Shown: positions 1-64,000 of the stretch, in pieces
Layout of the letters: every line of letters begins with the position of its first letter
How positions within the stretch are numbered: position 1 is the stretch's first letter
IMG/VR virus record: IMGVR_UViG_3300037420_001736
Span: 1 to 64,000 of that record
From: a virus
Direction: 5' to 3' (one strand)
Length of the DNA stretch: 64,000 nt
Translations under genes and position numbers: made by a program
Notes under the pieces: model-generated
Databases searched by the model: none
Seen by the model: only the letters and a program-made list of their open reading frames with translations
What the model was told of the DNA's origin: nothing

Positions 1-1
1 G

Positions 2-1102
2 GCCGCCGGCGGCCAGCCGCAGCGCCAGGTGATCGTCACCGGCCAGGACTACGGCAAGATTTGGCAGATGCTGCAGGTGGTGAATTCGCCGTTCATCGAC
101 CCGGACGCCAACCTGATCACCAGCTTTCCCTTCTTCGCGCGCTTCGGCCTATCGATGCAGACCCAGTACGCCGAGGAGTTCGTGAAGGAGGTGTTCGACA
201 AGGTCGTCAACCCGTACATCGCCAAGATGGGCGCCAAGACCGGCGGCAAGACATCGCCGCTGCTGGCGATCAACACCGGCGGCATCCAGGTACGCGACGG
301 CGTCGTCTCGCCATTCGGCATCGGCGGCTGGCAAGGCGGCACCATCTACAGCCTGCTGGCCGAGCATTGCGACGTCGGCGCCTGGAACGAGCTCTACATC
401 GATGACCGCGAGGATGGTCCCTACGTGGTCTACCGGCCGAACCCGTTCATGACGGCCGACGGCAAGAGCTACGTGATGGACGTGATCGAGGAGCCGACGA
501 TCGTGGAGATCACACGCGGCGACATCATCGCCTCGAAGGTCTCGCGCAGCGATGCCGACGTGGCGAACTACTTCTGGGTGCACGCGCCGCGCTTCGCGCT
601 CAACGCCGACGACACGCTGCGGCTGATGAGCTACGCAGCCAAGCCCGAGGAGGTCTACCAGCAGGGCTACGGCAACAACGACCCCGAGTTCTACGGCATC
701 CGCCGCCTGGAGGACGCCACCCAGCAGGGCGGCCGCGCCGAGACCAACAACGGCAACGGCACGCCAGACGGCGCGCAGCGCACGGTGCAGGTCGATGCCG
801 CACTGCAGTGGATGAACAAGCGCCGCACCCAGCTGCGCGAGATGAACAAGGACAACGTCGTCTTCGAGTCGGGTTCGATGCGACTGAAGGGCAACGAGCG
901 CGTCAAGGCCGGCTGCGTGCTGCGCCTGACGCACGGCAACATGCGCAGCGACTACTACGTGGTCGGCGTGCAGCACGACTACGTGCCCTTCGGCGGCTTC
1001 TTCACCACGGTGCAGGTCGAGCGCGGCACCGGCTTCATCGACCGCGTGCAGAAGGGCAACGGCGTGGCCTCACCCTATTGGGCCGAGCTCGGCGAGGATT
1101 GA
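2..1102 (+). CDS. Baseplate/tail hub-like structural protein (5' partial; frame open to window edge)
   Basis: Track ORF 29..1102. The same frame has no stop back to nt 2. It sits directly upstream of the spike, gp25-like and baseplate-J genes. No diagnostic motif recognised. Confidence 0.5.
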   Translation, partial: AAGGQPQRQVIVTGQDYGKIWQMLQVVNSPFIDPDANLITSFPFFARFGLSMQTQYAEEFVKEVFDKVVNPYIAKMGAKTGGKTSPLLAINTGGIQVRDGVVSPFGIGGWQGGTIYSLLAEHCDVGAWNELYIDDREDGPYVVYRPNPFMTADGKSYVMDVIEEPTIVEITRGDIIASKVSRSDADVANYFWVHAPRFALNADDTLRLMSYAAKPEEVYQQGYGNNDPEFYGIRRLEDATQQGGRAETNNGNGTPDGAQRTVQVDAALQWMNKRRTQLREMNKDNVVFESGSMRLKGNERVKAGCVLRLTHGNMRSDYYVVGVQHDYVPFGGFFTTVQVERGTGFIDRVQKGNGVASPYWAELGED

Positions 1103-1104
1103 CC

Positions 1105-2046
1105 ATGTTCAAGTCCGGGACGGTGGTGGCGGTCTACCCCGAGGGCAATTCGGTGGACGTGCTGCTCGATCGCGACGGCAGCCGGCTGTCGAACGTGCAG
1201 GTGCTGTCGCCGACCGGCAGCAGCAACACTGGCGTGCTGGACCTGCCGGACGTCGGCGGCCCCAGCGACGACAAGCGCTGGGACCCGACCGTGACGCGCG
1301 CGCGCTACGTCAAGGCCATGGTCGGCTTCTGCGACGGCGCGCCGTTCGTGGCCGGCTTCCTGCTGCCGCAGGTCAACCAGATCACCTTCGCCGAGAAAAA
1401 CCGGCGCATCGTGCGCCACGCCAGCGACGTCTACACCAGCGTCGACGACGCCGGCAACGTCGAGGTCTACCACCCCAGCGGCACCTTCCTGCGCATCGCC
1501 ACGGCGGCCGCGCACGAGGACCTGACGGCGAAGGACTATGACAAGAAGTGGGCCATCGCGCGCAACACCGACAAGGCGGTGCACGTGCAGCTGACGGTCA
1601 AGAATGCCGGCGTGCAGAAGGCTTCGCTGAACATCGACCCGTCCGGCAACATCACGCTGGACCACGTCGGCAACCTGACGACGCACACCGGCGGCAACGC
1701 CTCGATCGACATCGACGGCAACGCCACCGTCAACGTCGACGGCAACGCCACGGTCACGGTCGACGGCACCACCGACGTGACGTCGGGCGGCGACGCCACG
1801 GTGACGGCGCCGCAGGTGACGCTGGACACGCCGGAGACCACCTGCACCGGCCACGTGACGATCCAGGGCGGCCTGTCGCTGAGCGGCGGCAGCGGCGGCT
1901 CGACGGCGACCATCACCGGCAACGTCAACGTGGTGGGTGACATCGCCTCGGTGGGTTCGCTCAGCAACAACGCCAAGCTGGTGGGCAGCACGCACACGCA
2001 CAGCGGCGTGCAGACCGGCGGCGGCAACACCGGCGCCCCGAACTGA
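1105..2046 (+). CDS. Baseplate central spike (P2 gpV / Mu gp45-like) with C-terminal beta-helix repeats
   Basis: ATG at 1105, 3 nt after the upstream stop. N-terminus MFKSGTVVAVYPEGNSVDVLL looks OB-fold-like. Repeats GNASIDIDGNATVNVDGNATVTVDGTTDV. Confidence 0.65.
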   Translation: MFKSGTVVAVYPEGNSVDVLLDRDGSRLSNVQVLSPTGSSNTGVLDLPDVGGPSDDKRWDPTVTRARYVKAMVGFCDGAPFVAGFLLPQVNQITFAEKNRRIVRHASDVYTSVDDAGNVEVYHPSGTFLRIATAAAHEDLTAKDYDKKWAIARNTDKAVHVQLTVKNAGVQKASLNIDPSGNITLDHVGNLTTHTGGNASIDIDGNATVNVDGNATVTVDGTTDVTSGGDATVTAPQVTLDTPETTCTGHVTIQGGLSLSGGSGGSTATITGNVNVVGDIASVGSLSNNAKLVGSTHTHSGVQTGGGNTGAPN

Positions 2047-2065
2047 GCGATGTCGTGACGCCACC

Positions 2066-3238
2066 ATGGGCGTCATGGATGTGCGCGCCCCTCAAACGCA
2101 GAAGGCCGAAGCGCGCCCGATCTCTTTCGTGCTGGACGACCAGTCCACGGGGGCGGCCCCGGTCAGCGTCAGCCTGGTGATCCGACCGGAGGACCTGACG
2201 CGCAACGATCGGTCGCGCGTGGCCGTGCAGCAGACCCTCGGCGGGGCCTGGGCTGACAACTTCGGCCCGGGCGTGCCGTCGATCACCATCGCCGGCCACA
2301 CGGGATGGCGCCGCCGCCTGGTGGGCGACGACGAGCGCGACGGCGGGGAGCGCTTCGTGCAGCTGTTCAAGCACGTGTTCACCGACTGGCACACGCTGCG
2401 CAAGGACGCGATCAAGAACGGCCGCGACCCCGACTTGGTGCGCATGGTGTTCGCCGATGCGCTCGACGGCTTCGCGGCGCTGGTGTCGATCGACAGCTTC
2501 GTGCTGCGCCGCTCGAAGCAGCGGCCGCTGCTGAGCCAGTACCAGATCGCCCTGACGGTGCTGTCGGACGACATCGACCAGCTGGCCTACCTGGAGTTCG
2601 GCAGCGGCAACCTCGACAAGCAGGCGCTGGAGGCCGCCGGCCTGGACAGCCTGACGGCGTCGATCAACGAGCTGATCGCCTACGAGCGCGACATCCAGGA
2701 CTACGTCGACCGCACGCTGGTGGTGCCGGTGCGCGACTTCCTGGGCAAGACCGCGCGGCTGTACCAGGCCGTCAGCACCGCCATCAGCACCGGCGACGAG
2801 ATCGCCGGCTCGATGATCGCGGTGGGCCGCATGACGGCCGCCGCCGGCATCAACATTTTCCGCTCGATCAACGCGGTGGCCGAAGTGCCGAGCATCGTGC
2901 GCTCACGCATGATGGAAGTGGCTGGCGCCTACAGCAACGTCTTCTGCGTGCTGCGCAACGCCGTGCAGCAGCAGGAGTTCTACCCCGACTACAACCCGCT
3001 GTTCGGATCGGCCAACTGCTCCAGCACCTCGGGCGGGCGGCCGCTGAGCCCGCTGTCTGGCGTCAACCCGTTCTACCTGTACTCGCCGAACAACCGCGAG
3101 CTGCCGGTGCAGGTGACGGAGAACGCGCAGGTCACGCTGGAGACGCTGGCCTCTGCTGACGTGGTGCTGGCGCCGCCGTCGCAGGCTTCGCTGCTGGGTT
3201 CGCTGTCGCAAATCTCGAATGGGCTGGCGATCGCATGA
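2066..3238 (+). CDS. Tail/baseplate-associated protein of unknown function
   Basis: Internal ATG (MGVMDVRAPQ) of track ORF 1937..3238, placed after the spike stop. High GC3 coding frame. Overlaps the next gene start by 4 nt. Confidence 0.5.
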   Translation: MGVMDVRAPQTQKAEARPISFVLDDQSTGAAPVSVSLVIRPEDLTRNDRSRVAVQQTLGGAWADNFGPGVPSITIAGHTGWRRRLVGDDERDGGERFVQLFKHVFTDWHTLRKDAIKNGRDPDLVRMVFADALDGFAALVSIDSFVLRRSKQRPLLSQYQIALTVLSDDIDQLAYLEFGSGNLDKQALEAAGLDSLTASINELIAYERDIQDYVDRTLVVPVRDFLGKTARLYQAVSTAISTGDEIAGSMIAVGRMTAAAGINIFRSINAVAEVPSIVRSRMMEVAGAYSNVFCVLRNAVQQQEFYPDYNPLFGSANCSSTSGGRPLSPLSGVNPFYLYSPNNRELPVQVTENAQVTLETLASADVVLAPPSQASLLGSLSQISNGLAIA

Positions 3239-3852
3239 GCACGAACCAGCGCCCGCTCTACGGCTTCCGCTTCGTCGAGATCCGACACGGCGACACGCTG
3301 CAGTCGATCGCCGCGCGCGAACTCGGCGACGCCAGCCGCTGGGCTGAGCTGATCGCCTACAACGACCTGGTGCCGCCCTACGTCACCGACGACGCCAGCG
3401 CGGCGGTCAATGGCGTGCTGCTGTCGGGCAACCTGATCCGGCTGCCGGCGCCGGTGCCGGTGGTCAGCACCACCAGCAACCCGGACCAGGTCTTCCAGAG
3501 CGACATCGAGCTCGACGCCGCCGGCGGCCTGGCGCTCAAGGACGGCGACTTCGCTGTCGTCTCCGGCCGCACCAACCTGCGCCAGGCGCTGAAGCACCGC
3601 GTCGAGACCGACCGCGGCGAGCTGATCTTCCACAGCACCTACGGCTCGCTGGTGCGGCGCTTGATCGGCAGCGTCAACGGGCCGACGGCCACGCTGCTGG
3701 CCGCGCAGTACGCGAAGTCGGCGGTGCAGGCGGATCCGCGCATCAAGCAAGTGACCCAGGCTGAGGCCGAGGCGATCGGCGACACGATCCGCGTGAGCAT
3801 CGAGGCCGAGCCGGTCGTCGGCCGTGTGGTCGAGCTGAGCGCGGACCTGTAA
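3235..3852 (+). CDS. LysM-domain plus gp25/GPW-like baseplate wedge protein
   Basis: LysM-like FRFVEIRHGDTLQSIAARELGDASRWAELIAYNDL. C-terminal gp25-like LRQALKHRVETDRGELIFHSTYGSLVRRLIG. Confidence 0.7.
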   Translation: MSTNQRPLYGFRFVEIRHGDTLQSIAARELGDASRWAELIAYNDLVPPYVTDDASAAVNGVLLSGNLIRLPAPVPVVSTTSNPDQVFQSDIELDAAGGLALKDGDFAVVSGRTNLRQALKHRVETDRGELIFHSTYGSLVRRLIGSVNGPTATLLAAQYAKSAVQADPRIKQVTQAEAEAIGDTIRVSIEAEPVVGRVVELSADL

Positions 3853-3860
3853 GGACCACC

Positions 3861-4985
3861 ATGGCATTCCAGATCCGCGACTTCCGCTCGATCGTCGCCG
3901 GCTGCATCAATTGGATGAAGTCGACGACGACGAAGATCAACGACTACAACGTCGGCTCCGTCGCGCGCACGATCATCGAGGCGCCAGCGGCCGAGATGGA
4001 CGAGCTGTACCAGAACATCCTGATCGGCCTCAAGGAGGCGATTCCCGTCTCCGTCTACACCACCTTCGGCTTCGATCGCATCCCGGCCGAGGCCGCCAGC
4101 GGCGTGGTGCGCTTTTCCACCGGCGGCCCGCTGGCGACGGCGCCGATCGTGATCCAGCTGGGCACGGTGGTGCGGATCTCGGCCACCACGACGCCGTACG
4201 CGACGCTGGCCGCCGGCACCATCCAGATCGGCCAGTCCTACGTCGACATCCTGGTGTCAGCGCAAAGCGCCGGCGTGTCCGGCAACTGCGACGCCGGCGC
4301 GATCGACGAGCTGGTCAGCTCGATCACCGGCATCAACAGCGTCACCAATCCGTCGCCGCTGATCAACGGCCGCGACGAGGAGACCGACGACCAGCGTCGC
4401 ACGCGCTTTCGCGGCTATATCTCGACGCTGGCGCGCGGCACCAAGACCGCGGTCGAGTACGGCGCCAAGACCGCCAAGCTGGTCGACGCCAACGGCCTCA
4501 TCACCGAATACGTCGCCCATGCGTCGGTGATCGAGCCCTACGTGACCGACAGCACGCAGCCGATCAGCCTGGTCGACGTCTACGTCCACAACGGCGCCTC
4601 CGCGACATCGACCGAGCTGGTGGCCGAGGCGCAGCGGGTGGTCGACGGCTACTACGACGATGCCGGCAAGGCGGTGCCTGGCTGGAAGGCCGCCGGCGTC
4701 AAGTGCGTCGTCTCCGCGGCCTCCGACAAGGCGATCACGGTGACCGGCAACCTGACGGTGCAGACGGGCTACGTCGAGGCCGACGCGATCGCGGCCGCAA
4801 CGAATGCCGTGAAGGCCTACATCCAGGGCCTGGGCGTTGGCGAGACGGTGGTGCTGGCCGAGCTCATCGCGATCATCAAGCGCGACATCGTCGGGGTCTA
4901 CAACATCACGCTGAGCGCGCCGCTGGCCGACGTCACCTGCGCCATCAACGAGAAGGCCATTCCTGGCACGGTGACGCTGACATGA
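3861..4985 (+). CDS. Baseplate J-like protein
   Basis: 374 aa. N-terminus DYNVGSVARTIIEAPAAEMDELY is typical of the Baseplate_J family. Positioned after the gp25-like gene. Confidence 0.75.
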   Translation: MAFQIRDFRSIVAGCINWMKSTTTKINDYNVGSVARTIIEAPAAEMDELYQNILIGLKEAIPVSVYTTFGFDRIPAEAASGVVRFSTGGPLATAPIVIQLGTVVRISATTTPYATLAAGTIQIGQSYVDILVSAQSAGVSGNCDAGAIDELVSSITGINSVTNPSPLINGRDEETDDQRRTRFRGYISTLARGTKTAVEYGAKTAKLVDANGLITEYVAHASVIEPYVTDSTQPISLVDVYVHNGASATSTELVAEAQRVVDGYYDDAGKAVPGWKAAGVKCVVSAASDKAITVTGNLTVQTGYVEADAIAAATNAVKAYIQGLGVGETVVLAELIAIIKRDIVGVYNITLSAPLADVTCAINEKAIPGTVTLT

Positions 4986-6661
4986 AGCTGACCGAGAAGC
5001 TGATCGGCTACCTGAACCGCGTGTTCGACAAGAACCCGGCGCAGGTGCTGGCGCTGCGGCTGCGCTACGACGGCTCGGCGATGACCTGGAGCATCGCCGA
5101 CGGCGTGCTGCGCACCAGCGTGACCGGCGGCAGCGGCACCGGCCTGGTGGTCGAGCTGTCGCGCTTCAGCGTCGCCGAGCTGGGCGTGTTCCTGGCCGCG
5201 CAGCCTGGCTATTCGGTCCCCTACCAGGACCTGACGACGTTTTCGGGCCTGTCGGCGCTGGTGCTGCTCGACGGCGATGGTGACCAGGACGCCTCGAACG
5301 GTGACCACCTGCACGGCTACACCTCGGTGCTGTGGTCCTACATGGAATCGGTCGCCAACGAGCTGACGCTGATCCGCACCGCGATCCAGGAGGCGCTGCT
5401 GCAGATGGCCGCGCCGACCGCGACCGCGGAATGGGTCGACGAGCACGGCGGCTACTACAACGTCGAGCGCATCGACGGCGAGACGGACTCCAACTACGCG
5501 CGCCGCATCGTGGTCGAGGTGCTGCGCGCGCGCGGCAACAACGTGGCGATCGGCGAGGCGCTGAAGGCCGCCGTCGGCGCCGACGCGGCCTACCTCACCG
5601 ACTACGGCACCATCACCGTCGCCGGCGACGGCACCAAGAGCTACGGCCTGTTCGATGTCACGGTGGAGTCCGGCACCGACATCGAGATGGCCGAGCAGGA
5701 GGACGTGATGGTGCGCGCCATCATCGAGTCGCTGCGCGACGCCGGCACGCACCTGCGCAAGCTGAAGTACATCCGCAAGAACCCGTGGTTTGTCTATGTC
5801 GGTGCGGCGCTTCGCTACGGCGTCGATGCGACCGTCTTCATGCCGTCGTCGACGCCGTCCGTGCTGCAGGGCGCGACCATCGTTGCCTCCACGCGCAAGC
5901 TGATCCAGACCGCGACCAGGAGCTTCCAGGCCAAGAGCGGCGCCACGGGGCTGACGTTCGATGTCCCGTTCTCAGGCGATGTTGCTGATTCTGCGGCCCT
6001 GATGGCATGGCTTGGAGCAACGGCGACAGCAACAGTGCCGATTTTCTATAACCAGGCGAACCCATCTAACAATCTAATTCCTGTTGGCGTGAGTGCACCC
6101 AGCTGCGTCACCTTCTCCAATACCTATGAAGGTGGTGTTCGTTGCTTACGAACCGGCAATGGCGCTCTAAAGTCTGTGCTCGCCAGCGGCGTGTTGTCGG
6201 CCTTCACGGTCTACATCAAGGGGCGCGTCAACGACCACATCACCGGCGGCGTCTATACGCTGCTCCAGCAAGGGTCTGCATTCGGCAGCGGCGACCGTTT
6301 CACGTCATATCAAAACTGGGAAGACAACGACCATTGGGCATGCGTTGCATATCGCTCCACCGGCGCGAAATACGGCAAAGGCATTTCTGTTGGCTCTGTT
6401 GGCGCCACCGAAAGCTATTGCATCACGTTCGACTTGGCAGGTTCGCCGCAGGTGCGTGTCTGGAAAAACGGTGTCGAGCAGACCACTCCCACATACGGCG
6501 CGAGCCCATCCCTGGTGGCGGCGTTGGCCGCCCATTTCTGGTCCTTCGGTGCCGCCGTCGACGCAAGCAATTGCTCCAACCACGTGTTCACCGACATCGT
6601 GGTCTTCGAGACGGCAAAAACGCCGACGCAAATTGCCGCCCTCTTTGCACTGCTAGGCTGA
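4982..6661 (+). CDS. Baseplate/tail-fiber adaptor protein with lower-GC C-terminal module
   Basis: ATGA overlap with the baseplate J stop (MKLTEKLIGYLNRV). 559 aa. The C-terminal ~230 aa (about 5950-6661) has visibly lower GC. Confidence 0.55.
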   Translation: MKLTEKLIGYLNRVFDKNPAQVLALRLRYDGSAMTWSIADGVLRTSVTGGSGTGLVVELSRFSVAELGVFLAAQPGYSVPYQDLTTFSGLSALVLLDGDGDQDASNGDHLHGYTSVLWSYMESVANELTLIRTAIQEALLQMAAPTATAEWVDEHGGYYNVERIDGETDSNYARRIVVEVLRARGNNVAIGEALKAAVGADAAYLTDYGTITVAGDGTKSYGLFDVTVESGTDIEMAEQEDVMVRAIIESLRDAGTHLRKLKYIRKNPWFVYVGAALRYGVDATVFMPSSTPSVLQGATIVASTRKLIQTATRSFQAKSGATGLTFDVPFSGDVADSAALMAWLGATATATVPIFYNQANPSNNLIPVGVSAPSCVTFSNTYEGGVRCLRTGNGALKSVLASGVLSAFTVYIKGRVNDHITGGVYTLLQQGSAFGSGDRFTSYQNWEDNDHWACVAYRSTGAKYGKGISVGSVGATESYCITFDLAGSPQVRVWKNGVEQTTPTYGASPSLVAALAAHFWSFGAAVDASNCSNHVFTDIVVFETAKTPTQIAALFALLG

Positions 6662-6665
6662 AACC

Positions 6666-8024
6666 ATGTCGACCTATCTGACCATTCATACCAATTACGG
6701 TCTGGCGGCACTGGCGGCCGCCGAGTCCTCCGGCATCCCGATCAACCTGACGCACATGGCGGTGGGCGACGGCAACGGCTCGCCTGTCACGCCGGACCCG
6801 GCGATGACGTCGCTGGTCCACGAGCGCTTTCGCACCACCATCAACCTGGTGCAGCAGGACCCGGCGAATCCGAACATTTTCTACGTCGAGATGCTGATCC
6901 CGGCCGACACCGGCGGCTGGACCATCCGCGAGTTCGGCATCTTCGATGACACCGGCGCGCTGTTCGCGGTCGGCAACTTCCCAGCCACCTACAAGACCGT
7001 GCCGACCGATGGCGCCAGCAGCGACATGGTGCTGCGCGCCACCATCGAGGTCTCCAACGCCAGCGTCATCACGCTGGTGATCGACCCGGCCGTGGTGATC
7101 GCCTCGCGCGCCTGGGTGCTGGCGACGGTCACCAAGTGCTGGCTGCTGCCTGGCGGCACCACCGGCCAGGTGCTGCGCAAGGTCAGCAACACCTGCGGCG
7201 ACACCGAGTGGGCCGACCCGACCGCGGTCAACGTCATCGTCAACGTGGTGCAGGAGATCCAGAGCGTCACCGCGAACCCGCAGCTGACGTTCACGATGGC
7301 GACCTGCACGACGCTGGGCCTGTCGGTGCACGTCGGCGGCGCGCTGATCCCCAAGCGGGCCGGTGCCGGCGGCTGGCAGCAAGGCGCCAACAACACGCAG
7401 GTGGTGCTCGGCACGCAGTATCCGATCGGCACCGAGATCGTGTTCCTGCAGAACGAGCCGGCCAACAGCCTGCCCGAGCCGCTGGACCAGAGCCTGAACC
7501 TGTCGGACCTGGAGAACGTCGCCGTCGCGCGCAACAACATCGACGTCTACAGCAGGACCGAGACCAAGACCTTCGCACCCGTTGGCGAGGTCGCGTTCTT
7601 CGCCCGCGGCTCGGCGCCATCGGGCTGGCTGAAGTGCAACGGAGCGAACATCAGCCGGACAACGTACGCCGACCTGTTTGCCGTCATGGGAACCACCTTC
7701 GGCGTCGGCGATGGCAGCACGACGTTTGCGTTGCCTGACTTGCGCGGCGAGTTCCTGCGCGGCCTGGACGACGGGCGTGGCGTCGATGCCGGGCGCACGC
7801 TGGGCGGCTGGCAGGTCGACGACTTCAAGAGCCACAACCACACTGGCAGCACCTACAAGTACCTGCTCAAGCCGCCGTACGGTGGCTCGCTCACCGGCTT
7901 CGACACCTCCGGCAGCGGCACCGAGCAGGCGGTCGGCAATGGCGACGGCGGCCAGATGATCAACGTCGGTGGCACCGAAACGCGCCCGCGCAACGTCGCG
8001 TTGCTGGCGTGCATCAAGTATTGA
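6666..8024 (+). CDS. Tail fiber protein (P2 gpH-like N-terminus, C-terminal tail-collar domain)
   Basis: N-terminus YGLAALAAAESSGIPINLTHMAVGDGNG...IREFGIFDDTGALFAV. C-terminal collar motif WLKCNGANISRTTYADLFAVMGTTFGVGDGSTTFALPDLRGEFLRG. Confidence 0.8.
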   Translation: MSTYLTIHTNYGLAALAAAESSGIPINLTHMAVGDGNGSPVTPDPAMTSLVHERFRTTINLVQQDPANPNIFYVEMLIPADTGGWTIREFGIFDDTGALFAVGNFPATYKTVPTDGASSDMVLRATIEVSNASVITLVIDPAVVIASRAWVLATVTKCWLLPGGTTGQVLRKVSNTCGDTEWADPTAVNVIVNVVQEIQSVTANPQLTFTMATCTTLGLSVHVGGALIPKRAGAGGWQQGANNTQVVLGTQYPIGTEIVFLQNEPANSLPEPLDQSLNLSDLENVAVARNNIDVYSRTETKTFAPVGEVAFFARGSAPSGWLKCNGANISRTTYADLFAVMGTTFGVGDGSTTFALPDLRGEFLRGLDDGRGVDAGRTLGGWQVDDFKSHNHTGSTYKYLLKPPYGGSLTGFDTSGSGTEQAVGNGDGGQMINVGGTETRPRNVALLACIKY

Positions 8025-8030
8025 GGCCCC

Positions 8031-8327
8031 ATGAACACCAAGACCGTTTACCAGGCCGATCGCCAGGGGTGGTTCCTCGGCGAGGTGGAGGCCGACGAAA
8101 GCCCGCTGGAAGAAGGCGTCTTCCTGATCCCGGCCGGCGCCCACGAGGATGCGCCGCCGGCGCGCGAGAGCTGGCCGGAGGGCCAGCTGCCGCGCCGCAC
8201 ACCGCATGGCTGGGTGATGATGTCGCTGCCGGTGCAGGACGAGCCCACACCCACCGAGAAGCTGGCCGCCTTCTTGGCGTCGCATCCTGACGTGGCCGCT
8301 CTGATCAACAACCAGGGAGGCGTATGA
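8031..8327 (+). CDS. Tail fiber assembly chaperone-like protein
   Basis: 98 aa immediately after the fiber gene. YQADRQGWFLGEVEADESPLEEGVFLIPAG resembles gpG/Tfa-type chaperone N-termini. Confidence 0.5.
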   Translation: MNTKTVYQADRQGWFLGEVEADESPLEEGVFLIPAGAHEDAPPARESWPEGQLPRRTPHGWVMMSLPVQDEPTPTEKLAAFLASHPDVAALINNQGGV

Positions 8328-8866
8328 ACCTGCTGGACTTCTGGATGGGCATGACGGGCGTGGTGCTGCCGTTCGCTGGCGGCACGGCGCCGAGCGGCTG
8401 GCTGCTGTGCTACGGCCAGTCGCTGCTGCGCTCCGACTACCCGGAGCTGTTCGCTGCCATCGGCACGACCTACGGCTCGGCCGACGGCACGCACTTCAAC
8501 GTGCCGGACCTGCGCGGCCGCTACGCTGCCGGCAAGGACAACATGGGCGGCACGGCGGCCAGCCGCCTGGTAGCCAACGTCGCCGGCGGCATCACCGCAT
8601 CCGATGGGCAGACGCTGGGCAAGAGCGGCGGCGTTGCCACGCACACGCTGACCGCGGCCGAGCTGCCGGCGCACCAACACTACGTCGGCGTGGATTCCGG
8701 CATCACGCAGGGCGCCGGCGTCAACCGCATCGGCAGCGGTGGCGGCGCCACCACCTCGACGGCCGAGGCCACCAGCGTCAACGCCATCACCAGCGCCGTC
8801 GGCTCCGACGCCGCGCACAACAATCTGCCGCCACTGCTGGTGCTGAACTACATCATCAAGGCCTGA
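8324..8866 (+). CDS. Phage tail-collar domain protein (second short fiber)
   Basis: GTAPSGWLLCYGQSLLRSDYPELFAAIGTTYGSADGTHFNVPDLRGRYAAG is a classic tail-collar motif. Confidence 0.75.
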   Translation: MNLLDFWMGMTGVVLPFAGGTAPSGWLLCYGQSLLRSDYPELFAAIGTTYGSADGTHFNVPDLRGRYAAGKDNMGGTAASRLVANVAGGITASDGQTLGKSGGVATHTLTAAELPAHQHYVGVDSGITQGAGVNRIGSGGGATTSTAEATSVNAITSAVGSDAAHNNLPPLLVLNYIIKA

Positions 8867-8886
8867 AGCGCAGCGCTTAGCACACC

Positions 8887-8912
8887 AGCCCCGGACCCTC
8901 CGGGGCTTTTTT
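8887..8912 (+). terminator. Rho-independent terminator after the tail fiber operon
   Basis: AGCCCCGGA-ccc-TCCGGGGCT hairpin followed by TTTTT. Confidence 0.7.
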
Positions 8913-8962
8913 GTGTCGTGACGTGAGACTTCACTGCGTCGCAACGCCAGTCCCCTGCTCAC

Positions 8963-9319
8963 ATGGACAAGCTCAACGCATGGATCGATGCCTTCCAGGT
9001 GCTGCTTGGAAAGGCCGGGCGGCTGGGCGCGCTCTTTGACAAGAGCGCCTGGCTGCTGATGCTGCCGGCGCTCGGCGCGCTCTACGCCACCGACGAGGCG
9101 CTGACCAAGACGCTGGTGCAGTGGTGCACCTTCGCGATGGTGCTGGCGGGCGCGGCGATCATCATCTCGCGCGTCACGTTCCCGCAGATCGATCTCACCG
9201 CGATGGTCGAGAAGGTCAAGAGCGAGAACAGCATGCCGGCGGCGGTGCTGTGCCTGGCCGTCGTCATCTTCGTGTCCTCGCTGATGATCGCCCTCGTGAT
9301 GTGGGCCAAGGGCACGTGA
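8963..9319 (+). CDS. Holin-like membrane protein
   Basis: 118 aa with about 3 hydrophobic segments. Lies directly upstream of, and overlaps (GTGA), the endolysin gene. Confidence 0.5.
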   Translation: MDKLNAWIDAFQVLLGKAGRLGALFDKSAWLLMLPALGALYATDEALTKTLVQWCTFAMVLAGAAIIISRVTFPQIDLTAMVEKVKSENSMPAAVLCLAVVIFVSSLMIALVMWAKGT

Positions 9320-10032
9320 AGCCGCTGCGGGCGCTGCTGCTGGCCGTCGCGCTGTTCGCGCGCGGCTGCTGGCCCGCTCCGGTGCCGGCGGCCGAGCTGC
9401 CGCCGCAGGCCGCGCAGCACCTGCCGACGCTGCGCGCCGTGCAGCTGCAGGTCTGGCCCGATGCGCCGCTGCCGTCGTTCCTGGCCGCGCAGGTCGAGCA
9501 GGAGAGCTGCATCACGCTGAAGCACCCACGCTGCTGGAATCCGCGCGTAGAGCTCAAGACCAGCCGCGAATACGGCTTCGGCCTCGGCCAGGTGACGATC
9601 GCCTACAACGCCGACGGCAGCGTGCGTTTCGACCGCTGGAGCGAGCTGCGCGCGCAGCACGCCAGCCTGTCCGGCTGGACCTGGGCCAACCGCTTCGAGC
9701 CGCGCTACCAGCTCACCGCGCTGGTCGAGATGGACCACGGCATCTACCGGCGCGTCGCCGGCGCCGCCAGCGCGCGCGAGCGCCTGGCGATGACGCTGGC
9801 GGCCTACAACGGCGGCGAGGGCGGCCTGCGCCAGGACCGCCTGCTATGCCGCAACACGCTCGGCTGCGACCCGGCCCACTGGTTCGGACACGTCGAGCGC
9901 AACTCCCTCAAGAGCCGGCAGCCCTTCAAGGGCTACGGCAAATCAGCCTTCGAGATCAACCGCGAGTACCCACCCAACGTGCTGGACCTGCGGCGTCCGA
10001 AGTACGAGCCATTTTTCAGGGAGCAGCCGTAG
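9316..10032 (+). CDS. SLT-type lytic transglycosylase endolysin with N-terminal signal/anchor
   Basis: GTG start overlapping the upstream stop. VKPLRALLLAVALFARGC is signal-like. SLT catalytic region AAQVEQESCITL...EYGFGLGQVT. Confidence 0.7.
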   Translation: MKPLRALLLAVALFARGCWPAPVPAAELPPQAAQHLPTLRAVQLQVWPDAPLPSFLAAQVEQESCITLKHPRCWNPRVELKTSREYGFGLGQVTIAYNADGSVRFDRWSELRAQHASLSGWTWANRFEPRYQLTALVEMDHGIYRRVAGAASARERLAMTLAAYNGGEGGLRQDRLLCRNTLGCDPAHWFGHVERNSLKSRQPFKGYGKSAFEINREYPPNVLDLRRPKYEPFFREQP

Positions 10033-10274
10033 TGCCGGATCAAGCCACCATGGTGGTTGTCACCACCCTCTTGGGCATCGTGCTCGCCGGCGTCAGCTGG
10101 TGGGTCAAGAACATTTGGGCGATGGTCACCAGCCAGCAAGAGCAGATCACGAAGCTGAACATCGAGCTCGCGAAGAACTACGCCACGCGCTCGGAGTTCC
10201 AGGCCACCGTCGACAAGATTTTCGACAAGCTCGACGAGATCCAGCGCGAGATGCGCAACACCACCCGGGCATAG
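10032..10274 (+). CDS. Membrane-anchored coiled-coil lysis-cassette protein
   Basis: One TM segment (VVVTTLLGIVLAGVSWWV) followed by a coiled coil. GTG at 10032 or ATG at 10050. Confidence 0.45.
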   Translation: MPDQATMVVVTTLLGIVLAGVSWWVKNIWAMVTSQQEQITKLNIELAKNYATRSEFQATVDKIFDKLDEIQREMRNTTRA

Positions 10275-10307
10275 GTTCCTCAACCCTCGTCTTTGAAAGG
10301 ACGAACC

Positions 10308-10634
10308 ATGCAAGTGAACTGCAAGTTCAACGCTGTCGCGCCGGTCGCCGGCAAGACATTTAGCGCGCTGCGCATCACGCTCACCGATGCCAGCAACGCG
10401 GTGCAAAAGCAGGACATGAATACGACTGCCATCAAGGCGGCCGCCGTGAAGCAGGACGACGGCTCGTATGTCCTGCCGGTGACGTTCGCCAACGTGGCGG
10501 TCGGCCCTTATACCGTGAAGGCGCAGGCCGTCGACACCAGCGCCCAGCCGATCGGTTCCGAAGCCACCGGCTCGGGCACCGTGTCGATGGAAGACGGCGG
10601 CGCCTGGATCCCGTCGCCGATCTCGTTCGTCTGA
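10308..10634 (+). CDS. Small beta-rich (Ig-like?) protein of unknown function
   Basis: ATG at 10308 preceded by AAAGGA. Alternating hydrophobic pattern (YVLPVTFANVAVGPYTVKAQAV). Confidence 0.4.
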   Translation: MQVNCKFNAVAPVAGKTFSALRITLTDASNAVQKQDMNTTAIKAAAVKQDDGSYVLPVTFANVAVGPYTVKAQAVDTSAQPIGSEATGSGTVSMEDGGAWIPSPISFV

Positions 10635-10640
10635 CGCGCC

Positions 10641-11000
10641 ATGCTGCCGGCCACCTTCAGCCTGCAGGCCGCGGCGATCGCCGCCGGCGCTGCGCTGCTG
10701 CTGGGCCTGGCCGGCGGCGGCGCGGCGGTGCACGGCTGGTACTCGCCGCGCCTGGAGGCAGCCGAGCTGCGCGAGCGCGAGCTGGGCAACAAGGTCGACG
10801 AGCAGAACCGCGCCGTGGAGTCGCTGAAGGAGGCGGCCGACGAGCGCCAGCGCCAGGCCGAAAAGGCGCTGGCCGCCGCGCAGGCCGCGGCCAAGGCCTA
10901 CGAGACCAGCGCGCAGCGCATCCTGGGCACGCAGAAGCCTGCCGGCGCCAACGAATGCGCCGCGGCGCAGTGGCTGCTGCAGCAGGAGCTGCGCAAGTGA
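10641..11000 (+). CDS. i-spanin (Rz-like)
   Basis: N-terminal TM segment, then a charged coiled coil (ELRERELGNKVDEQNRAVESLKEAADERQRQAEKAL). Precedes the lipoprotein gene. Confidence 0.65.
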   Translation: MLPATFSLQAAAIAAGAALLLGLAGGGAAVHGWYSPRLEAAELRERELGNKVDEQNRAVESLKEAADERQRQAEKALAAAQAAAKAYETSAQRILGTQKPAGANECAAAQWLLQQELRK

Positions 11001-11239
11001 AGCGCGCCGCGCTGCTGGTGCTGGTGCTGCTGTCCGGCTGCGACACCTTCGTGCGCCGCGTCGAGGTGCCGGTGCCAGTGCCGTGCCGCGTGCAGCTGCC
11101 GGAGCACCCCGTGTGGGCCACCGACGCGCTGCCGGCCGATGCCGGCCTGTTCGAGCAGGTGCGCGCGCTGCTGGCCGAGCGCGCGCAGCGCCAGGCCTAC
11201 GAGCTCAAGCTGGAGGCGGCCGCCAAGGCCTGCGCCTGA
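10997..11239 (+). CDS. o-spanin (Rz1-like lipoprotein)
   Basis: GTGA overlap with the i-spanin stop. Lipobox VKRAALLVLVLLSGC. Pro-rich, 80 aa. Confidence 0.7.
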   Translation: MKRAALLVLVLLSGCDTFVRRVEVPVPVPCRVQLPEHPVWATDALPADAGLFEQVRALLAERAQRQAYELKLEAAAKACA

Positions 11240-11448
11240 TTGCCCCACGGCACCGGCGCGCCGTCGAGCACCCAGCCGCGGCCGTAGGTGCCGTCGCGCA
11301 TGCGCCGCACCGCGGCCACCCACTCGCGCCGATTGCGGCTGTTGTCGGGCACCAGCTCGGTGTCGGGGTAGATGCGCTCGGCTCGCGTCTCCAGCCCGTC
11401 GAGGCTGATCACGATGCGCACTTGCAGATTGCTTTGGGCCAACTTCAC
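11197..11448 (-). CDS. Hypothetical protein
   Basis: 83-aa track ORF, convergent with the o-spanin and overlapping it by 43 nt. No motif recognised. Confidence 0.35.
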   Translation of the reverse strand: MKLAQSNLQVRIVISLDGLETRAERIYPDTELVPDNSRNRREWVAAVRRMRDGTYGRGWVLDGAPVPWGNQAQALAAASSLSS

Positions 11449-11455
11449 TCTCCTC

Positions 11456-11623
11456 TCAGGTTGAGCGCCAGCGCAGCCAGGCCATCAGGCGCGCGAGGCG
11501 CCCGGCCTGGCGCCGCACCGGCGCGGGGTTGTTGAACACTTCGGTGATGCGCTCCAGCTCCAGCTGGCGCCGCTCCGCAGCGGCCACCAGCTCGAAGTGC
11601 GCGGGATCGAAGATCGTCTTCAT
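11456..11623 (-). CDS. Small hypothetical protein
   Basis: MKTIFDPAHFELVAAAERRQLELE. ATGA overlap with the upstream gene's stop. Confidence 0.4.
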   Translation of the reverse strand: MKTIFDPAHFELVAAAERRQLELERITEVFNNPAPVRRQAGRLARLMAWLRWRST

Positions 11624-12552
11624 GCCCAGCCAAACTTCTCGGCGCAGATCGGGCCGATGCCGCGGTCGATGCTCTTGCCGTCGGTGAGCTCGCGGCCGCA
11701 GACGCTGCAGGCGCCGAAGCGCTGGCCGTAGGCCACCGCGGCCGCCTCGGGGTCGCTGGCCGCGGCCACGATGCGCGCCTCCTCGTCGCTGCTGCAGGCG
11801 CGCACCTTGATGAACTTGCCGCCCATCACCTTGCCCAGGTACTCGCCCTTGCCCTCGTCGTCCTTGCGCTCGGCCGAGGTGACGTAGATTGCGCCGGCGT
11901 TCTTGCCGCTGGCGTTGGCCGGCTTCAGCACGAACGTGTCGAGCCGCAGCTTGGGCCACTTGACGCCGGCCGCCTTGGCCTTGGCGAAGGCCGCTTCCAG
12001 CTTCTCCAGGCTGGCCGCCTCGACCACCGGCGCCGCCTCGGCCGCCTTGGCAGCTTCGGCGGCCGCCGCGGCCTTGCGCAGGGCGCGCTCGCCGTCGTCG
12101 ACCACGCACTTGCGCACCGCGTTGAGCTGGCCGACCGTCAGGGTGCCGAACTTGTGCACCGCCTCGAACATGCTCTGGGCGAAGCCGAAGGCTTCCTTGC
12201 GCTCCAGGATCCAGGCTGCCTCGGCCGCGTTGGCCTCGGCGAAGTGGTCCCAGCGGCTGGCTGCCTGGCGCTCGCTGCGCGCGGCCGCGTTGGCGCGGTT
12301 CTTGGCGCGCTCGAACGGGCTGGTCTTGAAGGTCAGGACCCGGGCGCCGTTGCACTTGAAGCAGACGCTGCCGTGCGAGCTGGGGCCGAGGTAGCGGCCC
12401 GTGCCACGGCACTTGGGGCAGGGCTGGGTATAGACCGGCGCGGCGGCCTCGGCGGCCGATTCCTTGCGCACGGGTGCGCTGTCCAGGTCGTCGGGCATGT
12501 CGTCGAACGCGGGGCGCTCGACGGCGGGGCGGGCGGGAGAGGTGGCGAACAT
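11620..12552 (-). CDS. Zinc-ribbon protein with DUF6011-like C-terminal motif
   Basis: AGGAGA RBS before the ATG at 12552. CPKCRGTGRY...CFKCNG. C-terminus CSVCGRELTDGKSIDRGIGPICAEKF. Confidence 0.55.
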   Translation of the reverse strand: MFATSPARPAVERPAFDDMPDDLDSAPVRKESAAEAAAPVYTQPCPKCRGTGRYLGPSSHGSVCFKCNGARVLTFKTSPFERAKNRANAAARSERQAASRWDHFAEANAAEAAWILERKEAFGFAQSMFEAVHKFGTLTVGQLNAVRKCVVDDGERALRKAAAAAEAAKAAEAAPVVEAASLEKLEAAFAKAKAAGVKWPKLRLDTFVLKPANASGKNAGAIYVTSAERKDDEGKGEYLGKVMGGKFIKVRACSSDEEARIVAAASDPEAAAVAYGQRFGACSVCGRELTDGKSIDRGIGPICAEKFGWA

Positions 12553-12661
12553 TGCGGTCTCCTGAAGTAACGAACCCAGTATAACCAAAAATGATCAATA
12601 GCGTGCGCCGTGACGAACAATAAAACAACGCCCGGGACTTGCCCAGGCGCTGCGCTCGTCT

Positions 12662-13864
12662 TCAGGCGGCCGCCGGTTCTTCTTCGCGGCGCCTGGTCTT
12701 CCAGTTGACCGTGATCACCTCGGCCACCTTCTGCGCCACCTTGGCCTTCTCCGAGCCGCGGCCGTGGATGTAGCGCTCGGTGGTGCTCATCTGCTTGTGG
12801 CCCAGCTGGCCCTGGATCTGTTTCTGCGTCAGGCCGGCCTCGTGGCCGGTGGAGCCGACGGTGTGGCGCAGCGTGTGCGGCGTCGACTCCTCGGGCACGC
12901 CGGCGCGCCTGGCGATGCGCTTCCAGGGCTTCCACGGCGACGCCAGGCAGCAGCCCGGCTTGCGGCCCGGGATCAGCCACCGGCGGTCCTTGCCGTACAC
13001 CGCGTCGAGCTCGGCGATGATCTCCATCGCGATGTCGGGCAGCTGGATCGGCCGCTGGCCGACCTTGGAGTCCGGCAGCAGCAGCAGCTGGCGGTGCGCG
13101 TCGACCCAGCGCCGCTCGGCGGTGCGGATCTCGCTGTTGCGGCAGCCGGTGACCAGCCACAGGCGCACCAGCGCGGCCATCGCCAGGGGAATGTCCTGCT
13201 CGGCCACCAGCTCGTCGCAGGCGCGGTCGACGGCGCTGAACTGGTCCGGCGCCAGCACCAGGTCCTTCTGCCGCGTCTTGTACTTCTTCAGCCGGTAGCA
13301 GGGGTTGCTGTTCTGCGGCCGCCACTTCCACTCCTCGGCCAAGTTGAAGGCCTTGCCCAGCAGCGCCACGACCTGGTTGGCCGCTGACGGGGTCTGCACG
13401 AGCTCGCCCTGCAGCTTCAGCACGTCGGCCTTGTCGATCTCGGCCACTTTGCGCTGCGCCCACCTGGGGAGGATGTAGCGGCGCCAGGTGCCGTCGTCCT
13501 CCTTGGCGCTGCGCGGCTTCTTGAACGGCTCGGCCCACTCGCGCTGGTAGCGGTCGCGCAGGTCCTGGATCGTCGGCGCCTCGCGCGCCTCCTGGCGCTC
13601 GACGGCCGGGTCGCGGCCGTCGGCCACCTGGCCGAACACCTTGCGCGCCTTCTCGCGCGCCTTGTCGGGCGTGAGGTCGCAGCAGCGGGCGATGGTCATC
13701 TTGCGCGCGGTGCCATGCTGGTTGCGGTAGCGCACCACGAAGGTCTTGCGGCCGCTGGCCTGCACGCGCACACCGAACCCTGGCACCTCGCTGTCCCAGA
13801 CCCAGTGGTCGCCCTTCTCGGGCGTCGCGGCGTTGTCGACGATGGTCTTGTTGAGCTTCGGCAT
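12662..13864 (-). CDS. int: Tyrosine integrase (P4-type, N-terminal arm-binding domain)
   Basis: GGAGAA RBS before MPKLNK. WVWDSEVPGFGVRV arm-type N-terminus. Catalytic HTLRHTVGS...LGHKQMSTTERYIH. Confidence 0.9.
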   Translation of the reverse strand: MPKLNKTIVDNAATPEKGDHWVWDSEVPGFGVRVQASGRKTFVVRYRNQHGTARKMTIARCCDLTPDKAREKARKVFGQVADGRDPAVERQEAREAPTIQDLRDRYQREWAEPFKKPRSAKEDDGTWRRYILPRWAQRKVAEIDKADVLKLQGELVQTPSAANQVVALLGKAFNLAEEWKWRPQNSNPCYRLKKYKTRQKDLVLAPDQFSAVDRACDELVAEQDIPLAMAALVRLWLVTGCRNSEIRTAERRWVDAHRQLLLLPDSKVGQRPIQLPDIAMEIIAELDAVYGKDRRWLIPGRKPGCCLASPWKPWKRIARRAGVPEESTPHTLRHTVGSTGHEAGLTQKQIQGQLGHKQMSTTERYIHGRGSEKAKVAQKVAEVITVNWKTRRREEEPAAA

Positions 13865-13888
13865 CGGTTCTCCAAGTAGCTTCGAGCC

Positions 13889-13918
13889 CGGGCGCACTTC
13901 GGGCGCAGGTCGGGCGCA
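13889..13918 (+). promoter_or_regulatory. Three tandem CGGGCGCA boxes at exact 11-bp spacing
   Basis: CGGGCGCA at 13889, 13900 and 13911, just upstream of the int start. Confidence 0.6.
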
Positions 13919-13925
13919 AAAACGA

Positions 13926-14071
13926 GTGAAGTTGGGGGAGAGTGGAGGATGCCGGCGGTTGCTGGGTAGCCGGCTAACCCATTGAAGGCGTGAGAGTCCG
14001 TGTCACTCCGTGAAGTTGGGTGACTAGGATCGTGCCTTACTCAAAATCAGCTGTCTACTCAAAAATGAGTA
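13926..14071. repeat. att-like spacer repeats between int and tRNA-Leu
   Basis: GTGAAGTTGGG direct repeat (13926 and 14010). TACTCAAAA twice (14038, 14056). Palindrome TACTCAAAAATGAGTA (14056-14071). A/T-rich core. Confidence 0.5.
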
Positions 14072-14109
14072 TGGGCTTTCAACGGGTTATGGGCGCAGCG
14101 AGGCGGCCT

Positions 14110-14128
14110 CGGGCGCACTTCGGGCGCA
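14110..14128 (+). promoter_or_regulatory. Two CGGGCGCA boxes at 11-bp spacing upstream of tRNA-Leu
   Basis: CGGGCGCA at 14110 and 14121, in the same orientation as the 13889 cluster. Confidence 0.55.
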
Positions 14129-14164
14129 CGTAAGGACGGGACAGCCGGTGATCAGCAGTGAAGT

Positions 14165-14250
14165 GCCGGGGTGGCGGAACGGTAGACGCGCGGCGCTCAA
14201 AACGCCGTGTCCGCAAGGGCGTGCAGGTTCGATTCCTGTTCCCGGCACCA
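14165..14250 (+). tRNA. tRNA-Leu(CAA): tRNA-Leu (anticodon CAA), class II with long variable arm, CCA encoded
   Basis: Acceptor GCCGGGG/TCCCGGC. Anticodon loop CT-CAA-AA. Variable stem-loop GTGTCCGCAAGGGCGT. T-loop GGTTCGATTCC. 86 nt. Confidence 0.9.
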
Positions 14251-14255
14251 ACAGC

Positions 14256-14447
14256 TCAACGCCGCACCTTGTGCCAGGCCTCGACGGTCTGGCGGTAGTT
14301 GCCCATCGCCAGCGGCGGTTGCGGCTCGGTATCGATGCGCAGCGTGATGCCCATCATGTTCGCTACCTGCACCAGCGCGCGGGCGCGGCGCAGGATCTCG
14401 TCGAGCTGGGCCTGGCGCTGGTCAGGCGGGTGTCGGGTTGTGCTCAT
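14256..14447 (-). CDS. Small hypothetical protein
   Basis: 63-aa track ORF ending 6 nt from the tRNA 3' end. Last gene of the minus-strand early operon. Confidence 0.45.
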   Translation of the reverse strand: MSTTRHPPDQRQAQLDEILRRARALVQVANMMGITLRIDTEPQPPLAMGNYRQTVEAWHKVRR

Positions 14448-14703
14448 GCTCGTCCTCGGGTCGGTATTCGCCCCATGGGGGCGGGATCAGGCCGGCGGCG
14501 ATCAGCTCGGCCTCCTTGCGCTTGTCGCGCTTGGGCAGCGGACACCAGGCGATGAAGTGCTCGCCATAGCGGCCGTACCAGTTGCCGGTGGCCGTCGTGC
14601 GGCCGATGGTCAGCAGCTGCACCTTGGCGTCGGTGCGCTGCGGCACCTCGTAGCGCCAGCCGAGCTCGGCGTTGGGTGCGGCGATGTAGGCTTGATCGGT
14701 CAT
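14422..14703 (-). CDS. Hypothetical protein
   Basis: 93-aa track ORF with a start/stop overlap to its upstream neighbour. No motif recognised. Confidence 0.5.
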   Translation of the reverse strand: MTDQAYIAAPNAELGWRYEVPQRTDAKVQLLTIGRTTATGNWYGRYGEHFIAWCPLPKRDKRKEAELIAAGLIPPPWGEYRPEDEHEHNPTPA

Positions 14704-15038
14704 GCAGCTTGCGCGGCGCGCGCGCGCCGCAGGTCGTGGAGCTGCTTCGCATCGGCGAGCAGCTGGTCGGCCGCGGCCAGGCCGCGGAACTTAAACACGC
14801 TCGCCGGCGCCGCATTGCGGTTGGCCGACTTGCTGAAGTCATACTGGTCGCGCAGCACCATCTGCCCGGTCTTCGAGTCGAAGCGGAACAGCTGCTCGCG
14901 GTCCTCGACGCCGTACAGGTGCAGGTGCTTGTCGGCGCGGCGCGGGAAGGCCTCCAGGAGGTAGCGCAGCTCGCATTCGCGGCGCCAGGCCTCGCTGGTG
15001 GCCGACAGCTCCTCGCCGGTGAGCTCGCTGGTTGGCAT
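14700..15038 (-). CDS. Hypothetical protein
   Basis: MPTSELTGEE start, sharing 1 nt with the helicase stop (TGATG). Confidence 0.5.
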   Translation of the reverse strand: MPTSELTGEELSATSEAWRRECELRYLLEAFPRRADKHLHLYGVEDREQLFRFDSKTGQMVLRDQYDFSKSANRNAAPASVFKFRGLAAADQLLADAKQLHDLRRARAAQAA

Positions 15039-16180
15039 CAGACCAGCACCTTCACCCGCTCTGCAGCGCGAGTCACCGCCGTGTAAAGCCACTGATCAGC
15101 GGCCTCACGGAACACGCTCGACTCGTCGAAGATCAGCGCCTCGTCGTACTGGCTGCCCTGGCTCTTGTGACACGTGATCGCCCAGGCCCAGTCGAACTCC
15201 TCGAAGCGCTTGCGCACGCGCCAGTCCATGTTGTTCTTCGGGTCGCCGCCGAAGAATTCCAGGTGCGTGTCCACCTTCACGCCGTCGCCGAGGCCGTCGA
15301 TCGAGTCGATGGTCATCTTGATGCGCTCCGGGTGGCCGCTCACCTCTTTGGCGATCCACTGGCTGCCGTTGAGCAGGCCGGCCAGCTTGTTGTTCTTCAG
15401 GCACATCAGCCGCTCACCCGGCATCGGCAGCTTGTCGGTGTAGCCTTTCAGCTGGCGCATGCGCTGGTTGAAGGTGTTGCGGGTCTTGTTCATGCCGACC
15501 AGCACCTGGTCGGCCTGCAGCACCTCGGTCGCCAGCTCGTCCTTGCCGACGTCGGCGCGCCGGCGCACGTAGCTCTCGCCGTACCGGCCGGTCGCCAGGC
15601 CGCGTCCCTCGCGGATGTCCATGGACATGCGGATGATCGGGTTGTCCTGCGCCTGGCGGTGGATCTCGTCGAGCAGGATGTCGGGCGCCTGGCCGGTGAA
15701 GAAGCCCTCGCCGTTGATCGGCGGCAGCTGGAACGGGTCGCCCAGCACCAGCACCTTGGTGCCGAAGCTCAGGACGTCCTGCCCGAGCTCGGGCCCGACC
15801 ATCGACACCTCGTCGACGATCAGCAGGCGCACCAGCGACAGCGGCCCGTCGTGGTTGAGGACGAATGTCACCTCGCCGGTTTCCTCGTTCTCCTGCGGCT
15901 TGTAGCAGAGGCTGTGCAGAGTGCTGGCGCCGGCGCAGCCCTTCTTCTGCAGCACCAGCGCAGCCTTTCCGGTGAAGCATCCAAACAGCGCGCCGCCGCC
16001 GAGGTCTTCGTTGATCTGCTTCGCCAGCGTCGTCTTGCCGGTGCCGGCGTAGCCAAACAGCCGGAACACCTGCGGCGCGTGCGGGTCACGGAACCAACGC
16101 GCGATGGCCTTCAGGGCCATGTCCTGCTTGGGACTCCATTGCATACGGTCTTTCGTTGCGTCACGAGCGTGCCGCAGCAC
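15038..16180 (-). CDS. RecD/Dda-like SF1 DNA helicase
   Basis: Walker A GYAGTGKTTLAK, Walker B LLIVDEVSM, motif VI AITCHKSQGSQYD. Alternative start ATG at 16144. Confidence 0.85.
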   Translation of the reverse strand: MLRHARDATKDRMQWSPKQDMALKAIARWFRDPHAPQVFRLFGYAGTGKTTLAKQINEDLGGGALFGCFTGKAALVLQKKGCAGASTLHSLCYKPQENEETGEVTFVLNHDGPLSLVRLLIVDEVSMVGPELGQDVLSFGTKVLVLGDPFQLPPINGEGFFTGQAPDILLDEIHRQAQDNPIIRMSMDIREGRGLATGRYGESYVRRRADVGKDELATEVLQADQVLVGMNKTRNTFNQRMRQLKGYTDKLPMPGERLMCLKNNKLAGLLNGSQWIAKEVSGHPERIKMTIDSIDGLGDGVKVDTHLEFFGGDPKNNMDWRVRKRFEEFDWAWAITCHKSQGSQYDEALIFDESSVFREAADQWLYTAVTRAAERVKVLV

Positions 16181-16223
16181 CTCGAATCAGAAGCGGCGGG
16201 TGGGGTGCCCGCAGCTCTGGCCT

Positions 16224-16427
16224 TCACTTCCGGTAGGCGCTGGTGTGCTCCACCGTTCGCTTGTCCTCCCACTCGACCAACTGATCGAGTGGATAGAGGA
16301 TCCTGCCGCCAACGCGGGTGAAATGCGGCCCTGTACCTGCCCACCGCCAATTGCTGAGTGTGCGGACGCTGATGCATCCGTTCCACCGAGCCGACACCTG
16401 CTCAGGCGTCAGGTACTGCCGATTCAG
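16224..16427 (-). CDS. AlpA/Xis-like helix-turn-helix protein (start uncertain)
   Basis: My own translation: YLTPEQVSARWNGCISVRTLSNWRWAGTGPHFTRVGGRILYPLDQLVEWE. Not in the ORF track. Only CTG (16427) or GTG (16397) starts are available. Confidence 0.55.
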   Translation of the reverse strand: MNRQYLTPEQVSARWNGCISVRTLSNWRWAGTGPHFTRVGGRILYPLDQLVEWEDKRTVEHTSAYRK

Positions 16428-16482
16428 TGGACACCAGCCCAGCGCATGGCGCTCGGCCGGCGCGCGTCAACGTGCTTGCGCA

Positions 16483-17598
16483 TCAGAAAACGTCGTCCTC
16501 CTTGGGGGTGGTCGCTGCGTTGGGTTGCGGCTGGCTGGCCGGCTGTTGGGTGGCTGGTGCAGCTGCTTCCTGCGTCGTTGCGATGGCAGCTTGATCGCTG
16601 GATTCGGTTGCCGCCGCTTTCGCCGGCTTGCCGTCCCCTTCCACCGGCTTGCTCTTTTGGGTGGTGGCCTTCGCCCGTTGGGGGGATGCCTCGGCGGCCG
16701 GCGCTGGCGCATTGGCAGCGGCCTGCTTGGCGGTGTTGGTGAGCGCGGCGGCGGTGCTGGTGCTGGCCGCGGCGCTGGCGTCGGGCAGGTCGAAGTATTC
16801 CGACGCCTTGCCGCCTTCCTTCAGCGCGTTGAAGATACCGATCAGGTCGGCGAGCTCGTCGACGGTGGTCACGTCGAGCGTGTGGCCCAGCTTCGTCTCC
16901 AGGTGGATGACACCGACGCCGTATTTCGAGAACGCGGCCACCATCGCGTTGACGCGCTGGCTGATCGGCTTCTCGCTGTCGCCGGCGATCGTCTTCTTGC
17001 AGGCCTCGATGCCGGCCATCACCATGCCCTTGGGCAGCAGCGCCAGGATGCGGCCGCGCATCTGCTTGCTCGCCACGTTGGCGATGCGGTTGTCGATGTC
17101 GGTCTGGTCGCGCAGCACCTTCGGGCCGTTCTTCGTGTCGACCACGTGCATGACGGTGATCTGGCGCTCCGAGTGGTTGCCCTTCTCGGTGTCCCAGGCG
17201 TAGACCACGACCACGCTGCGGTCCTTGTCGCGGCTGAGCTCCTTGTGCCCGAACTCGAAGTTGCCGTAGCAGCGCGCGGCCTCCTCGGCGAAGCGGATCG
17301 ACGGGCCGCTGCCGCGGTTGGGCACGGCGTAGAACGCGACGTTGGCGAACTCGGGGATCTTGCAGGCCTCCATGAAGTCGGCCATCGCCTGCGTCATGCT
17401 GCGCGGGAACTTGCGCGCCAGCAGCTGCTTGCCCTGCGCCTCGGCGATCGCGCGCTGCGACTCGATCTCGACGACGGCGTGGTTCATGCCGCCGCTGGTC
17501 TGCTGCATGCGCTGGAAGGGGTTGGTGGTGGCCGGCGCTTGCTGCGGCATCTCGGCCGGCAGGTTGGCCGGGTGGTTCTGGTCGATGATTTCGGTCAT
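16483..17598 (-). CDS. Putative recombination-associated protein with low-complexity linker and acidic C-terminal tip
   Basis: 371 aa in the recombination module. C-terminal A/P/Q-rich region ending in EDDVF, reminiscent of the SSB tail. Family not recognised. Confidence 0.45.
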   Translation of the reverse strand: MTEIIDQNHPANLPAEMPQQAPATTNPFQRMQQTSGGMNHAVVEIESQRAIAEAQGKQLLARKFPRSMTQAMADFMEACKIPEFANVAFYAVPNRGSGPSIRFAEEAARCYGNFEFGHKELSRDKDRSVVVVYAWDTEKGNHSERQITVMHVVDTKNGPKVLRDQTDIDNRIANVASKQMRGRILALLPKGMVMAGIEACKKTIAGDSEKPISQRVNAMVAAFSKYGVGVIHLETKLGHTLDVTTVDELADLIGIFNALKEGGKASEYFDLPDASAAASTSTAAALTNTAKQAAANAPAPAAEASPQRAKATTQKSKPVEGDGKPAKAAATESSDQAAIATTQEAAAPATQQPASQPQPNAATTPKEDDVF

Positions 17599-17625
17599 GT
17601 GCGTGCTCGTGGTGGGGGGAATGGA

Positions 17626-17886
17626 TCAGCCGCGGTGGGCGCGGCGGTTGCGGGCCTGGTTGCGCTTCTTGCGCGCGGCGCGCTGGTGCTGGCGCACGGT
17701 GACGCGCTCCTTCTTGGCGTAGCCCCAGTGCGTGACGTAGGGGGTACCAGTGGTGCGGCGCGCCTCCTTCTTTCTCGGCGCCACCGCCTGCACAGTGACG
17801 GCGGGCTGACCCATGAAGGCAGCACCCATGCCGGCGGCCGCCATCACGGCAGCGGTCATCAGACCCATTCGACTGGTGCCGCGCAT
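17626..17886 (-). CDS. Small protein with signal-like N-terminus and very basic C-terminus
   Basis: MRGTSRMGLMTAAVMAAAGMGAAF, then a K/R-rich tail. Start adjacent to the upstream stop. Confidence 0.4.
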   Translation of the reverse strand: MRGTSRMGLMTAAVMAAAGMGAAFMGQPAVTVQAVAPRKKEARRTTGTPYVTHWGYAKKERVTVRQHQRAARKKRNQARNRRAHRG

Positions 17887-17887
17887 G

Positions 17888-18478
17888 TCAGTGCACCTTC
17901 CCGTTGGTGGCGGTCTGGTCGGCCTCCTGCTGCGCCTGGGCCTGCGCGGCCTGCACGAGCTGCATGACCGCATTGGCGCCGTTCTGCAGCGCCTGCAGCA
18001 GCACGTCGAGCACGGCCGGGCCGCCGCGCATGAAAGCCACGGCCGCCGCCGGCTGGCCGGTGGCGTGGTCCATCAGCTGCACCACGCTCACCAAGCCGCC
18101 GCTGTCAGCCATGCCCTCGGCGATCAGCTGCAACGGCGCCAGCATGATGTGGTCGCCATCAGGCGTCGCCGGCTTCGACGGGTGCGGCAGATAGTCCACC
18201 TCGACGATCTCGCGCTCGGGCAGCGCGTAGCCCACCAGCTTGGCGTGGGTGCGAAGCGTCGCGTCGACGTCCATGTTGTTGAGCAGCCATTCCGAGGCCT
18301 CGCTGTTGTTGCCAGCGAACAGGCCCATGCTGTCCTCGCGCGCCGCGTCGAGCGTGGGGAACTCGTCGGGGCACTGCTGGTGGTAGTAGGTCGCTCGGTC
18401 GTCCGCGATGCAGCGGATCGGCAGCTCGAAGATATGGCCCGACACGAGCGTCAGGCGCAGGGTTTCGATGGTGGTCAC
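17888..18478 (-). CDS. Hypothetical protein
   Basis: 196-aa track ORF with good GC3. No motif recognised. Confidence 0.5.
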   Translation of the reverse strand: MTTIETLRLTLVSGHIFELPIRCIADDRATYYHQQCPDEFPTLDAAREDSMGLFAGNNSEASEWLLNNMDVDATLRTHAKLVGYALPEREIVEVDYLPHPSKPATPDGDHIMLAPLQLIAEGMADSGGLVSVVQLMDHATGQPAAAVAFMRGGPAVLDVLLQALQNGANAVMQLVQAAQAQAQQEADQTATNGKVH

Positions 18479-18531
18479 GGGTGCTCCAAAAAAGAGTTGG
18501 ATGATTGTATTTGATCAAGCGCCGCGCGCGC

Positions 18532-19854
18532 TCAGCCGGCGGTGTTGATCTTGAATGCGTCGTCGGTGACGCGCGTCACGAACAACTGCAGGCCAGCTTC
18601 GAGCGCGCCCTTGCGCAGCGCCTCGCGCGAGTCCTTGTCCAGCGCCTCGATGCGGTCGACGCACACGATGCCGAGATCGCCGGCGCGCAGCTTGGCGAGC
18701 TCGACGGCGATGGACACCTGCTGCGCGGTGTTGAGGCGATCGAACGGCACGCCGTCGCGCATCACCTGGCCGTCCTGCACCACCAGGCCCGGGATGGGCA
18801 GGTTGTTCAGCAGCTCGCCCTTGTAGGTGTCGAGGTCGGTCAGGGCCTTCGTCTGGCGCTCGGCGTCGGCGCGCAGGTGCTCGGCATGTTCCTCCAGCTG
18901 AGCGATCGTCTCCAGCGTGCCCTGGCGCTTCGCCGCGGCGTCGCGATTGGCGCGGATGGCGGCCAGCGCCTCGCGCTTCGGGCCAGTGGCGACCAGGTGA
19001 TCGGCGTTGGCCTTGTCGCGCGCGGCCGCGGCCCTCTGGCGGTTCTCGTCGAGCGTGGCGCTGAGCTGGTCGACCTGCAGCTGCGCGGCCGCCTTCAGCG
19101 CATCGATGTCAGCCTGCAGCTTCGTGCGGATCGCGTCCACGGTATCGTGGTGCGCCCGCTCCAGGCCGCTCAGCTTCGCCTGGATCTTGCCCAGCTTGTC
19201 GTCGCGCGCGGCCGCCGCGGCGGCGATGTCGGCGTCCAGGCTGGCCTCGTCTCCTTCGATGCCGCCAGGCGCCTCGGGCAGCGCCTGGCGCAGCTGGCTG
19301 ATGGTGGCCTCCTTCTCCTTCACCGCGCGGTTGGTGCCGGTGCGGTCGTCATAGACCTGCTTGCGCACGGTCTCGATGACATCGAGCGCGTGACCGTCGA
19401 CACCCTTGGTGTCGATGCCGGTGATCTCGATCAGCCGCGCCGGGTCGGCCTTCAGCGGCATGGCCTCCAGCAGCACGCGCACGCGCTCTTTCTCGCTGGC
19501 GGCCAGGAACGCCACCGGGTTGACCGACAGCACGTCGATCAGGCCCTGGATCACGCTGGCAGGCCGCGCCATGCGCTTGCCGTCGGAGTCGCGCACCACG
19601 GTCGTGCTGGTGCCGGGCTTGATCGTCTTGATGATCTCGGTGCCATCGTCGAGCACCAGCACGGCCTCGCCTTGCTCGGCGCCCTTGCGCAGCAGCGTGG
19701 CGTCGTGGCCTTCCTTCAGCGCGGCTTTGATCGCCTCCAGCACCGACGTCTTGCCGGTGCCGTTCTGGCCGCTGATCTGGGTGTAGCCCTTGGGGCTCAA
19801 TTCGAGCTCGGCGATGCCGAGCACGTTGGAGATTCGGATTTGGGAGATGCGCAC
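18532..19854 (-). CDS. SMC/RecN/SbcC-like coiled-coil ATPase
   Basis: GTG at 19854 after AAGGA. VRISQIRISNVLG...GQNGTGKTSVLEAI (Walker A). Long coiled coil. C-terminal LGIVCVDRIEALD. Confidence 0.75.
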   Translation of the reverse strand: MRISQIRISNVLGIAELELSPKGYTQISGQNGTGKTSVLEAIKAALKEGHDATLLRKGAEQGEAVLVLDDGTEIIKTIKPGTSTTVVRDSDGKRMARPASVIQGLIDVLSVNPVAFLAASEKERVRVLLEAMPLKADPARLIEITGIDTKGVDGHALDVIETVRKQVYDDRTGTNRAVKEKEATISQLRQALPEAPGGIEGDEASLDADIAAAAAARDDKLGKIQAKLSGLERAHHDTVDAIRTKLQADIDALKAAAQLQVDQLSATLDENRQRAAAARDKANADHLVATGPKREALAAIRANRDAAAKRQGTLETIAQLEEHAEHLRADAERQTKALTDLDTYKGELLNNLPIPGLVVQDGQVMRDGVPFDRLNTAQQVSIAVELAKLRAGDLGIVCVDRIEALDKDSREALRKGALEAGLQLFVTRVTDDAFKINTAG

Positions 19855-19858
19855 GGGT

Positions 19859-20452
19859 TCAGTCCTTGGTGGCTTCGTCGATGAGGCTCTGCGCTTTCGA
19901 GAAGTTCTCTCTGGCGATTGCGATGGTGATGGCGTGCCAGCGGTCGACCAGGCGGCTCCATTGCGGCGAAACATCCCGCATGCTCGGAGCGAAGGCCTGG
20001 TTCAGGTCGCAGGCGTCGAGCATGTCCAGGCAGCGGCGGACGTCGTCGACGTCGCTGGGATGGCGGGGTCGATCACCGTCCAGCAGGTTGACGCCGGTAA
20101 GAACCTGGAAGGCCGTGTCAGAGCTCAGGCCCCGCTCGCCGCAGGCCAACCATTCAATCTGCTTCGGCGTGAGGCCGATGGCGCTGTAGCGCTGCTGGGC
20201 GCGCGCGATGGCGTTGGCGCGCAGTGAGGCCTTCAGATTCTCCAGGTCCTCGCGCAGTCCAAAGGCGAAGTTCGCGCCGGCCATGGCGGCGGCCGTAGGA
20301 TCGATGACGGCCTTGCGCGGCGCCAGCTTGGCGATCGACTGGAAGTCGCCGGCCGGCACGCTGCCGAAGATCAGGATGCAGCCGGCCTGGTGGCGGATGG
20401 TGTACTCGGTGTAGTCGTCGCCGCCGACGACGAAGGTCGCATTGAAGCTCAT
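19859..20452 (-). CDS. Hypothetical protein
   Basis: GGAGGTGA RBS before MSFNATFVVGG. 197 aa. Confidence 0.5.
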   Translation of the reverse strand: MSFNATFVVGGDDYTEYTIRHQAGCILIFGSVPAGDFQSIAKLAPRKAVIDPTAAAMAGANFAFGLREDLENLKASLRANAIARAQQRYSAIGLTPKQIEWLACGERGLSSDTAFQVLTGVNLLDGDRPRHPSDVDDVRRCLDMLDACDLNQAFAPSMRDVSPQWSRLVDRWHAITIAIARENFSKAQSLIDEATKD

Positions 20453-20454
20453 GC

Positions 20455-21315
20455 TCACCTCCGCGTCCACGTCGGCAGGCTCAGCGGCTGCACTTCGTCG
20501 CCGAAGCCCGGCCACTCGTTGACGCGGCTGGCGTTGACAATGCGCATGAACTGCTCGCGCGCCTGGAGGCGGCCGCGCTCGACCTGGTCGGGATCGATGA
20601 AGTACAGCCCGATCTCGTAGGGCGGCTCCTTCTCGACGGCCATGAACACCCAGTGCGGCGGGTGCTCGCCGAAGGCCGCGTCGAGCACGTCCTGGTAAAA
20701 CGGCGGCTGCCAGTCATACCGATAGTTGAACGCCGACTTGCCGAAGCCGTTGGGGCTGGCGTCGTCGGTGCTCTTGACGTCGACGATGTGGTTGCCACCC
20801 TCGTGCAGCGCGTCGACCTGGCACTTCACGAGCTCGCCGGTCTCGGGGTCGATGGCGAACACCGGCTGCTCGAAGCGGCAGCCCGCCAGCAGGCCGCGCG
20901 CCACCGGGTGGCGCTGCACCGCGTCGCGCACGGCCAGCACGGTCTGGAAGTCTTCGTCCTTCAGGATGGTCTTCGCCGCGTGCTCGGCGCAGAAGCCGGC
21001 CCATTCCGCCTTGCCGGCGTTGCTGCGCTTGTCGATGCCAGGGTCGGCGATGTAGAGCGAGCGCAGCAGGTCCGGCTGCAGCACCGCGCAGTGGATCGCG
21101 TTGCCGAGGATCTTCGCCGGCGTCTGCTTCTGCACGATGCGCTGGTCGAGCGGCGCGCGGTACTTGAACCAGTATTTGCGCAGGCCGTTGTCGGCCACGA
21201 AATCAAGGTGCGACTTCGAGACGCCAAGCGCCGCGTGGTATTCGTCGTTGGTCATCTCGACCAGGCCGAGCTGCACCACCTCTCCTGTGGGCGCGTCGAT
21301 GTATTCGCTGGGCAT
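20455..21315 (-). CDS. PD-(D/E)XK (RecB/Cas4-like) exonuclease
   Basis: VDALHEGGNHIVDVKST (D...D-x-K) and QPPFYQDVL (QxxxY). 286 aa. Confidence 0.75.
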   Translation of the reverse strand: MPSEYIDAPTGEVVQLGLVEMTNDEYHAALGVSKSHLDFVADNGLRKYWFKYRAPLDQRIVQKQTPAKILGNAIHCAVLQPDLLRSLYIADPGIDKRSNAGKAEWAGFCAEHAAKTILKDEDFQTVLAVRDAVQRHPVARGLLAGCRFEQPVFAIDPETGELVKCQVDALHEGGNHIVDVKSTDDASPNGFGKSAFNYRYDWQPPFYQDVLDAAFGEHPPHWVFMAVEKEPPYEIGLYFIDPDQVERGRLQAREQFMRIVNASRVNEWPGFGDEVQPLSLPTWTRR

Positions 21316-21521
21316 TGTTTGCGGGTGGGGTAGTGTTCGTGACGGCGATTGTTAATCAAATTTGAGCAGGCTACAAGCGGTCGCCCCGCTTTCTCTTTTT
21401 GATACACCGCCTACACTCGAAACATCACGCCAGGTCACGGAAGTTCACTGCGTTCTGTTTGCCGGCTTGATCAAAAGCGGTACACTCGGAGCCACTTTTA
21501 TTTGATCAACCTAGGACCAAG
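21316..21521. promoter_or_regulatory. Divergent early promoter/operator region
   Basis: Low-GC 206-bp spacer. Palindromic box TAATCAAATTTGAGCA (21353-21368). TTGATA/TTGATC boxes, each followed by TACACTCG (21413, 21481). TTTGATCAAC at 21501. Confidence 0.6.
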
Positions 21522-21740
21522 ATGCCTCAACCGTCGTTCGGCAAGGTCTTTCGCGAGCGCCTGAAGGCGATCGAAGCCGAAGCCACGGCTGCCGGCCTCA
21601 ACTGGACCACGATCTGCAACGAGGCTGGCATCAGCCGCGCGACGCCGGATCGCTGGAAGAAGCAGACGCCCAAGACCGTCAAGCTGATCGAGACCATCGA
21701 GAAGGTGGTCGAGAAGCACAAGGCTGACGCCAAGAAGTAA
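21522..21740 (+). CDS. Small HTH regulator (Cro/Ner-like)
   Basis: 72 aa. NWTTICNEAGISRATPDRWKK is helix-turn-helix-like. First gene of the rightward operon. Confidence 0.55.
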   Translation: MPQPSFGKVFRERLKAIEAEATAAGLNWTTICNEAGISRATPDRWKKQTPKTVKLIETIEKVVEKHKADAKK

Positions 21741-21796
21741 GCGCTGAACAACAGTTGGGTGCAGCATCCTCATAGCGCTGCGCCTGGGACGAGTGC

Positions 21797-23314
21797 ATGT
21801 CGAAGATCCAGCTTCGCGATTACCAGTCGACGGCAGTGCAGGAGGTGAGGGTCGCATTCCGCGAGCAGCAATGGCCGGTGCTGTTCGTGCTGCCAACCGG
21901 CGGCGGCAAGACCTACACCTTCAGCTATATCGCCGACAGCGCAGCGCAGCGCGGCCGCCTGGTGATCATCATCGTGCACCGCAAGGAGCTGCTGCTGCAG
22001 GCCTCGGCGTCGCTGATGAACCTGGGCATCGAGCACGGCCTGATCAGCCCCGACTTCACGCCATCGCTGCATGCGCAGGTGCAGGTCGCCAGCGTCGACA
22101 CGTTGCTGCTGCGGCTGAAGAAGCCGCACTACGCGCAGCTGCTCAAGCGCTGCGGCCTGGTGATCTTCGACGAGGCGCACCACGTCGTCGACGGCAACAA
22201 GTGGGGCCGCTGCTACGAGGCGCTTGGCAAGCCGCCGATGCTCGGCGTGACGGCCACGCCGGTGCGCACCGACGGCAAGGGCCTGGGCGAGCACGCGGGT
22301 GGGCTGTTCAAGACCATGGTGCTGGGCCCGTCGGTGGCCGAGCTGATCGAGCGCCGCATGCTGATCAATCCGCAGGTCTACACCAGCCTGGACCTACCGG
22401 ACCTGGAGGGGCTGAAGACCACGCGCGAGGGCGACTACGACCGCGCCGCGCTGGCCGAGCGCGTCGACAAGCCGCGCATCACCGGCTCAGCCGTCGATCA
22501 CTATCGCGAGCTCTGCCCAGGCCGGCGCGCCATCGTGTTCTGCAGCTCGATCGAGCACGCGAAGCACGTGCGCGACCAATTCAACGCAGCGGGCTATCGC
22601 TTCGAGCTGCTGGTCGGTGCGCCGGAGATGAGCGACGACGAGCGCACCGCGGTGAACAAGCGGCTGCGCCGCGGCGAGATCCACGGCGCGTGCACCGTCG
22701 ACCTAGTGAGCGAGGGCTACGACCTGCCGGACCTGGAGGTCTGCATCATGCTGCGGCCGACCGCCAGCGAGGCGCTGTTCCTGCAGCAGGTCGGCCGCGT
22801 GATGCGCATCAGCGACGGCAAGGTGATGTGCTGGTTGCTCGACCACGTGGGCAATGTGGGGCGCATGGTCGACGGCGCTTTCAAGCGCAAGCACGGCCTG
22901 CCGAACGAGGCGCGCGAATGGACGCTGGACGGGCGCAAGAAGAAGAAAAAGAAGGCCGCCGACGATGAGCCGACCGTCCCGCTCAAGCAATGCCCCACCT
23001 GCTACGTGGTCCATGAGCCTGCACCGGCCTGCCCGGCCTGCGGCCACGTCTACCCGGTCGCCAATCGCGAGGCCGAGCAGGTCGACGGCAAGCTGCAGCA
23101 GATCACCGCCGAGATGGCCGCACAGCTGGCCGTCAAGCGCAAGAAAGAGGTGCAGCGCGCGCAGACCCGAGATGAGCTGGATCGCATCGCCAAGGAGCGC
23201 GGCTACAGCGATGCATGGGTCGACACGATGCTCGCTGTCAAAGAGAAGACACGCGCCAAGTACCGCCGCCCCGAGCCTCCGATCGAGGTCTATGAGGCCG
23301 ATTTTTTCCGTTGA
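21797..23314 (+). CDS. SF2 (DEAD/DEAH, Res-subunit-like) helicase with C-terminal zinc ribbon
   Basis: LPTGGGKTY (motif I), VIFDEAHHV (motif II), CPTCYVVHEPAPACPACGH. Confidence 0.85.
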   Translation: MSKIQLRDYQSTAVQEVRVAFREQQWPVLFVLPTGGGKTYTFSYIADSAAQRGRLVIIIVHRKELLLQASASLMNLGIEHGLISPDFTPSLHAQVQVASVDTLLLRLKKPHYAQLLKRCGLVIFDEAHHVVDGNKWGRCYEALGKPPMLGVTATPVRTDGKGLGEHAGGLFKTMVLGPSVAELIERRMLINPQVYTSLDLPDLEGLKTTREGDYDRAALAERVDKPRITGSAVDHYRELCPGRRAIVFCSSIEHAKHVRDQFNAAGYRFELLVGAPEMSDDERTAVNKRLRRGEIHGACTVDLVSEGYDLPDLEVCIMLRPTASEALFLQQVGRVMRISDGKVMCWLLDHVGNVGRMVDGAFKRKHGLPNEAREWTLDGRKKKKKKAADDEPTVPLKQCPTCYVVHEPAPACPACGHVYPVANREAEQVDGKLQQITAEMAAQLAVKRKKEVQRAQTRDELDRIAKERGYSDAWVDTMLAVKEKTRAKYRRPEPPIEVYEADFFR

Positions 23315-23335
23315 CCACCACCACGAAAGACCACC

Positions 23336-23785
23336 ATGTCATCCCTGAACCAAGTCCAAATCATCGGCCGCCTCGGCAAGGATCCCGACGTGCGCTTCAT
23401 GCCCAGCGGCGAGGCCATCGCCACGCTCAGCGTTGCCACGTCCGAGACGTGGAAGGACAAGCAAAGCGGCGAGAAGAAGGAGGCCACCGAATGGCACCGC
23501 GTGGTGCTGTTCGGAAAGCTGGCCGAGATCGCGCAGCAGTACCTGAAGAAGGGCGCGCTGGCGTTCTTCCAGGGCAAGCTGAAGACACGCAAGTGGCAGG
23601 ACAAGGACGGCAGCGACCGCTACACCACCGAGATCAGCGCGCACGAGATGAAGATGCTCGGCGGCAAGTCGGATGGCGACGCTGGTGGCCCGCCTGCGCA
23701 GGGATCGGCGCAGCGCCCGGCTGCCGCACCAGCGCCGCGCCAGCAGCCGCGCCAGGACGATCTGGACCCGGACATCCCCTTCTGA
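23336..23785 (+). CDS. ssb: Single-stranded DNA-binding protein
   Basis: [42 protein letters not shown]...[14 protein letters not shown]. Acidic tail DDLDPDIPF. Confidence 0.95.
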
Positions 23786-23861
23786 GCTCCGGCGTCATCC
23801 AGTCACGCTTATGTCGTGACGTAACAGTGAAGGCACCCCACCAGCCACCTGGAGTGCCCAC

Positions 23862-24233
23862 ATGAGCTCTCGCAAGCACAGCCACTACTTCAAGGACGTC
23901 AGCCACCTGCGCGAGGTCGACGTCTATCGCTTGCTGCACCTGTTCGGCGTCACCGACCAGGCCATCGGCCACGCGATCAAGAAGCTGCTGCTGGCGGGGC
24001 AGCGCGGGCGCAAGGCCGAGCTCGGCCAGACGTTCGAGAAGGACATCGGCGAGGCCCTCGACACGCTCAAGCGCTGGCAGGAGATGCGCGAGGAGGATGC
24101 GCGTGGACCGCTGCCGGCCGCCGATGCGCCGGCCGTGCTGCAGCCGTGCAGCTGCCGCGCCAACTGCAAGGGCCCCACGCCGGGCCAGGAGTGCCAGCGC
24201 TTCGCGCGCCCGCTGACCATCGGCGAGTGCTGA
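23862..24233 (+). CDS. DUF3310-like phage protein
   Basis: HSHYFKDVSHLREVDVYRLLHLFGVTDQAIGHAIKKLLLAGQRGRK resembles DUF3310. Confidence 0.45.
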   Translation: MSSRKHSHYFKDVSHLREVDVYRLLHLFGVTDQAIGHAIKKLLLAGQRGRKAELGQTFEKDIGEALDTLKRWQEMREEDARGPLPAADAPAVLQPCSCRANCKGPTPGQECQRFARPLTIGEC

Positions 24234-24234
24234 C

Positions 24235-24738
24235 GTGGCCGCTGAAGCCACTGTCTTGCGCCAGTGCTGGCTGGCCGTCGGCCGCTGGTGCCGCGTGTTC
24301 CGCCTGAACTCAGGCGTCGCCTGGGTCGGCAACGGGCCGCCCGAGCGCCAGGCCGACGGCAGCGTCGTGCTGCGCGGCGCGCGCCCCATCACGCTCGGCT
24401 TCGGCCTGCCAGACGGCAAGCCGCTGGCGGGCCCGAGCGACCTGGTCGGCTGGACCGAGGTGGAGATCACCCCCAAGATGGTGGGATTGCGCATTCCTGT
24501 TTTCACAGGCATCGAGACCAAGCGCACCGATGGTGGCAAGAGGCGCGATGCGCAAGTCAACTTTGCGCAACAGGTCTCACGAGCGGGCGGAATTGCAGGC
24601 TTCGCCAACTCACCGGCCGTTGCACAATCGCTGGTCCGCGACTGGGCGTCCCGGGTCGGTGCGAAGCTAGTAGAAACCCTCCCTACAAGTGGTGACGCAC
24701 ACTCACCAAAAATGAGGAAGGGGGACTACACTCCCTAA
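24235..24738 (+). CDS. VRR-NUC domain nuclease
   Basis: RVFRLNSGVAW...GPSDLVGWTEV...FTGIETKRTDGGKRRDAQVNFAQQVSRAGGIAG matches the VRR-NUC pattern. Confidence 0.7.
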   Translation: MAAEATVLRQCWLAVGRWCRVFRLNSGVAWVGNGPPERQADGSVVLRGARPITLGFGLPDGKPLAGPSDLVGWTEVEITPKMVGLRIPVFTGIETKRTDGGKRRDAQVNFAQQVSRAGGIAGFANSPAVAQSLVRDWASRVGAKLVETLPTSGDAHSPKMRKGDYTP

Positions 24739-24763
24739 CACGCACCCCCTGCAAGTTAGGGGG

Positions 24764-24798
24764 ACAAAAAAATGCCGAGGTGGTCGCAACACCTCGGC
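24764..24798 (-). terminator. Minus-strand rho-independent terminator in the VRR-NUC/primase spacer
   Basis: GCCGAGGTG-7 nt-CACCTCGGC hairpin, followed on the minus strand by ATTTTTTTG. Confidence 0.6.
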
Positions 24799-25040
24799 GT
24801 CTCGTCGATACAAGTGGCAGGTCTGTCGCAAAGGCCTCCTTTCGTTCAGTGCACGGCTAGGGGGCACCCGAAAAGCGTCTTGCCAGCGCCTGCCGCCGCA
24901 CCCCACCCGGCAACTTCTTGGGCAGAAGAAGAAAATGGGATGCACGGTCTATGAGGCAGGTTCTGTGCCTGCCCTGTGCGGAGTATTCGCACAGAAAACG
25001 CCAATTGGCGCGGTAAGCCCTACAGCAATCAGCTGCAATT
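24764..25040 (-). ncRNA. Candidate small non-coding RNA (minus strand)
   Basis: 308-bp gene-free, lower-GC spacer. Hairpins CTGTGCG..CGCACAG and GGCAGG..CCTGCC. Possible -10 TAATAAT near 25030. Ends at the terminator above. Confidence 0.3.
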
Positions 25041-25046
25041 ATTACC

Positions 25047-27920
25047 GTGAGGGTGGGCGTGGAATCACTCTCGCTTGACGCGGTCAGGGCAGCGCTCAGC
25101 GTCCTGTCGCCGGCCGACCGCTTCATGCGGGTCAGGATCGGCGAGGCCATCAAGGACGAGTTCGGCGACGCTGGCTTCGATACCTGGGACACCTGGTATC
25201 AGGGGCACGACCGCCACACGGCCAACGAGGCGAAATCGGCCTGGAAGTCCTTCGGCAAGGGTGGCCCCAAGCGCTGCACCATCGCCACCCTGGTCTACGA
25301 GGCCAAGAGGGCCGGCTTCAAGTTCACCAAGAAGCATCAGCTGAAGCAAACCGCCGAGGAGCGCGCGCGCTTCGAGGCCGAGCGCGCCGCGCGCCGCGCC
25401 GCCCTGGAGGCCGAGGCCGCCGCGCAGGAGGCCGCCGCCGCCGAGCGCGCAGCGGCGATCTGGGCGGCTGCCGGCGAGGATCCTGCCGGCCACCCGTACC
25501 TGGCGCGCAAGGGCATCCAGCCGCTCGGCAGCGTGCGCCGCGCGCGCGAGTGGGTGAAGGAGTGGACCGACGCCGAGGGCGAGATCCGCACCATCACGTT
25601 CAAGGACGCGCTGCTGGTGCCGATCTGGTCGGCGCCGGGCAAGCTTGCGAGCCTGCAGGCGATCCTGCCGTCCAAGGTGATCGGCCGCGAGGGCGAGAAG
25701 CGCGACAAGGACTATCTCACCGGAGGCCGCAAGCACGGCTGCTACTGCGTGCTGGGCCGCGTGAAGGATGCGGCCGTGGTGCTGGTGTGTGAGGGCTACG
25801 CCACCGGCGTCAGCCTGCACCAGGCCACCGGCTATCCGGTGATGGTGGCGTTCGACGCGAGCAACCTGCAGGCCGTGGCCGAGCAGCTGCGCGCGAAGCT
25901 GCCCGAGGTGCCGATCGTCATCTGCGCCGACAACGACCAGTTCACCAGGCCGCGGCGCGACGGCTCGAAGTGGAACCCTGGTGTCGAGAACGCCACCGCG
26001 GCAGCCGAGGCCTGCAAGGGCCTGGTGGCCGTGCCGCAGTTCGACAGCCTGGAGGACGAGCCGACCGACTTCAACGACCTGGCGCAGCGCCAGGGTGAGG
26101 CCGCGGTGCACGACGCCATCGAGCTCGCGCTGCGGCCGCCGGCGCCGGCACCGGCACCGGCCGAGGCGCCGCCGTGGGACGGCGAGGAGCAGCCGCCTGC
26201 GGCCGCGCCAGCGCCCGACGCACCGAAGTCCGAGGGCGACGACGGCGGCGAGGACGACGAACCCGGCATGCCGGAGAAAAACGGCTACTTCGCGGTGCTG
26301 GGCTACGATCACGGCGCCTACTACGTGTTCGTGCACGGCAAGCGCCAGCTGATGGTGATGCACAAGGGCGACATGGGCCTCAACGGCTTCCTGGAGCTCG
26401 CGCCGCTGAATTGGTGGGAGATGCACTTCCCGCCGCCCAGCGAGAAGACCAAGATCGACACGCCGGCCGCGGCCAACTTCCTGATCCAGACCGCGCACAA
26501 GCGCGGCATCTACGACCCGACGCGCATCCGCGGCCGCGGCGCCTGGGAGGACGAGGGCCGCATCGTGTTCCACCACGGCGGCTACCTCAGCGTCGACGGC
26601 GTGCCCACCGACATCACGGCCATCAAGTCGCGCTACGTCTACGAGCTCAACCGCTCGCTGCCGGAGCCGGCCGAGGATGCGCTGACCAGCGACGAGGGCG
26701 AGGCGCTGCTGTCGATCGCCGAGCGCTTCCGCTGGGCCACGCCGGGGTCGGCCGCGCTCATGCTCGGCTGGGTCGCGCTGGCGCCGGTGTGCGGCGCGCT
26801 GCCCTGGCGGCCGCACCTGTGGCTGACCGGCGGCGCCGGCAGCGGCAAGTCGACCGTGCTGACAAAGTTCGGTCACCACCTGCTGTCGGGTATCGACGTC
26901 TACGCGCTGGGCAAGAGCACGGAGCCCGGCATCCGCCAGGAGCTCAAGAGCGACGCGCGGCCGGTCATGATGGACGAGTCCGAATCCAACGAGGAGGACG
27001 ACGTCAGGCGCATCCAGAACATTTTGGGCCTGATCCGCCAGGCCTCCAGCGAGACCGGTGCCAAGACCTACAAGGGCACTGCCACCGGCCATGCGCTGAG
27101 CTTCGACGTGCGCAGCATGTTCTGCCTGGCCTCGATCCAGGTGGCGCTGAAGCAGAAGGCCGACATCGACCGCCTCACGGTGCTGGCGCTGCGCTCGACC
27201 ACCGAGGAGGAGAAGGACGGCGCCGGCGAGGAGTGGCGCACGCTGCGCGAGATCCTGCACGGGCTGCACAAGGACCGCACGCTGCCGGCGCGCCTGCTGC
27301 GCCGGGTGATCGACCAGCTGCCGGTGACGCTGCAGGCCATCACGGTGTTCTGCGATGCGGCGGCCGACAAGTTCGGCAGCCAGCGCGACGGCGACCAGTA
27401 CGGCACGCTGCTGGCCGGCGCCTGGTCGCTGATCAGCACGCAGGTGCCCACGCGCGAGCAGGCCGTCGAGCTGATCGAGCGCTACGACTGGAGCGAGTAC
27501 CGCGAGCGCAGCGACGAGGACGAGTCCAAGCGCGCGCTGGCCGCGCTGCTGGAGGCGCACATCCGCGTGCACGGCGGCATCGAGGTGACGGTGTTCGAGC
27601 TCGTGGCCGCGGCCAGCCAGCGGCCGACCGACGTGGTGGACCTGACGGCACCGAAGGCGCAGGCCTTCCTGGAGCGCCATGGCCTGAAGGTGAAGGACAA
27701 CCACCTGCTGGTGTCCAACACCAGCGTCGAGCTGCGCAACCTCATGAGCGGCACACAGTTCGCCGCCGACCTGCGCGGCCTGCTGCTGCGCACGCCCGGG
27801 GCCATCAAGTGGGAGAAGGCCGTGAAGTTCAGCGGCGCCGTCTCGCGCGCGATCGCGCTGCCGCTGGAGCCGATCGTCGGCCACCTGGTGGTGGTGGCGC
27901 CTGATGAGCGGCCGTTCTGA
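25047..27920 (+). CDS. Bifunctional primase-helicase (TOPRIM plus P-loop helicase, P4 alpha-like)
   Basis: TOPRIM VLVCEGYATGVSLH...VICADNDQF. Walker A LTGGAGSGKSTVL. Walker B RPVMMDESE. 957 aa. Confidence 0.85.
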   Translation: MRVGVESLSLDAVRAALSVLSPADRFMRVRIGEAIKDEFGDAGFDTWDTWYQGHDRHTANEAKSAWKSFGKGGPKRCTIATLVYEAKRAGFKFTKKHQLKQTAEERARFEAERAARRAALEAEAAAQEAAAAERAAAIWAAAGEDPAGHPYLARKGIQPLGSVRRAREWVKEWTDAEGEIRTITFKDALLVPIWSAPGKLASLQAILPSKVIGREGEKRDKDYLTGGRKHGCYCVLGRVKDAAVVLVCEGYATGVSLHQATGYPVMVAFDASNLQAVAEQLRAKLPEVPIVICADNDQFTRPRRDGSKWNPGVENATAAAEACKGLVAVPQFDSLEDEPTDFNDLAQRQGEAAVHDAIELALRPPAPAPAPAEAPPWDGEEQPPAAAPAPDAPKSEGDDGGEDDEPGMPEKNGYFAVLGYDHGAYYVFVHGKRQLMVMHKGDMGLNGFLELAPLNWWEMHFPPPSEKTKIDTPAAANFLIQTAHKRGIYDPTRIRGRGAWEDEGRIVFHHGGYLSVDGVPTDITAIKSRYVYELNRSLPEPAEDALTSDEGEALLSIAERFRWATPGSAALMLGWVALAPVCGALPWRPHLWLTGGAGSGKSTVLTKFGHHLLSGIDVYALGKSTEPGIRQELKSDARPVMMDESESNEEDDVRRIQNILGLIRQASSETGAKTYKGTATGHALSFDVRSMFCLASIQVALKQKADIDRLTVLALRSTTEEEKDGAGEEWRTLREILHGLHKDRTLPARLLRRVIDQLPVTLQAITVFCDAAADKFGSQRDGDQYGTLLAGAWSLISTQVPTREQAVELIERYDWSEYRERSDEDESKRALAALLEAHIRVHGGIEVTVFELVAAASQRPTDVVDLTAPKAQAFLERHGLKVKDNHLLVSNTSVELRNLMSGTQFAADLRGLLLRTPGAIKWEKAVKFSGAVSRAIALPLEPIVGHLVVVAPDERPF

Positions 27921-27936
27921 TCAGCCAGCTGCAGGC

Positions 27937-27964
27937 GAAAAAAGACCCGGGGCGGGCCCGGGTC
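27937..27964 (-). terminator. Minus-strand terminator after the 28020 gene
   Basis: GACCCGGG-5 nt-CCCGGGTC hairpin, followed on the minus strand by TCTTTTTT. Confidence 0.6.
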
Positions 27965-28019
27965 GAACCCTGCAGCGGTTGGGAGGAGGAGGGTGCTGCA
28001 GGGGGTCGGAAGGGCCAGT

Positions 28020-28199
28020 CTAGCGCCAGGGCCGCGCACCCCAGACGTCGCGCCAGGCGTATTTCCACACTCGGAACCAGGTTGCCCAGCGCTCACGGAT
28101 CACGTCGTCAGTGTGGGCGGCCAACCCTTCGAGGATGAGCGCGATGACGATGCCGAGGCAGATGGTCCAGACGATCACTTCCATGGTGGGTTCCTTCAT
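28020..28199 (-). CDS. Small membrane protein
   Basis: MKEPTMEVIVWTICLGIVIALILEGL. ATGA overlap with the PAPS-reductase-like gene. Confidence 0.5.
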   Translation of the reverse strand: MKEPTMEVIVWTICLGIVIALILEGLAAHTDDVIRERWATWFRVWKYAWRDVWGARPWR

Positions 28200-29065
28200 G
28201 GCCGCAGCAGCTCGGCCTCGTCTTCGATTTCCTCGGCCTTCGCTTCTGCCATGTCGCTCCAGGCGAAGTTGCGGCCGAGGCCTTTGACCGTGTCCAGGCC
28301 GTGCTTGCCGTCGCGCGCGCCGCGCTCGATGTCCAGCGCGCGGTGGAACAGCACCGGGTGCGTGTCGCGCAGCCAGACGATCTCCGACTTCTTGCTGGCG
28401 GGGCAGAAGAAGCATGCGCTCTTGGGCGGCACCGGCAGGCCGACCGACTTGATGAGCTCGATGCAGCCCTCGCGATCCAGGTCCCACTCAGGCAGCGGGT
28501 ACCAGTATTCGTAGCGCGCCGCATCCTTGTGGCCGGCGGCCATCTTCTTGGCGCAGGCGCGGTCTGCCTTCAGGCGCCGCCTGGTGTCGGCCTTGCCGGC
28601 GTCGTAGCCGATCGCGCGCCGCACCTTCAGGCCGGCAGCCCAGGCTGCCTTCGCAGGCTCCCAGCTCTCCATCCACTTGTCGATCGGTGCGATCTTGAAC
28701 ACCAGCGAGCAGCTGTGCATGCCGAACGCCAGGCTGGGCAGCGTTTCGTTGGACAGGCACTTGCCTTCGAGCGTGTCGTACGGCGCCCTGGTGGGCACAT
28801 AGCGCACGATCGTGAGGTCAGGGAATCCGATGCGCGCCAGCCAGGCGCGGATCACTGGGATGTAGGCGTAGGTCTCGGGCTTCTCGCCGCCGGTGTCGGC
28901 GAACACGATCGCGTCGGGCCGGATGCCGCGGCGGTACATGCCCGCCAGCATCGCAGTGGAGTCCACGCCGATGCCGTACGAGACCACCAGCGGCGCGTCG
29001 TGCTCGTGCGGCACGCCGGCGAACAGGTCGCCAATCGCCGCGTGAATCGCACTCAAGTCGCTCAT
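28196..29065 (-). CDS. PAPS-reductase-family (PP-loop ATP pyrophosphatase-like) protein
   Basis: VVSYGIGVDSTAMLAGM...IVFADTGGEKPETYAYI (variant SGGxDS plus DTG). C-terminal ACFFCP. Confidence 0.75.
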   Translation of the reverse strand: MSDLSAIHAAIGDLFAGVPHEHDAPLVVSYGIGVDSTAMLAGMYRRGIRPDAIVFADTGGEKPETYAYIPVIRAWLARIGFPDLTIVRYVPTRAPYDTLEGKCLSNETLPSLAFGMHSCSLVFKIAPIDKWMESWEPAKAAWAAGLKVRRAIGYDAGKADTRRRLKADRACAKKMAAGHKDAARYEYWYPLPEWDLDREGCIELIKSVGLPVPPKSACFFCPASKKSEIVWLRDTHPVLFHRALDIERGARDGKHGLDTVKGLGRNFAWSDMAEAKAEEIEDEAELLRP

Positions 29066-29131
29066 TTCAAACCCCTTTCCGCTACAGCTTGATTGTACGC
29101 CGTAACGAACGATTCATGTGTCGTTGAGGGG

Positions 29132-29326
29132 CTACAGCTTGAGCATCTTCTTCGGCCGCTTCGGTGCCGGCGTGACGGTGAACCCGGGCGGGATCAGCCA
29201 GTCGCGCCCCAGCTTTTTGGCGCCAGTGATGCGGCCGGCCTCGGCCAGCACCTGGATGCGGCGCACGCTTACCTTGCACAGCTTGGCGGCCTGTCTGGCG
29301 GTGATGTAGTCGGGGATGGTGGTCAT
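29132..29326 (-). CDS. Excisionase-family HTH DNA-binding protein
   Basis: MTTIPDYITARQAAKLCKVSVRRIQVLAEAGRITGAKKLGRDWLIP. ATGA overlap upstream. Confidence 0.65.
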   Translation of the reverse strand: MTTIPDYITARQAAKLCKVSVRRIQVLAEAGRITGAKKLGRDWLIPPGFTVTPAPKRPKKMLKL

Positions 29327-29973
29327 GCTGTCACGGCCTCCGCTTCGAGCTCGGTGCGCAGCTGCGCTACCAGGTGCGGCCAGAGGTCGCGCCAGAAGCC
29401 ACGTGCGGCAGGCTTGATCCTGGTGGTGGTGCGCTCCCACGGCTCGGACAGAAAGTTGCGGATGTCATCAGCGTCGGCGCCGCGGTTGAGGATGCGGCCG
29501 ATGCCGTCCTCGTCGAACTCGCTGCTGATCTCGTGGCAGGCCTCGACGAAGTCGCGCTCGCTGGCCTCCAGCTGGAGGGAACGGTCCTCGATCGCATCCC
29601 AGAGCGCGCGCGCCGTCTCTTTGCTCCAGCCATTGAATCGGCGGTGCTCGATCACCTGCTGGCGCAGCGCTTTGACCGAACCATCGCCGTCGAACTCGGT
29701 CAGGTCGGCACCCATGAACTTGGTGAAGACATAGTCCATGTCGGCGCCGACCAGGAACCGATAGAACGGCACGCCGCAGTGCCCCCACTGGTAGGCCCAG
29801 CTGCCGAAGCTGCTGTAGATCATGATCTCGCCGCACTCGCGCGGCTCGCCGCCGCTGAGCTTGGTGCCGTCGACGCGCCAGGCGCGCAGCGCGATCGTGG
29901 CCCACTCGTGGTCGCCGTGGCCGCCGCGGATGCGGTAGACGGTGAAGCCGGTGTCTTTGGTGATGGAGGGCAT
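29323..29973 (-). CDS. Hypothetical protein
   Basis: 216-aa track ORF, overlap-coupled at both ends. Confidence 0.55.
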   Translation of the reverse strand: MPSITKDTGFTVYRIRGGHGDHEWATIALRAWRVDGTKLSGGEPRECGEIMIYSSFGSWAYQWGHCGVPFYRFLVGADMDYVFTKFMGADLTEFDGDGSVKALRQQVIEHRRFNGWSKETARALWDAIEDRSLQLEASERDFVEACHEISSEFDEDGIGRILNRGADADDIRNFLSEPWERTTTRIKPAARGFWRDLWPHLVAQLRTELEAEAVTA

Positions 29974-30398
29974 CAGCGGAACCTACGGTTCACCGGCTCG
30001 GGCGCCGGCGTGGGGTTGAGGCGTTCGGCGTCGATCATCTGGTCGATGCGCAGCAGTCGCGCGAGCATCTCGCGCTCGACCTGCTGGCGCAGCGCATGCA
30101 GGGCCAGCGCCTTGGTGCTGAAGATCGGTTTGTCGCCATGACTCCAGCTGATGTCACGCGACGCGGCGTGCTTGCGCTCGCCCACGTAGTACAAGCTGCC
30201 GTCGACGAATGCCGTGCGAACGGCGTCGCTGGTGGTGCCGCTGTAACTGTCCGGCAGGAACCCGGCGCGCACTGGGCTGATGATCAGGTCCGGCTTGATG
30301 TCGACGTCGAATGCAAATTGGAAGCGCGCGGCGCGCGCCAGGTCTCGATCGCGCTGCAGCTGCTCCAGCTGCTCGCGCTCCTTCTTGGTCATGGGCAA
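29973..30398 (-). CDS. Hypothetical protein
   Basis: 141-aa track ORF. Confidence 0.5.
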   Translation of the reverse strand: MPMTKKEREQLEQLQRDRDLARAARFQFAFDVDIKPDLIISPVRAGFLPDSYSGTTSDAVRTAFVDGSLYYVGERKHAASRDISWSHGDKPIFSTKALALHALRQQVEREMLARLLRIDQMIDAERLNPTPAPEPVNRRFR

Positions 30399-30408
30399 GT
30401 GGATCTCC

Positions 30409-30834
30409 TCAGAGTGATTGGATGATGTTCGCGACGTCGATCGCCTCCAGCCCCACCGGCTCGGCCTGCAGCAGCCGATAGGGCAGCGCCTGCAGCTGGT
30501 CGTCGTCGAGGTGGTCCAGCTGGCGCATCGCAGCCATGACGTAGCTGCGGCGCATGCGCGTGACGTTCTGCGGGTCGCGGCTCTCGGCCTCGACCGTGCT
30601 GTCGACGAACTGCTTCATCACGCCTTCGCAGAACTCGCGCGGCTTCTGCCTGGCGAGCTCGCGCGCGATCAGCGCCGACCAGCCGCCGAAGCCCAGCGGC
30701 CGGTCGTGGTCGTCGGTCACCACCGCGTTGGGGTCGCAGCGGAACAGGTCGTAGGCGGCCTGGCGCATGCCCTGCAGGTACAGGCGCTGCACTGAGCGCG
30801 CGATCTCGCTGGCGATGGGTGGGTGCGCGGTCAT
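30409..30834 (-). CDS. Hypothetical protein
   Basis: 141-aa track ORF. Confidence 0.5.
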   Translation of the reverse strand: MTAHPPIASEIARSVQRLYLQGMRQAAYDLFRCDPNAVVTDDHDRPLGFGGWSALIARELARQKPREFCEGVMKQFVDSTVEAESRDPQNVTRMRRSYVMAAMRQLDHLDDDQLQALPYRLLQAEPVGLEAIDVANIIQSL

Positions 30835-31550
30835 GCGGGCTGGGCCTCGGTGGTGGCGGGCGCCGCGGCCGCGGGCGGCGATGCGGGATCGCGCTTGGCC
30901 TTGGCGAACGTGTTCAGCCAGGCGCTGCGCTTCACCGGATCGATCGAGTTGTCATTCATCGGCATGATCATCAGCATGACGTTGTCGTGGCCGGCGAAGC
31001 GCCAGACGGTGACTGCTCGATCGCTTGCCTCCTGGAACGACTCGACGCCAGCCGCGAACGCCTTGCCGCCCTTGGCGATGGCCTCCAGCGGCCGCTGCAG
31101 GTAGTCGAGGTTGAAGGCTGAGCGCGAACCCTTCTCCAGCTTACTGAAGTCGGGCAGCACGCTAGTGCGCCACGTCGGAAAGCGGCCCTCGATGACGGCA
31201 TCGCTCAGCTGCATGTTGACCGGCAGGCCGAGCTTGTCCTTCAGCAGCAGCGCCGGCTTGTCGTCGTGGCGAACCAGCTCCAGGCGGGCGTCCTCTGTGT
31301 CGTTGCGGCTGCCCACCTTCGGCAGCAGCATGCTGGTCACCCCGTTGGGGCTGAGGATGATCGACGGCTCGTCGCAGGTGCCGGTCGGGTCGATGATGGC
31401 GATCAGGCTGTGGCCGTTGGTGGCCGCGATGTAGACGCCACCCTCCTCGCGCGGCTGCACCTCGATGCCGCGCAGGTAGTAGCGGATGTCGACGTCGGCC
31501 TTGCACGTGAGCGCCAGGCGCGCGTAGCTGGCGCGGATGCAGGTGGTCAT
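30831..31550 (-). CDS. Beta sliding-clamp-like (DnaN-like) short protein
   Basis: RYYLRGIEVQPREEGGVYIAATNGHSLIAI parallels the DnaN N-terminal motif (..ATDGHRLA). Only 239 aa. Confidence 0.4.
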   Translation of the reverse strand: MTTCIRASYARLALTCKADVDIRYYLRGIEVQPREEGGVYIAATNGHSLIAIIDPTGTCDEPSIILSPNGVTSMLLPKVGSRNDTEDARLELVRHDDKPALLLKDKLGLPVNMQLSDAVIEGRFPTWRTSVLPDFSKLEKGSRSAFNLDYLQRPLEAIAKGGKAFAAGVESFQEASDRAVTVWRFAGHDNVMLMIMPMNDNSIDPVKRSAWLNTFAKAKRDPASPPAAAAPATTEAQPA

Positions 31551-31918
31551 CAGTACACCCCCTGTGCGCGTGCCTCGGCCTTGCGGTTGGCCGTAGCGAT
31601 CTCCTCCAGCCGCTGCAGGTCCTTCAGCATCGCGCGGTCGTTGAGCTTGGCGGCCAGGCGCTTGATGATGCCAAGCATCTCCTGGTTGGCCTCCAGCAGC
31701 GCGATGGCCTCGTCCAGCGGCGCGACGATCCAGGTGTCGTGGTGGAGCTTCACCTTGCCTTTGATGAACTCGTCGATCGGCATGCTCACGATCGGCTCCT
31801 CGAAGTGAGGGTTGCTGCTCACGAGCTCGGTACTGAAGCCGAAGCTGGCACGCTCCAGCGTGGCAGACTCGCGCGCCTCCTTCAGGCGCGTGACGATGCG
31901 GTCGATGACAGTGGTCAT
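31550..31918 (-). CDS. Hypothetical protein
   Basis: 122-aa track ORF. Confidence 0.5.
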   Translation of the reverse strand: MTTVIDRIVTRLKEARESATLERASFGFSTELVSSNPHFEEPIVSMPIDEFIKGKVKLHHDTWIVAPLDEAIALLEANQEMLGIIKRLAAKLNDRAMLKDLQRLEEIATANRKAEARAQGVY

Positions 31919-31960
31919 GGTGTCAGGCCCGGGGCTGCCGGGCGGTGGTGGGGGTGGGTG

Positions 31961-32317
31961 TCAGGCCTCAGCCTTCAGCTGCGCGAGCTCGGCCTGGTAC
32001 TTCGGAATGGCCTGCTCCAGCCACTTGATGCGGTCGGCCTTCTTCTTGGCGGCCGCAGCGGCCTCGCGCTTCGCCTTCTCGATCACCTCGAAGCGCTCGC
32101 CGGTGCTGTCCAGGTGCGCTTGGTAGCGCTTTGCCATCTTGGCCGCGTTCATGCGCAGGCCGGCGACCTGGCGGTTCTCGCCGGTGGAGAAGTAGGTGGT
32201 GGTGCCCCAGCAGAAGGTGCCGTCGGTGTGCTTGACGACAGCGCGCACCGTGGGCCGAACGCGGCAGTCGGACAGGTTCATGCCCTCGCCGCGCACGATC
32301 TCGACTTGGTAGTCCAT
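31961..32317 (-). CDS. Hypothetical protein with C-terminal coiled coil
   Basis: 118-aa track ORF. Lys/Ala-rich helical tail. Confidence 0.5.
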   Translation of the reverse strand: MDYQVEIVRGEGMNLSDCRVRPTVRAVVKHTDGTFCWGTTTYFSTGENRQVAGLRMNAAKMAKRYQAHLDSTGERFEVIEKAKREAAAAAKKKADRIKWLEQAIPKYQAELAQLKAEA

Positions 32318-32359
32318 TGGGTCTCCAGGTGATGCCCGGCGCGCGGCCGGGCGGGGTGG

Positions 32360-32449
32360 TCAGAGCCAGCCGGCAGCCCTGCCGGCGCGGATCACTGCCG
32401 AGCTCAGGGCCAGGCCGGTTGCGCAGCAGGCGATGGTCAGCAGCAGCAT
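32360..32449 (-). CDS. 29-aa hydrophobic peptide
   Basis: GGAGA RBS, then MLLLTIACCATGLALSSAVIRAGRAAGWL. Below the ORF-track size cutoff. Confidence 0.35.
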   Translation of the reverse strand: MLLLTIACCATGLALSSAVIRAGRAAGWL

Positions 32450-32461
32450 GGTCAGGTCTCC

Positions 32462-32875
32462 TTAGAAACTGAAGTCGTAGTGCTCGTCGCGGCGGCCGAG
32501 CATCAGGCCGTTGCCGCGGTGCTTCTTGCCCCAGCGGCTGATGTCGTTCTCGGCACAGAGGCGCCAGCCGGCGCTGGGGTCGTCGATGGGCCGGCGGAAG
32601 TAGCTGCGGGCGCCGCTCACGTTCGGCCTGTAGCTGTAGTCCTGGCAGTCCGACATGCCGAGCGCGTCGGTGCGCTTCACGTGGTCGCGGCGCACCTCGA
32701 TGAAGCGGAAGTTACCCCGCTCCCACACGCGGAACACCGTGCAGGCGTGGCGGTCGCTCCACATCAGGATCGTGGCACCCATGCCGGCCACCGGATCGGG
32801 CTGGCCGATCGTCGCGCGGCTGTGCAGGTGGTTGATCAGGCTGCTGGTTTCGCTGCCAAGTCGCATCGCCATCAC
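32462..32875 (-). CDS. Hypothetical protein (first gene of the leftward early operon)
   Basis: 137-aa track ORF. Confidence 0.5.
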   Translation of the reverse strand: MMAMRLGSETSSLINHLHSRATIGQPDPVAGMGATILMWSDRHACTVFRVWERGNFRFIEVRRDHVKRTDALGMSDCQDYSYRPNVSGARSYFRRPIDDPSAGWRLCAENDISRWGKKHRGNGLMLGRRDEHYDFSF

Positions 32876-33067
32876 GCTCTCCTTCGTTCCTTCGTTTCGA
32901 CAGCTCTAGTGTACGTGCAGACGAACGATAGCAGCCGTTCCACCTACTCTTTTTTGATACATCGTCGTTATTTGGATCCTCAAATTCGATACAACATTGT
33001 CTAAGCATAGGTGCGCGTAGGCGAACGATTCATGAGACTATAGAGGCCTGGAGAAAAGGAGTTCGTG
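32876..33067. promoter_or_regulatory. Divergent early promoter/operator region
   Basis: Low-GC spacer. GTATCAAAAAAGAG box on the minus strand (about 32947-32962). Operator-like TCCTCAAATTCGATAC (32977-32992). Confidence 0.55.
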
Positions 33068-33244
33068 ATGCCCCGCTTCCATCACTACGACGACCGGCGC
33101 TTCTACCTGGTGGCCCTGATGGCCGATGCGCTCGGCGCCAGCGAGCTGCCCTGGGCGGTCGACTCGGTGTTCCGCATGTTCGCGGTCGAGGTCGACAACG
33201 AAATCGAGTTCTACGAGGCGCGGCTGGCCGCGGTGGCCGGCTGA
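33068..33244 (+). CDS. Small hypothetical protein (58 aa)
   Basis: AAGGAG RBS. MPRFHHYDDRRFYLVALMADAL. Below the track cutoff. Confidence 0.5.
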   Translation: MPRFHHYDDRRFYLVALMADALGASELPWAVDSVFRMFAVEVDNEIEFYEARLAAVAG

Positions 33245-33297
33245 TCCCAGCGACCTGCCCGGCGGCAGGTCAGTGTGATCAACCGAAGGAGAGAGCG
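33245..33297 (+). repeat. Intergenic hairpin-RBS cassette, divergent copy R1
   Basis: GACCTGCC-cggc-GGCAGGTC hairpin, then AGTGTGATCAACCGAAGGAGAGAGCG-ATG. Confidence 0.55.
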
Positions 33298-33486
33298 ATG
33301 AACCAGATGCGATTGGTGGTCGACGGAACGGACGAGTACGGCAACTACGCCGGTGACGCCCAGAACGCTCCGTTCGTGGTCTTCGACATCGAGCGGCAAG
33401 AGAACATCGCCGGCCCCTTCCCGACGCGCGAGCGCGCCGAGCAGGCCCTGGAGTTCATCAAGCGCAACGCGCTGGCGATGGCCTGA
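33298..33486 (+). CDS. Small hypothetical protein
   Basis: 62-aa track ORF. Confidence 0.5.
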   Translation: MNQMRLVVDGTDEYGNYAGDAQNAPFVVFDIERQENIAGPFPTRERAEQALEFIKRNALAMA

Positions 33487-33533
33487 TAGCGACTAGCGCA
33501 ACTAGCACCCACTACACACAAGGAGAGATAGCG

Positions 33534-33764
33534 ATGAAGCATGTACTGCCCGACCTGGTGATCGGCACCGGCGGCGTGATCGTCACCACCGGCGCCATGC
33601 TGGCGATGGATTACGCCCACCAGTGCTCCGAGTGCGTGATCGAGCTGGCCGCGCATTCGATCGATGCGCCGGAGGAGATCCTGAACGGCAGCACCAGCGC
33701 GCCGTGCGGGGAGCCGTTCCAGGGCTTCTCCTTCCGTGAAGGTTACCGGCTGCGCGCCCGCTGA
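33534..33764 (+). CDS. Small hypothetical protein (one TM-like segment)
   Basis: 76-aa track ORF. Confidence 0.5.
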   Translation: MKHVLPDLVIGTGGVIVTTGAMLAMDYAHQCSECVIELAAHSIDAPEEILNGSTSAPCGEPFQGFSFREGYRLRAR

Positions 33765-33824
33765 CGGCTGCAGCCGCGCAGGGCCTGCCGGGCCCTGGCG
33801 AGTGCAACCCGATGGAGAGAAGCG
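33762..33824 (+). repeat. Intergenic hairpin-RBS cassette copy R2
   Basis: TGACGGCTGCAGCC, then a CAGGGCC..GGCCCTG hairpin, then AGTGCAACCCGATGGAGA. Confidence 0.65.
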
Positions 33825-34058
33825 ATGGGAATGGCTGGAAGCACCTTGCGAAAGATCATCGACAGGAATGGGGCCGTGTTCACCGCAACCGTGCCTGCCA
33901 CCAAGTTCACGCCCGGCAGCGTCAACCACTTCGCCACCGAACTGCAGCGCGACAAGTTCGTCATGAACCTGCTGCGGCACGGTGACCACGCCGTTCCAGG
34001 GACTGTCGACGCTGCGTCGTGCCTGGGGCTGTTGACGAAAGAGGACTACCTGGTATGA
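33825..34058 (+). CDS. Small hypothetical protein
   Basis: 77-aa track ORF. Confidence 0.5.
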   Translation: MGMAGSTLRKIIDRNGAVFTATVPATKFTPGSVNHFATELQRDKFVMNLLRHGDHAVPGTVDAASCLGLLTKEDYLV

Positions 34059-34303
34059 GCCGCTTGGCTGCCTGGTGCCCGCAGGGCGCAAAGCTGTTCA
34101 CCAGCGAGGACCTGCGGCTCCGGGAAGAAGATGGGGCACGGGTCCTGGGCTACCGGTGCCCCCGGTGCGGCCGCGTCGTCCAGGCCAGCGAGTGGAAGGA
34201 CAGCAACCGGGTGGCGAACGGCGACAGCCGGGGCTGGGTTGGCACGTCCGGCATGCGCTGGCCGCGCCACTACAGCTGGGCGCAGGGAATGAAGAAACGC
34301 TGA
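34055..34303 (+). CDS. Small zinc-ribbon protein
   Basis: ATGA overlap. MSRLAAWCPQG...YRCPRCGRVV. Confidence 0.5.
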   Translation: MSRLAAWCPQGAKLFTSEDLRLREEDGARVLGYRCPRCGRVVQASEWKDSNRVANGDSRGWVGTSGMRWPRHYSWAQGMKKR

Positions 34304-34345
34304 CGGCTGCAGCGGCCTGCCCACGCGGCAGGCCAGTGCAACCCG
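34301..34345 (+). repeat. Intergenic hairpin-RBS cassette copy R3
   Basis: TGACGGCTGCAGCGGCCTGCC-cacgc-GGCAGGCCAGTGCAACCCGATGGAGACCCTG-ATG. Confidence 0.7.
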
Positions 34346-34678
34346 ATGGAGACCCTGATGCAAGCCCTCCCCTCGAACCCTGAGCCGCCGGCACGCCTGG
34401 GCGCCCTTCAGCTGGCCCTCTATAACAGCGTGCTGTCCATAGCGAAGGCATTCGACGACAGCGTCGAAACGCTGGACCCGCGCCGGGCCTCCGTCACGCT
34501 GCTGAACTTCATGCGGGCGAACCCGGGCCTGGATGAGCGACAAGCGCGTCGCGCCGCGGATGCGCTGGTGGCGCGTCGCATCCTCAAGGTCAGCAAGATC
34601 GGCTGGTCGCTGGCTGATCTGGAATACGAGCGCCTGCTGCAGCAGCGGGTGCGCGAGCTGACTGGACCCAACACCTGA
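34346..34678 (+). CDS. Hypothetical protein
   Basis: 110-aa track ORF. Confidence 0.5.
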   Translation: METLMQALPSNPEPPARLGALQLALYNSVLSIAKAFDDSVETLDPRRASVTLLNFMRANPGLDERQARRAADALVARRILKVSKIGWSLADLEYERLLQQRVRELTGPNT

Positions 34679-34738
34679 CCGGCTGACGGTGGCAGCGGCT
34701 TGCCCAGTGGCAGGCCAGTGCAACCCGATGGAGACCCT
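34676..34738 (+). repeat. Intergenic hairpin-RBS cassette copy R4
   Basis: TGACCGGCTGACGGTGGCAGCGGCTTGCC-cagt-GGCAGGCCAGTGCAACCCGATGGAGACCCT-ATG. Confidence 0.7.
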
Positions 34739-34915
34739 ATGGCATCCCCTGATGAGACACCGATCCAAGCCGCCATCCGCGGCCTGGAGGAGCGCGCCGC
34801 GGCGCGTGAGGCGGCCGCCGCGCACCTGAACCAGCTGGCCGAGACCGTCGGCGCCAAGCCCGTGGTGCGTGGCCTGGTGGTGCTGGCCAGCGTCGCGCAG
34901 GGGCGGCTGCCGTGA
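34739..34915 (+). CDS. Small hypothetical protein
   Basis: GGAGA RBS supplied by the cassette. MASPDETPIQAAIRGLEE. Confidence 0.5.
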   Translation: MASPDETPIQAAIRGLEERAAAREAAAAHLNQLAETVGAKPVVRGLVVLASVAQGRLP

Positions 34916-35331
34916 GGCCGGCGCAACGCCTGCTGGCGCGCGCCGCCGCGCATGCCGTCGAGGACTACCAGCGCCGCGAGGCCGAGCTGCGCGAGCTCGG
35001 GCCGGCGCTCGCGCACCTGGACGAGTTCGTGCCGGCGCTGGCCGCGCGCGGGCTGGAGATCGGCATCAGCGACTACAGCCTGAAGCTGGAGCACTACTAC
35101 CCCAGCGGCAGCATCCTGGGCCGCAAGCTCAAGGTGGTGCGCCTGCACACCCGCGGCATCGTGACCAGCGACGCTCGGGTGGCGAAGTGGATCACCGCGC
35201 TGGAGGAGCTGGGCTTCAAGGAGATCGAGCGCAGCACCGGCTCCTACCCGACGGTGCTGCTGCGCAAGGGGCCGCTGCTGGTGAGGGTGGATGCGCCGGT
35301 GGCGCTGCCGGCGCCGGGAGGTGCGGCATGA
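34912..35331 (+). CDS. Hypothetical protein
   Basis: 139-aa track ORF with an overlap start. Confidence 0.5.
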   Translation: MRPAQRLLARAAAHAVEDYQRREAELRELGPALAHLDEFVPALAARGLEIGISDYSLKLEHYYPSGSILGRKLKVVRLHTRGIVTSDARVAKWITALEELGFKEIERSTGSYPTVLLRKGPLLVRVDAPVALPAPGGAA

Positions 35332-35588
35332 GCGGCGCAGCTATCGCCCATGCCGGCGACATGATCCTGGGTGGGCTGCTGTTCCTGATCTGCGCGGCGG
35401 CCCTGCTGGTGCTGCTGCTGCTCGGCGTGCTGCCGTTCATGGTCAGCTCCGTGCGGATGTTGCTGACGCCTGGTGATCGGTTGGAGGGCGCTGCCATCCT
35501 CCTGATTCAGCTGGTCGCAGCGACGCTGATCGTTGGGCTGCTGCTGAGCCTGACTGGCGGCGCGTTGCGCGCAGCGGGGTGGCCATGA
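35328..35588 (+). CDS. Small multi-pass membrane protein
   Basis: MSGAAIAHAGDMILGGLLFLICAAALLVLLLLGVLPFMV... 2-3 TM segments. Confidence 0.5.
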   Translation: MSGAAIAHAGDMILGGLLFLICAAALLVLLLLGVLPFMVSSVRMLLTPGDRLEGAAILLIQLVAATLIVGLLLSLTGGALRAAGWP

Positions 35589-35809
35589 AGGCGCAGCGGC
35601 TGCCCACTGGTCACAAGCTGATCAGCGATGGGCCGCCCGGCAGCCTCAAGAGCTGGACCTGGCGGTGCGAGTGCGGCGGCTGGGGCCCGGTGCCGACGCC
35701 TGACAAGGGGCCGTTCGGCAGCACCACGAGCAAGGCGCGCATCGCGCAGGTCGAGATGGCGCACGGGAAGCACGTCAAGTACGCATTGATCAAAAAGGAT
35801 ACGAAATGA
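35579..35809 (+). CDS. Small Cys-containing protein
   Basis: 76-aa track ORF. WRCECGGWGP. Confidence 0.45.
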   Translation: MAMKAQRLPTGHKLISDGPPGSLKSWTWRCECGGWGPVPTPDKGPFGSTTSKARIAQVEMAHGKHVKYALIKKDTK

Positions 35810-36318
35810 GCTCAATCCCCCCGCCGCCCCTGCGCGGCATGGTCGAGCGCCTGGTGCGCCACTTCGCGCCCGGCCCCGCGGCCGAGGCGCTGCTGCGCGA
35901 GCACCGCGGCATGCTGGAGCAGCTGGTCATGCAGGTGCACCTGGAGTGCGCGATGCTGGTGGCCGAGGCGCACGGGCAGGTCAGCCCCATCACGCACATG
36001 ACGCTGGGCCCGCACGCCAGCGAGGCCGTGCACAACGTCATCACGAACCTGGCCGGGCGCGTGCTGGCCCGGGCGGGGATGGAGCCGACGGTGTTGCCGA
36101 AGGCGCAGCCGGTGCTGACTGGTGAGCAGGTGGCGCGAATCGACAAGGCACACCGGGACGTCGTCAGGGCCACGGCGCTGCTCGGTTCGATGATTGCGCG
36201 CAATGCGGGCCAGCAGGAGTTCCGTGAGGCCGAGGAGCGCCTGGGCCAGCTGAACGCGGCCTGGGCGAGCCTGGTGGCAGACATGCTGCCTGACCCGCCG
36301 GAGGTGCGTCGTGGCTGA
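35806..36318 (+). CDS. Hypothetical protein
   Basis: 170-aa track ORF. Confidence 0.5.
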   Translation: MSSIPPPPLRGMVERLVRHFAPGPAAEALLREHRGMLEQLVMQVHLECAMLVAEAHGQVSPITHMTLGPHASEAVHNVITNLAGRVLARAGMEPTVLPKAQPVLTGEQVARIDKAHRDVVRATALLGSMIARNAGQQEFREAEERLGQLNAAWASLVADMLPDPPEVRRG

Positions 36319-36520
36319 CCAGCGCCTCTACGCCCTGGTGTTCGAGGCCGACAAGGCGCATGACGCGGTGGTGGCGGCCCTCGCACGGCTCGCGACGTCG
36401 CCAGGAACCGGCAGTTTGCCCAAGCGCCAGGCCGATGTGATGGCCGCTGGGCAGCGCTGGGAGGCCGCGATGGTGGCCCTGTACGCGGCAGCCGGTGTCA
36501 GGCGAGAGATGAGGCTGTAG
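36311..36520 (+). CDS. Small hypothetical protein
   Basis: 69-aa track ORF. Confidence 0.45.
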   Translation: MADQRLYALVFEADKAHDAVVAALARLATSPGTGSLPKRQADVMAAGQRWEAAMVALYAAAGVRREMRL

Positions 36521-36550
36521 CGGCGCCTCTCACCCCAATCTGAACCCCAC

Positions 36551-36584
36551 GGCGCAGCGCTTCACGGCCTGCGCCGTTTCTGTT
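36551..36584 (+). terminator. Terminator-like hairpin ending the small-gene operon
   Basis: GGCGCAG..CTGCGCC stem followed by GTTTCTGTT. Confidence 0.5.
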
Positions 36585-36981
36585 ACCGAGCGCGGTTTCT
36601 CCTATGAGAACCACGGTAACAGCGCACCGTTACCGCACCCCTGAACAGCAACCCGCCAGGCCCCAGTAACGCCGCCGAAGGCCGTAACCACGCGGTGACC
36701 AGCCATGTTATGCGCTAAGTGCTTGTCAGCATTGAAGAAAGTGACACGGTAACGGGGTAACAGCGTTCCGAAAGCCCGGAGAGATATAGCGTGTGCGTGT
36801 GCGTGCGTGTGTGTGCGCATGCGCGTGTGCATGTGCATGCGCACGTGCGTGTGTATGCGTGCATATATATATATTTTCTAAGTTACTATGTTACTTCTTC
36901 TTCTAGTGACTCCTAAGTTGTTGTCGGGATTGAAGAATTTTGGAAACAATGGTTTGGTTACCCGCTGTTATCGCGGTTACT
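36582..36981. repeat. GGTAAC/GTTACC iteron array (candidate origin or protein-binding array)
   Basis: About 13 GTAAC/GTTAC-containing sites. GTAAC orientation at 36615, 36665, 36683, 36748, 36756. GTTAC orientation at 36582, 36629, 36882, 36890, 36956, 36967, 36975. GGTAACAGCG occurs twice. Confidence 0.6.
36789..36874. repeat. Perfect 86-bp alternating purine-pyrimidine tract
   Basis: Every position from 36789 to 36874 alternates R/Y (GT, GC and AT steps), ending in (AT)6. It is followed by an AT-rich stretch. Confidence 0.9.
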
Positions 36982-37041
36982 GGGTGCCGATCGTTCAAGT
37001 TCATTGAACATCACGCGAATACTGGGAAACCCCAGACCACT

Positions 37042-37057
37042 TAATCAAATTTGATTT
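37042..37057. promoter_or_regulatory. Palindromic operator-like box upstream of the 37097 operon
   Basis: TAATCAAATTTGATTT. The core AATCAAATTTGATT is a perfect palindrome. Confidence 0.55.
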
Positions 37058-37096
37058 AGAATTCGCCGCACCTCGTCGGGCAAAGGACCAGTCGCA

Positions 37097-37621
37097 ATGG
37101 TCGAATACTTCGGAATCGAGGCGGCACCCGGACAGACCTTCTTCCGGTGTGAACGCCAGCGCGCGACCCTCAGCGCGCCCGCCTGTGCGTCCATGTGGCG
37201 CCAGGCCAACCATGACAACCTGGAGAGCCGCATAGGCTGCAAGCGGTGCCCCATCGGCGCCGAGCACGCCGGTGAGCTCTACGCCAACATGAGCGCGCTG
37301 CACGGCACGCTGACATGCGCCAGGTGCCACCGCGGCGCCGAGCGCCTGATCGGCGGCATGCACTGCGTCAGCTGCTACAACCGCGAGCGCGAGGCCGTGC
37401 TGGGCCGCAACGCCAAAGGCACGCGGCCGACCAAGCTGCCGCCACTGGAGCCGCGGCGCCTGTGGTTCCTGAGCGGGCGCGCGCTGACGTGCCTGTCGCG
37501 GCCACGCACCACCGACATCAGCGAGCTGATCGTCAGCGCGCTGCGTGACAGCCAGGACCGCGTTCGCTTCGCCTTCCGAGCGCCGACACCGCGCCGTGCC
37601 CAGCTCGCCTTCCCCTGGTGA
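37097..37621 (+). CDS. Cys-rich (multi-zinc-ribbon) protein
   Basis: 174 aa with CKRCPIG, CARCHRG, CVSCYN. Confidence 0.5.
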   Translation: MVEYFGIEAAPGQTFFRCERQRATLSAPACASMWRQANHDNLESRIGCKRCPIGAEHAGELYANMSALHGTLTCARCHRGAERLIGGMHCVSCYNREREAVLGRNAKGTRPTKLPPLEPRRLWFLSGRALTCLSRPRTTDISELIVSALRDSQDRVRFAFRAPTPRRAQLAFPW

Positions 37622-37899
37622 GCGCCATGGACGACCACGTCTGGCGCATGACACGCCACGCCTGCGCTGTGTGCTTCGGCCGGATCCTGGCCCGGCCGCA
37701 CGCCGGCGAGACCCTGTACCGCTGCAGCAACTGCGGCCTGGAGCGCGTGAGCACGCGCCCCGAGACGCTGTGCGCCTGCGGCATCACGCTGAAGACCGGG
37801 CGCAATGCCGGCCTGCGCTGCCTGGTCAACCAGCAGCGCACGCCGGAGTGCCCGAGCGAGATCGTCGTTGAGGAGATCAGCGGCCCGCAGAGGCCGTGA
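37618..37899 (+). CDS. Small zinc-ribbon protein
   Basis: CAVCFG...CSNCG...CACG...C. Confidence 0.5.
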   Translation: MSAMDDHVWRMTRHACAVCFGRILARPHAGETLYRCSNCGLERVSTRPETLCACGITLKTGRNAGLRCLVNQQRTPECPSEIVVEEISGPQRP

Positions 37900-37973
37900 G
37901 CAGATTCGCAGTCTGTTGTGTTTGGTCCGCGCAGCAAGAGCTGACGCGGGTTTAGCGGCGATGCCGCGCGCGC

Positions 37974-37992
37974 CGGGCGCAGGTCGGGCGCT
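37974..37992 (+). promoter_or_regulatory. Two CGGGCGC(A/T) boxes at 11-bp spacing
   Basis: Boxes at 37974 and 37985. They end 14 nt upstream of the ATG at 38006. Confidence 0.5.
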
Positions 37993-38005
37993 TCATGGAT
38001 CGAAA

Positions 38006-38290
38006 ATGAGCAAATCAATCACCATCCACGCGCTGCCGACCTACGGCGGCAGCAGCATCGATCACGGCATGCCGGCCATGCCGGAACTGCTTGGGATTAC
38101 CGCGGCTGATCCGTTGTACGGCGGCCAGCCGACGGTGGCGGCGCTCGTCGATAGCGCGATGCCGACGCAGCTGTACCGCTTCACGGCCTATGCGGAACAC
38201 ACGGCTGTTCCCGACAATCCCGGCCGCTATATCGGCAGCGCCGTTGTCAACGGCCAGGCCCTGCACTACTTCGCGCCGGGGCAGCTGTGA
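38006..38290 (+). CDS. Small hypothetical protein
   Basis: MSKSITIHALPTYGG. 94 aa. Confidence 0.5.
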   Translation: MSKSITIHALPTYGGSSIDHGMPAMPELLGITAADPLYGGQPTVAALVDSAMPTQLYRFTAYAEHTAVPDNPGRYIGSAVVNGQALHYFAPGQL

Positions 38291-38502
38291 TCGTCTGGAC
38301 CGAAGCAGCGCCGCCGCGCCGCGGCACCTACCCAGTCAGGCGCACCAGCTCCAACGCCGTCGCTGGTTACCGTTACTGGGACGGTGAGCGCTGGGGCATC
38401 CTCTGCCACACCTACAAGGGTGCGCAGCACATCAAGACCACCGGCCGGCGCCGACCGATGCGCACGGTGCACTGGGGTCGAACCATTCAGGGGAACGGCT
38501 GA
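38287..38502 (+). CDS. Small hypothetical protein
   Basis: 71-aa track ORF with an overlap start. Confidence 0.45.
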   Translation: MIVWTEAAPPRRGTYPVRRTSSNAVAGYRYWDGERWGILCHTYKGAQHIKTTGRRRPMRTVHWGRTIQGNG

Positions 38503-38741
38503 TGGCCGACACCACCACCACGCCAACCCTTGGCTGTCGCGACAGCTGCGGCGCTCGCGTTGCCGATCAGGATGCCGCTCTGGCCGAGGGCTGGAGCTGG
38601 CTGGAGATCGCGAAGCAGTGGCGCTGCCCCGCCTGCTGGCGCGCCCTGCAGGCCGCCGGGCCGATGCGTGGCACCGACGGCCAGACCACCGACAACTTGC
38701 CGCCCGATTCGATCGGCGCCCTGAAGAAGCTGAAGCGATGA
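38502..38741 (+). CDS. Small Cys-containing protein
   Basis: 79-aa track ORF. GCRDSCGARV...WRCPACW. Confidence 0.45.
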   Translation: MADTTTTPTLGCRDSCGARVADQDAALAEGWSWLEIAKQWRCPACWRALQAAGPMRGTDGQTTDNLPPDSIGALKKLKR

Positions 38742-38775
38742 GCGACACCGACGACAGCGGACTGGGACAAGCAGC

Positions 38776-39066
38776 ATGAGCGACGACACCAGCTGTCGCG
38801 GCTGCAAGCACCTGCTGATCTTCCGCGGCAAGGGCTACTGCCTGCAGCCCTTGCGGCCAGCGGTCTACACCGTAGACCCTTACAGCGGCCGCGGCAGATG
38901 GCAATCGGTCGAGTGGCACGCCGGCCAGTTGTCCGGCTGGAGTGCGCCAACGGCAGAGGAGATGCGCAGTTGTCGCGGCACATGCGGCCCGCTGCGCACG
39001 CTGTACGAGCCGAACTGGAAGCGCCGCCTGTGGGCATGGTTGAAGCGTCACTGCACCCTGTCGTGA
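38776..39066 (+). CDS. Small Cys-rich protein
   Basis: 96-aa track ORF. CRGCKHL...C...CRGTC. Confidence 0.45.
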   Translation: MSDDTSCRGCKHLLIFRGKGYCLQPLRPAVYTVDPYSGRGRWQSVEWHAGQLSGWSAPTAEEMRSCRGTCGPLRTLYEPNWKRRLWAWLKRHCTLS

Positions 39067-39081
39067 TCCCAGCATGACCCC

Positions 39082-39453
39082 ATGTCGGCCTGGCGCTTCA
39101 CCCTCAAGCAGCTGCACGAGCTCGGCGGCCGCGCGACATACGCCGAGATTGCAGAGCGTACCGTCGACGATCCGCGCAGCGCGCTGCGTCAGGCCCGCGT
39201 TCTGGGGCTGGTCGACCATGACCCGTTCACGTCGGCCTGCAGCATCGAGGAGCGCCGCATTGGCGCCACCTGGTGGCTGACCGATCGCGGGCGGCAGTGG
39301 TGCGATGGCGCGATCACCGACGCTCGCCTGCGTCAACCCGGTCAGCGCATCGGCCGACCCCGCCTGGCCTTCACCGCCACCTGGCTCGCGCCGCTGCTGC
39401 AGGCGGCCGGGCCGCTCACACCGAGGACCTGCCCATGCTGTCAACCACTCTGA
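39082..39453 (+). CDS. Winged-helix-like small protein
   Basis: LKQLHELGGRATYAEIAERTVDDPRSALRQARVLGLV. Confidence 0.45.
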   Translation: MSAWRFTLKQLHELGGRATYAEIAERTVDDPRSALRQARVLGLVDHDPFTSACSIEERRIGATWWLTDRGRQWCDGAITDARLRQPGQRIGRPRLAFTATWLAPLLQAAGPLTPRTCPCCQPL

Positions 39454-39593
39454 CCTTCACGCTGTGGGCCGCTGCCTGGCACTGGTACCGCGGCGACTTC
39501 GAGACATCGGCCTCACTGGCCGCTGCCGCCTGGCATCAAGGAGTTCTGCCATGCACCTCACCCGCCTTGTCCGACGCCTGCCGCGCCGCCTGA
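39435..39593 (+). CDS. Small hypothetical protein (uncertain)
   Basis: MLSTTLTFTLWAAAWHWY. Overlaps both neighbours. Confidence 0.25.
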   Translation: MLSTTLTFTLWAAAWHWYRGDFETSASLAAAAWHQGVLPCTSPALSDACRAA

Positions 39594-39967
39594 TGACCTG
39601 GCTGAAGTGGACCTTCGCCGGCGCCGAGCTGCGCGAGCTCCACCAGCTGAAGACCGGCATGCGCCAGGCCACGCGCACGCTGGGTGTCGACTTCCCCGAC
39701 GTCGTCAACGCGATCGGCTACCTGGAGCTGGCGGCCAACGGCACGCCGTGCGACATCGAGAAGCTGAAGGCGCGCATGCTGGCGCGCCGCGCTGACCGGC
39801 TGGCGGCCGCCATCGCGTATGCCAGGCGCGACGACCGCGCCGCGCTGCGCCACGCCCTGGAGGCCATGAACGACAGCGGGCACGCCAACCCGCGCCGGCG
39901 CCGCAGCTACGACCGCGAGCCGGTGCAGCCGTCCTACGAGCACCTGGGCGATGGCTGCAACCTCTGA
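39551..39967 (+). CDS. Hypothetical protein
   Basis: AAGGAG RBS. MHLTRLVRRLPRRL. 138 aa. Confidence 0.5.
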   Translation: MHLTRLVRRLPRRLMTWLKWTFAGAELRELHQLKTGMRQATRTLGVDFPDVVNAIGYLELAANGTPCDIEKLKARMLARRADRLAAAIAYARRDDRAALRHALEAMNDSGHANPRRRRSYDREPVQPSYEHLGDGCNL

Positions 39968-40490
39968 CGACGACGCGCTGCTGGGCGCGTTCGAGCAGGC
40001 CACGGCCGAGGACATCGAGTCGCCGGACGTGATCGCCGCGCGCCTGATGGAGCTGCCCGAGCACGCGCACCTGAAGGACCACGAGCAGCGCTTCCTGATC
40101 CTGATGCGCGCCGAGCAGGACTACGCCGCCGGCGTGTTCAACCTCGGCCGCGTGCACAAGCCCGAGGTGCAGGGCAAGCTGCGGCCGCTGTTCGAGCAGC
40201 TGCTGGTGCAGTGCTACGGCTTCATGCCCGACTGGATCATCACCATCGACCGCCAGTGGTGGCGCGAGGCCACGCCGGTGCAGCGAGAGGCGCTGGTGTT
40301 CCACGAGCTGTGCCACGTGAAACAGGCCATCGATCGCTTCGGCGAGCTGCGCTTCAACACCCAGACGGGCGAACCGATCTTCGAGCTGCGCGCGCACGAC
40401 CTTGAGGAGTTCCGCAGCGTCGTCGAGCGCTACGGCCGCTGGAAGGACGACATCACCGCTTTCGAGGAGGCATTGAAACGCCATGGGTAG
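39951..40490 (+). CDS. Putative phage metallopeptidase (HExxH)
   Basis: REALVFHELCHVKQ zinc-protease motif. 179 aa. Confidence 0.6.
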   Translation: MAATSDDDALLGAFEQATAEDIESPDVIAARLMELPEHAHLKDHEQRFLILMRAEQDYAAGVFNLGRVHKPEVQGKLRPLFEQLLVQCYGFMPDWIITIDRQWWREATPVQREALVFHELCHVKQAIDRFGELRFNTQTGEPIFELRAHDLEEFRSVVERYGRWKDDITAFEEALKRHG

Positions 40491-40848
40491 GATTTGCCAG
40501 CTGGTGCGCATCGACGTGCAGCGCTTCCTCGACGCGGTGGCCGCGTCCGCCAAGGAGCTCGGCCTGAGCCCGCACCGCCTGGCGCTGAATGCTGGCGTTG
40601 CCAAGAACACCTTCAACAACATGCGCCGGCGCGACACCTCGCCCTCGGCGGCCGCGATGCTGTCGCTGGCTATGGCCGCCGGCCTGGACCCGCGCCACTT
40701 CCTGCAGGACACGCGCCGCTGCGAGCTGCCGCCCGAGCAGGATCCGCAGCCGCGCGAGAGCACCGAGCTGGAGGGCATGGCCGTGATGGCGTACATCCGG
40801 GAAACCTTGTTCGGTGTCAACATCCCCACGGGGCCGAGGACAGCATGA
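40483..40848 (+). CDS. XRE-family HTH regulator
   Basis: LGLSPHRLALNAGVAKNTFNNMRRRD. Confidence 0.6.
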   Translation: MGRICQLVRIDVQRFLDAVAASAKELGLSPHRLALNAGVAKNTFNNMRRRDTSPSAAAMLSLAMAAGLDPRHFLQDTRRCELPPEQDPQPRESTELEGMAVMAYIRETLFGVNIPTGPRTA

Positions 40849-41213
40849 GCGACCCCAACCTGCGCTGCATGGCCTGCGGCCAGGTCGGCCACCTGGCCGC
40901 CGCCTGCCCGCGTGAGTTCTGGCGGTACAAACCCGGGGCCATCGACACGGCGGCCGTGTTTCATGATCAAATTCGATCATCGCAACCCTGGAGTAGTCGC
41001 AATGCTCTGGAATCGAATCCTGCGCCTGTTCGCGCTCAGCGTCGCCACGCTCAACGGCGTGAGGTTCATCGACCACGTGCTGCAGCCCAGCGGGCCGGAG
41101 ACGGCCGTGCGCGTGGCTGTGGACTTCATCTGTCTCATGCTGGCCGTTGCCGGCCTGCGGCTGCTGCTGCAGGCGCGCGACGAGCTGGTGTTCATCCGCC
41201 AGCGCGAGCGTGA
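40845..41213 (+). CDS. CCHC zinc-knuckle mini-protein (3' end uncertain)
   Basis: MSDPNLRCMACGQVGHLAAAC fits CX2CX4HX4C. GC3 collapses after about codon 35, and there is no in-frame stop until 41213. Confidence 0.3.
   Translation: MSDPNLRCMACGQVGHLAAACPREFWRYKPGAIDTAAVFHDQIRSSQPWSSRNALESNPAPVRAQRRHAQRREVHRPRAAAQRAGDGRARGCGLHLSHAGRCRPAAAAAGARRAGVHPPARA
40964..40979. promoter_or_regulatory. Palindromic operator-like box TGATCAAATTCGATCA
   Basis: Exact reverse complement of the box at 54404-54419. Lies 22 nt upstream of the ATG at 41002. Confidence 0.6.
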
Positions 41214-41490
41214 AGCCGAGTACGACCGCGCCATACGTGACTCGGCCGACCTGGTCAGCGTCGGTCGCATCCGCTCGCCATGGATCATGTGGCACGCCGT
41301 CGACGGCCCGGGCCTCGTGCTGACCACCGGCAAGCGCGTGTGGCTCACCTGGTGGGACCAGCTGCGCGCGCGCCTGGACCTGGTCACGCCGTACCAGCTG
41401 CAGGTCGAGCATTTCGACCGCGAGGAGCGGCTGCTGGCTGACGTGCGCGAGGCGCTGGAAGCCGCACCCTATCGCCCGTTCAAAGCCTAA
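41002..41490 (+). CDS. Membrane protein
   Basis: CTGGAG RBS. MLWNRILRLFALSVATL plus a second TM segment. 162 aa. Confidence 0.5.
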   Translation: MLWNRILRLFALSVATLNGVRFIDHVLQPSGPETAVRVAVDFICLMLAVAGLRLLLQARDELVFIRQREREAEYDRAIRDSADLVSVGRIRSPWIMWHAVDGPGLVLTTGKRVWLTWWDQLRARLDLVTPYQLQVEHFDREERLLADVREALEAAPYRPFKA

Positions 41491-41533
41491 GCGCCCGCCG
41501 CGGCGCCGGCTGCGCCGCATCCCTGGAGAACCC

Positions 41534-42346
41534 GTGGACCCCACTCAGACCCATTCCTACTTCCTCACCGCCGAGGAGATCGAGGCCCTGCGCCAATGGC
41601 ACCTGGAGCAGGCGTCCGTTCCAGCGCACGACGTCATGGACCTCGGTGCCATGACGGTCGAGCAGGCGCGCGAGCACAAACTTCGGCACGCGCGCAGAGC
41701 TCTGCAGCTGGACATGCCGGCGGCGCTGGAGCCCTCCAAGGTCACCGACCCTTGCCTCGCCAAGCGCGAGCCCAACGAACCGATGTTCACGCTGCTGGGG
41801 CGCGACCCGGTGGCGGCCAGCTTGATCCGGCTGTGGGCCGCGGCGCGCGAGCGGCTGACGTTGCACCCTGGTGGCAAATTCACGCCGGCCGAACGCATTG
41901 ATGAGGCGCGCGTGATCGCAGCGAAGTGCTACGACCACGCCATAGGCATGAACCGGCAACCGTTCGACGTGCTGGACCTGCTTCCCGCGCACGTGCTGAC
42001 AGAAGCGATCATTCGCCGATCTGGCGTCACCACGAAACTGGACGCCTTCGCCGCCGTGCCGACTGCCGATGCTCCGATCCCTGCGCCGAGCGGCTTCGGT
42101 AGCGCCTCAGCCGTCATTGTGAAGTCGCCTCCTGTCGAGGGCGCTCCTGAGTACTTGGCATTCGTGCCGCCGCAGAATGGTCAGCCTGGACTCGTGAGGG
42201 CTGCCACTCCTGCAGAGGTGAGCATGACGGCGGCGAGAGCAGGCCTCGATACCGGCATGCAGCGGCAGGGCAGCAGCCTGAAGCCGGCCGAAGGCGACCG
42301 CTGGGCCGGCGCCACGCCGCTGCAGCCGCGCACCAAGTCGGCATAG
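41534..42346 (+). CDS. Hypothetical protein
   Basis: 270-aa track ORF (GTG start). Confidence 0.5.
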   Translation: MDPTQTHSYFLTAEEIEALRQWHLEQASVPAHDVMDLGAMTVEQAREHKLRHARRALQLDMPAALEPSKVTDPCLAKREPNEPMFTLLGRDPVAASLIRLWAAARERLTLHPGGKFTPAERIDEARVIAAKCYDHAIGMNRQPFDVLDLLPAHVLTEAIIRRSGVTTKLDAFAAVPTADAPIPAPSGFGSASAVIVKSPPVEGAPEYLAFVPPQNGQPGLVRAATPAEVSMTAARAGLDTGMQRQGSSLKPAEGDRWAGATPLQPRTKSA

Positions 42347-42418
42347 CTAACACGAAGTCTGTCGAGCTGGCGCCGCGGCCCGCGCCAATGCTTGCTGTGC
42401 AGAGTACGGGCCGCGCTT

Positions 42419-42437
42419 CGGGCGCCATTCGGGCGCA
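42419..42437 (+). promoter_or_regulatory. Two CGGGCGC(C/A) boxes at 11-bp spacing
   Basis: Boxes at 42419 and 42430. They end 10 nt upstream of the ATG at 42447. Confidence 0.5.
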
Positions 42438-42446
42438 ATCAACACC

Positions 42447-42800
42447 ATGAAAGATCGAACCAAGTACCTGCTGGCCCTGCTTGTGGTCCTGCTATTCATC
42501 GTCGACGTCATCGCGCTTGGCTATGCGGCTGCCGGAGACAAGTGGGGTCGCGTAGCCTGGCTGGCGCTGTATCCAACCTACGTCGCGCTGATCCTGATCG
42601 CCAAGCCGTGGTCGCTGCGGCTCGCCTGGTGCGGCTTCGGCATTCCGCTGATGCTGGTGGTGCTGCTGGCGTTCGCGCTCTACCAGACCTACAGGCTGAT
42701 GCACGAGCACCGGCGCCTGCCGCGGCGCGGCTACTGGCCTGCCCTGTGGCAAGACCTGACGGACTTCTATCGAGACGGGAGACAAGCATGGATGAGCTGA
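42447..42800 (+). CDS. Three-TM membrane protein
   Basis: 117-aa track ORF. Its end overlaps the ACP start. Confidence 0.55.
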   Translation: MKDRTKYLLALLVVLLFIVDVIALGYAAAGDKWGRVAWLALYPTYVALILIAKPWSLRLAWCGFGIPLMLVVLLAFALYQTYRLMHEHRRLPRRGYWPALWQDLTDFYRDGRQAWMS

Positions 42801-43039
42801 AGACAACCGCCGACAAGGTGCGCGCGGTCATGGCCGAGGTCTTCGGCGTGCCGACGGCCGACCTGAAGCCCGAGGTCGAGATGGTGCCGGACCTGGGCAT
42901 CGACTCGCTGGACACCGTCGAGCTGCTGATCGCGCTGGAGGAGGAGTTCGCGATCACCATCGCCGACGACGACTGGGAGAAGGTGCGCACCGTGCAGGAT
43001 GCGGTCGACGTGGTCGAGCGGCTGAAGGGGCAGGTGTGA
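42788..43039 (+). CDS. Acyl carrier protein
   Basis: MDELKTTADKVRAVMAEVFGV...PDLGIDSLDTVELLIALEEEFAITI, with the canonical DSL phosphopantetheine-attachment motif. 83 aa. Confidence 0.8.
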   Translation: MDELKTTADKVRAVMAEVFGVPTADLKPEVEMVPDLGIDSLDTVELLIALEEEFAITIADDDWEKVRTVQDAVDVVERLKGQV

Positions 43040-43299
43040 TGAACATCACCGAGATCCCCACCGAGGCGCTGGAGGAGGAGCTGCGTTCACGCTACGCGCG
43101 CGACTCCGAGGCCGGCCGCCGCCACGTGGCCCTGCTGGTGGTGCTGGAGCAGGACGGCCTCGTGCACGTCACGACGCATGTCCCGCTGTGGGCGATCAAT
43201 TCCACAGCCGGCATCCTGGTGCACTTCGGCCGAGACGCCATCAAGGCGCAGCTGCGCCGCGATTTCATCGAGAAGCACGACAGCGGGGGGACGCACTGA
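43036..43299 (+). CDS. Small hypothetical protein
   Basis: 87-aa track ORF. Confidence 0.5.
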   Translation: MMNITEIPTEALEEELRSRYARDSEAGRRHVALLVVLEQDGLVHVTTHVPLWAINSTAGILVHFGRDAIKAQLRRDFIEKHDSGGTH

Positions 43300-43751
43300 T
43301 GCGCTACGACATCGCCAAGCTGGAGGGCGCGCTGCTGGACGCCGCGGTCGCTCTGGTCACCGGCATGCTGCCGAATGGCCTTATGCCAGACGTCCGCGGC
43401 AGCGGAGCGTTGGCGCTGCACTGCCGCGACGGTCGCATCTACGACCCGTCGACAAACGACACGCTGTCGATGCAGCTGCTGCACAACCATCAGGTCTTCC
43501 TGGAGCCGCCGCACGACGTGCACCGCTCCAACATCGGACCCAACGGCAAGCCGCGCGGCACCTGGGAGACCTACGAGAGCTGGCACGCCACCGTGAGCGC
43601 GCGCGTGCGCACCTACCCCAACCCAAACGTCAGCGACCCACAGAATTGGCCCGGCTGCGTCGGCCGCGGCGAGGGTCGGACGCCGCACGTCGCCATCTGC
43701 CGCGCCGTGGTGGCGAGCTACTGCGGCGACTACATCGAGATGGAGGTGTGA
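43299..43751 (+). CDS. DUF2591/NinX-like protein
   Basis: MRYDIAKLEGALLDAAVALVTGM resembles the NinX N-terminus. Confidence 0.5.
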   Translation: MRYDIAKLEGALLDAAVALVTGMLPNGLMPDVRGSGALALHCRDGRIYDPSTNDTLSMQLLHNHQVFLEPPHDVHRSNIGPNGKPRGTWETYESWHATVSARVRTYPNPNVSDPQNWPGCVGRGEGRTPHVAICRAVVASYCGDYIEMEV

Positions 43752-44137
43752 TGCGTTGCCCCACCTGCGGCGCCGCAACGCACATCGAGCGCGGAGCCGA
43801 GACAAAAGGCGCGCGCCGCTCCATCCTGCGCGAGATGAACACGCCAGAGCGCTGGCGCGAGTGCGAGAGCGGCCACCGTTTCAAGACCTTCGAGCTCGAC
43901 GCCGCCGAGCTGGCCGAGCTGCGCCGTCAGGCCGTGGTCGGAGCGCTCGCCAGCGCGTGCGCGCGCCGCGCCACGCACATGACCGGCAAGCGCGTGGAGC
44001 TGCACGACAAGGTGCTGGCCGAGCATGCGCGCGGCAACGTCGGCGTGAAGAAGCTGGCCGCGCGCTATGGCCTGGCGAAGTCCACCGTTCAGACCTGGAT
44101 CAAGCGACAGCGCGAGCGACTAGCAGCTAGCTCGTGA
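43751..44137 (+). CDS. Zinc-ribbon plus HTH protein
   Basis: MRCPTCGAATHIER... and C-terminal KKLAARYGLAKSTVQTWIKRQ. Confidence 0.5.
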   Translation: MRCPTCGAATHIERGAETKGARRSILREMNTPERWRECESGHRFKTFELDAAELAELRRQAVVGALASACARRATHMTGKRVELHDKVLAEHARGNVGVKKLAARYGLAKSTVQTWIKRQRERLAASS

Positions 44138-44152
44138 CGCTAGTGTCGGGGC

Positions 44153-44839
44153 ATGGACGACAAGCCACGACACGGCGCAACGCACCCCCTGAAGGCGCAG
44201 GCCGACAAAGAGATAGCCGAACACCTGGCGCTGCACGGCGGCAAAAACTGGAAGCCTCTGATCGAGCGCTACACCGCGCAGGGCATCCACGAGCAGACCG
44301 TGTGGCGCTGGATCCGCCTCGCGCGCAAGGCCGACGCACCAAAGCCCACGCTCACCGCCGCGCGTGCGCGCATCGCTGAGGTGATCGGCGACGCGCCCAG
44401 CGCCAGCGAGATGCCGCCCAACGCGGCCGAGCTCGGCCAGCACCTGCCTGCCGCGCCGTCGCCGGCCTACATCGCCAAGGCTGGCGATCGAGGCATGCGC
44501 AACCTCGACATCCTGCGCGAGCTGGAAAGCGTCTACGGCGATGCGCTGATGCTGCGCGCGGCGGCCGTCAAGATGGTCTCCGACCCGGTGACCGGCGCCG
44601 AGGTCGAAGGCATCAAGAACCCGGTGCTGTTCGAGAAGCAGATGGTGCGCCGCGTGAGCGTGATGGAGACCGCCATCAAGGCCATGGGCGAGGTCTGGAA
44701 CATGCGCCAGATGCAGGAGTTCTACGAGGTCATCGTGCAGGAGATCGGGCGCGCTGACCCGCAGACGCAGCAGCGCATCATGCAGCGCTTGGCCGCGCTC
44801 AACGCGCGCACCGGCATGACGATGGCGATGCCGGCCTGA
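44153..44839 (+). CDS. terS: Terminase small subunit (putative)
   Basis: 228 aa directly upstream of terL. HTH-like IHEQTVWRWIRLARK. Confidence 0.55.
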   Translation: MDDKPRHGATHPLKAQADKEIAEHLALHGGKNWKPLIERYTAQGIHEQTVWRWIRLARKADAPKPTLTAARARIAEVIGDAPSASEMPPNAAELGQHLPAAPSPAYIAKAGDRGMRNLDILRELESVYGDALMLRAAAVKMVSDPVTGAEVEGIKNPVLFEKQMVRRVSVMETAIKAMGEVWNMRQMQEFYEVIVQEIGRADPQTQQRIMQRLAALNARTGMTMAMPA

Positions 44840-44843
44840 CGCG

Positions 44844-46916
44844 ATGGGAGCACCTGGTCGCAGCGGCAAGTGGCGCAAGCACGGCGTCGGCGACTGGCAC
44901 GCCGGCCTGGCCGCGGCCATCACCGTGCTGGAGCAGAAGACCGGATTCGTCGTCACCGAGCGCCGCAAGGTGATCGAGCCTGGCACGACGTTCCGCCAGT
45001 GGGTCGAGCAGCTGGCCGTCGATGGCCTGAAGGTCGACGGCAAGCCGTTCACGCTCGACGACCGGCCGGCGATGGCCTGGATCTACGACCAGATCCCGAG
45101 CACCGAGGACGAGGCCTTCCGCCTGGTGCTGGCGCTGATGAAATGCGCGCAGGTGGGCTTCACCGTGATGGAGATGCTGGCCGCGGTCTACCTGGGCCTG
45201 CGCTTCGGCCCGGCCACCATCGGCATGTTCCTGCCCGACATGAACCTGGCCGGCCTGAAGTCGACCGAGCGCTTCATGCCGATCGTGCGCAGCGTGCCGA
45301 AGGTGCACGAGCTGATGACGCAGGACGCGGCCGACGGCTCAGGCCGCAAGGCCGGCGAGGGCAACGTCAACCGCCGGCGCATCGACCAGGCGCTGTTCAT
45401 CTTCAGCTGGACCAGCGGCCGCGCCACCACCGAGTCGGTGCCGATGGACGTGCTGTCCCTCGACGAGGTGCAGGAGATGACGCTGGAGCAGATCGAGAAG
45501 ACCTACGAGCGCATGAGCGCGTCGGCGATCCGCTTCATGCAGATGGGCAGCACGGCCAACTGGCCCGACGCCGACATCCACCACTGGTACAAGCGCGGCA
45601 GCCAGCACCGCTTTTTCACGCGCTGCAAGACCTGCGGCAGCGAGAAGCCGCTGGACGAGTATTTCCCCGACTGCATCCGCGTGGTCGACGACCGCTGGCG
45701 CTACGTGTGCCCCGACGGCCACGTAATCGATGACCCGCAGCATGGCGAGTGGCGCGCCGAGAACCCGGCCGCGGACCCGCCCGTCGACGTCACCGTGCCC
45801 AAGCGCGACCGGCCGCTGCGCATCCGCAGCATCCACTTCCCGCAGTTCCTTTCACCGACGATCAGCGCGCAGGAAATCATCGACGCCTACCGCCACGCCA
45901 CCGACATGAAGAACTTCTTCAATCGGAAGCTGGGCAAGCCGTACCTGGACCCGAGCCAGGTGCCAGTGACGCTGGAGCACCTGCGCGAGTGCGAGCGCCT
46001 GGGCATCGAGGCCGGCCTGACGTGGCTGTCGCGCGCGCGCGGCACGTTCATGGGCATCGACCAGATGGGCCAGTTCAACGTCGTGGTGATCAAGTACAGG
46101 CTGCCCGACGGCCGCCAAGCCTTTGCGCACGTCGAGGAGGTCTACAGCGAAGACCCATTCGCGCGCTGCGACGAGCTCATGGACCAGTTCGGCGTGCAGT
46201 GCTGCGTGCTGGAGATCAACCCCAACTACAACGACGCGAAGCGCTTCGCCAACCGCCACCGCGGCAAGGTGTTCATCTGCGACAGCTTCGGCTCGCTGAA
46301 GGAGGACATGATCGTCTGGGGCGACGCGCCGAAGCAGAACGCCAGCGAGCGCCGCACCGACGACGAGGAGAAGGACCGCTACACCCTGCGCATGGACCAG
46401 TACAAGTGCATGCAGGTGTCGATGGCGCGCTTCGTCAAGGGCCTGTGCCTGTTCCCCGACAGCCAGGGCTTGGTGCAGGAGGTGCGCGAGAAGGGCGTTG
46501 CGCAGGTGGCCGCGGTGCTGCCGCGCGCCTGGCACCACTTCACCAAGACCGCGCTGGTGGCCGAGAAGGACGAGGAGACCAACCAGTTCAAGCGCAGCGT
46601 CAAGAAGGTGGGCATCGACCCGCACTTCAGCTACGCCAACATGCTGGCCGACGTGGCCTGGGCGCGCGCCCACGGCACCAGCACATTCCTGATGCCGGAG
46701 GTGAAGGGCGTGAGCGAAGACGTGAAGAAGGCCGAGGACATGAACCTGCACGGCCTGCCCGCCAACGTGGCGGCGATGATTCAGGTGCTGCCGGCCGGCC
46801 AGGTCTGCGGCCGCTGCAGCGCGTTCGAGGAGGCCACCAGCCGCTGCGTCGAACGCGAGCTGGTCGTGAACGCGCGCGACCAAGGCTGTCCGCTGTGGGA
46901 CCCGGTCGTGACCTGA
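44844..46916 (+). CDS. terL: Terminase large subunit (GpA-like)
   Basis: 690 aa. Walker A-like LMKCAQVGFT. VLSLDEVQEM. C-terminal nuclease-size region. Confidence 0.8.
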   Translation: MGAPGRSGKWRKHGVGDWHAGLAAAITVLEQKTGFVVTERRKVIEPGTTFRQWVEQLAVDGLKVDGKPFTLDDRPAMAWIYDQIPSTEDEAFRLVLALMKCAQVGFTVMEMLAAVYLGLRFGPATIGMFLPDMNLAGLKSTERFMPIVRSVPKVHELMTQDAADGSGRKAGEGNVNRRRIDQALFIFSWTSGRATTESVPMDVLSLDEVQEMTLEQIEKTYERMSASAIRFMQMGSTANWPDADIHHWYKRGSQHRFFTRCKTCGSEKPLDEYFPDCIRVVDDRWRYVCPDGHVIDDPQHGEWRAENPAADPPVDVTVPKRDRPLRIRSIHFPQFLSPTISAQEIIDAYRHATDMKNFFNRKLGKPYLDPSQVPVTLEHLRECERLGIEAGLTWLSRARGTFMGIDQMGQFNVVVIKYRLPDGRQAFAHVEEVYSEDPFARCDELMDQFGVQCCVLEINPNYNDAKRFANRHRGKVFICDSFGSLKEDMIVWGDAPKQNASERRTDDEEKDRYTLRMDQYKCMQVSMARFVKGLCLFPDSQGLVQEVREKGVAQVAAVLPRAWHHFTKTALVAEKDEETNQFKRSVKKVGIDPHFSYANMLADVAWARAHGTSTFLMPEVKGVSEDVKKAEDMNLHGLPANVAAMIQVLPAGQVCGRCSAFEEATSRCVERELVVNARDQGCPLWDPVVT

Positions 46917-47023
46917 AGATGAGGGCTCTTGCGTTGCAGCGAGTGAACCCGCCAACCCTGTCAGGAGTCCCGCCCATGAAGTGAGACCATCGGCACCTTG
47001 CGCCCGACGAGCGCCCGCCGAGA

Positions 47024-47062
47024 AGCCCCGACGCGCTAACCCCGCGTCGGGGCTTTGTTTTT
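47024..47062. terminator. Strong terminator between terL and the minus-strand island
   Basis: GCCCCGACGCG..CGCGTCGGGGC hairpin followed by TTTGTTTTT. Confidence 0.7.
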
Positions 47063-47085
47063 GGCCGGACGCGACAGACTGCGGA

Positions 47086-47385
47086 TCAGTCGGCCGGCTG
47101 CAGCGCCAGGTAGGCCGCGGCGCGCGCAAGCACGTCGCCATGGCAGGGCAGCGGCGCGCAGCAGCAGCACAGCCGGCGGCCGTGCAGTGCGCGCACCTTG
47201 GAGGCGAATGCCGGCTCGTTGCGCATGCGGCGCCAGAGGTACACCCGAAAGCTCGCGATCGCCTGCTCGCGCGAGGTGAGCGCGTCGATGGTGTACGGGT
47301 TGCCAAAGTCGCTGCCGCGCATGATGTCGACGGCATCGGGCGGCACCCGGCCGCCGTAGTGGTGCTTGTTGATGACGATCGTCAT
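47086..47385 (-). CDS. DUF4326 domain protein
   Basis: MTIVINKHHYGG...MRGSDFGNPYTI...LCCCCAPLPCHGDVL. Confidence 0.7.
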   Translation of the reverse strand: MTIVINKHHYGGRVPPDAVDIMRGSDFGNPYTIDALTSREQAIASFRVYLWRRMRNEPAFASKVRALHGRRLCCCCAPLPCHGDVLARAAAYLALQPAD

Positions 47386-47480
47386 GCGGCCGCCAGCGCG
47401 GCAACGGCCAGCACCGCCAGGCCGACCAGCAGCACGCGCGGCACCCAGAACGCCAACAGCAGTCGCGTGCGCAGCGTCAT
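47382..47480 (-). CDS. 32-aa hydrophobic peptide
   Basis: MTLRTRLLLAFWVPRVLLVGLAVLAVAALAAA. Overlap-coupled at both ends. Confidence 0.35.
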   Translation of the reverse strand: MTLRTRLLLAFWVPRVLLVGLAVLAVAALAAA

Positions 47481-47737
47481 TGCGCATCCTCGTCGGTGTA
47501 GAAGCCGGGCGCCAGCTTGCGTTCCTCGCGCGGCTTCGCGAGCTCGGCGCGATCGGCGGCCAGGTGCGCCGTCCTGGCGGCCTCCTCTCGATTGAGCCGG
47601 CGCGCCTCTTTGATCGCGCACTGCTCGGTGGGGCAGTCGCACATGATGGTGCCGGTGGTGTCGGCCGCACAGGTGCGCACGACAAGCCAGCGATCATCGT
47701 CGCCGGCCACAGCGCTGTAGGTGAAGACCGGATCCAC
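47477..47737 (-). CDS. Small hypothetical protein
   Basis: GTG start just after the upstream stop. ...IMCDCPTEQCAIKEARRL. Confidence 0.4.
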   Translation of the reverse strand: MDPVFTYSAVAGDDDRWLVVRTCAADTTGTIMCDCPTEQCAIKEARRLNREEAARTAHLAADRAELAKPREERKLAPGFYTDEDAQ

Positions 47738-47739
47738 GC

Positions 47740-47982
47740 TCAGTGCCCGCAGGGCAAGGCGCCGTGCTCGTCGACCTGGTGGCGCGCGCCGCAGCTGATG
47801 CACAGCGGCAGCTGGTGCAGGGTGCGCGGCTGCAGCGGGTCGGCGCCTGCTCGCTGCTCTGGTGTGAGATGGAACGCGCGGTAGGTGATCGGTGTCGCTG
47901 GGCGGTTGAGCGGAATGCTCTCCATCATGCGGCGCTGCGCTTCTGTTAGCTCGATGGCCTGGTGATGTTGCGGGTTCGGCAT
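47740..47982 (-). CDS. Small hypothetical protein
   Basis: 80-aa track ORF. C-terminal CISCGARH...C. Confidence 0.45.
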   Translation of the reverse strand: MPNPQHHQAIELTEAQRRMMESIPLNRPATPITYRAFHLTPEQRAGADPLQPRTLHQLPLCISCGARHQVDEHGALPCGH

Positions 47983-47993
47983 GGGTTCTCCTC

Positions 47994-48209
47994 CTATTCA
48001 GAAACGACGCCAATGAATTCGCCATCGGTGTCATAGACGTAGCGCCGCGTGCCGGCCGAGCTGGTCTCGCGCAGCGGTCGACCGCCATCGTCGTACTCCA
48101 CAACCCAGCGCACGCCGGCGACGGTGTATGCCTTCACGGCGCATGGCAGCGTGGGGTGCCTGCGTGAGTAGCACTCCACGCTGCTCGGCTCGCTGAGGTT
48201 CTGGGTCAA
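47994..48209 (-). CDS. YD-repeat-like mini-protein
   Basis: AGGAGGAGAG RBS plus TTG start. VVEYDDGGRPL...YVYDTDGEFIGV. Confidence 0.4.
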   Translation of the reverse strand: MTQNLSEPSSVECYSRRHPTLPCAVKAYTVAGVRWVVEYDDGGRPLRETSSAGTRRYVYDTDGEFIGVVSE

Positions 48210-48219
48210 GGCTCTCCTC

Positions 48220-48732
48220 CTACAGTGAGGCCGCGAGCTCGAACACCGACCGCGGCACGTTGGTGATCTCCGGCGCGCGTGTTCGCGTCCGCTTCTCCGC
48301 TGCACGGGCGCGTCGGTAGGCATTGGTCTGCGACACAGCGCGCGGCTGCGGTTTGTCCCGACCAGGCCACGCAGCGTAAACCGGTGCGTAGACGTTGCCG
48401 GAAAGAACCCAGTCGTGAATGTGGACAAGCATGTACTTCCAGTGCAGCCGCTGCAGGCGACCGCCGGCGGCCTGGGTGCTCAGCCCCATGCGGATCTCGA
48501 TGGCGTCGCGCGTCATCGGGCCGAGGCGATCGAGCGTCAGCAGCACCGCTTCCAGCTTGGCGTGCGGCCGCGCGGCGATCACCAGGTTCTGCCGGCGCAG
48601 CAGCCGGCGCCGGCGGCAGGTGCCCATCCAGGAGCGCTTGAAGCCGGCGGCCTGCAGGGCAGCGACGATGTCGCTCGTGGTGCCGGGCAGCGACAGGATG
48701 CGCAGCTCGTCGCTCGTCCAATGGTGACTCAC
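48220..48732 (-). CDS. Putative DNA-binding regulator
   Basis: GTGA overlap start. WTSDELRILSLPGTTSDIVAALQAAGF and a wHTH-like MTRDAIEIRMGLSTQAAGGRLQRL. Confidence 0.45.
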   Translation of the reverse strand: MSHHWTSDELRILSLPGTTSDIVAALQAAGFKRSWMGTCRRRRLLRRQNLVIAARPHAKLEAVLLTLDRLGPMTRDAIEIRMGLSTQAAGGRLQRLHWKYMLVHIHDWVLSGNVYAPVYAAWPGRDKPQPRAVSQTNAYRRARAAEKRTRTRAPEITNVPRSVFELAASL

Positions 48733-49418
48733 TCCACCGCTCCCTGGCGAAGCTGACGGGCACGCCAGACGCAGATTGCCAGCCCGCTCAGCAGCAGCGC
48801 CCACGTGCCAGGCTCTGGCACCGCCGGCACTGGCGGCCGCGGCGGCAGCACGATCGGCGGCGGCAGCTGCCACACGATCGGCGGGTGGCTCACCGGCAGC
48901 GGCGGCCAGGCCGGCTGCCACACCGGCGGCGCCTCAGCCACCAGCGGCGGCAGCACCGGCTCTTGTGGCAGCACGGTGAAGGGGATGTCGGCCAGCAGCA
49001 CCGCGCCGCCACCAGGCGCTGGCGAGTCGAGCTCGACGGGCGTCGCCGCCTGCGGCTTCGGCTTCGGCACCAGGTCGACCAGCGAGACATTGCGGCACAC
49101 CGTCGGCACGATGACGCACGCGCCTTCGGCGCAGAACACCAGGCCGCGCTCGCGCATCGCATCGCTCCACTTGGCGCGGCTGACGGCGCCGCACACCTGA
49201 CCGCGGCCGAAGTGCATCTGCCGCAGGTTGGTGTACTTGGCCCGGCCCTCGATGGTGTCGCGCGTGATCAGTGCCATGTCGTCGTAGGCGCGCGCGGCCA
49301 CCTTGGCCTGCAGCGCCTTGATGGTGGCCGGCGGCAGGTCGTAGCGCGCCACCGCGGCCACCACGTCGCCCATGAACGGGTTCTTGCCGGGATCGTCCCA
49401 GCTGCAGGCGTCGATCAT
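48729..49418 (-). CDS. PEP-CTERM sorting-signal protein (MHFG-type)
   Basis: C-terminus VPEPGTWALLLSGLAICVWRARQLR. Pro-rich linker. LRQMHFGRGQVCG in the N-terminal domain. Confidence 0.7.
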   Translation of the reverse strand: MIDACSWDDPGKNPFMGDVVAAVARYDLPPATIKALQAKVAARAYDDMALITRDTIEGRAKYTNLRQMHFGRGQVCGAVSRAKWSDAMRERGLVFCAEGACVIVPTVCRNVSLVDLVPKPKPQAATPVELDSPAPGGGAVLLADIPFTVLPQEPVLPPLVAEAPPVWQPAWPPLPVSHPPIVWQLPPPIVLPPRPPVPAVPEPGTWALLLSGLAICVWRARQLRQGAVE

Positions 49419-49753
49419 CGCGCCTCTCCCGCTGCCGGTTGCGCCGCTAGTGCGTCACCCTTTGCCACGCGCTGCGCGAAGCACTGCTTGGCCGACGCGC
49501 ACCAACCCACGTTGCGGCAGTCCCTGCAAATCTCGGTGATGGGGCTGTCTTGCGGGTCCGGCTGCGAGGGGGCTGCGGCGAGGCGATCGATGGCGGCGAA
49601 CGCGCGCAGGCGTGCGTCGCGGGCATTGCTGATGCGGGCGAGCGTGCCGCCGCCGCAGTCCGCGTCCACCGCTGCAGCGATAGCCGCGTCAATGCGCCGC
49701 TTGACCTCGGCCGCCAGCGCCTCTCGCTCTCCCGGTGGTGGGGTGGGGTTCAT
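49415..49753 (-). CDS. Hypothetical Cys-containing protein
   Basis: MNPTPPPGERE start overlapping the upstream stop. CRDCRNVGWC. Confidence 0.45.
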   Translation of the reverse strand: MNPTPPPGEREALAAEVKRRIDAAIAAAVDADCGGGTLARISNARDARLRAFAAIDRLAAAPSQPDPQDSPITEICRDCRNVGWCASAKQCFAQRVAKGDALAAQPAAGEAR

Positions 49754-50004
49754 GCGGCATCCCTTTTGAAGTAACCTGGCTGGCCGCCGCACCAGGGGCA
49801 CTGATTCAGCAGCAGCCCGCGGTCCTTCGCGCTGGTCTTGTAGATCACGCCGAGCAAGCGCACCGCATCGTCCGCGCCGACCTTCTTGGTCGTGTCAAGC
49901 GTGTGTACGGCCTTGAACCCCTTGCCGCCGTCGCAAAGACGCGCCCCGAGGTGGTCGCAGATGCTGTTCTCACCACACTGCACAGCTCTCGTTTCGCCGC
50001 TCAC
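49750..50004 (-). CDS. Small zinc-binding protein
   Basis: GGAGG RBS, GTGA overlap. QCGENSIC...CPWCGG. Confidence 0.45.
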   Translation of the reverse strand: MSGETRAVQCGENSICDHLGARLCDGGKGFKAVHTLDTTKKVGADDAVRLLGVIYKTSAKDRGLLLNQCPWCGGQPGYFKRDAA

Positions 50005-50558
50005 TCTGCCTCCCCCTTCCTGGCGTCGGCCGGGCGCGTGGATGCGCGGGCGGCGCCGCGGTCTTGCCCCCACACGAACCACTGGCCGGTGCTGGCTTCG
50101 ATCAGGCTGCGCGCCTCGGGGTGCCGGTCGTAGATGCGTACCAGCAGTGCCTTCGCTCGCGTGAGGTCCGTGCTCAGCCGCTGCGCATCCTCTGCCTGCC
50201 CCCTGGGGGCGGCGAACGACAGGATCACCCAGCCCGGCATGAGACCGTAGCCGGCCAGCACATGCGACACGGTGCGCTCGATCTGCTCGCCGGTGTAGAC
50301 CAGCGGCGTACCTGCTCGCATTTCGGCGCCCGTGTGCTGCGTGCGGCGAAGCACGAGGGTGTCGCCCACCTGAAAGTCTCGGTCGTTGAGGCGAATCTCG
50401 TGCGTCTTGGCGCCGCTGGCCACCGCGTCGAACACCTCGGGGTCCGTCTTCAATTCGTGCACGCGCCCCGTCAGCACGGTCTGCGCGGCGTCGGCCAGCG
50501 CCAGCGCTTTCTTGCCGGCCTCAGCCACGACGTGCACCCAGCTTGCTGCTGCCCGCAT
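50001..50558 (-). CDS. ASCH/DUF3850 domain protein
   Basis: HELKTDPEVFDAVASGAKTHEIRLNDRDFQVGDTLVLRR. Start may be an internal GTG (50528/50537). Confidence 0.7.
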   Translation of the reverse strand: MRAAASWVHVVAEAGKKALALADAAQTVLTGRVHELKTDPEVFDAVASGAKTHEIRLNDRDFQVGDTLVLRRTQHTGAEMRAGTPLVYTGEQIERTVSHVLAGYGLMPGWVILSFAAPRGQAEDAQRLSTDLTRAKALLVRIYDRHPEARSLIEASTGQWFVWGQDRGAARASTRPADARKGEAE

Positions 50559-50778
50559 TCGGCTGATCGTCGCTGTAGTCGAGCTCGGACGGCACGCGCA
50601 GCCGCAGCATCGCCAGGCCGGCGCCGATCAGCACCACCAGCAGCACCGCCATCGCGCCGACGGCCGCCGAGGTGCTGAGCGTCGGCATGGTGCTGACCAC
50701 GGCCAGCATGATCGACACCATCAGCGCGGCGATCAGGTAGGGCAGCAAGCCGCTGCTGGCGGAACGGATATTCGACAT
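50521..50778 (-). CDS. Two-TM membrane protein
   Basis: 85-aa track ORF. First gene of the minus-strand island. Confidence 0.5.
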   Translation of the reverse strand: MSNIRSASSGLLPYLIAALMVSIMLAVVSTMPTLSTSAAVGAMAVLLVVLIGAGLAMLRLRVPSELDYSDDQPNAGSSKLGARRG

Positions 50779-50892
50779 GGGCCACTCCTTGAGGGTTTAT
50801 AGGGAACGGCCGGATTCTATCGAAGCTGATCAAAAAAGAGCAACCAACGGTTGTAGGGATTGCTCTCGGCGTCGTGACGCCAGCATGGCGGG
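50779..50892. promoter_or_regulatory. Divergent promoter region (island vs portal operon)
   Basis: Low-GC spacer with CTGATCAAAAAAGAG (50826-50840). The same box family occurs at 21391 and 32947. Confidence 0.5.
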
Positions 50893-52629
50893 ATGGACAA
50901 TGCCGCCTCCGTAGCGTTCAACCCTGGCGCCCCGGCCGATGAGCGCTATGACGCGCAGGCCGAGCTCCAGAAAGCCCACGCGCCGCGCTCGCTGGGCGAC
51001 CTGCTGATCCCGCCGGCCGAGCTGCAGCCGGTGATCGATCACATCCGCAACGACCTGGAGGAGCAGGCGATGACGAAGGCGCTGGCGAAGCGCAACGTCA
51101 TCCCCTTCCCGTCGACCGCGGTCAAGCAGCGCAAGCCCGGCATGCAGTCGGTCTGGCTGGACGACCTGCAGGTGCAGGTGATGGGCGACTGGTACGAGCG
51201 GCCCAGCGCCTTCAGCTTCGACATGATGCGCTCGATGGTCACGCAGACGCCGGTGCTCAACAGCGTGATCATGACGCGCCAGCGCCAGGTGCAGCGCTTC
51301 TGCCGCCCGCAGTCCGGCGGCAAGGGTCCGGGCTTCAAGATCGCGCTGAAGGACCAGGAGGCCCAGCCTGGCGACGACGAGAAGTCGTCCATGCTGCTGC
51401 TGCAGGACTTCTTCACACACTGCGGCTGGGAGAAGCGGCCGCGCCACCGCATGCGCCTGAAGCGCGACGACTTCGCCACCTTCATGGCGAAGCTCACGCG
51501 CGACACGCTGACCATGGACTCGATGCCGATCGAGACCGAGTGGAAGCGCGACAAGAGCCTGGGCCTGGACGGCATGTATGCGGTCGACGGCTCCACCATC
51601 CGCCTGTGCACCGAGAACGGCTACCGCGGCGACGACGAGATCGTCGCGCTGCAGGTGGTGCAGGGCAACATCCGCGCGGCCTACACCTGCGAGGACCTGG
51701 TCTACGTGCCGCGCAACCCGCTGACCGACGTGCTGGCCGGCGGCTACGGCCTGAGCGAGACCGAGCTGCTGGTGCGCACGGTGACGGGCTTCCTGAACGC
51801 CTTCACCTACAACACCAAGTATTTCGACTCCAACGCCATCCCCAAGGGGATGCTGCACCTGACCGGCAACTTCGACAGCACCGACATCGCGGCCTTCAAG
51901 CGCCAGTGGAACGCGATGGTCAAGGGCATCAACAACGCCTGGGCGCTGCCGGTGATGATCTCCAAGGACGCCGAGTCGAAAGCGGCCTTCGAGAACTTCG
52001 GCGTCGAGGTCAACGAGATGCTGTTCGGCAAGTGGATCAGCTTCCTGGTGAGCATGATCTGCGCGATCTACGGCATGGCGCCGGACGAGATCAACTTCGA
52101 GAGCTTCACCACCGGCACCAGTTCGCTGTCTGGCAGCGACACCGAGGAGAAGCTGATCAACTCGAAGGACAAGGGCCTGCGGCCGCTGCTGTCCTACTAC
52201 GAGAACCTGTTCAGCGACTATGTCGTCGCGGAGTACGGCGACAAGTATTGCTTCCGCTTCACCGGCCTGGACGACGAGGACCCGAAGGCGGTCGAGGAGC
52301 GCCGCAAGAACGGCATGACGTGGAACGAGTACCGCGCGCTCGACGACCTGCCGCCGGTCGAGGGCAAGCTGGGCGACGCGCCGATGAACCCGACGCTGAT
52401 TGGCGCCTGGCAGGCCGAGAACCAGCAGCCCGAGCAGGACTTCGGCCAGCCCGGCGCGATGCCGCCTGGCGAGGACGACGACGGCGAGGAGGGTGGCGAG
52501 GACTTCGGCGAGGCCGGCCCCGAGAACGACACCGGCGCCGACTTCGGCGAGGGTGACGACGACGCGCAACCGGGCCCGGACGAGCTCGCCAAGACCTTCG
52601 GCCTGCCGGTGTTCCGCCCCGAGCCATGA
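50893..52629 (+). CDS. Portal protein
   Basis: 578 aa, with an acidic G/D/E-rich C-terminus. Precedes the MuF-like gene. Called from size and position. Confidence 0.7.
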   Translation: MDNAASVAFNPGAPADERYDAQAELQKAHAPRSLGDLLIPPAELQPVIDHIRNDLEEQAMTKALAKRNVIPFPSTAVKQRKPGMQSVWLDDLQVQVMGDWYERPSAFSFDMMRSMVTQTPVLNSVIMTRQRQVQRFCRPQSGGKGPGFKIALKDQEAQPGDDEKSSMLLLQDFFTHCGWEKRPRHRMRLKRDDFATFMAKLTRDTLTMDSMPIETEWKRDKSLGLDGMYAVDGSTIRLCTENGYRGDDEIVALQVVQGNIRAAYTCEDLVYVPRNPLTDVLAGGYGLSETELLVRTVTGFLNAFTYNTKYFDSNAIPKGMLHLTGNFDSTDIAAFKRQWNAMVKGINNAWALPVMISKDAESKAAFENFGVEVNEMLFGKWISFLVSMICAIYGMAPDEINFESFTTGTSSLSGSDTEEKLINSKDKGLRPLLSYYENLFSDYVVAEYGDKYCFRFTGLDDEDPKAVEERRKNGMTWNEYRALDDLPPVEGKLGDAPMNPTLIGAWQAENQQPEQDFGQPGAMPPGEDDDGEEGGEDFGEAGPENDTGADFGEGDDDAQPGPDELAKTFGLPVFRPEP

Positions 52630-54245
52630 TCAAACCCAAGCTGCAGAAGCAGCCCCAGGCGCAGCCGCGCGACGTCGCACTCGGTGATGAGCTCTACGTG
52701 CACCACCGCGGCCAGCCGCACACCTGCCGCGTGGTGGCGCACGGCGCGCACGGCGTGACGGCCGAGATCGAGGGGCAGCATCACAAGGTCACCTGGGACA
52801 AGGTGCTCGGCCACAAGAGTCGCCGCATGCTGCGCTACGCGATCGCCGACCAGGGCGAGGACGGCATGATCCTGGAGGATGACGCCGGCACGCGGCGCTA
52901 CGTCGCCACCCCCAACGAAGCGAGTGAGGACCCCTACGTGGCGAAAGCGTTCGAGGGGCGGCGCGTCGCGCTGCTGCTGAAGGCCGAGGAACCTGGCGGC
53001 AGCGGCGCCGCGCCGCGCGCCGGCCTGGCGAAGAAGCAGATCACCGACCGCACCGGGCGCAGGCAGACCAAATGGGTGCGCACGAACAAGGACCAGCCGA
53101 AGCCGCGCCAGGCGGCCGCCGAGGATCCGCGCGGCGCGCAGCGCGGCTACGGCACGCACAACCTCGGCGCCGGCGACACCGTGCACTTCGCCGCCGGCGA
53201 CTACCAGGGCAGCGGCACGATCGTCGGCAAGCCGGGCGCCGACGGTGCGCACGTGAAGGACGCCAGCGGCCGCGTGCACCAGGTGCGCTGGAGCGAGGTG
53301 ACCGGCCACGAGCCGGCCGCTGATGTCGCAAAGCCCAAGGTGCAGCCGCAGGTGCGCGGCGAGCAGAAGCCGGTGCCGGCCGCCGAGTTCATCGCCAGCG
53401 ACTATGCCGCGCAGCACAACGACGCGGGCGTGACGGCCGAGGCCATCCTGGCGCAGTTCCCGGCCGACACGATGGAAAAGATCAGCGCCGTGCAAGAGCG
53501 CCTGCACAGCGTCGAGCAGACCATCGAGCTCTACAAGCAGGGCGACACCTACGACGACGAGCGCACGAAGATCCACCAGCGCATCTACGACCACTTCCTG
53601 TCGCCGCAGAAGGTCGAGGCGGCCACGCCGCCCGAGGGCCAGAAGCCGACGCTGACGATGCTTGGCGGCCGCGGCGGCTCCGGCAAGAGCTGGTTCGCCG
53701 GCCAGGTCTACGACCCGGGCAAGGCGATCGTCATCGACCCGGACGAAATCAAGGGCATGCTGCCCGAGTACGAGGGCTGGAACGCGCACCAGGTGCACGA
53801 GGAGTCGAGCGACATCACCAGCACCATCCTGCAGATCGCCGAGGAGCTGGGGCTGAACGTGGTGCTCGACGCGACGATGAAGACCGCCAAGAGCACGCTG
53901 GGGATGGCGAACAAGTTCAAGGCCAAGGGCTACCGGCTGGAGGCGCACTACATGCACCTGCCGCGGCAGGAGGCCGCCAAGCGCGCAGTGCAGCGCTTCC
54001 TCGGCAAGACCCAGCGCTACGTGCCGGTCGATGTGGTGCTGGGCAACACCGGCAACGAGGCAACCTTCGACCAGGTGCGCCAGCTGGCCGACAAGTGGTC
54101 GTTCCGCGACAACAACGTGCCGATGGGCCAGCAGCCGATCCTGATCAGCGAGAGCGGCAGCGGCGCCACGCCGGCGCAGCCTGGCGGCGGCCAGCCTTTG
54201 ACCAAATCCGAGCAAGCTGCGATCATCCTGTTCAGGAGAACGTGA
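52626..54245 (+). CDS. Zeta-toxin-like P-loop kinase domain protein with N-terminal repeat modules
   Basis: TLTMLGGRGGSGKSWF (Walker A) ...IVIDPDEIK...VVLDATM. Two ~45-aa repeats, each ending in ..H(K/Q)V(T/R)W..V.GH. Confidence 0.65.
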   Translation: MIKPKLQKQPQAQPRDVALGDELYVHHRGQPHTCRVVAHGAHGVTAEIEGQHHKVTWDKVLGHKSRRMLRYAIADQGEDGMILEDDAGTRRYVATPNEASEDPYVAKAFEGRRVALLLKAEEPGGSGAAPRAGLAKKQITDRTGRRQTKWVRTNKDQPKPRQAAAEDPRGAQRGYGTHNLGAGDTVHFAAGDYQGSGTIVGKPGADGAHVKDASGRVHQVRWSEVTGHEPAADVAKPKVQPQVRGEQKPVPAAEFIASDYAAQHNDAGVTAEAILAQFPADTMEKISAVQERLHSVEQTIELYKQGDTYDDERTKIHQRIYDHFLSPQKVEAATPPEGQKPTLTMLGGRGGSGKSWFAGQVYDPGKAIVIDPDEIKGMLPEYEGWNAHQVHEESSDITSTILQIAEELGLNVVLDATMKTAKSTLGMANKFKAKGYRLEAHYMHLPRQEAAKRAVQRFLGKTQRYVPVDVVLGNTGNEATFDQVRQLADKWSFRDNNVPMGQQPILISESGSGATPAQPGGGQPLTKSEQAAIILFRRT

Positions 54246-54406
54246 TGGACAAGAACGTCAAGCCGGAGCAGTTCGACGGCTACGATTGCCAGGAGCGGCC
54301 GCCGCTGTCGGACGCCTACCGCAAGAAGGCGCTGCCGCAGCACCTGCAGGACAAGCTCGCGAAGCGCGGCGCTGAAAAGCCGACTGAACCGCAGGGGAAT
54401 GCTTGA
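54245..54406 (+). CDS. Small hypothetical protein
   Basis: TGATG overlap. MDKNVKPEQFDGYDCQERPPL. 53 aa. Confidence 0.4.
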   Translation: MDKNVKPEQFDGYDCQERPPLSDAYRKKALPQHLQDKLAKRGAEKPTEPQGNA

Positions 54407-54432
54407 TCGAATTTGATCAGCGCCTGCAGAAT
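54403..54432 (+). promoter_or_regulatory. Promoter-like element with embedded palindromic box
   Basis: TTGATC, 17-18 nt, then CAGAAT. Box TGATCGAATTTGATCA at 54404-54419. Confidence 0.5.
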
Positions 54433-54568
54433 CGGCACCAACGACAGACGAGAGGTCGCTACCAGCAGACAGCCCTCAACCAGATGCGGGCCCGGCATGG
54501 AGTCCGGTGTCCCAACAAGCTGGCCGAAAAGCACTGCTGACTGCCGGGGGAAGGGCCTGGCAACGAAT

Positions 54569-54645
54569 TGTGGAGTAGCGCAGCACGGTAGCGCGCCAGG
54601 CTCATAACCTGGAGGTCGCAGGTTCAAGTCCTGCCTCCGCAACCA
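54569..54645 (+). tRNA. tRNA(CAU): tRNA with CAU anticodon (Met or Ile2), U1-A72, CCA encoded
   Basis: Hand-folded cloverleaf. Acceptor TGTGGAG/CTCCGCA. D stem GCGC/GCGC. Anticodon stem CCAGG/CCTGG with loop CTCATAA. T arm GCAGG-TTCAAGT-CCTGC. Confidence 0.8.
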
Positions 54646-55079
54646 GACAAACCAGCGAAGCAGAACGCGAGAGGGCCAGGGCCTGACGATCCTGGCTAAC
54701 GTACCGGGTGGCGCTGCCGACATCGAACGGCCCCGGCCGCGGAGGAAAACGCGCAAGTGCGATCGTCAGGCTGCGGGGCGTCACCCCACCAGCTGCGGAG
54801 CGCGAGTGAACCTGGTGCACGAGCGGTGAAGCCCCGCGCCGGAGACGTACCCGGACGTGAGAGCCTTCGGGCCCTCACGCATGCGCACAGCGACCACCAG
54901 CCATGCTGGTGGCGTGCGGCGGAAATCGCAGTGCGCAGTCGTGAGAGCCCGCTGAGCTGCAGCTTGGCCCTGCAGCAACCCTGCCTTTCCGGTAGAACGC
55001 CTTCCCTCCCTTTCTCACGCTGCCCATGCGAGCAGCGGGTCTCTCAGCAGACAGCCGCCTTCGGGCGGCTGTTTTGCTT
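54646..55079 (+). ncRNA. Candidate large structured RNA co-transcribed with tRNA(CAU)
   Basis: No credible ORF. Many GC-rich hairpins, two with UUCG loops (GTGAGAGCC-TTCG-GGCCCTCAC; terminator). CCACCAGC-cat-GCTGGTGG. Ends at a strong terminator. Confidence 0.4.
55051..55079 (+). terminator. Rho-independent terminator
   Basis: ACAGCCGCC-TTCG-GGCGGCTGT followed by TTTGCTT. Confidence 0.8.
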
Positions 55080-55342
55080 GCGGCGCCGTCGTGATCGCAC
55101 ACTGATCGCGGCCGCCGGAGCTTTCCTTTCGGCCGGTGGCTGCTGTGTGTGCTGAGAAGGCGCATCAGGGACCCCCAGCTGCGCGTGGGGTAGCGGCTTA
55201 AACACAACGCCAGCAGCAGATCACGGCGACACCCTCTGGGTGGGCCCTCCACGCCGGGGAGCTGCCGACCGAAGTTATGGGGCGGCCGCGTTGGTGGGGA
55301 CCGTGGCGCGGCCGCCCTGGTCGTGACTGCACGATCGGCAGC

Positions 55343-56497
55343 ATGGGCCTGTTCGTCGACCTGATCGCACTCTCCGAGGCGCGCACCAACGCGACGCTGG
55401 AGCTCATGTGCAAGGCCGAACACGGCGACGACGATGCCATCTGGCGCGAGCACGATTCGCCCTACATCCGCCGCCTGATCGAGCTGTTCACGCAGCGCGG
55501 CCTGATGCGCCTTGAGAGCTTCCGCACCGAACTCGTCGCCTGGCTCAAGGGCGAGCGCCACACGCACGCCGGCACCACGATGCCGCGCCCCGAGGGGTCA
55601 ATGCGCCTGTGGACGCCCGAGGAGCGCGGCCTGGTCAAGCTGTACCTGGAGACGCTGCCGCCCGAGCGCTGGACGCTGGACGACCACATGATGATGGTCG
55701 ACTACCTGGTGCAGCGCTACCTGCCCGAGAGCGAGATCCGCACCGAGGCCGAATGGCTGACGACGCGCGCCTCGCTGATGGGCCGCGTGCAGGCCAACCT
55801 GGAGAAGCTGTCGGCCGAGCAGGTCGACCAGGTGCTGCAGGCGCTGCCCACCACGGTGCGCGAGGCGCGCGAGCTCAAGCCGACGGCAAAGCAGCTGGCG
55901 GCCATGGACTTCGCGCGCGAGCGCGCCTGCGAGGCCGTCACGCGCCTGGCCGACGACGCGCGCCACCGCATGCGCTACGTGGTCGCGCAGGACGTCGAGC
56001 GCCGCGTGCTGCGCGTGCCAGACACCTCGCCGCAGGCGCTGGAGCAGCGGCTGTTCGACGAGTTCTCGACGCTCAACCGCGACATGCGGCGCATCGCGGT
56101 CACCGAGGCCGGCAACGCGGCGAACACGGGCTACATCGCCACGCTGCCGCCGGGCCGGCGCGTCAAGCGCACCGAGCAGTACCGCGGCGTGTGCGCCTGG
56201 TGCGCGCGCATCAACGGCCGCATCTTCACCGTCGTTGACCCCTCGAAGGCTGACAAGGACGGCGAGACGGAGGTGTGGGTCGGCAAGGACAACGTCGGCC
56301 GCTCGGCCGCGCCGCGCAAGCGCGTCGGCCAGCTGCTGGTCGAGCGCGAGCCGCACGAGCTGTACTGGGTGGCCTGCGGGACGCAGCACCCGCACTGCCG
56401 CGGCACGTGGCTGCCGGTGGCTGATGACCAGCCTGGGGATGACCCGCAATTCGCAGCATGGCTGAACCAGCTGCTCACGAAGAAGGAGCCAGCCTGA
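55343..56497 (+). CDS. MuF-like (SPP1 gp7 family) head morphogenesis protein
   Basis: Internal ATG MGLFVDLIAL. VTEAGNAANTGY...GVCAWCARINGRIFTV...GTQHPHCRGTW. Confidence 0.75.
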   Translation: MGLFVDLIALSEARTNATLELMCKAEHGDDDAIWREHDSPYIRRLIELFTQRGLMRLESFRTELVAWLKGERHTHAGTTMPRPEGSMRLWTPEERGLVKLYLETLPPERWTLDDHMMMVDYLVQRYLPESEIRTEAEWLTTRASLMGRVQANLEKLSAEQVDQVLQALPTTVREARELKPTAKQLAAMDFARERACEAVTRLADDARHRMRYVVAQDVERRVLRVPDTSPQALEQRLFDEFSTLNRDMRRIAVTEAGNAANTGYIATLPPGRRVKRTEQYRGVCAWCARINGRIFTVVDPSKADKDGETEVWVGKDNVGRSAAPRKRVGQLLVEREPHELYWVACGTQHPHCRGTWLPVADDQPGDDPQFAAWLNQLLTKKEPA

Positions 56498-57681
56498 TGC
56501 TGCTGCTGCTGAAGGCCCACGTGAAGGGCCACATGCGCGCGGGCGTGTTCATCAAGCCGCACGAGGACAAGCGCCGGCCGCAGGTGCTGCTGCGCCCCGG
56601 CGAGCACGTGCACGAGCACCAGCTGACGCTGTTCAACGAGGAGCTGCAGCCGGCGCCACCGACGTTCCACCGCGTCAAGCCGACAGCCGGCAAGCAGCCG
56701 GTGCCGATCGCGCCCGGCCCCGACCTGGCGAGCTACGACAAGGTGCTGGTCGGCTTCAGCGGCGGCAAGGACTCGATCGCCGCCGTGCTGGCGCTGCTGG
56801 AGAACGGCGTGCCGCCCGAGAAGATCGAGCTGCACCACCACGACATCGACGGTGAGGGCGCGACCTTCATGGACTGGCCCGTCACCAAGGACTACTGCCG
56901 CAAGTTCGCGGCCGCGCTGGGCATCCCGATCTACTTCAGCTGGCGCAAGGGCGGCTTCGAGCGCGAGATGATGCGCGACAACCAGCGCACTGCGCCGGTG
57001 GCGTTCGAGAAGCCGGACGGCACCGTCGGCGAGGCCGGCGGCCAGCACGGCCCGCTGGGCACGCGCAAGAAGTTTCCGCAGCAGTCGGCCAACCTCACCA
57101 CGCGCTGGTGCTCAGGCGCCCTCAAGGTCGACGTGATGGCCGCGGCTATCCGCAACCAGGACCGCTTCGATGACGCGCGCACCCTGGTGGTCACCGGCGA
57201 GCGCGCCGAGGAGAGCTCCAACCGCGCGCACTACAAGACCTTCGAGCCGCACCGTGCGCACAGCAGCAAGCGCCACGTCGACCAGTACCGCCCGGTGCAC
57301 GCCTGGAGCGAGCAACAGGTGTGGGATGTGATGCGCGAGCACGGCGTCGTGCCGCACCCGAGCTACCAGCTGGGCTACGGCCGGCTGTCGTGCCGGCACT
57401 GCATCTTTGCCAACCAGAACCAGATCGCGACCAACCAGGCGCTCTACCCAGAGAGCACCGGGAAGATCGCCGCGCGTGAGCAGGAGTTCGGCATCACGAT
57501 CCACCGCAAGGAGGACCTGATGACGCGCGCCAAGAAGGGCACGCCGTACCAGGCCGCGCTCGACAACCCGGAGATGGCCCGCCTGGGCGACTCCACCGTG
57601 TGGGACGTGCCGATCATCGTGCCCAAGGAGCAGTGGAAGCTGCCTGCGGGCGCGTTCGGCGAGAAGGATGGGCCATGCTGA
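56497..57681 (+). CDS. PP-loop / PAPS-reductase-like enzyme with N-terminal leader motif
   Basis: GAAGGAG RBS, TGATG overlap. Leader MLLLLKAHVKGHMRAGVFIKPHEDKRR. PP-loop VLVGFSGGKDSIAAVLAL. C-terminal LSCRHCIF. Confidence 0.75.
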   Translation: MLLLLKAHVKGHMRAGVFIKPHEDKRRPQVLLRPGEHVHEHQLTLFNEELQPAPPTFHRVKPTAGKQPVPIAPGPDLASYDKVLVGFSGGKDSIAAVLALLENGVPPEKIELHHHDIDGEGATFMDWPVTKDYCRKFAAALGIPIYFSWRKGGFEREMMRDNQRTAPVAFEKPDGTVGEAGGQHGPLGTRKKFPQQSANLTTRWCSGALKVDVMAAAIRNQDRFDDARTLVVTGERAEESSNRAHYKTFEPHRAHSSKRHVDQYRPVHAWSEQQVWDVMREHGVVPHPSYQLGYGRLSCRHCIFANQNQIATNQALYPESTGKIAAREQEFGITIHRKEDLMTRAKKGTPYQAALDNPEMARLGDSTVWDVPIIVPKEQWKLPAGAFGEKDGPC

Positions 57682-58286
57682 ACGAGGGGACGATGGACAA
57701 GCAACTCAACTGGCCCGAGCGGCCGACCTGCCACGACGGCGATTGGCAAGCGCGACGCTTCGGTCAGCAGACCTGGCGCGAGCCGCGCGGTGAGCACCGC
57801 GATCCGAAGTACGGGCCCGACCCCTACCGCGAGACCTATCGAACCTGCAGCTACTGCGGCTCGATGCACCCCGAGGACCTGTTCACCGCGCTGCAGGCCG
57901 GCGCGCGCCTGGGCATCACCGACAAGCTCTACAAGTTCTACGTCGAGGGCATCCCGAACCCGAAGGCCGGCGAGGACCTGCCGTGCTACAGCTTCTGCAG
58001 CAAGCCGTCGCCGAAGACCCTGGCCGAGGGCGGCTGGGAGGAGATCGCCGACGGCTACGACGAGCGCACCGGCGCGCCGAAGACCGCCTGGCGCAAGCTG
58101 CACTCGACGGGCAAGTGCCCGCCGACGCTGCCGGCGAAGTGGTACAACGACCACCTGCTGGACCTGGAGCCTGCGACGTTCCAGGCGATCACCGACCTGA
58201 TCGCTCAGCGCACCGGACGCCGGTACTTCGTCGGCGACCGTGGTCAGCTGATGGTGCGCGGCGAGGCCTCGCCCGCCGAGGCCTGA
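57675..58286 (+). CDS. Hypothetical Cys-containing protein
   Basis: MLNEGTMDKQLNWPERPTC...CSYCGSMHPEDL. 203 aa. Confidence 0.5.
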   Translation: MLNEGTMDKQLNWPERPTCHDGDWQARRFGQQTWREPRGEHRDPKYGPDPYRETYRTCSYCGSMHPEDLFTALQAGARLGITDKLYKFYVEGIPNPKAGEDLPCYSFCSKPSPKTLAEGGWEEIADGYDERTGAPKTAWRKLHSTGKCPPTLPAKWYNDHLLDLEPATFQAITDLIAQRTGRRYFVGDRGQLMVRGEASPAEA

Positions 58287-58288
58287 CC

Positions 58289-58444
58289 ATGACCCGCATC
58301 GGCTACATCATCCTCGGCGTGCGCCGCAACGGCCTGCCGATCGCGCCGTCCGAGCTCCACCGCGAGCAGTACAGCAACTGGCACCTGGTCGAGCAGCCCG
58401 ACGGCTCGCTGCGCTGGCGCGGCGAATGGGTGGTGCAGCCGTGA
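58289..58444 (+). CDS. Small hypothetical protein
   Basis: MTRIGYIILGVRRNGLPIAP. 51 aa. Confidence 0.4.
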   Translation: MTRIGYIILGVRRNGLPIAPSELHREQYSNWHLVEQPDGSLRWRGEWVVQP

Positions 58445-59295
58445 TCGCGCTGCTGCTGAAGTCGGCCGTTGCCGCCTACACCCGCCGCGACGGCACCTTC
58501 GTGCCGCCTCATGTTGACAGCCGCACCAAGCAGCAGCGCATGGACGACGACATGGAGGCGCAGGCCGCCTGGCTGACCGCCATGGCGCGCTCGCACGGTC
58601 ACGCCGACGTCGACGCGATGCTCAGCGACGATCCGGCGCTGTTCACGCGCCTGGCCGAGCAGTGGCGCGAGCAGCACCCGGAGCTCGCGAAGGCGATCGA
58701 TCACCTGGCGAAGTCGCACCCGGTGCTGCAGGGGGCCACGCGCGACAAGCGCGACTACAGCCGCGCGCTGATCATGCTGGGCAAGCGCCGCGGCGACCAG
58801 CTGCTGTCGCCTGGCGAGCCGCTACCCGAGGAGGCCGCCACCGGCGAGTACAAGAAGCCCACGGTGAAGTGGGCCGGCCTCACGCTGGCGATCGAGAACC
58901 CGGCCGGCAGCGTGCGCCGCGGCACCAACCGCCATGGCGTCACCTGGGAGGTGCGCTACAAGTTCGCCTATGGCGAGATCCTGGGCAGCATGGGTGTCGA
59001 CGGCGACCCGGTCGATTGCTACCTCGGCCCCAACATGGACGGCGCGCCGATGGTCTACGTCGTGCACCAACGCCAGGTCGGCAACTGGAGCGAGTACGAC
59101 GAGGACAAGTGCATGCTCGGCTTCGACAGCGAGGAGGATGCGCGCCAGGCTTTTCTGTCCTGCTACAACGACCCGCGATTCCTCGGTCCCATCACCGCGA
59201 TGCCGGTTGGTGAGTTCGTCACCAAGGTGCGCGCGACGCGCGAGGCCCCGGCAATGATCAAGGCGCTGCTGTTCAGGCTGCCAGCAGCTGGTTGA
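58441..59295 (+). CDS. Inorganic-pyrophosphatase-like protein with N-terminal leader motif
   Basis: GTGA overlap. Leader VIALLLKSAVAAYTRRDGTFVPPHVDSR. YKFAYGEILGSMGVDGDPVDCYLG parallels PPase YPANYGFIP..DGDPVDVLV. Confidence 0.6.
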   Translation: MIALLLKSAVAAYTRRDGTFVPPHVDSRTKQQRMDDDMEAQAAWLTAMARSHGHADVDAMLSDDPALFTRLAEQWREQHPELAKAIDHLAKSHPVLQGATRDKRDYSRALIMLGKRRGDQLLSPGEPLPEEAATGEYKKPTVKWAGLTLAIENPAGSVRRGTNRHGVTWEVRYKFAYGEILGSMGVDGDPVDCYLGPNMDGAPMVYVVHQRQVGNWSEYDEDKCMLGFDSEEDARQAFLSCYNDPRFLGPITAMPVGEFVTKVRATREAPAMIKALLFRLPAAG

Positions 59296-59662
59296 CCGCG
59301 GCGATGATGACGGGAATCGTCATCGCGATCAGCTCGCGCCGGAAAGCACCCGGCGTGACGCCGGTGTGACGCTTGAACGCCTCATTGAAGTGGCTCTGGC
59401 TGGAGAAGCCACACCGATAGGCGACGTCACCCAACTTGATGGACTGGTCACGCAACAGGCGCTTTGCGACGTCGATGCGGCGCCAGCACACATATCGCAT
59501 CGGCGACTTGCCGACGCACTTAGCGAATCTTCGGCTGAAGTGAAATTGGCTCATAAATGCCACGCGGGCCAATTCATCCAGTGTAATGCGCTCACCAATA
59601 TTGGTATCGATATATTCTAAAGCTCTAGACACGCCGCGTGGCATTGCATTTGTTTTGGTCAT
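59273..59662 (-). CDS. Stand-alone AraC/XylS-family HTH activator (MarA/SoxS-like), moron
   Basis: LDELARVAFMSQFHFSRRFAKCVGKSPMRYVCWRRIDVAKRLL...YRCGFSSQSHFNEAFKRHTGVTPGAFRR. 129 aa. Locally low GC. Confidence 0.85.
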   Translation of the reverse strand: MTKTNAMPRGVSRALEYIDTNIGERITLDELARVAFMSQFHFSRRFAKCVGKSPMRYVCWRRIDVAKRLLRDQSIKLGDVAYRCGFSSQSHFNEAFKRHTGVTPGAFRRELIAMTIPVIIAAVNQLLAA

Positions 59663-59818
59663 GACTCCGGTCTGATTCGGTTAATCCAAATCTAGACTCT
59701 GAATATATTGATAATGTGAATAGGTGAAAGAGATTTATTCTCTCCGTCGGCGCGCGCGGCTGCTGCCGATTCGATCGTGACACGATGATCCCGGGACGCA
59801 CCCCACGGGCCGTCCCTG

Positions 59819-62800
59819 ATGATCATCTTCCTCAAGAAGTCCCAGTTCGCTCTGTTCGATGCGCCGGTGCGCGTGGCGCAGCATGTGCGCAAGGACGGCA
59901 CCGTCGTGGCGCCGCACACGCGCGTGCAGAAGGTGCGCGGCCAGCACCCGCCGTCACATCACCAGGCGCAGGGCGACCTGTTCGGCGACGCGGCGCCGCG
60001 ACAGCACCAGCTGTTCGCCGAGCAGGAGGCCAAGCAGGCGATCGAGCAGGCGAAGAAGCCCGAGCGCGAGAGCCGCGGCCCGGCTGCCAGCGACGCCTGG
60101 GTGAACGAAGGCAAGAGCGCCGACGAGCTGATCCGCGACAAGGCTCACAGGCTGGGCGCCGAGCTGGCCGGCATCATCACCGAGGAGGCGAGCGAGAAGG
60201 ACTTCGCGCCGACCGAACTCCCGAAGGTGATCGCGCAGTGGGCCTCCGAGAACAAGGTGCCCGCCGACGAGCTGCGCCAGGCCGTTTTGGCCTCGCTCGG
60301 CCGGTATGACCTGAGCGAAGGGCGCAAGGCGCAGATTCGCCGCGCGCTGGATCCGACGGCGAAGAAGCCGGCCGCCAATGGCGCTGGATTCGGCACGCTG
60401 TACCACGGCACGCCGAAACCGTTCGATGCCTTCCGCGACCCGACTGGCAGCGCTGACCGCGGCGCCGGCTACAACCACCAGGGCCCGGCCGTCTACCTCA
60501 CGGACGACCCGCACGGCTACGCGCGCTTCTTCGCGCGCGAGGGCGGCGCGAAGCTGGCGTACCAGCTGCAGCGCGAGGGGAAGAAGGACGAGGCTGCACA
60601 GGCCTTCAGTGGCTGGGGCCACGTGCTGTCTGTCAAGCTGGCAGACGACGCGCGCATCCTGGAGCTCGACAAGGCGCCGGCCGAGGTCAAGGACCTGTTC
60701 GAGCGCTCGGTCGGCCATCCCGAGGTCGGCCAGAAGCTGCGCGAGGTGGTGCTGGCGCTGGGCTACGCCGGCCTGGCGTTCACCGAGCCGAACCACCCCG
60801 AGGGCTGGCCGACCAAGGCCGGCGCGCGCACGGTCGCTGTCTATCGGCAGGACAAGGCGATCATCACCGGCGACAAGCCGGCCGCCGAGTACGACCCGAA
60901 GAAGAAACCGGCGCCGACGACGCAGGACGCGATCGACGAGCTCGCCGCCAAGGTCACGCGCTACGCCTCCGGCCTGTCGCGCGCGAAGGACTTCGAGGCC
61001 GCCGGCCACGGCTCGCACCCGGTGGGCGTCGACGTCGGCCAGCTGTCCGACAAGGCGATGGACCAGCTCGCCGACCTGGTGACGCGGCTGCACACGCCGG
61101 TCTTCGTCGACAGCGGCGCCTACAGCCTGTTCCGCTCGCGCGAGAAGCGCCAGGCCGCCGGCGAGGACGTCGAGCCGCTGGACTTCAGCCAGGTGCTGGA
61201 GCGCTACGACCAGCTCACCGACAAGATCGGCGAGAAGAACGAGGCCGAGGAGGACCTGCCCAAGCCCATCCTGGTGATGCCCGACGTCATGGGCGACCAG
61301 GCGGCATCGCTCGACGAGATCAAGAAGCACGCGAAGTGGATCAACGTCGAGTGCAGCTTCGACGTCGCGCGGCCGCTGATCGCGATGCCCAAGGGCGACA
61401 TGAGCCTGACGGCCTACTACGACGCCGTGGTCGAGGCGATCGGCACCAGCCGCTTCATCGTCGGCATCCCGGCTGTGAGCGGCGCCTGGACGCCGGAGCA
61501 GGTCACTGCGTTCCTGCGCGAGCGCGAGCCTGCGCGCGTGCACTTCCTCGGCGCGCTGCACGAGAGCCGGCTGAACAAGTGGCTGGCCGCCGTGGTCGAG
61601 TCAGGCCACCAGCCCGAGATCACCGCCGACGCCAACCCGCTGCGCAGCCAGGTGCTGCCGCGCGACGGCACCAAGCTGGCGCCGGGCGAGCGCGCCAAGA
61701 AGATCACCGACAAGCTGGGCAAGCCGGCCCGAGCGCAGGAGCTCAAGCGCGTGATCGAGCAGCACGGCGGCGAGGATGGCGTGCGCCGCATGCTCGCCGG
61801 CGCCGACTTCGAGCAGCAGCAGCGCTTCATCGGCCTCATTTCCGACCTGTCGGGCAAGCCGCAGATCGAGGTGCGGCACCAGTACGGCCTGGGTGACGGG
61901 CCGGTCGAGGGCGACCGCAAGGTCGAGAACGGAGTCACCTATGTCCTGCGAAACGGACGCTGGCACCGAGCCGGCGATGATGCCGCGGCCGTCGCGCCGG
62001 CGCCGGCGGCTGCCGACACGGGCGCCGACCGCCTGGTGCTGGTCGCGTGCGGCGCCGCTAAAAAGGACGGCGCGCATTCTGCACGGCAGCTTTACACCGG
62101 CGCACTGGCTGGCGTCCTGAACAAGCACCTGCGCCCCGGCAGCGCCGACGTCGCGATCATCTCGGCCAAGCACGGCCTGGTGCACGGCGACCAGGTGATC
62201 GAGAGCTACGACCAGCGCATGACGCCGGAGCGTGCGAAGGAGCTGGCCGCGCAGCCGGTGGACCTGTCGCGCTTCCATGGCAAGCGCTACCGCGAGGTGT
62301 TCATCGCCGGCGGCGCCGACTACCGCGCCGTCGGCGCGGCCTACGTCAAGCAGCTGCAGGACGCCGGCATCGTGGCGGCCGACGCCAAGGTCGACGCCAC
62401 CAGCGGCGGCATCGGCGAGATCCGCGGCCAGCTGGGCGCGTACCTGCGCAGCCTGACGGATGACAAGCTCGATCCGAATCAGGTGCTTTTCCATGGCACA
62501 GGGGCTGACTTCTCCAAGTTCAACGGGCCGGCCTACTTCACGATCAACCGGGGTGTCGCTGAAGACTCTGCCCGCGCTACGGCCGAAGCCTATGGCGGCA
62601 ACGCGCGCGTGATCAGTGCTCGGCTCAGCCTGCGCAATCCGGCGATCGTCTCCGCTGATGAGATCGAAGGCCTGAAGTACGACGACGCCGCTATGCGGCG
62701 TCTGCGAGAAGCCGGGCATGACGGCGCGATGCGGGCTGACCTGCAGGAGGTGTTGGCGTTCGATCCATCGTCTATCGAAACGGTCGGGTCTGAACCGCTT

Positions 62801-64000
62801 TCGCTGCCGGGCCCCACGCGCGCCATCACGCAGGACGAGCTGCGCGCGGCCGCCGAGCGCGCGCCGCACAACCGCGCGGCGCCGTTCGGCGTGCCGGCCG
62901 GCATCAGCAAGGGCGCGCGCCGCGACATCAACGCGCGCGTCGCCCAGCTGGTGGCCGACGGCCAGGTCGACCGCGAGCTGATGCGCCAGTACAGCGGCAA
63001 CGGCGGCTGCGGCGACAGCCTGAACGAGTATTACACCGACCCCGCAGTGGCCCGCGCGATGTGGGACACCATCGGCCGCCTGGGCCTCACGCACGGCACC
63101 GCGCTGGAGCCCAGCTGCGGCACCGGCGTGTTCCTGCACACCGCGCCGGCGGGTTTCCGCGTCACCGGCGTCGAGCTCGATCCGGTCAGCTCGGCCTGCG
63201 CCACCGCGCTGCACGGCGATCGGCACGAGGTGCACACGGCCAGCCTGGAGCGCTTCGCCACCGCCGACAACCGCCAGTTCGACGTCGTCATCGGCAACCC
63301 ACCGTACGGCCCGCGCGGCTTCCTGGCGAAGGACGACAAGGTCGGCATCAGCACGGCCGAGGCCTACTTCACCGACACCGCGCTGGACAAGTGCAAGCCG
63401 GGCGGCATCGTCGCGCTGGTGGTGCCCACCGGCATCATGGACAGCCGCACGAACCTGGCGCTGCGCCGCGAGCTGCTGCGCAAGGGCCAGTTCCTGGGCG
63501 CGCAGCGCATGCCCAACACCGCGTTCGAGCACAGCCACACCGAGGTGACGACCGACGTCGTCTTCCTGCGCAAGCGGCCCGACGACGTCGCCGGGGCGCT
63601 GACGCTGGCCGACGACGAGACGCTGCAGAAGCTGGGCGTGTGGGACGAGGAGTTCCTGGCCGGCACCTACTTCACCGGCCGCGGCGCGCACAACGTGCTG
63701 GGCACGATGGAGGCCGGCTGGCGCGCGAAGGCCGGCATGGGCAACGACATCACCGTCAACGGCTCGATGCAGGGCGTGCCCGAGGCGATCGCCGAGTTCG
63801 TGCCGGATCCGGCCAGCGCCGCGCCGGGCGAGCTGACGGTGCAGCAGGTGGTCGAGGCGCTGCCCGAGCACGAGCGCGACCGCGCGCTGCTGGCGGCCTC
63901 GCGCCTGCCCTACGCCAACACCGCCAAGGTGGGTGACACCAAGGTGGTCGACGGCGTGCAGTACGTGCTGCAGGGCGACCCGCCGCGCTGGCACCGCGTC
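59819..64000 (+). CDS. Giant polyvalent protein (3' partial, at least 1394 aa): leader, two ART-like domains, unknown modules, N6-adenine methyltransferase
   Basis: I translated this frame by hand and it is open from the ATG at 59819 to the window end. It is absent from the track because there is no stop. LYHGTPKPF..AVYLTDD (about 60398). FVDSGAYS (61108). LVLVACGAAKK (about 62035). LFHGTGADF..AYFTIN (about 62488). EPSCGTGVF and VVIGNPPYG (63287). Confidence 0.8.
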   Translation, partial: MIIFLKKSQFALFDAPVRVAQHVRKDGTVVAPHTRVQKVRGQHPPSHHQAQGDLFGDAAPRQHQLFAEQEAKQAIEQAKKPERESRGPAASDAWVNEGKSADELIRDKAHRLGAELAGIITEEASEKDFAPTELPKVIAQWASENKVPADELRQAVLASLGRYDLSEGRKAQIRRALDPTAKKPAANGAGFGTLYHGTPKPFDAFRDPTGSADRGAGYNHQGPAVYLTDDPHGYARFFAREGGAKLAYQLQREGKKDEAAQAFSGWGHVLSVKLADDARILELDKAPAEVKDLFERSVGHPEVGQKLREVVLALGYAGLAFTEPNHPEGWPTKAGARTVAVYRQDKAIITGDKPAAEYDPKKKPAPTTQDAIDELAAKVTRYASGLSRAKDFEAAGHGSHPVGVDVGQLSDKAMDQLADLVTRLHTPVFVDSGAYSLFRSREKRQAAGEDVEPLDFSQVLERYDQLTDKIGEKNEAEEDLPKPILVMPDVMGDQAASLDEIKKHAKWINVECSFDVARPLIAMPKGDMSLTAYYDAVVEAIGTSRFIVGIPAVSGAWTPEQVTAFLREREPARVHFLGALHESRLNKWLAAVVESGHQPEITADANPLRSQVLPRDGTKLAPGERAKKITDKLGKPARAQELKRVIEQHGGEDGVRRMLAGADFEQQQRFIGLISDLSGKPQIEVRHQYGLGDGPVEGDRKVENGVTYVLRNGRWHRAGDDAAAVAPAPAAADTGADRLVLVACGAAKKDGAHSARQLYTGALAGVLNKHLRPGSADVAIISAKHGLVHGDQVIESYDQRMTPERAKELAAQPVDLSRFHGKRYREVFIAGGADYRAVGAAYVKQLQDAGIVAADAKVDATSGGIGEIRGQLGAYLRSLTDDKLDPNQVLFHGTGADFSKFNGPAYFTINRGVAEDSARATAEAYGGNARVISARLSLRNPAIVSADEIEGLKYDDAAMRRLREAGHDGAMRADLQEVLAFDPSSIETVGSEPLSLPGPTRAITQDELRAAAERAPHNRAAPFGVPAGISKGARRDINARVAQLVADGQVDRELMRQYSGNGGCGDSLNEYYTDPAVARAMWDTIGRLGLTHGTALEPSCGTGVFLHTAPAGFRVTGVELDPVSSACATALHGDRHEVHTASLERFATADNRQFDVVIGNPPYGPRGFLAKDDKVGISTAEAYFTDTALDKCKPGGIVALVVPTGIMDSRTNLALRRELLRKGQFLGAQRMPNTAFEHSHTEVTTDVVFLRKRPDDVAGALTLADDETLQKLGVWDEEFLAGTYFTGRGAHNVLGTMEAGWRAKAGMGNDITVNGSMQGVPEAIAEFVPDPASAAPGELTVQQVVEALPEHERDRALLAASRLPYANTAKVGDTKVVDGVQYVLQGDPPRWHRV

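Follow-up and report, generated by a model that had tools for sequence, protein, structure and literature searches.

What maintains 86 consecutive bases of strictly alternating purines and pyrimidines in the intergenic DNA of a phage? The question arises from a 64-kb stretch of viral DNA (the window), in which the original prediction, made from the letters alone, had described a perfect, Z-DNA-prone tract within a 576-bp gene-free region. The description holds: all 85 of the 85 steps alternate, and the gap lies between an open reading frame that ends at 36520 and one that starts at 37097. Read in the purine-pyrimidine register, the tract consists of 17 GT, 15 GC, and 10 AT units and one AC unit, the last an addition to the GT/GC/AT mixture noted before. 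Its 74-bp main part is 65% GC and G+T-rich on the plus strand, and the 3′ end is indeed (AT)6 (36863-36874), with AT-rich DNA beyond. A simple microsatellite was rejected because the four kinds of dinucleotide units are intermixed; Tandem Repeats Finder detected only weak periods of 6 to 24 with 64 to 93% matches. A structured RNA gene was also rejected, as the Rfam matches were below threshold and came from low-complexity, GT-repeat-derived microRNA models (the single-strand fold of the tract region had a z-score of −2.1, with a centroid far weaker than the MFE structure).

The second-longest alternating run in the window is 16 nt. Given the fraction of alternating steps in the window (0.556), about 6 × 10−18 runs of at least 86 nt are expected, and the longest run in first-order Markov simulations (n = 300) averaged 19 nt, with a maximum of 28 nt. 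The chance of 2^−85 quoted earlier is of the right order of magnitude per position.

The tract is embedded in a repeat-rich element at positions 36580 to 36985 (Table 1). More than half of the GTWAC pentamers of the window (11/20) fall in this intergenic region, whereas 500 bp of the window hold 0.16 on average, and the element holds 11 such cores and one degenerate copy within 400 bp. The left cores start at 36582(−), 36616(+), 36629(−), 36666(+), 36684(+), 36749(+), and 36757(+). The last two make up a pair in tandem with 8-bp spacing, which faces the tract; the right pair (36882/36890) faces it from the other side in the opposite orientation. Between these inner pairs lies an iteron-free spacer of 120 bp, 72% of which is taken up by the tract. 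Further out, a 16-nt inverted repeat (I1) pairs 36609-36624 with 36963-36978, and the two copies of a 25-nt direct repeat are 84% identical. The direct repeat carries a second motif, CTAAGT, all three window occurrences of which are within this intergenic region. Its counterpart in relatives is a perfect IHF consensus, TAAGTnnTTGATTT; in the window the motif is degenerate, and no IHF consensus was found in the element region. At the left edge, a terminator-like hairpin ends the upstream plus-strand operon, and clear GC hairpin-plus-T-run terminators occupy the matching place in the relatives L004-L006, L016, and L040.

Table 1. Features in and around the alternating tract, with the genes discussed in the text (window coordinates)
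Feature	Position	Strand	Description
Primase-helicase fusion gene	25047..27920	+	PriCT-2, Toprim, and P-loop helicase
Terminator-like hairpin	36549..36585	+	ACGGCGCAG...CTGCGCCGT then TTTCTGTT; inverted repeat I10 and terminator scan
Left iteron array (n = 7)	36582..36761	.	Core GTAAC/GTTAC, consensus cgGTAACag
25-nt direct repeat, left copy	36715..36739	+	CTAAGTGCTTGTCAGCATTGAAGAA; repeat D3; carries CTAAGT
Alternating tract	36789..36874	.	74-bp part of GT/GC/AT/AC steps, then (AT)6
Least stable duplex, DNA-unwinding-element-like	36863..36962	.	(AT)6, TTTT, right pair, CTT repeats, AT-rich DNA
Right tandem iteron pair	36882..36894	−	GTTAC tat GTTAC, 8 bp apart
Trinucleotide run	36894..36906	+	CTTCTTCTTCTAG; immediately after right iteron pair
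25-nt direct repeat, right copy	36913..36937	+	CTAAGTTGTTGTCGGGATTGAAGAA
Outer right iterons	36957..36980	−	GTTAC at 36957 and 36976; degenerate GTTAT at 36966
Palindrome	37040..37059	.	CTTAATCAAATTTGATTTAG; inverted repeat I14; 38-57 bp upstream of downstream gene
Cys-rich protein gene	37097..37621	+	174 aa, starts MVEYF; always directly downstream of element

At least 17 lineages of related phages, Bordetella phage PHB04 among them, have this layout upstream of the Cys-rich protein gene. A near-identity search of isolated phages returned no match to the window. We anchored the tandem pairs of the relatives by an AT-context criterion and checked them by eye. The right pair with its 8-bp spacing is present in 15 of the 17 lineages, and in 15 to 16 of them the nearest left iterons are in tandem and in the opposite orientation, 94 to 133 bp off, with none between. 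The iteron itself varies from phage to phage (GGTAAC, GGTTACC, GGTATC, GGTAGC, GTAACA, CGTTAC, and GGTACA). In the complete PHB04 genome, 10 of the 35 copies of GGTATC/GATACC fall within the homologous gap of 589 bp, and every other 500-bp bin has 2 at most; the window and PHB04 each have one iteron cluster per genome. The trinucleotide run is variable too, its position being occupied in relatives by (CTT)3, (CTA)4, (TAC)3, (ATC)3, (ATT)4, (GTA)5, or TATATA.

The spacer also varies in kind. Most relatives have an AT-rich spacer that alternates only partly, and TATATA, CA-rich, C-rich, and G-rich (ST4) forms occur across the family, which indicates that the element can do without the tract. Nevertheless, in 15 of the 18 anchored lineages, the 90 bp to the left of the right pair have an alternating fraction of 0.63 to 0.97, against a random-sequence expectation of about 0.50 (SD, about 0.05). 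The call to look for the tract in related genomes therefore had a divided outcome: long GC-containing tracts sit at the matching place in four lineages, with perfect runs of 86, 73, 65, and 40 plus 25 nt, but most relatives lack them, including two of the closest (L092 and L093; 67 to 69% amino acid identity). Where such tracts exist, they differ from each other by transitions only. Between the window and L004, all 18 in-tract differences are transitions, whereas the right flank has 23 transitions and 45 transversions; the tracts of L014 and L039 are one transition apart. In three related lineages, about 20 to 25% of the tract positions have diverged, and the alternation is still perfect or broken once. 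As these few relatives alternate with changed letters, the shape or twist of the DNA appears to be preserved rather than its sequence, and, because only transitions are tolerated, selection in the window lineage appears, from these comparisons, to keep the spacer alternating.

It could instead be that the spacer need only be some 100 to 120 bp of iteron-free DNA and that its alternation has no function of its own but arises incidentally from dinucleotide slippage and a bias towards transitions. The lack of sequence conservation across the family, the many low-complexity forms, and the close relatives without a tract would all suit a drifting spacer in which length is the conserved quantity, and slippage in even lengths keeps alternation. 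We nevertheless consider this unlikely. To arrive at 86 unbroken nucleotides from a single-unit microsatellite, about 27 transitions and no transversion would be needed, and the strongly diverged tracts still alternate beside flanks in which transversions outnumber transitions. No length polymorphism was seen between near-identical genomes. Moreover, long Z-prone tracts are described as deletion-prone in bacteria, as far as the discussion of one paper and the references given there go (PMC13174585), so that the persistence of the tract would argue for selection.

We then compared the tract with its surroundings in terms of duplex stability. At its 3′ end, the tract runs into the window's least stable duplex: by nearest-neighbour calculation, the 40-, 60-, and 100-bp stability minima of the 64 kb all begin at 36862-36863 (minimum dG40, −40.5; window mean, −65.6; SD, 4.0). 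In the complete genome of PHB04, the least stable site of the 94 kb is the spot homologous to this segment. The unwinding role that had been proposed for the tract would therefore suit its neighbourhood rather than the tract. Since the 74-bp GC-containing part is of average duplex stability, it is not itself an unwinding element, although it abuts the most easily melted DNA in the window.

The behaviour of the tract under negative supercoiling was calculated with a simplified statistical-mechanical model, which used B-Z energies from a published source (PMC3024258) and background values for the SIDD parameters, with one run of each kind allowed. By sequence, the tract has what Z-DNA calls for, with 86 of 86 bases alternating in 15 GC, 18 GT/AC, and 10 AT units. 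The model predicts the Z-form over up to 74 bp, with an onset at a superhelical density (sigma) of about −0.035 (−0.033 to −0.04), and makes the tract the dominant B-Z site of its domain. The unconstrained superhelicity of Escherichia coli is usually quoted as about −0.025 to −0.03. As the predicted onset is somewhat beyond this level, supercoiling driven by transcription would be required for the Z-form to arise. At equilibrium in the model, the B-Z transition takes up supercoils and competes with melting of the adjacent AT-rich DNA: the unwinding segment opens at a sigma of −0.058 when the tract is native and of −0.048 when it is scrambled. The expected flip to Z-DNA is thus predicted, but it delays the melting of the AT-rich neighbour, and because the native tract shifts melting to a stronger sigma in the model, the idea that it helps to open an origin is unsupported.

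Three roles had been put forward for the tract: an unwinding or supercoil-sensing element of an origin, a recombination hot spot, and a recognition site. Nothing specific spoke for the latter two. The first is the best fit, in that the tract forms the spacer of an iteron-flanked, origin-like element. We therefore read it as the central, twist-responsive spacer of a replication-origin-like element in an approximately 95-kb phage related to PHB04, and judging from the architecture of the locus, we give this reading about an even chance of being right. GC skew lends it no support. Cumulative skew has its window maximum at 36 to 37 kb, but GC3 skew goes with the coding strand, and a few plus-strand genes of atypical skew (34346-36520) account for the local switch; in PHB04, there is no skew extreme at the element site.

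We looked for proteins that could act on the element. The primase-helicase fusion, encoded 9 kb from the element, is the candidate initiator that would act in trans by binding the iterons. Its AF2 model (pLDDT, 84.5) has its best PDB fold matches in the SCCmec Cch helicase (5dgk; E = 1e-7), poxvirus E5/D5, SaPI PriRep1 (7pds), NrS-1, and MCM, and the C-terminal 120 residues are predicted to form helix/hairpin modules. No region of the protein was found to covary with iteron type, and the type of its N terminus (PriCT-2 or other) is common across iteron types. The genes of the left flank were rejected as a source of the cognate binding protein, as they are unconserved between relatives. The Cys-rich protein on the right has 198 homologues with 8 invariant Cys and 2 invariant His residues. 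It has no Pfam or PHROG match, and its AF2 model (pLDDT, 82) has no fold match in the PDB, small terminases included. Its N-terminal domain also occurs in a 429-amino-acid protein of small untyped enterobacterial plasmids, on which no repeats or domains were found that clarify the role of the Cys-rich protein.

The closest known systems are the origins of the SaPIs, in which 6 to 12 copies of iterons of 5 to 6 nt, at least two on each side and in opposite directions, surround an AT-rich centre and serve as binding sites for a Rep helicase that loads itself; the iteron sequence varies between relatives (PMC9371898). In SaPIs and other PICIs, this helicase is of the Rep or Pri-Rep type, to which SCCmec Cch is related; the cognate Rep-type protein has a C-terminal winged-helix domain and melts the origin at its centre. 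The phage element resembles those of SaPIs and other PICIs in having about a dozen short iterons in one cluster, arranged as two sets around a centre, with opposed pairs on each side of the spacer and an iteron sequence that varies between phages, and the predicted fold of the primase-helicase is closest to Cch, D5/E5, and PriRep1. The systems differ in several respects. The phage element is not directly downstream of its helicase gene but 9 kb away, always precedes the unrelated Cys-rich gene, and has extra outer iterons and the CTAAGT motif (IHF consensus in relatives). Furthermore, whereas the centre is AT-rich in SaPI origins and in most relatives of the phage, 74 of the 120 bp in the window are 65% GC, and only the right end is AT-rich, which together with the right pair makes up the least stable DNA of the window. 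SaPI placement was found in an unrelated viral contig (L103) that carries two inverted pairs of GGTTACTTGGTTAC, 106 bp apart, with an AT-rich centre between them. Upstream of these pairs, at a distance of 70 bp, is a primase/helicase gene (DUF927 plus Cch-HTH) that is preceded by a CHC2 primase gene, which is the SaPI gene order. The contig came from an exact-pattern scan of viral contigs for GGTTACTTGGTTAC, the matches of which are mostly due to chance; the scan yielded no new alternating tract, and sequence comparison of the window primase-helicase with the L103 Cch-HTH helicase showed no significant similarity.

Other systems share fewer traits. In satellite phage P4, the alpha protein combines primase and helicase and binds the origin through its C-terminal domain, the iterons are octamers, and a second cluster, crr, is needed in addition to ori. 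The likeness is one of layout: a primase-helicase fusion and short iterons in both orientations beside an AT-rich stretch, distant from the gene. Here, however, there is one cluster per genome. The basal unwinding system of bacterial oriC combines a tandem pair of DnaA boxes with DnaA-trios and an AT-rich region. As a lead, the window likewise has a tandem box pair followed by a trinucleotide run within the least stable DNA, but no DnaA boxes (TTATCCACA; up to two mismatches) were found in 36521-37096, and the trinucleotide varies between relatives. Two further kinds of site were rejected for the element as a whole. An attP site does not fit an element that is present in all relatives and lies 23 kb from the integrase gene, and a telomere resolution site does not fit a spacer that is not palindromic, with no protelomerase seen.

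If the element is an origin, initiation may proceed as by SaPI Rep, with the Cch/D5/SaPI-Rep-like primase-helicase binding the repeats on both sides and opening the DNA between or beside them. The spacer, AT-rich and enriched in alternating steps in most relatives, would have become a GC-containing perfect tract in the window lineage. The most likely physical role of the tract would be torsional. Early transcription would generate negative supercoiling, and near a sigma of −0.035 the tract would flip to left-handed Z-DNA, absorbing up to about 14 turns (74 bp at 0.18 turn per bp, plus junctions) and placing a B-Z junction at (AT)6, 8 bp from the right iteron pair. With the turns absorbed and the junction so placed, the tract would thus serve as a supercoil sink or threshold setter beside the unwinding site rather than as that site. 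In its fullest form, the proposal is that the Z-forming tract is a selected part of the origin, a torsional switch or capacitor that sets the time at which the adjacent initiator-bound unwinding site opens, and its transition-only evolution would be the outcome of that selection. We offer this fuller version tentatively, as a conjecture that is more probably wrong than right.

Origin-like architecture is not the sole reading of such a locus. The element may be a transcriptional control region, in which a regulator of the phage acts on the flanking early operons with the repeats as its operators. The tract would couple promoters, or insulate them from each other, by way of supercoiling, as Z-DNA arises behind or between polymerases that are transcribing. 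The flanking genes diverge in PHB04, ST4, Jeremy, Mecenats66, L010-L012, and L022, promoter- or operator-like motifs are shared by both edges of the element, and negative supercoiling is expected upstream of an active promoter of the Cys-rich gene. The palindrome upstream of that gene is probably a promoter/operator of the flanking operon, outside the iteron element; in relatives, its motif (TCAAATnTGA) stands beside the starts of the genes to either side of the element. Yet this and other edge motifs recur at other early intergenic regions (in the window, the one other copy of TCAAATnTGA is at 21356), whereas the iterons form a single cluster per genome. Origins and centromeres, not operators, are laid out as 12 to 25 short sites in two opposed arrays around the point at which the genome is least stable. 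In the window lineage, moreover, the left operon is codirectional and ends in a terminator, and a scan for sigma-70 promoters gave no candidate in the region. We think control of transcription is no likelier than undirected drift of the spacer as an account of the locus.

Less probable still is that the element is a packaging (pac) site. The pac site of phage P1 is a cleavage region of about 90 bp between two sets of hexamer repeats, next to an IHF site, and the phage element likewise has two repeat sets around a centre of about 100 bp, with IHF consensus sites in relatives. The Morganella phage Mecenats66 packages by the headful mechanism from an experimentally mapped start, which falls in the 3′ end of the Cys-rich homologue, beside the element (PMC9503643). 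Its base-precise end is, however, about 1 kb from the centre of the repeat region (gap, record positions 85073-85703; cut at record position 1), a comparison that concerns Mecenats66, the only relative with a mapped end. Nor does a pac site require a place at which the genome is least stable; the terminase genes lie 7 to 8 kb off, and the Cys-rich protein lacks the fold of a small terminase.

We regard it as very improbable that the element is a plasmid-type partition site or the plasmid origin of an episomal phage. One relative is a whole 93.8-kb contig in the assembly of a Paraburkholderia phenoliruptrix isolate, and P1 parS also joins short repeats with an IHF site. Against an episomal state, the window and PHB04 encode integrases, with a tRNA-Leu gene adjoining that of the window; no ParA or ParB was found among the proteins scanned, and the isolated relatives were propagated as plaque-forming phages. 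That the tract is an artefact of assembly or sequencing, as might be feared for low-complexity DNA in a metagenome contig, is scarcely credible: a second assembly with different software (Logan, run SRR35148586 [L091], possibly from the same reads) is 100% identical over 3,525 bp, including the tract, and five further metagenomes carry homologous tracts at the corresponding site, among which L040 and L041, from separate samples, are identical to each other.

To our knowledge, whether Z-DNA has any function in prokaryotes has long been asked and is largely unsettled, and the evidence comes almost entirely from engineered plasmid repeats. Inserts of (CG)n and (CA/TG)n in supercoiled plasmids reportedly form Z-DNA in work by Peck and Wang and by Nordheim and Rich, and Z-forming inserts have since been analyzed with SIBZ (PMC3024258). 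The phage tract shares with them the strict alternation of GC, GT/AC, and AT units but differs in being natural, heteropolymeric, 86 bp long, apparently under selection, and part of a conserved phage cis element. It therefore offers a natural case with a genetic handle, a perfect tract at a fixed place, for which sister phages with the same kind of tract in other letters or with an ordinary AT-rich spacer are ready-made swap controls. We found no description of the element, nor a mapped origin for any relative, in the literature searched for the PHB04-related group. The origin-like element is thus a previously undescribed feature of widespread phages of about 90 to 98 kb (PHB04, Dolphis, ST4, Mecenats66, and metagenomic relatives) that infect Burkholderiales, Pseudomonas, Aeromonas, and Enterobacterales, and its architecture ties it to the SaPI/Cch class of self-loading helicase origins. 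If the fullest form of the proposal is true, purifying selection would act on the pattern of purines and pyrimidines, rather than on the bases themselves, across diverged phages.

Uninterrupted purine/pyrimidine (R/Y) alternation had originally been predicted from 36789 to 36874, and we confirmed it at 85 of 85 steps (GCGTGTGCGTGTGCGTGCGTGTGTGTGCGCATGCGCGTGTGCATGTGCATGCGCACGTGCGTGTGTATGCGTGCATATATATATAT). The description of the tract as a mixture of steps and no simple microsatellite also held: its RY-register units are GT (17 copies), GC (15), AT (10) and AC (1), and Tandem Repeats Finder detected weak periodicities only. No other alternating run in the window exceeds 16 nt. With alternating steps making up 55.6% of the window, ~6 × 10−18 runs of the tract's length are expected, and the longest alternating run was at most 28 in all of 300 Markov simulations. 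A Logan assembly of run SRR35148586 was identical across 3525 bp, tract included; an assembly artefact is very unlikely.

The tract forms the centre of an iteron-flanked element of greater extent. As predicted, it lies inside a 576-bp gene-free gap (flanking ORFs end at 36520 and start at 37097), which holds 11 of the 20 GTAAC/GTTAC pentamers found in the 64 kb (iteron consensus in the gap, cgGTAACag). The inner iteron pairs enclose a repeat-free spacer of 120 bp, 86 bp of which are taken up by the tract. All three window copies of the motif CTAAGT are inside the element region, two of them in the copies of a 25-nt direct repeat found on either side of the tract. In a thermodynamic stability scan, the 40-, 60- and 100-bp minima of the entire window all begin at 36862-36863, the least stable segment running from the tract's (AT)6 terminus through the right iteron pair and the CTTCTTCTTCTAG run. 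The palindrome TTAATCAAATTTGA resembles an ordinary promoter/operator motif. In the form TTAATCAAATTTGA(G/T) it occurs only twice in the window, and with GGTCACGGAAGTTCAC-like repeats it probably constitutes a promoter/operator common to early operons; in relatives it is found beside gene starts to the left and to the right of the iteron element.

Features of the window in and around the iteron-flanked element
Feature	Position	Strand	Remarks
Tyrosine-integrase gene	12662-13897	-	
tRNA-Leu(CAA)	14165-14250	+	
TTAATCAAATTTGA(G/T) motif	21340-21365		early intergenic region
Primase-helicase gene	25047-27920	+	957 aa; candidate initiator
ORFs just left of element	34346-36520	+	GC3 skew positive (+0.07 to +0.21)
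Terminator of upstream operon			left edge of element
Left inner iteron pair	36749, 36757		tandem, 8-bp spacing, facing right pair
Alternating tract	36789-36874		
Right inner iteron pair	36882, 36890		tandem, 8-bp spacing, facing left pair
Palindrome TTAATCAAATTTGA			right 100 bp of element region (the copy at 37040-37059); recurs at another early intergenic region (21340-21365)
TTAATCAAATTTGA(G/T) motif	37040-37059		early intergenic region
Cys-rich gene	37097-37621	+	174 aa, MVEYF start
Second Cys-rich gene	37618-37899		
Two neighbouring iteron cores (GTTACCGTTAC)	38366-38377	+	in coding sequence, 1.3 kb downstream of element; only other window site with two iteron copies together
tRNA-Met(CAU)	54569-54645		second tRNA of window
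Second least stable DNA of window	59570-59800		AT-rich (~67% across 100 bp); immediately precedes the very large ORF
Very large ORF	59819 to past 64000		>1390 aa

The window (68% GC; source contig, 95.5 kb) encodes tail and baseplate proteins, a large terminase, a portal, an integrase adjoining a tRNA-Leu gene, RecE-like exonuclease, SbcC-like and Dda-like proteins, an SF2 helicase, an SSB and the primase-helicase. Among isolated phages, Bordetella phage PHB04 is the closest (94 kb; primase, 52% amino acid identity), and it also encodes an integrase; more remote isolated relatives include Aeromonas ST4, Pseudomonas Touem01, Dolphis and Jeremy, and Morganella Mecenats66. The proposed assignment to a temperate phage of a high-GC proteobacterium is therefore reasonable. 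The integrase/tRNA-Leu(CAA) stretch is a likely attP neighbourhood. GC3 skew is negative in most plus-strand window genes other than those just left of the element, and in most relatives the genes at this place are unrelated and on the opposite strand, a pattern suggestive of recent inversion or acquisition of this block.

The Cys-rich protein has 198 homologues, and the same architecture lies upstream of its gene in PHB04, ST4, Jeremy and Mecenats66 as well as in dozens of phage contigs from metagenomes. The repeat itself varies by phage (GGTAAC, GGTTACC, GGTATC, GGTAGC, GTAACA, CGTTAC or GGTACA), and the right iteron pair with its 8-bp spacing was present in 15 of the 17 lineages examined, the nearest left repeats being tandem, oppositely oriented and 94 to 133 bp away with none between. 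PHB04, whose genome is complete, has 10 of its 35 hexamer copies in the homologous gap (589 bp), where the least stable stretch of its 94 kb and its longest R/Y run are also located. Genes left of the element show no conservation between relatives, so the conserved module is the element plus the Cys-rich gene. The products of the two adjacent Cys-rich genes share CxxC pairs and a GRNA(K)G motif and may be paralogous zinc-ribbon modules; neither had a Pfam, PHROG or PDB-fold match. The N-terminal ~110 residues of the first match the start (35% identity) of a 429-aa hypothetical protein encoded on plasmid NZ_CP132287.1 (L096, 8627-9916) and ~40 similar small enterobacterial plasmids (10-13 kb, non-mobilizable, replicon untyped, with an adjacent ProQ/FinO gene); this protein may have an unrecognised role in replication or DNA binding. 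Two relatives, L012 (Paraburkholderia phenoliruptrix GCA_040948575.1, contig JBFPKC010000027.1, 93,795 bp) and L016 (a 49-kb Caballeronia pedi contig), are stand-alone phage-sized contigs in isolate assemblies and could be episomal or actively replicating prophages.

The geometry of the element fits that described for SaPI origins. Those contain 6 to 12 penta- or hexanucleotide iterons, with two or more on either side of an AT-rich centre pointing in opposite directions, and a self-loading Rep helicase binds and melts them by means of its C-terminal winged-helix domain (PMC9371898). The primase-helicase has PriCT-2, Toprim and P-loop helicase domains, and its confident AF2 model, whose best PDB matches were the SCCmec Cch helicase, poxvirus E5/D5, SaPI PriRep1, NrS-1 and MCM, would place it among the self-loading helicases that bind origins. 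Another viral contig (L103) shares the SaPI gene order: two inverted GGTTACTTGGTTAC pairs, 106 bp apart around an AT-rich centre, lie 70 bp downstream of a DUF927 and Cch-HTH helicase gene, itself after a CHC2 primase gene. Taken together, geometry, helicase class and L103 make a replication origin the best-supported reading, which we consider moderately probable. Unlike in SaPIs, 9 kb separate the element from the helicase gene; no part of the primase-helicase was found to track iteron type among relatives, and GC skew in the window and PHB04 was uninformative on origin position. It is possible that the element is instead a transcription-control region, as flanking operons diverge from it in many relatives, but the operator-like motifs common to other promoters sit at its edges, whereas the iterons are unique to it. 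Inverted GGTTAC tandem pairs around AT-rich centres occur in L103 (9782-9915) and three further viral contigs (L119, L145 and L125), suggesting a wider class of phage origins using this hexamer.

The original prediction called for the tract to be sought in relatives. Long perfect GC-containing tracts occupy the same position in four lineages: the window's, L004/L013 (73 nt; Cys-rich protein 73% identical to the window's), L005/L006 (= L014/L039; 40 + 25 nt with one break; 69%) and L040/L041 (65 nt, identical across two metagenomes; 51%). Other relatives, including the close L092 and L093, have plain AT-rich spacers instead. Between the window and L004, all 18 in-tract differences are transitions, against 23 transitions and 45 transversions in the right flank (P ≈ 10−6 to 4 × 10−9 given the flank spectrum, although in-phase alternating tracts differ by transitions necessarily); the real evidence is thus the perfection kept during divergence in each lineage. 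The L014 and L039 tracts are a single transition apart. Further relatives (e.g., PHB04, L012, L016, L027 and L042) alternate imperfectly (fraction, 0.71-0.83 over 90 bp), often with a CA-rich top strand. The alternating fraction was at least 0.63 in 15 of 18 anchored lineages, versus ~0.50 expected at random, so alternating-step enrichment is a family-wide trend, the perfect GC-type tract appearing to be a sporadic extreme maintained where present. A neutral, slippage-prone stretch would account for the spacer diversity but leaves the perfect alternation kept during divergence unexplained. In L016, L036, L026 and L015, the spacers (~90 bp, to the left of the right pair) are irregularly C/A-rich (e.g., acacacacatcccacacacaacacacacaccac) and resemble yeast-type C1-3A telomeric repeats; the window lineage, by comparison, has its G/T-rich strand on top.

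A packaging site is disfavoured because the mapped Mecenats66 end and the middle of that phage's repeat region are ~1 kb apart (PMC9503643), and a partition site is unlikely. Experimental mapping placed the Mecenats66 headful-packaging start inside the 3′ end of its homologue of the Cys-rich gene (PMC9503643), corresponding to position 1 of record OL614104.1 (homologue ORF123, 85704..14; L008/L009). The pac cut in this phage group therefore falls ~0.5 kb downstream of the Cys-rich gene start, far from the terminase genes.

The tract had been proposed as an unwinding or supercoil-sensing element of an origin. Its 74-bp GC-containing part is of average duplex stability and so is not an unwinding element. 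Closed 5- and 10-kb domains were simulated with a one-run model that permitted Z-form and melting. In this model, which is crude and takes its B-Z energies from the SIBZ paper (PMC3024258), the tract was the dominant stress absorber, flipping to Z at sigma ~-0.035, with the Z-form eventually covering 74 bp. Because (AT)6 remained B-form, the modelled B-Z junction is at 36862/36863, which is 8 bp ahead of a CTAAGT motif and 20 bp ahead of the first core of the right pair. The neighbouring AT-rich segment was the dominant melting site, opening at sigma -0.058 with the native tract versus -0.048 with a scrambled one. The tract is thus predicted to be a supercoil sink that would raise the threshold for opening, and it possibly serves as a torsion store or a junction-forming nucleation point.

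Our literature search found no description of the element in these phages and no Z-prone tract inside a phage origin. We rate the element as a putative SaPI/Cch-class iteron origin, with a central spacer that would, in some lineages, be a selected, Z-prone alternating sequence. Its interest is as a natural experiment on Z-DNA function in bacteria.

Follow-up and report, generated by a model that had tools for sequence, protein, structure and literature searches.

What occupies positions 54407 to 55342 of the window (the whole 64,000-nt stretch of viral DNA analysed here), where a tRNA gene is followed by several hundred nucleotides without a recognizable gene? A preliminary description proposed, as a candidate, a single large structured RNA of about 700 nt after the tRNA, with a promoter-like element ahead of both. 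The carrier is a temperate phage of a Burkholderiales-type host with high GC content, and the genes of the window (integrase, terminase, portal) are those of a prophage. The features on which the analysis rests are as follows.

54404-54433, plus strand: promoter-like element (TTGATC, 18 nt, CAGAAT), read from the sequence; candidate start of the tRNA/ncRNA unit
54569-54645, plus strand: tRNA of elongator type with anticodon CAU and encoded CCA (ARAGORN, tRNA-Met(CAU); Rfam tRNA model, 69.3 bits)
54646-54812, plus strand: 5' domain of the ncRNA, clade-specific (conserved blocks in loci L001-L003; fold)
54813-54860, plus strand: R1 core, a 45-nt two-hairpin module (covariance model, 48.8 bits, E 6e-11; covariation in the family)
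54872-54947, plus strand: M2, a long hairpin whose internal loop is fixed (compensatory changes; fold dG -47, z -3.3)
54942-55046, plus strand: cloverleaf-like domain (MFE fold; arrangement kept in relatives)
55051-55079, plus strand: intrinsic terminator with a 9-bp GC stem, UUCG loop and U run (sequence; fold dG -24.3, z -5.3)
55172-55331, plus strand: separate structured leader before the 384-aa gene (nucleotide identity of 75-80% with L001-L003, just 5' of the homologous gene)
55343-56497, plus strand: downstream gene, 384 aa, starting MGLFVDL (GC3 signal from about 55320; aligned start)

A gap without coding signal

ORF, GC3-phase and Pfam checks all indicate that coding signal is absent from the gap. 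The genes on either side have GC3 values of 0.93-1.00 in one phase, whereas between approximately 54410 and 55340 the values lie at 0.55-0.80 in all three. Three long ORFs extend over the gap (54757-55155 on the plus strand, 54875-55567 and 54316-54756 on the minus strand); none of them passes the GC3/GC2 filter and none has a Pfam match. Relatives carry extra genes at this position, and a tblastn search found no remnants of them in the gap, ruling out that it consists of such genes in decay. All of these results agree with the earlier statement that the spacer holds no credible ORF.

The tRNA, correctly located in the preliminary description, is labelled Met by ARAGORN and may be either a Met or an Ile2 tRNA. 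It is not an initiator, since it has a U1-A72 pair and the anticodon stem CCAGG/CCUGG. Its identity with a tRNA of Bordetella phage PHB04 amounts to 87%, and matches of the gap in a blastn search of 50,697 phage records are confined to the tRNA part. At the gathering cut-off, an Rfam scan of the whole window returned two tRNAs only; neither ARAGORN nor the Rfam tRNA and tmRNA models detected a tRNA or tmRNA in the rest of the gap (54646-55342). The promoter-like element is conserved at the equivalent position in L001-L003 (77-87% identity); its match to the consensus (8 of 12) is below the threshold of the promoter scan, which did not flag it.

Known RNA families did not account for the region. 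With Rfam 15, the segment 54300-55450 gave no match at E<=10 to GOLLD, ROOL, OLE, HEARO, introns, tmRNA, C4, anti-hemB or DicF, so that the Infernal/Rfam scan assigned no family where inspection by eye had assigned none. Among riboswitch and ribozyme models, only Hammerhead_II gave a hit in the gap, on the minus strand and at 14.5 bits (E 9.7) against a cut-off of 37. A parallel scan of 40 related loci identified only tRNAs, tmRNA_permuted, anti-hemB (L035), DicF-like (L246) and RT-15 (L161), with GOLLD, ROOL, OLE and HEARO unmatched there too; in neither the window nor these loci does an Rfam model cover R1 or the modules M2, M3, M4 or M7.

The GC-rich hairpins listed earlier are all present in the sequence, among them the stem before the next gene and the two UUCG loops (54866-54869 and 55060-55063). 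Folding energy alone cannot decide between RNA and chance, because the z-score of -3.1 for 54646-55085 is accompanied by one of -3.7 on the opposite strand. Judged from sequence comparison, what decides for a structured RNA over chance is that related phages show both conservation and covariation of the region. Quite possibly, the gap is a non-coding RNA cassette and not an empty spacer.

This stretch reads as two units: the tRNA with an RNA of several domains and about 430 nt (54646-55079), and a separate leader (about 55172-55331) belonging to the next gene. The terminator at 55051-55079 splits the stretch in two, and the proposal of one RNA of about 700 nt is not borne out. What stands of the original proposal is a non-coding spacer with a tRNA and a conserved, structured RNA beside it in a phage.

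The R1 core and its distribution

The broadly conserved part of the RNA is limited to the roughly 45 nt of R1. We define the family by the sequence ACG(A), a first hairpin (H1) of variable sequence and at least 4 bp, and a second hairpin (H2) with stem GCCGG/CCGGC and loop AGACGUAM, and by a covariance model built on these elements. In the window, ACGA lies at 54819-54822; H1 pairs GCGG at 54823-54826 with CCGC at 54834-54837, and H2 pairs CCGG at 54839-54842 with CCGG at 54851-54854, enclosing the loop AGACGUAC (54843-54850). The score of 48.8 bits is partly due to construction, as the window copy is included in the seed alignment; the same copy was also found by a pattern search that is independent of the covariance model. 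The 64 kb hold no second copy, the runner-up scoring 16.6 bits.

Covariation in related phages, which the preliminary description had named as a check, is seen in both helices. All four pairs of H1 show changes on both sides, with 98.8% of the alignment cells paired and a covariation score of 0.26, as compared to 0.06 in shuffles and at most 0.06 with slid partners. H2 occurs in the compensatory variants GCGGG/CCCGC and GCUGG/CCAGC, and its loop was unchanged in 7 of 7 cases when the search pattern left the loop free. The counts of G-U versus A-C in the R1 alignment do not by themselves prove which strand folds. ACG and the CGU of the loop are both invariant, with two classes of 5' end (ACG-G and ACGA-G) offset in the alignment. 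The invariant ACG and the invariant AGACGUAM loop may pair as a pseudoknot (ACG:CGU).

A pattern scan found R1 in at least 120 IMG/VR stretches, representing about 50 flank lineages in phages of 39-68% GC. Among the matches listed there are 108 distinct contexts and 53 flank clusters, one of the latter being a coding false positive. R1 is present in P1, P7, D6, RCS47 and SJ46, in the Bordetella phages PHB04 and IFTN2/6, and in Enterobacter phage Tyrion. In P1 it lies, unannotated, in the ban leader, 4 nt before tRNA-Asn. A relaxed pattern applied to metagenomes yielded, among the matches listed, only P1-like copies and L113 as real instances; the other matches listed are GC-rich coding sequence ('..AGDV..'). 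The motif string was absent from the literature searched; a catalogue of viral structured-RNA candidates (PMC10690425), which has 10,006 entries, may list R1.

Adjacent tRNAs and recurrent downstream genes share the strand of R1 in every case, and R1 forms the 5' edge of the next unit. A tRNA begins 4-8 nt downstream in P1-like phages, L201 and L006, and directly after R1 in L024; in many lineages an ORF starts 19-90 nt downstream. A tRNA or tmRNA lies within 600-800 nt in about nine lineages. No protein partner is common to most R1 loci, the largest families, RecT and Sak4-like ATPase, being found in 14-15 of the 53 lineages among the matches listed. Their co-occurrence with R1 reflects operon context.

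Modules around the core

Outside R1, the RNA consists of modules that vary in number and order even in the closest relatives; they co-occur on one strand while their order changes between loci, and the stretch measures about 430 nt in the window as against about 750-870 nt in L001-L003. Comparative support for these domains comes from three to six partly related sequences.

In the 5' domain, a hairpin at 54674-54697 (stem CCAGG/CCUGG, loop GCCUGACGAU, followed by CUAACGU) has a stem that is altered on both sides among relatives: CCAGG/CCUGG, GCCGG/CCGGC and GCUGG/CCAGC. M2 has the layout CCCUCACG-CAU-GCGC ... GCGC-AGU-CGUGAGAG and a distal stem CCACCAGC/GCUGGUGG; within it is the perfect stem CCACCAGC/GCTGGTGG (54894-54901 with 54905-54912). 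A small UUCG hairpin (54856-54879) competes for the 5' strand of M2. Compensatory changes are found among six instances of the window clade, and M2 is present without R1 in another six phage contigs.

In the cloverleaf-like domain, a closing long-range helix (54942-54955 with 55033-55046) surrounds hairpins at 54957-54977 and 54981-54995 and the M7 hairpin at 55018-55037, whose motif recurs in L001-L003 and L015. The same arrangement is formed with other helix sequences in L001, L002/L003, L352 and L356, and, as judged by eye, in L354. In shuffled sequences, complements of 7-9 nt within 400 nt are not rare, so that the fixed position of the closing helix is the sole argument for it. A long-range CGCG/CGCG pairing proposed by RNAalifold from four sequences was disregarded, as it conflicts with the well-supported H1.

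A C/U-rich tract with CCUCC (about 54997-55017), unpaired in the MFE fold, is enclosed in this domain and lies ahead of the terminator. The latter, ACAGCCGCC-UUCG-GGCGGCUGU followed by a U run, had been recognized in the preliminary description and is strong by its energy, though a simple terminator scan did not flag it. Judging by these letters, it is the probable 3' end of the ncRNA. In the syntenic locus L035, a terminator likewise precedes the homologous downstream gene.

Several known RNAs resemble parts of this assembly. The C4 RNAs of P1/P7 and the CI RNA of P4 are tRNA-like immunity RNAs processed by RNase P from operon leaders. As in these, a structured RNA with a cloverleaf-like domain is embedded in a phage leader; mutually complementary repeats (CCCUCACG / CGUGAGGG / CACCCUCA) recall seqA/B/C of P4, and in some relatives A-CCA follows the closing helix. 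The window RNA is much longer, however, and its copy lacks CCA; around R1 in P1, the C4 model gave no match at E<=0.1. The domain shares with tRNA and tmRNA the cloverleaf topology, closed by a helix of 7 bp or more, and a true tRNA lies upstream; unlike these RNAs, the window copy has neither CCA nor a T-loop consensus. In relatives, the same RNA island harbours tmRNA_permuted (92.6 bits in L023 and 104.5 bits in PHB04).

The 3' end, with its CCUCC-containing C/U tract, hairpin and terminator with U tail, is organized like Hfq-type sRNAs of phages and prophages, for instance anti-hemB (RF02837) and DicF. Membership in anti-hemB requires a hairpin with a UCCUCCCU loop, a second hairpin and a terminator, at 49.5 bits or more. 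The L035 copy scores 50.6 bits, with the CCUCC tract in the loop; the window copy resembles the layout, yet is not a member, its 3' end being unmatched and preceded by about 340 nt of extra structured RNA. DicF-like sRNAs and R1 share leaders in P1 and L246.

Possible roles of the cassette

We tentatively favour the view that the cassette is a co-transcribed tRNA/regulatory RNA with an sRNA-like 3' end, in which R1 serves as a docking site for a host factor. Transcription and transcript ends are inferred here, as are processing, a partner for R1 and targets of any kind. A single transcript would arise from the weak conserved promoter-like element or by read-through from the portal/Zeta genes; it would comprise tRNA(CAU) and, from the CCA end onwards, the RNA of about 430 nt, stopping at the terminator (55051-55079). 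Processing of the tRNA by RNase P and trimming of its 3' end would release the RNA, whose building blocks (R1, M2 and the cloverleaf-like three-hairpin domain) are reusable. The product may be a regulatory RNA that is stable and pairs, through its 3' end, with the ribosome-binding sites of target mRNAs, while R1 would dock a conserved host factor that determines the fate (processing or stability) of the adjoining RNA unit. The sRNA reading of the 3' end is suggested by the last 90 nt, which are made of the exposed CCUCC (anti-Shine-Dalgarno) tract, a hairpin, the terminator and a U tail. A cis-acting leader fits L001-L003 better than a free sRNA, because there the RNA has no terminator and runs directly into a gene with a ribosome-binding site.

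That L001-L003 arrangement also agrees with the main, though unlikely, alternative, in which R1 is a cis-acting leader signal comparable to HK022 put or lambda nut. Nascent R1 would bind RNA polymerase or Nus factors, making polymerase resist termination and Rho both in untranslated regions (tRNA arrays and genes for sRNAs) and at terminators like that at 55051-55079, and the downstream 384-aa gene and later genes would thereby be expressed. Like put and nut, R1 is a small, orientation-specific, two-hairpin element found in early-operon leaders, sometimes with terminators downstream, and it varies so little across hosts that a conserved partner, for example host RNA polymerase or a Nus factor, would fit. 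Among the matches listed, it occurs in an early operon in two clusters of 14-15 lineages each (29 entries when summed, several lineages belonging to both), and in a cluster of 10 lineages a gene for a CI/LexA-type repressor is located about 2.9 kb upstream; genes for RecT, Sak4-like ATPase or YqaJ exonuclease follow 1-3 kb downstream on the shared strand. R1 is positioned about 45 nt past a strong TTGACA promoter in the divergent promoter region of L020/L246, and the ban operon whose leader contains it in P1 is controlled by C1. A terminator and then a gene follow R1 in the window and in L035, L020, L030 and L022.

Other observations argue against such a role. The put RNA of HK022 has two long stem-loops in about 70 nt, with a stem I (5' AGACG..CGUCU) that includes a triplex, and a stem II (PMC9378689). 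Comparison with putL led us to reject R1 as a member of this family, since the two differ in sequence and structure: there is no alignment, and the R1 helices are of 4-5 bp. R1 also lacks boxA. Terminators are not enriched on its downstream side (12 versus 10 upstream, within 600 nt), and the DicF-like terminator of P1 lies upstream of R1. The tight spacing to a tRNA or start codon, which R1 often abuts, is unneeded for a processive signal, and the window copy is in the late (head) region, 3' of the tRNA and not 5'.

It is very unlikely that R1 provides the core of a riboswitch, as an aptamer for a small molecule, or of a small self-cleaving ribozyme that divides polycistronic phage RNA into its units. 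An element of about 45 nt with invariant junction and loop nucleotides and a free H1 stem and loop bears the usual signature of either, and its location at unit boundaries is in keeping with this; in some 5' UTRs, the GCCGG/CCGGC stem recurs in a hairpin downstream or CUCCGG follows R1, and with either of them alternative pairing would be possible. Against it, the downstream genes are mixed (RecT, CsrA, HNH, virion proteins, regulators, tRNAs), unlike a riboswitch regulon, no conserved expression platform was seen and no Rfam class matched, and conservation of the H2 stem sequence itself is unusual in a plain helix.

GOLLD and ROOL are commonly adjacent to tRNA genes, share an architecture of more than 500 nt and form multimeric assemblies. 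The likeness in context noted at the outset holds: the cassette is in a phage, and the tRNA abuts the RNA. It is most improbable, all the same, that the 430-nt RNA is their counterpart in the strict sense of one architecture undergoing RNA-only assembly, perhaps by kissing through ACGU of the R1 loop. Such a counterpart would account for the phage and prophage sites that have a tRNA or tmRNA as neighbour in about nine lineages, for a multi-helix, modular build of several hundred nucleotides with long-range helices, for the tRNA situated between two non-coding parts in L006, as can occur in GOLLD/ROOL, and for a Pseudomonas-like subfamily whose RNAs measure about 400 nt and have a long closing stem. 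But GOLLD and ROOL measure about 580-800 nt, and their covariance models are unmatched in the window and in the 40 other loci. They have one conserved architecture, whereas only 45 nt are broadly conserved here; variation in module order, copy number and length among close relatives argues against one fixed tertiary architecture. The host phylum differs as well: the GOLLD/ROOL theme is known from Firmicutes and Actinobacteria, and the R1 loci belong to phages of Proteobacteria.

Scarcely credible, finally, is the absence of any RNA function, the region being a recombination scar or moron hotspot that gathers GC-rich palindromes, or a set of protein-binding sites in DNA: fold z-scores are alike on both strands, GCCGG-N8-CCGGC is a DNA palindrome, and the other cargo of relatives (NinI-like phosphatase, small ORFs) marks the site as a gene-exchange hotspot, but the orientation with respect to neighbouring genes and tRNAs does not vary, stems covary around invariant, asymmetric loops, R1 is conserved in phages of such different GC content, the long-range helix persists through changes in its sequence, and gene remnants are absent.

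That the loop and stem sequence of R1 should be invariant in phages so distant implies either a conserved partner in the host or an activity intrinsic to the RNA. A wider proposition, which we consider rather doubtful, is that R1, M2 and the cloverleaf-like domain (M3, M4, M7) form an undescribed combinatorial toolkit with which temperate phages of Beta- and Gammaproteobacteria would construct non-coding RNAs associated with tRNAs, equivalent to GOLLD/ROOL, with R1 as a new functional core: an RNA-only element docking polymerase or RNase, a ribozyme, or an aptamer. If the findings presented here hold, a strongly conserved 45-nt fold has been overlooked in P1, among the best-studied of phages, and in 50 or more other phage lineages; the window would illustrate how R1-type cores and other reusable hairpin modules together make up RNAs several hundred nucleotides long near tRNAs; the theme of a large phage RNA beside a tRNA would extend to Proteobacteria; and annotation pipelines would gain models for stretches left blank or mis-called as ORFs.

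The leader and the downstream gene

The leader of the downstream gene contains conserved blocks and a variable hairpin, GGGCGGCCGCG/CGCGGCCGCCC, at 55281-55317 (dG -34.5, z -4.1). A GUCGUGAC box, 16-23 nt upstream of the AUG, pairs with AUCACGGC at about 55220, and four pairs of the consensus fold are altered on both sides. We place the start of the gene at 55343 and not at 55277, because of the aligned start in L001-L003 and the MGLF start in L035. The 384-aa protein matched nothing in Pfam or PHROG, leaving the label 'MuF-like' proposed earlier without support from either. A search of genome contigs found one distant locus with this protein, L014, and R1 is absent there. On the other side of the gap, the upstream Zeta-domain protein matches a 'minor head protein' PHROG.

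The non-coding stretch and its neighbouring genes

Third-position GC, which runs at 0.93-1.00 in the genes, drops across positions 54407-55342, where each of the three phases stays flat at 0.55-0.80. The three long ORFs crossing this gap failed the GC3/GC2 filter and gave no Pfam match, the tRNA(CAU) at 54569-54645 is a solid call, and the hairpins listed in the preliminary description are all present in the sequence, including the terminator at 55051-55079 (dG -24.3, z -5.3). Thus, the initial observation of a non-coding, hairpin-rich gap with a tRNA(CAU) is confirmed. The window has a GC content of about 68%, and its prophage, which carries helicase and primase genes, adjoins a tRNA-Leu. The integrase/tRNA-Leu region (12662-14250) is the probable left junction; at the other side the prophage appears to extend beyond the window end.

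Genes and ORFs of the window referred to in the text (strand given where noted)
12662-13897: integrase gene
14165-14250: tRNA-Leu(CAA)
44844-46916: large terminase gene, gpA-type
50893-52629: portal gene
52626-54245: 539-aa protein with C-terminal Zeta-toxin/AAA_33 domain
ending at 54406: 53-aa ORF
starting at 55343: 384-aa gene, the next with coding signal after the gap; no Pfam or PHROG match
59954-61561, minus strand: large ORF, no Pfam match
61601-63994, minus strand: large ORF, no Pfam match

The integrase is of the tyrosine type (domains Arm-DNA-bind_3 and Phage_integrase). The 384-aa gene, initially named MuF-like, has no family match to bear out that name; it is followed by a PAPS-reductase-like gene and an InPase-domain gene. 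It is the 539-aa protein that resembles a polymorphic toxin of the MuF type, with the 53-aa ORF as its small, immunity-like partner (52626-54406 together). This protein matches a 'minor head protein' PHROG, its Zeta-toxin/AAA_33 kinase domain being C-terminal, and its N-terminal part is related to a protein of Bordetella phage PHB04. The approximately 4 kb separating large terminase and portal (46917-50892) hold minus-strand ORFs only (e.g. 48729-49418 and 50001-50558) and are another insertion breaking up the packaging/head module. A sharp GC dip to 0.47-0.53, against the 68% background, occurs at 59300-59900, between the InPase-domain gene and the two large minus-strand ORFs.

The R1 core: structure, spread and genomic settings

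The main interest of the element lies in R1, a 45-nt core of two hairpins that is conserved, widespread, found in phage P1 and directly testable. Its most conserved block, GCACGAGCGGUGAAGCCCCGCGCCGGAGACGUACCCGG, served as a DNA search pattern and was found again in phage contigs of 39 to 68% GC. Named phages carrying R1 are P1, P7, D6, RCS47 and SJ46, as well as Bordetella phages PHB04 and IFTN2/6 and Enterobacter phage Tyrion. Two further pattern scans returned at least 120 rows each; after removal of duplicates, at least 108 contexts were left, in at least 53 flank clusters. One cluster of the 53 (L153) proved to be a false positive in coding sequence.

The copies share the layout 5'-(GCAAN)ACG(A)-[H1]-[H2]. 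The H1 hairpin has 4-7 bp and is free to differ in sequence, length and loop, with stems such as GCGG/CCGC, GCAG/CUGC, GCUG/CAGC, GAGG/CCUC, GUGG/CCAC and UCGG/CCGA, or the longer GCCAGC/GCUGGC, GUCCUU/GAGGAC and GCAGAG/UUCUGC. In an alignment of 40 sequences, 4/4 H1 pairs changed on both sides, 98.8% of cells were paired, and the covariation score was 0.26, versus 0.06 in shuffled controls and at most 0.06 with slid partners. H2 is GCCGG/CCGGC with loop AGACGUAA or AGACGUAC. The first search patterns held H2 fixed; freeing its stem yielded the compensatory variants GCGGG/CCCGC and GCUGG/CCAGC, while freeing the loop returned the canonical loop in 7/7 matches. The 5' ACG and the loop CGU, both invariant, could pair as a pseudoknot. 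A covariance model built from the R1 alignment places a single copy in the window, at 54813-54860 (48.8 bits, E 6e-11; next-best match 16.6 bits). Of 92 loci scanned with it, about 70 have strong copies; the more distant relatives by the Zeta protein (L004-L014) have none.

R1 always lies on the same strand as its neighbours, in three settings. It can stand directly 5' of tRNAs, separated from them by 4 nt (P1-like phages), 6 nt (L201) or 8 nt (L006); in a further locus, L024, it is abutted by an Rfam tRNA match. In many lineages it precedes, by 19-90 nt, a start codon that has a ribosome-binding site, the ORFs that follow being as varied as RecT, CsrA, HNH endonuclease, virion proteins and regulators. 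Finally, it occurs within long non-coding stretches, the window included. R1 is part of the early recombination/replication operon in two clusters, each of 14-15 lineages (29 entries in sum, several lineages belonging to both), with genes for RecT, Sak4-like ATPase or YqaJ exonuclease 1-3 kb downstream. A cluster of 10 lineages has a CI/LexA-type repressor gene some 2.9 kb upstream of R1. In P1 (AF234173, L036), R1 is within the C1-controlled ban operon leader (3001-3037, record 68989-69025); tRNA-Asn begins 4 nt after it, and the annotated 'dicF-like region' lies about 450 nt upstream. GenBank P1 and RefSeq P1-like E. coli plasmids have no annotated feature at R1.

Two neighbours of R1 copies may be mentioned. 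Locus L032 (12616-12760) encodes a phage csrA (MLILTRRIGETLMIGDD...) 61 nt downstream of R1; the H2 hairpin has GGA at its stem-loop edge, and a putative link to CsrA binding was considered. Locus L161 has a strong Rfam match (8777-8959, 167 bits) to RT-15 RNA, a reverse-transcriptase-associated RNA, about 4.9 kb downstream of its R1 copy.

Other modules of the RNA and the leader of the 384-aa gene

R1, M2, M3, M4, M5 and M7, all conserved hairpin modules without an Rfam match, co-occur on one strand at many loci, in changing order.

Modules accompanying R1 in the window
54674-54697: 5' hairpin, its stem covarying among the window and its closest relatives, L001-L003
54872-54947: M2, long hairpin with internal loop, CCCUCACG-CAU-GCGC...GCGC-AGU-CGUGAG
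54942-54955 with 55033-55046: closing helix, UGAGAGCCCGCUG (M2 3' end) pairing with CAGCGGGUCUCUCA

Among six M2 instances in the clade, an inner-stem pair alternates between C-G and G-C, and CACG/CGUG becomes CAUG/CAUG in one. The M2 pattern was also found in six more phage contigs, all without R1, in one of which a tRNA-Met ends 7 nt before M2. The closing helix forms at equivalent positions in L001 (UGAGAGCUU/GAGUUCUCA), L002/3 (UGAGGGUGG/CCACCCUCA), L352 (GAGGGCG/CGCUCUC) and L356 (GUGAGGGUG/CACCUUCAC), and its 3' partner always directly follows a conserved hairpin, M7 or M4. That of L354 (GAGGGUG/CACCCUC) was read by eye and did not appear in the script's best match or the minimum-energy fold. 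Shuffles indicate that complements of this length are no rarity in themselves; the case for the helix is that its position is fixed while its sequence changes. In minimum-energy folds of the window, L002, L352 and L356 it encloses three hairpins, a predicted cloverleaf-like topology. Its 5' strand can also close M2, so that the two pairings compete. Inside the cloverleaf-like domain of the window, the C/U-rich tract CCUUCCCUCCCUUUCUC (about 54997-55017) is exposed in the fold, followed by the M7 hairpin (55018-55037) and the terminator. In L001 (8966-8978), L002 (8709-8721) and L354 (about 2235-2250), A-CCA comes next after the 3' strand, as at a tRNA acceptor end (e.g. UGAGGGU...ACCCUCA-A-CCA), where the window copy has GCAG; this may reflect tRNA-like processing, or chance.

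In a Pseudomonas-like subfamily (L160 6664-7110, L159, L171, L025, L173 and others), R1 lies towards the 3' end of a non-coding RNA, about 400-450 nt long, that starts right after a stop codon (TGAACAACCAGCGCCACGACAGCCUGUCGUUAAC...). A 16-bp long-range stem, CAUCGGGGUGUGAUCU/AGAUCACACCCCGAUG, surrounds a variable insert, and a CCUUCCCC tract and a terminator-like hairpin come after R1. The insert of L159 contains a T-arm-like hairpin.

The sequence immediately 5' of the homologous gene in L001-L003 matches positions 55172-55269 at 75-80% identity, four pairs of the consensus fold are changed on both sides, and a conserved GUCGUGAC box, 16-23 nt before the AUG, pairs with upstream AUCACGGC. We therefore treat the unit from 55172 onward as a structured 5' leader of the 384-aa gene, apart from the upstream RNA. 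The 11-bp GGGCGGCCGCG hairpin, previously counted as part of one large RNA, is a variable arm of this leader.

Possible function and exchange of cargo at the site

The finding is real and merits follow-up. What the analysis shows directly is the non-coding stretch with its tRNA, the covarying modules, the strong terminator, the fixed orientation and the wide spread of the core. From there we infer, tentatively and as the reading we favour, that the region is expressed and acts as a tRNA/regulatory-RNA cassette. A single transcript would be processed at the tRNA, and an RNA of 430 nt would end at the terminator. The last 90 nt of this RNA would be laid out as a trans-acting small RNA, with an exposed anti-Shine-Dalgarno-like tract, a hairpin and the terminator with its U tail. 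The syntenic locus L035, with the same downstream gene, reaches the gathering score of anti-hemB, a Burkholderia sRNA family, with a CCUCC tract in a loop, whereas the window copy does not match this model. Since R1 is near-invariant across hosts and borders the next RNA unit on its 5' side, the data suggest that it docks a conserved host factor governing processing or stability.

The main rival, that R1 is a leader signal like the antitermination signals put of HK022 and nut of lambda, is in our view unlikely. It would fit the copies in early-operon leaders and the relatives whose RNA runs into genes without a terminator; however, R1 bears no likeness to putL, and intrinsic terminators within 600 nt are not enriched downstream of it (12 versus 10 upstream). 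A riboswitch or ribozyme core is considerably less probable: at E<=10 on the 1.15-kb stretch, Rfam 15 gave chance-level matches only, and neither a riboswitch nor a credible ribozyme, GOLLD, ROOL, HEARO, OLE, intron, tmRNA or C4 was matched. The proposed kinship with GOLLD/ROOL was wrong, and a single architecture of that kind is very improbable, while the underlying argument, a structured RNA beside a phage tRNA, was sound. That the stretch has no RNA function at all is just as hard to credit, given the covarying modules.

Rfam 15 at gathering thresholds reported two tRNAs only in the whole 64 kb, and no model overlapped R1 in P1, PHB04 or 31 other loci. A blastn search of 50,697 phage records matched only the tRNA part. 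The element belongs with the phage regulatory or structured non-coding RNAs beside tRNAs and, as far as comparison with Rfam and these phage records can tell, is a set of undescribed RNA families.

The Zeta-domain protein, used as query against IMG/VR, matched at 13 loci, of which L001-L003 are the closest (72-73% amino-acid identity). They have the same tRNA-Met after the same genes and share nucleotide patches with the window at 54650-54885, 54941-54981 and 55172-55269. They also carry extra genes at the site, namely a NinI-like metallophosphatase and two ORFs, one of 60 aa after the tRNA and one of 78 aa; the window holds no remnants of these. The site is therefore a cargo-exchange hotspot that keeps its RNA parts. 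A further motif, UUCCGAC..GCAGACCG..GGGAAUCAAACCG..UGUCUGC, comes after HD-domain (PF13328) genes and flanks R1 or tRNA-Ser (L006 8307-8360 and 8637-8690; L015 about 3960-4015; L023, minus strand, about 165 nt upstream of R1); it has no Rfam match and was not found in the window. PHB04, the nearest named phage, combines in one RNA island the R1 motif, a permuted tmRNA and a tRNA 87% identical to that of the window; in its GenBank record, neither the tRNAs nor the tmRNA of this stretch are annotated. Permuted (two-piece) tmRNA genes are phage-borne in L023 (4754-5004, minus strand; 92.6 bits with the Rfam model tmRNA_permuted) and PHB04 (L037, 2000-2241, plus strand; 104.5 bits), and in both they share the RNA island with R1 and tRNA-Met.
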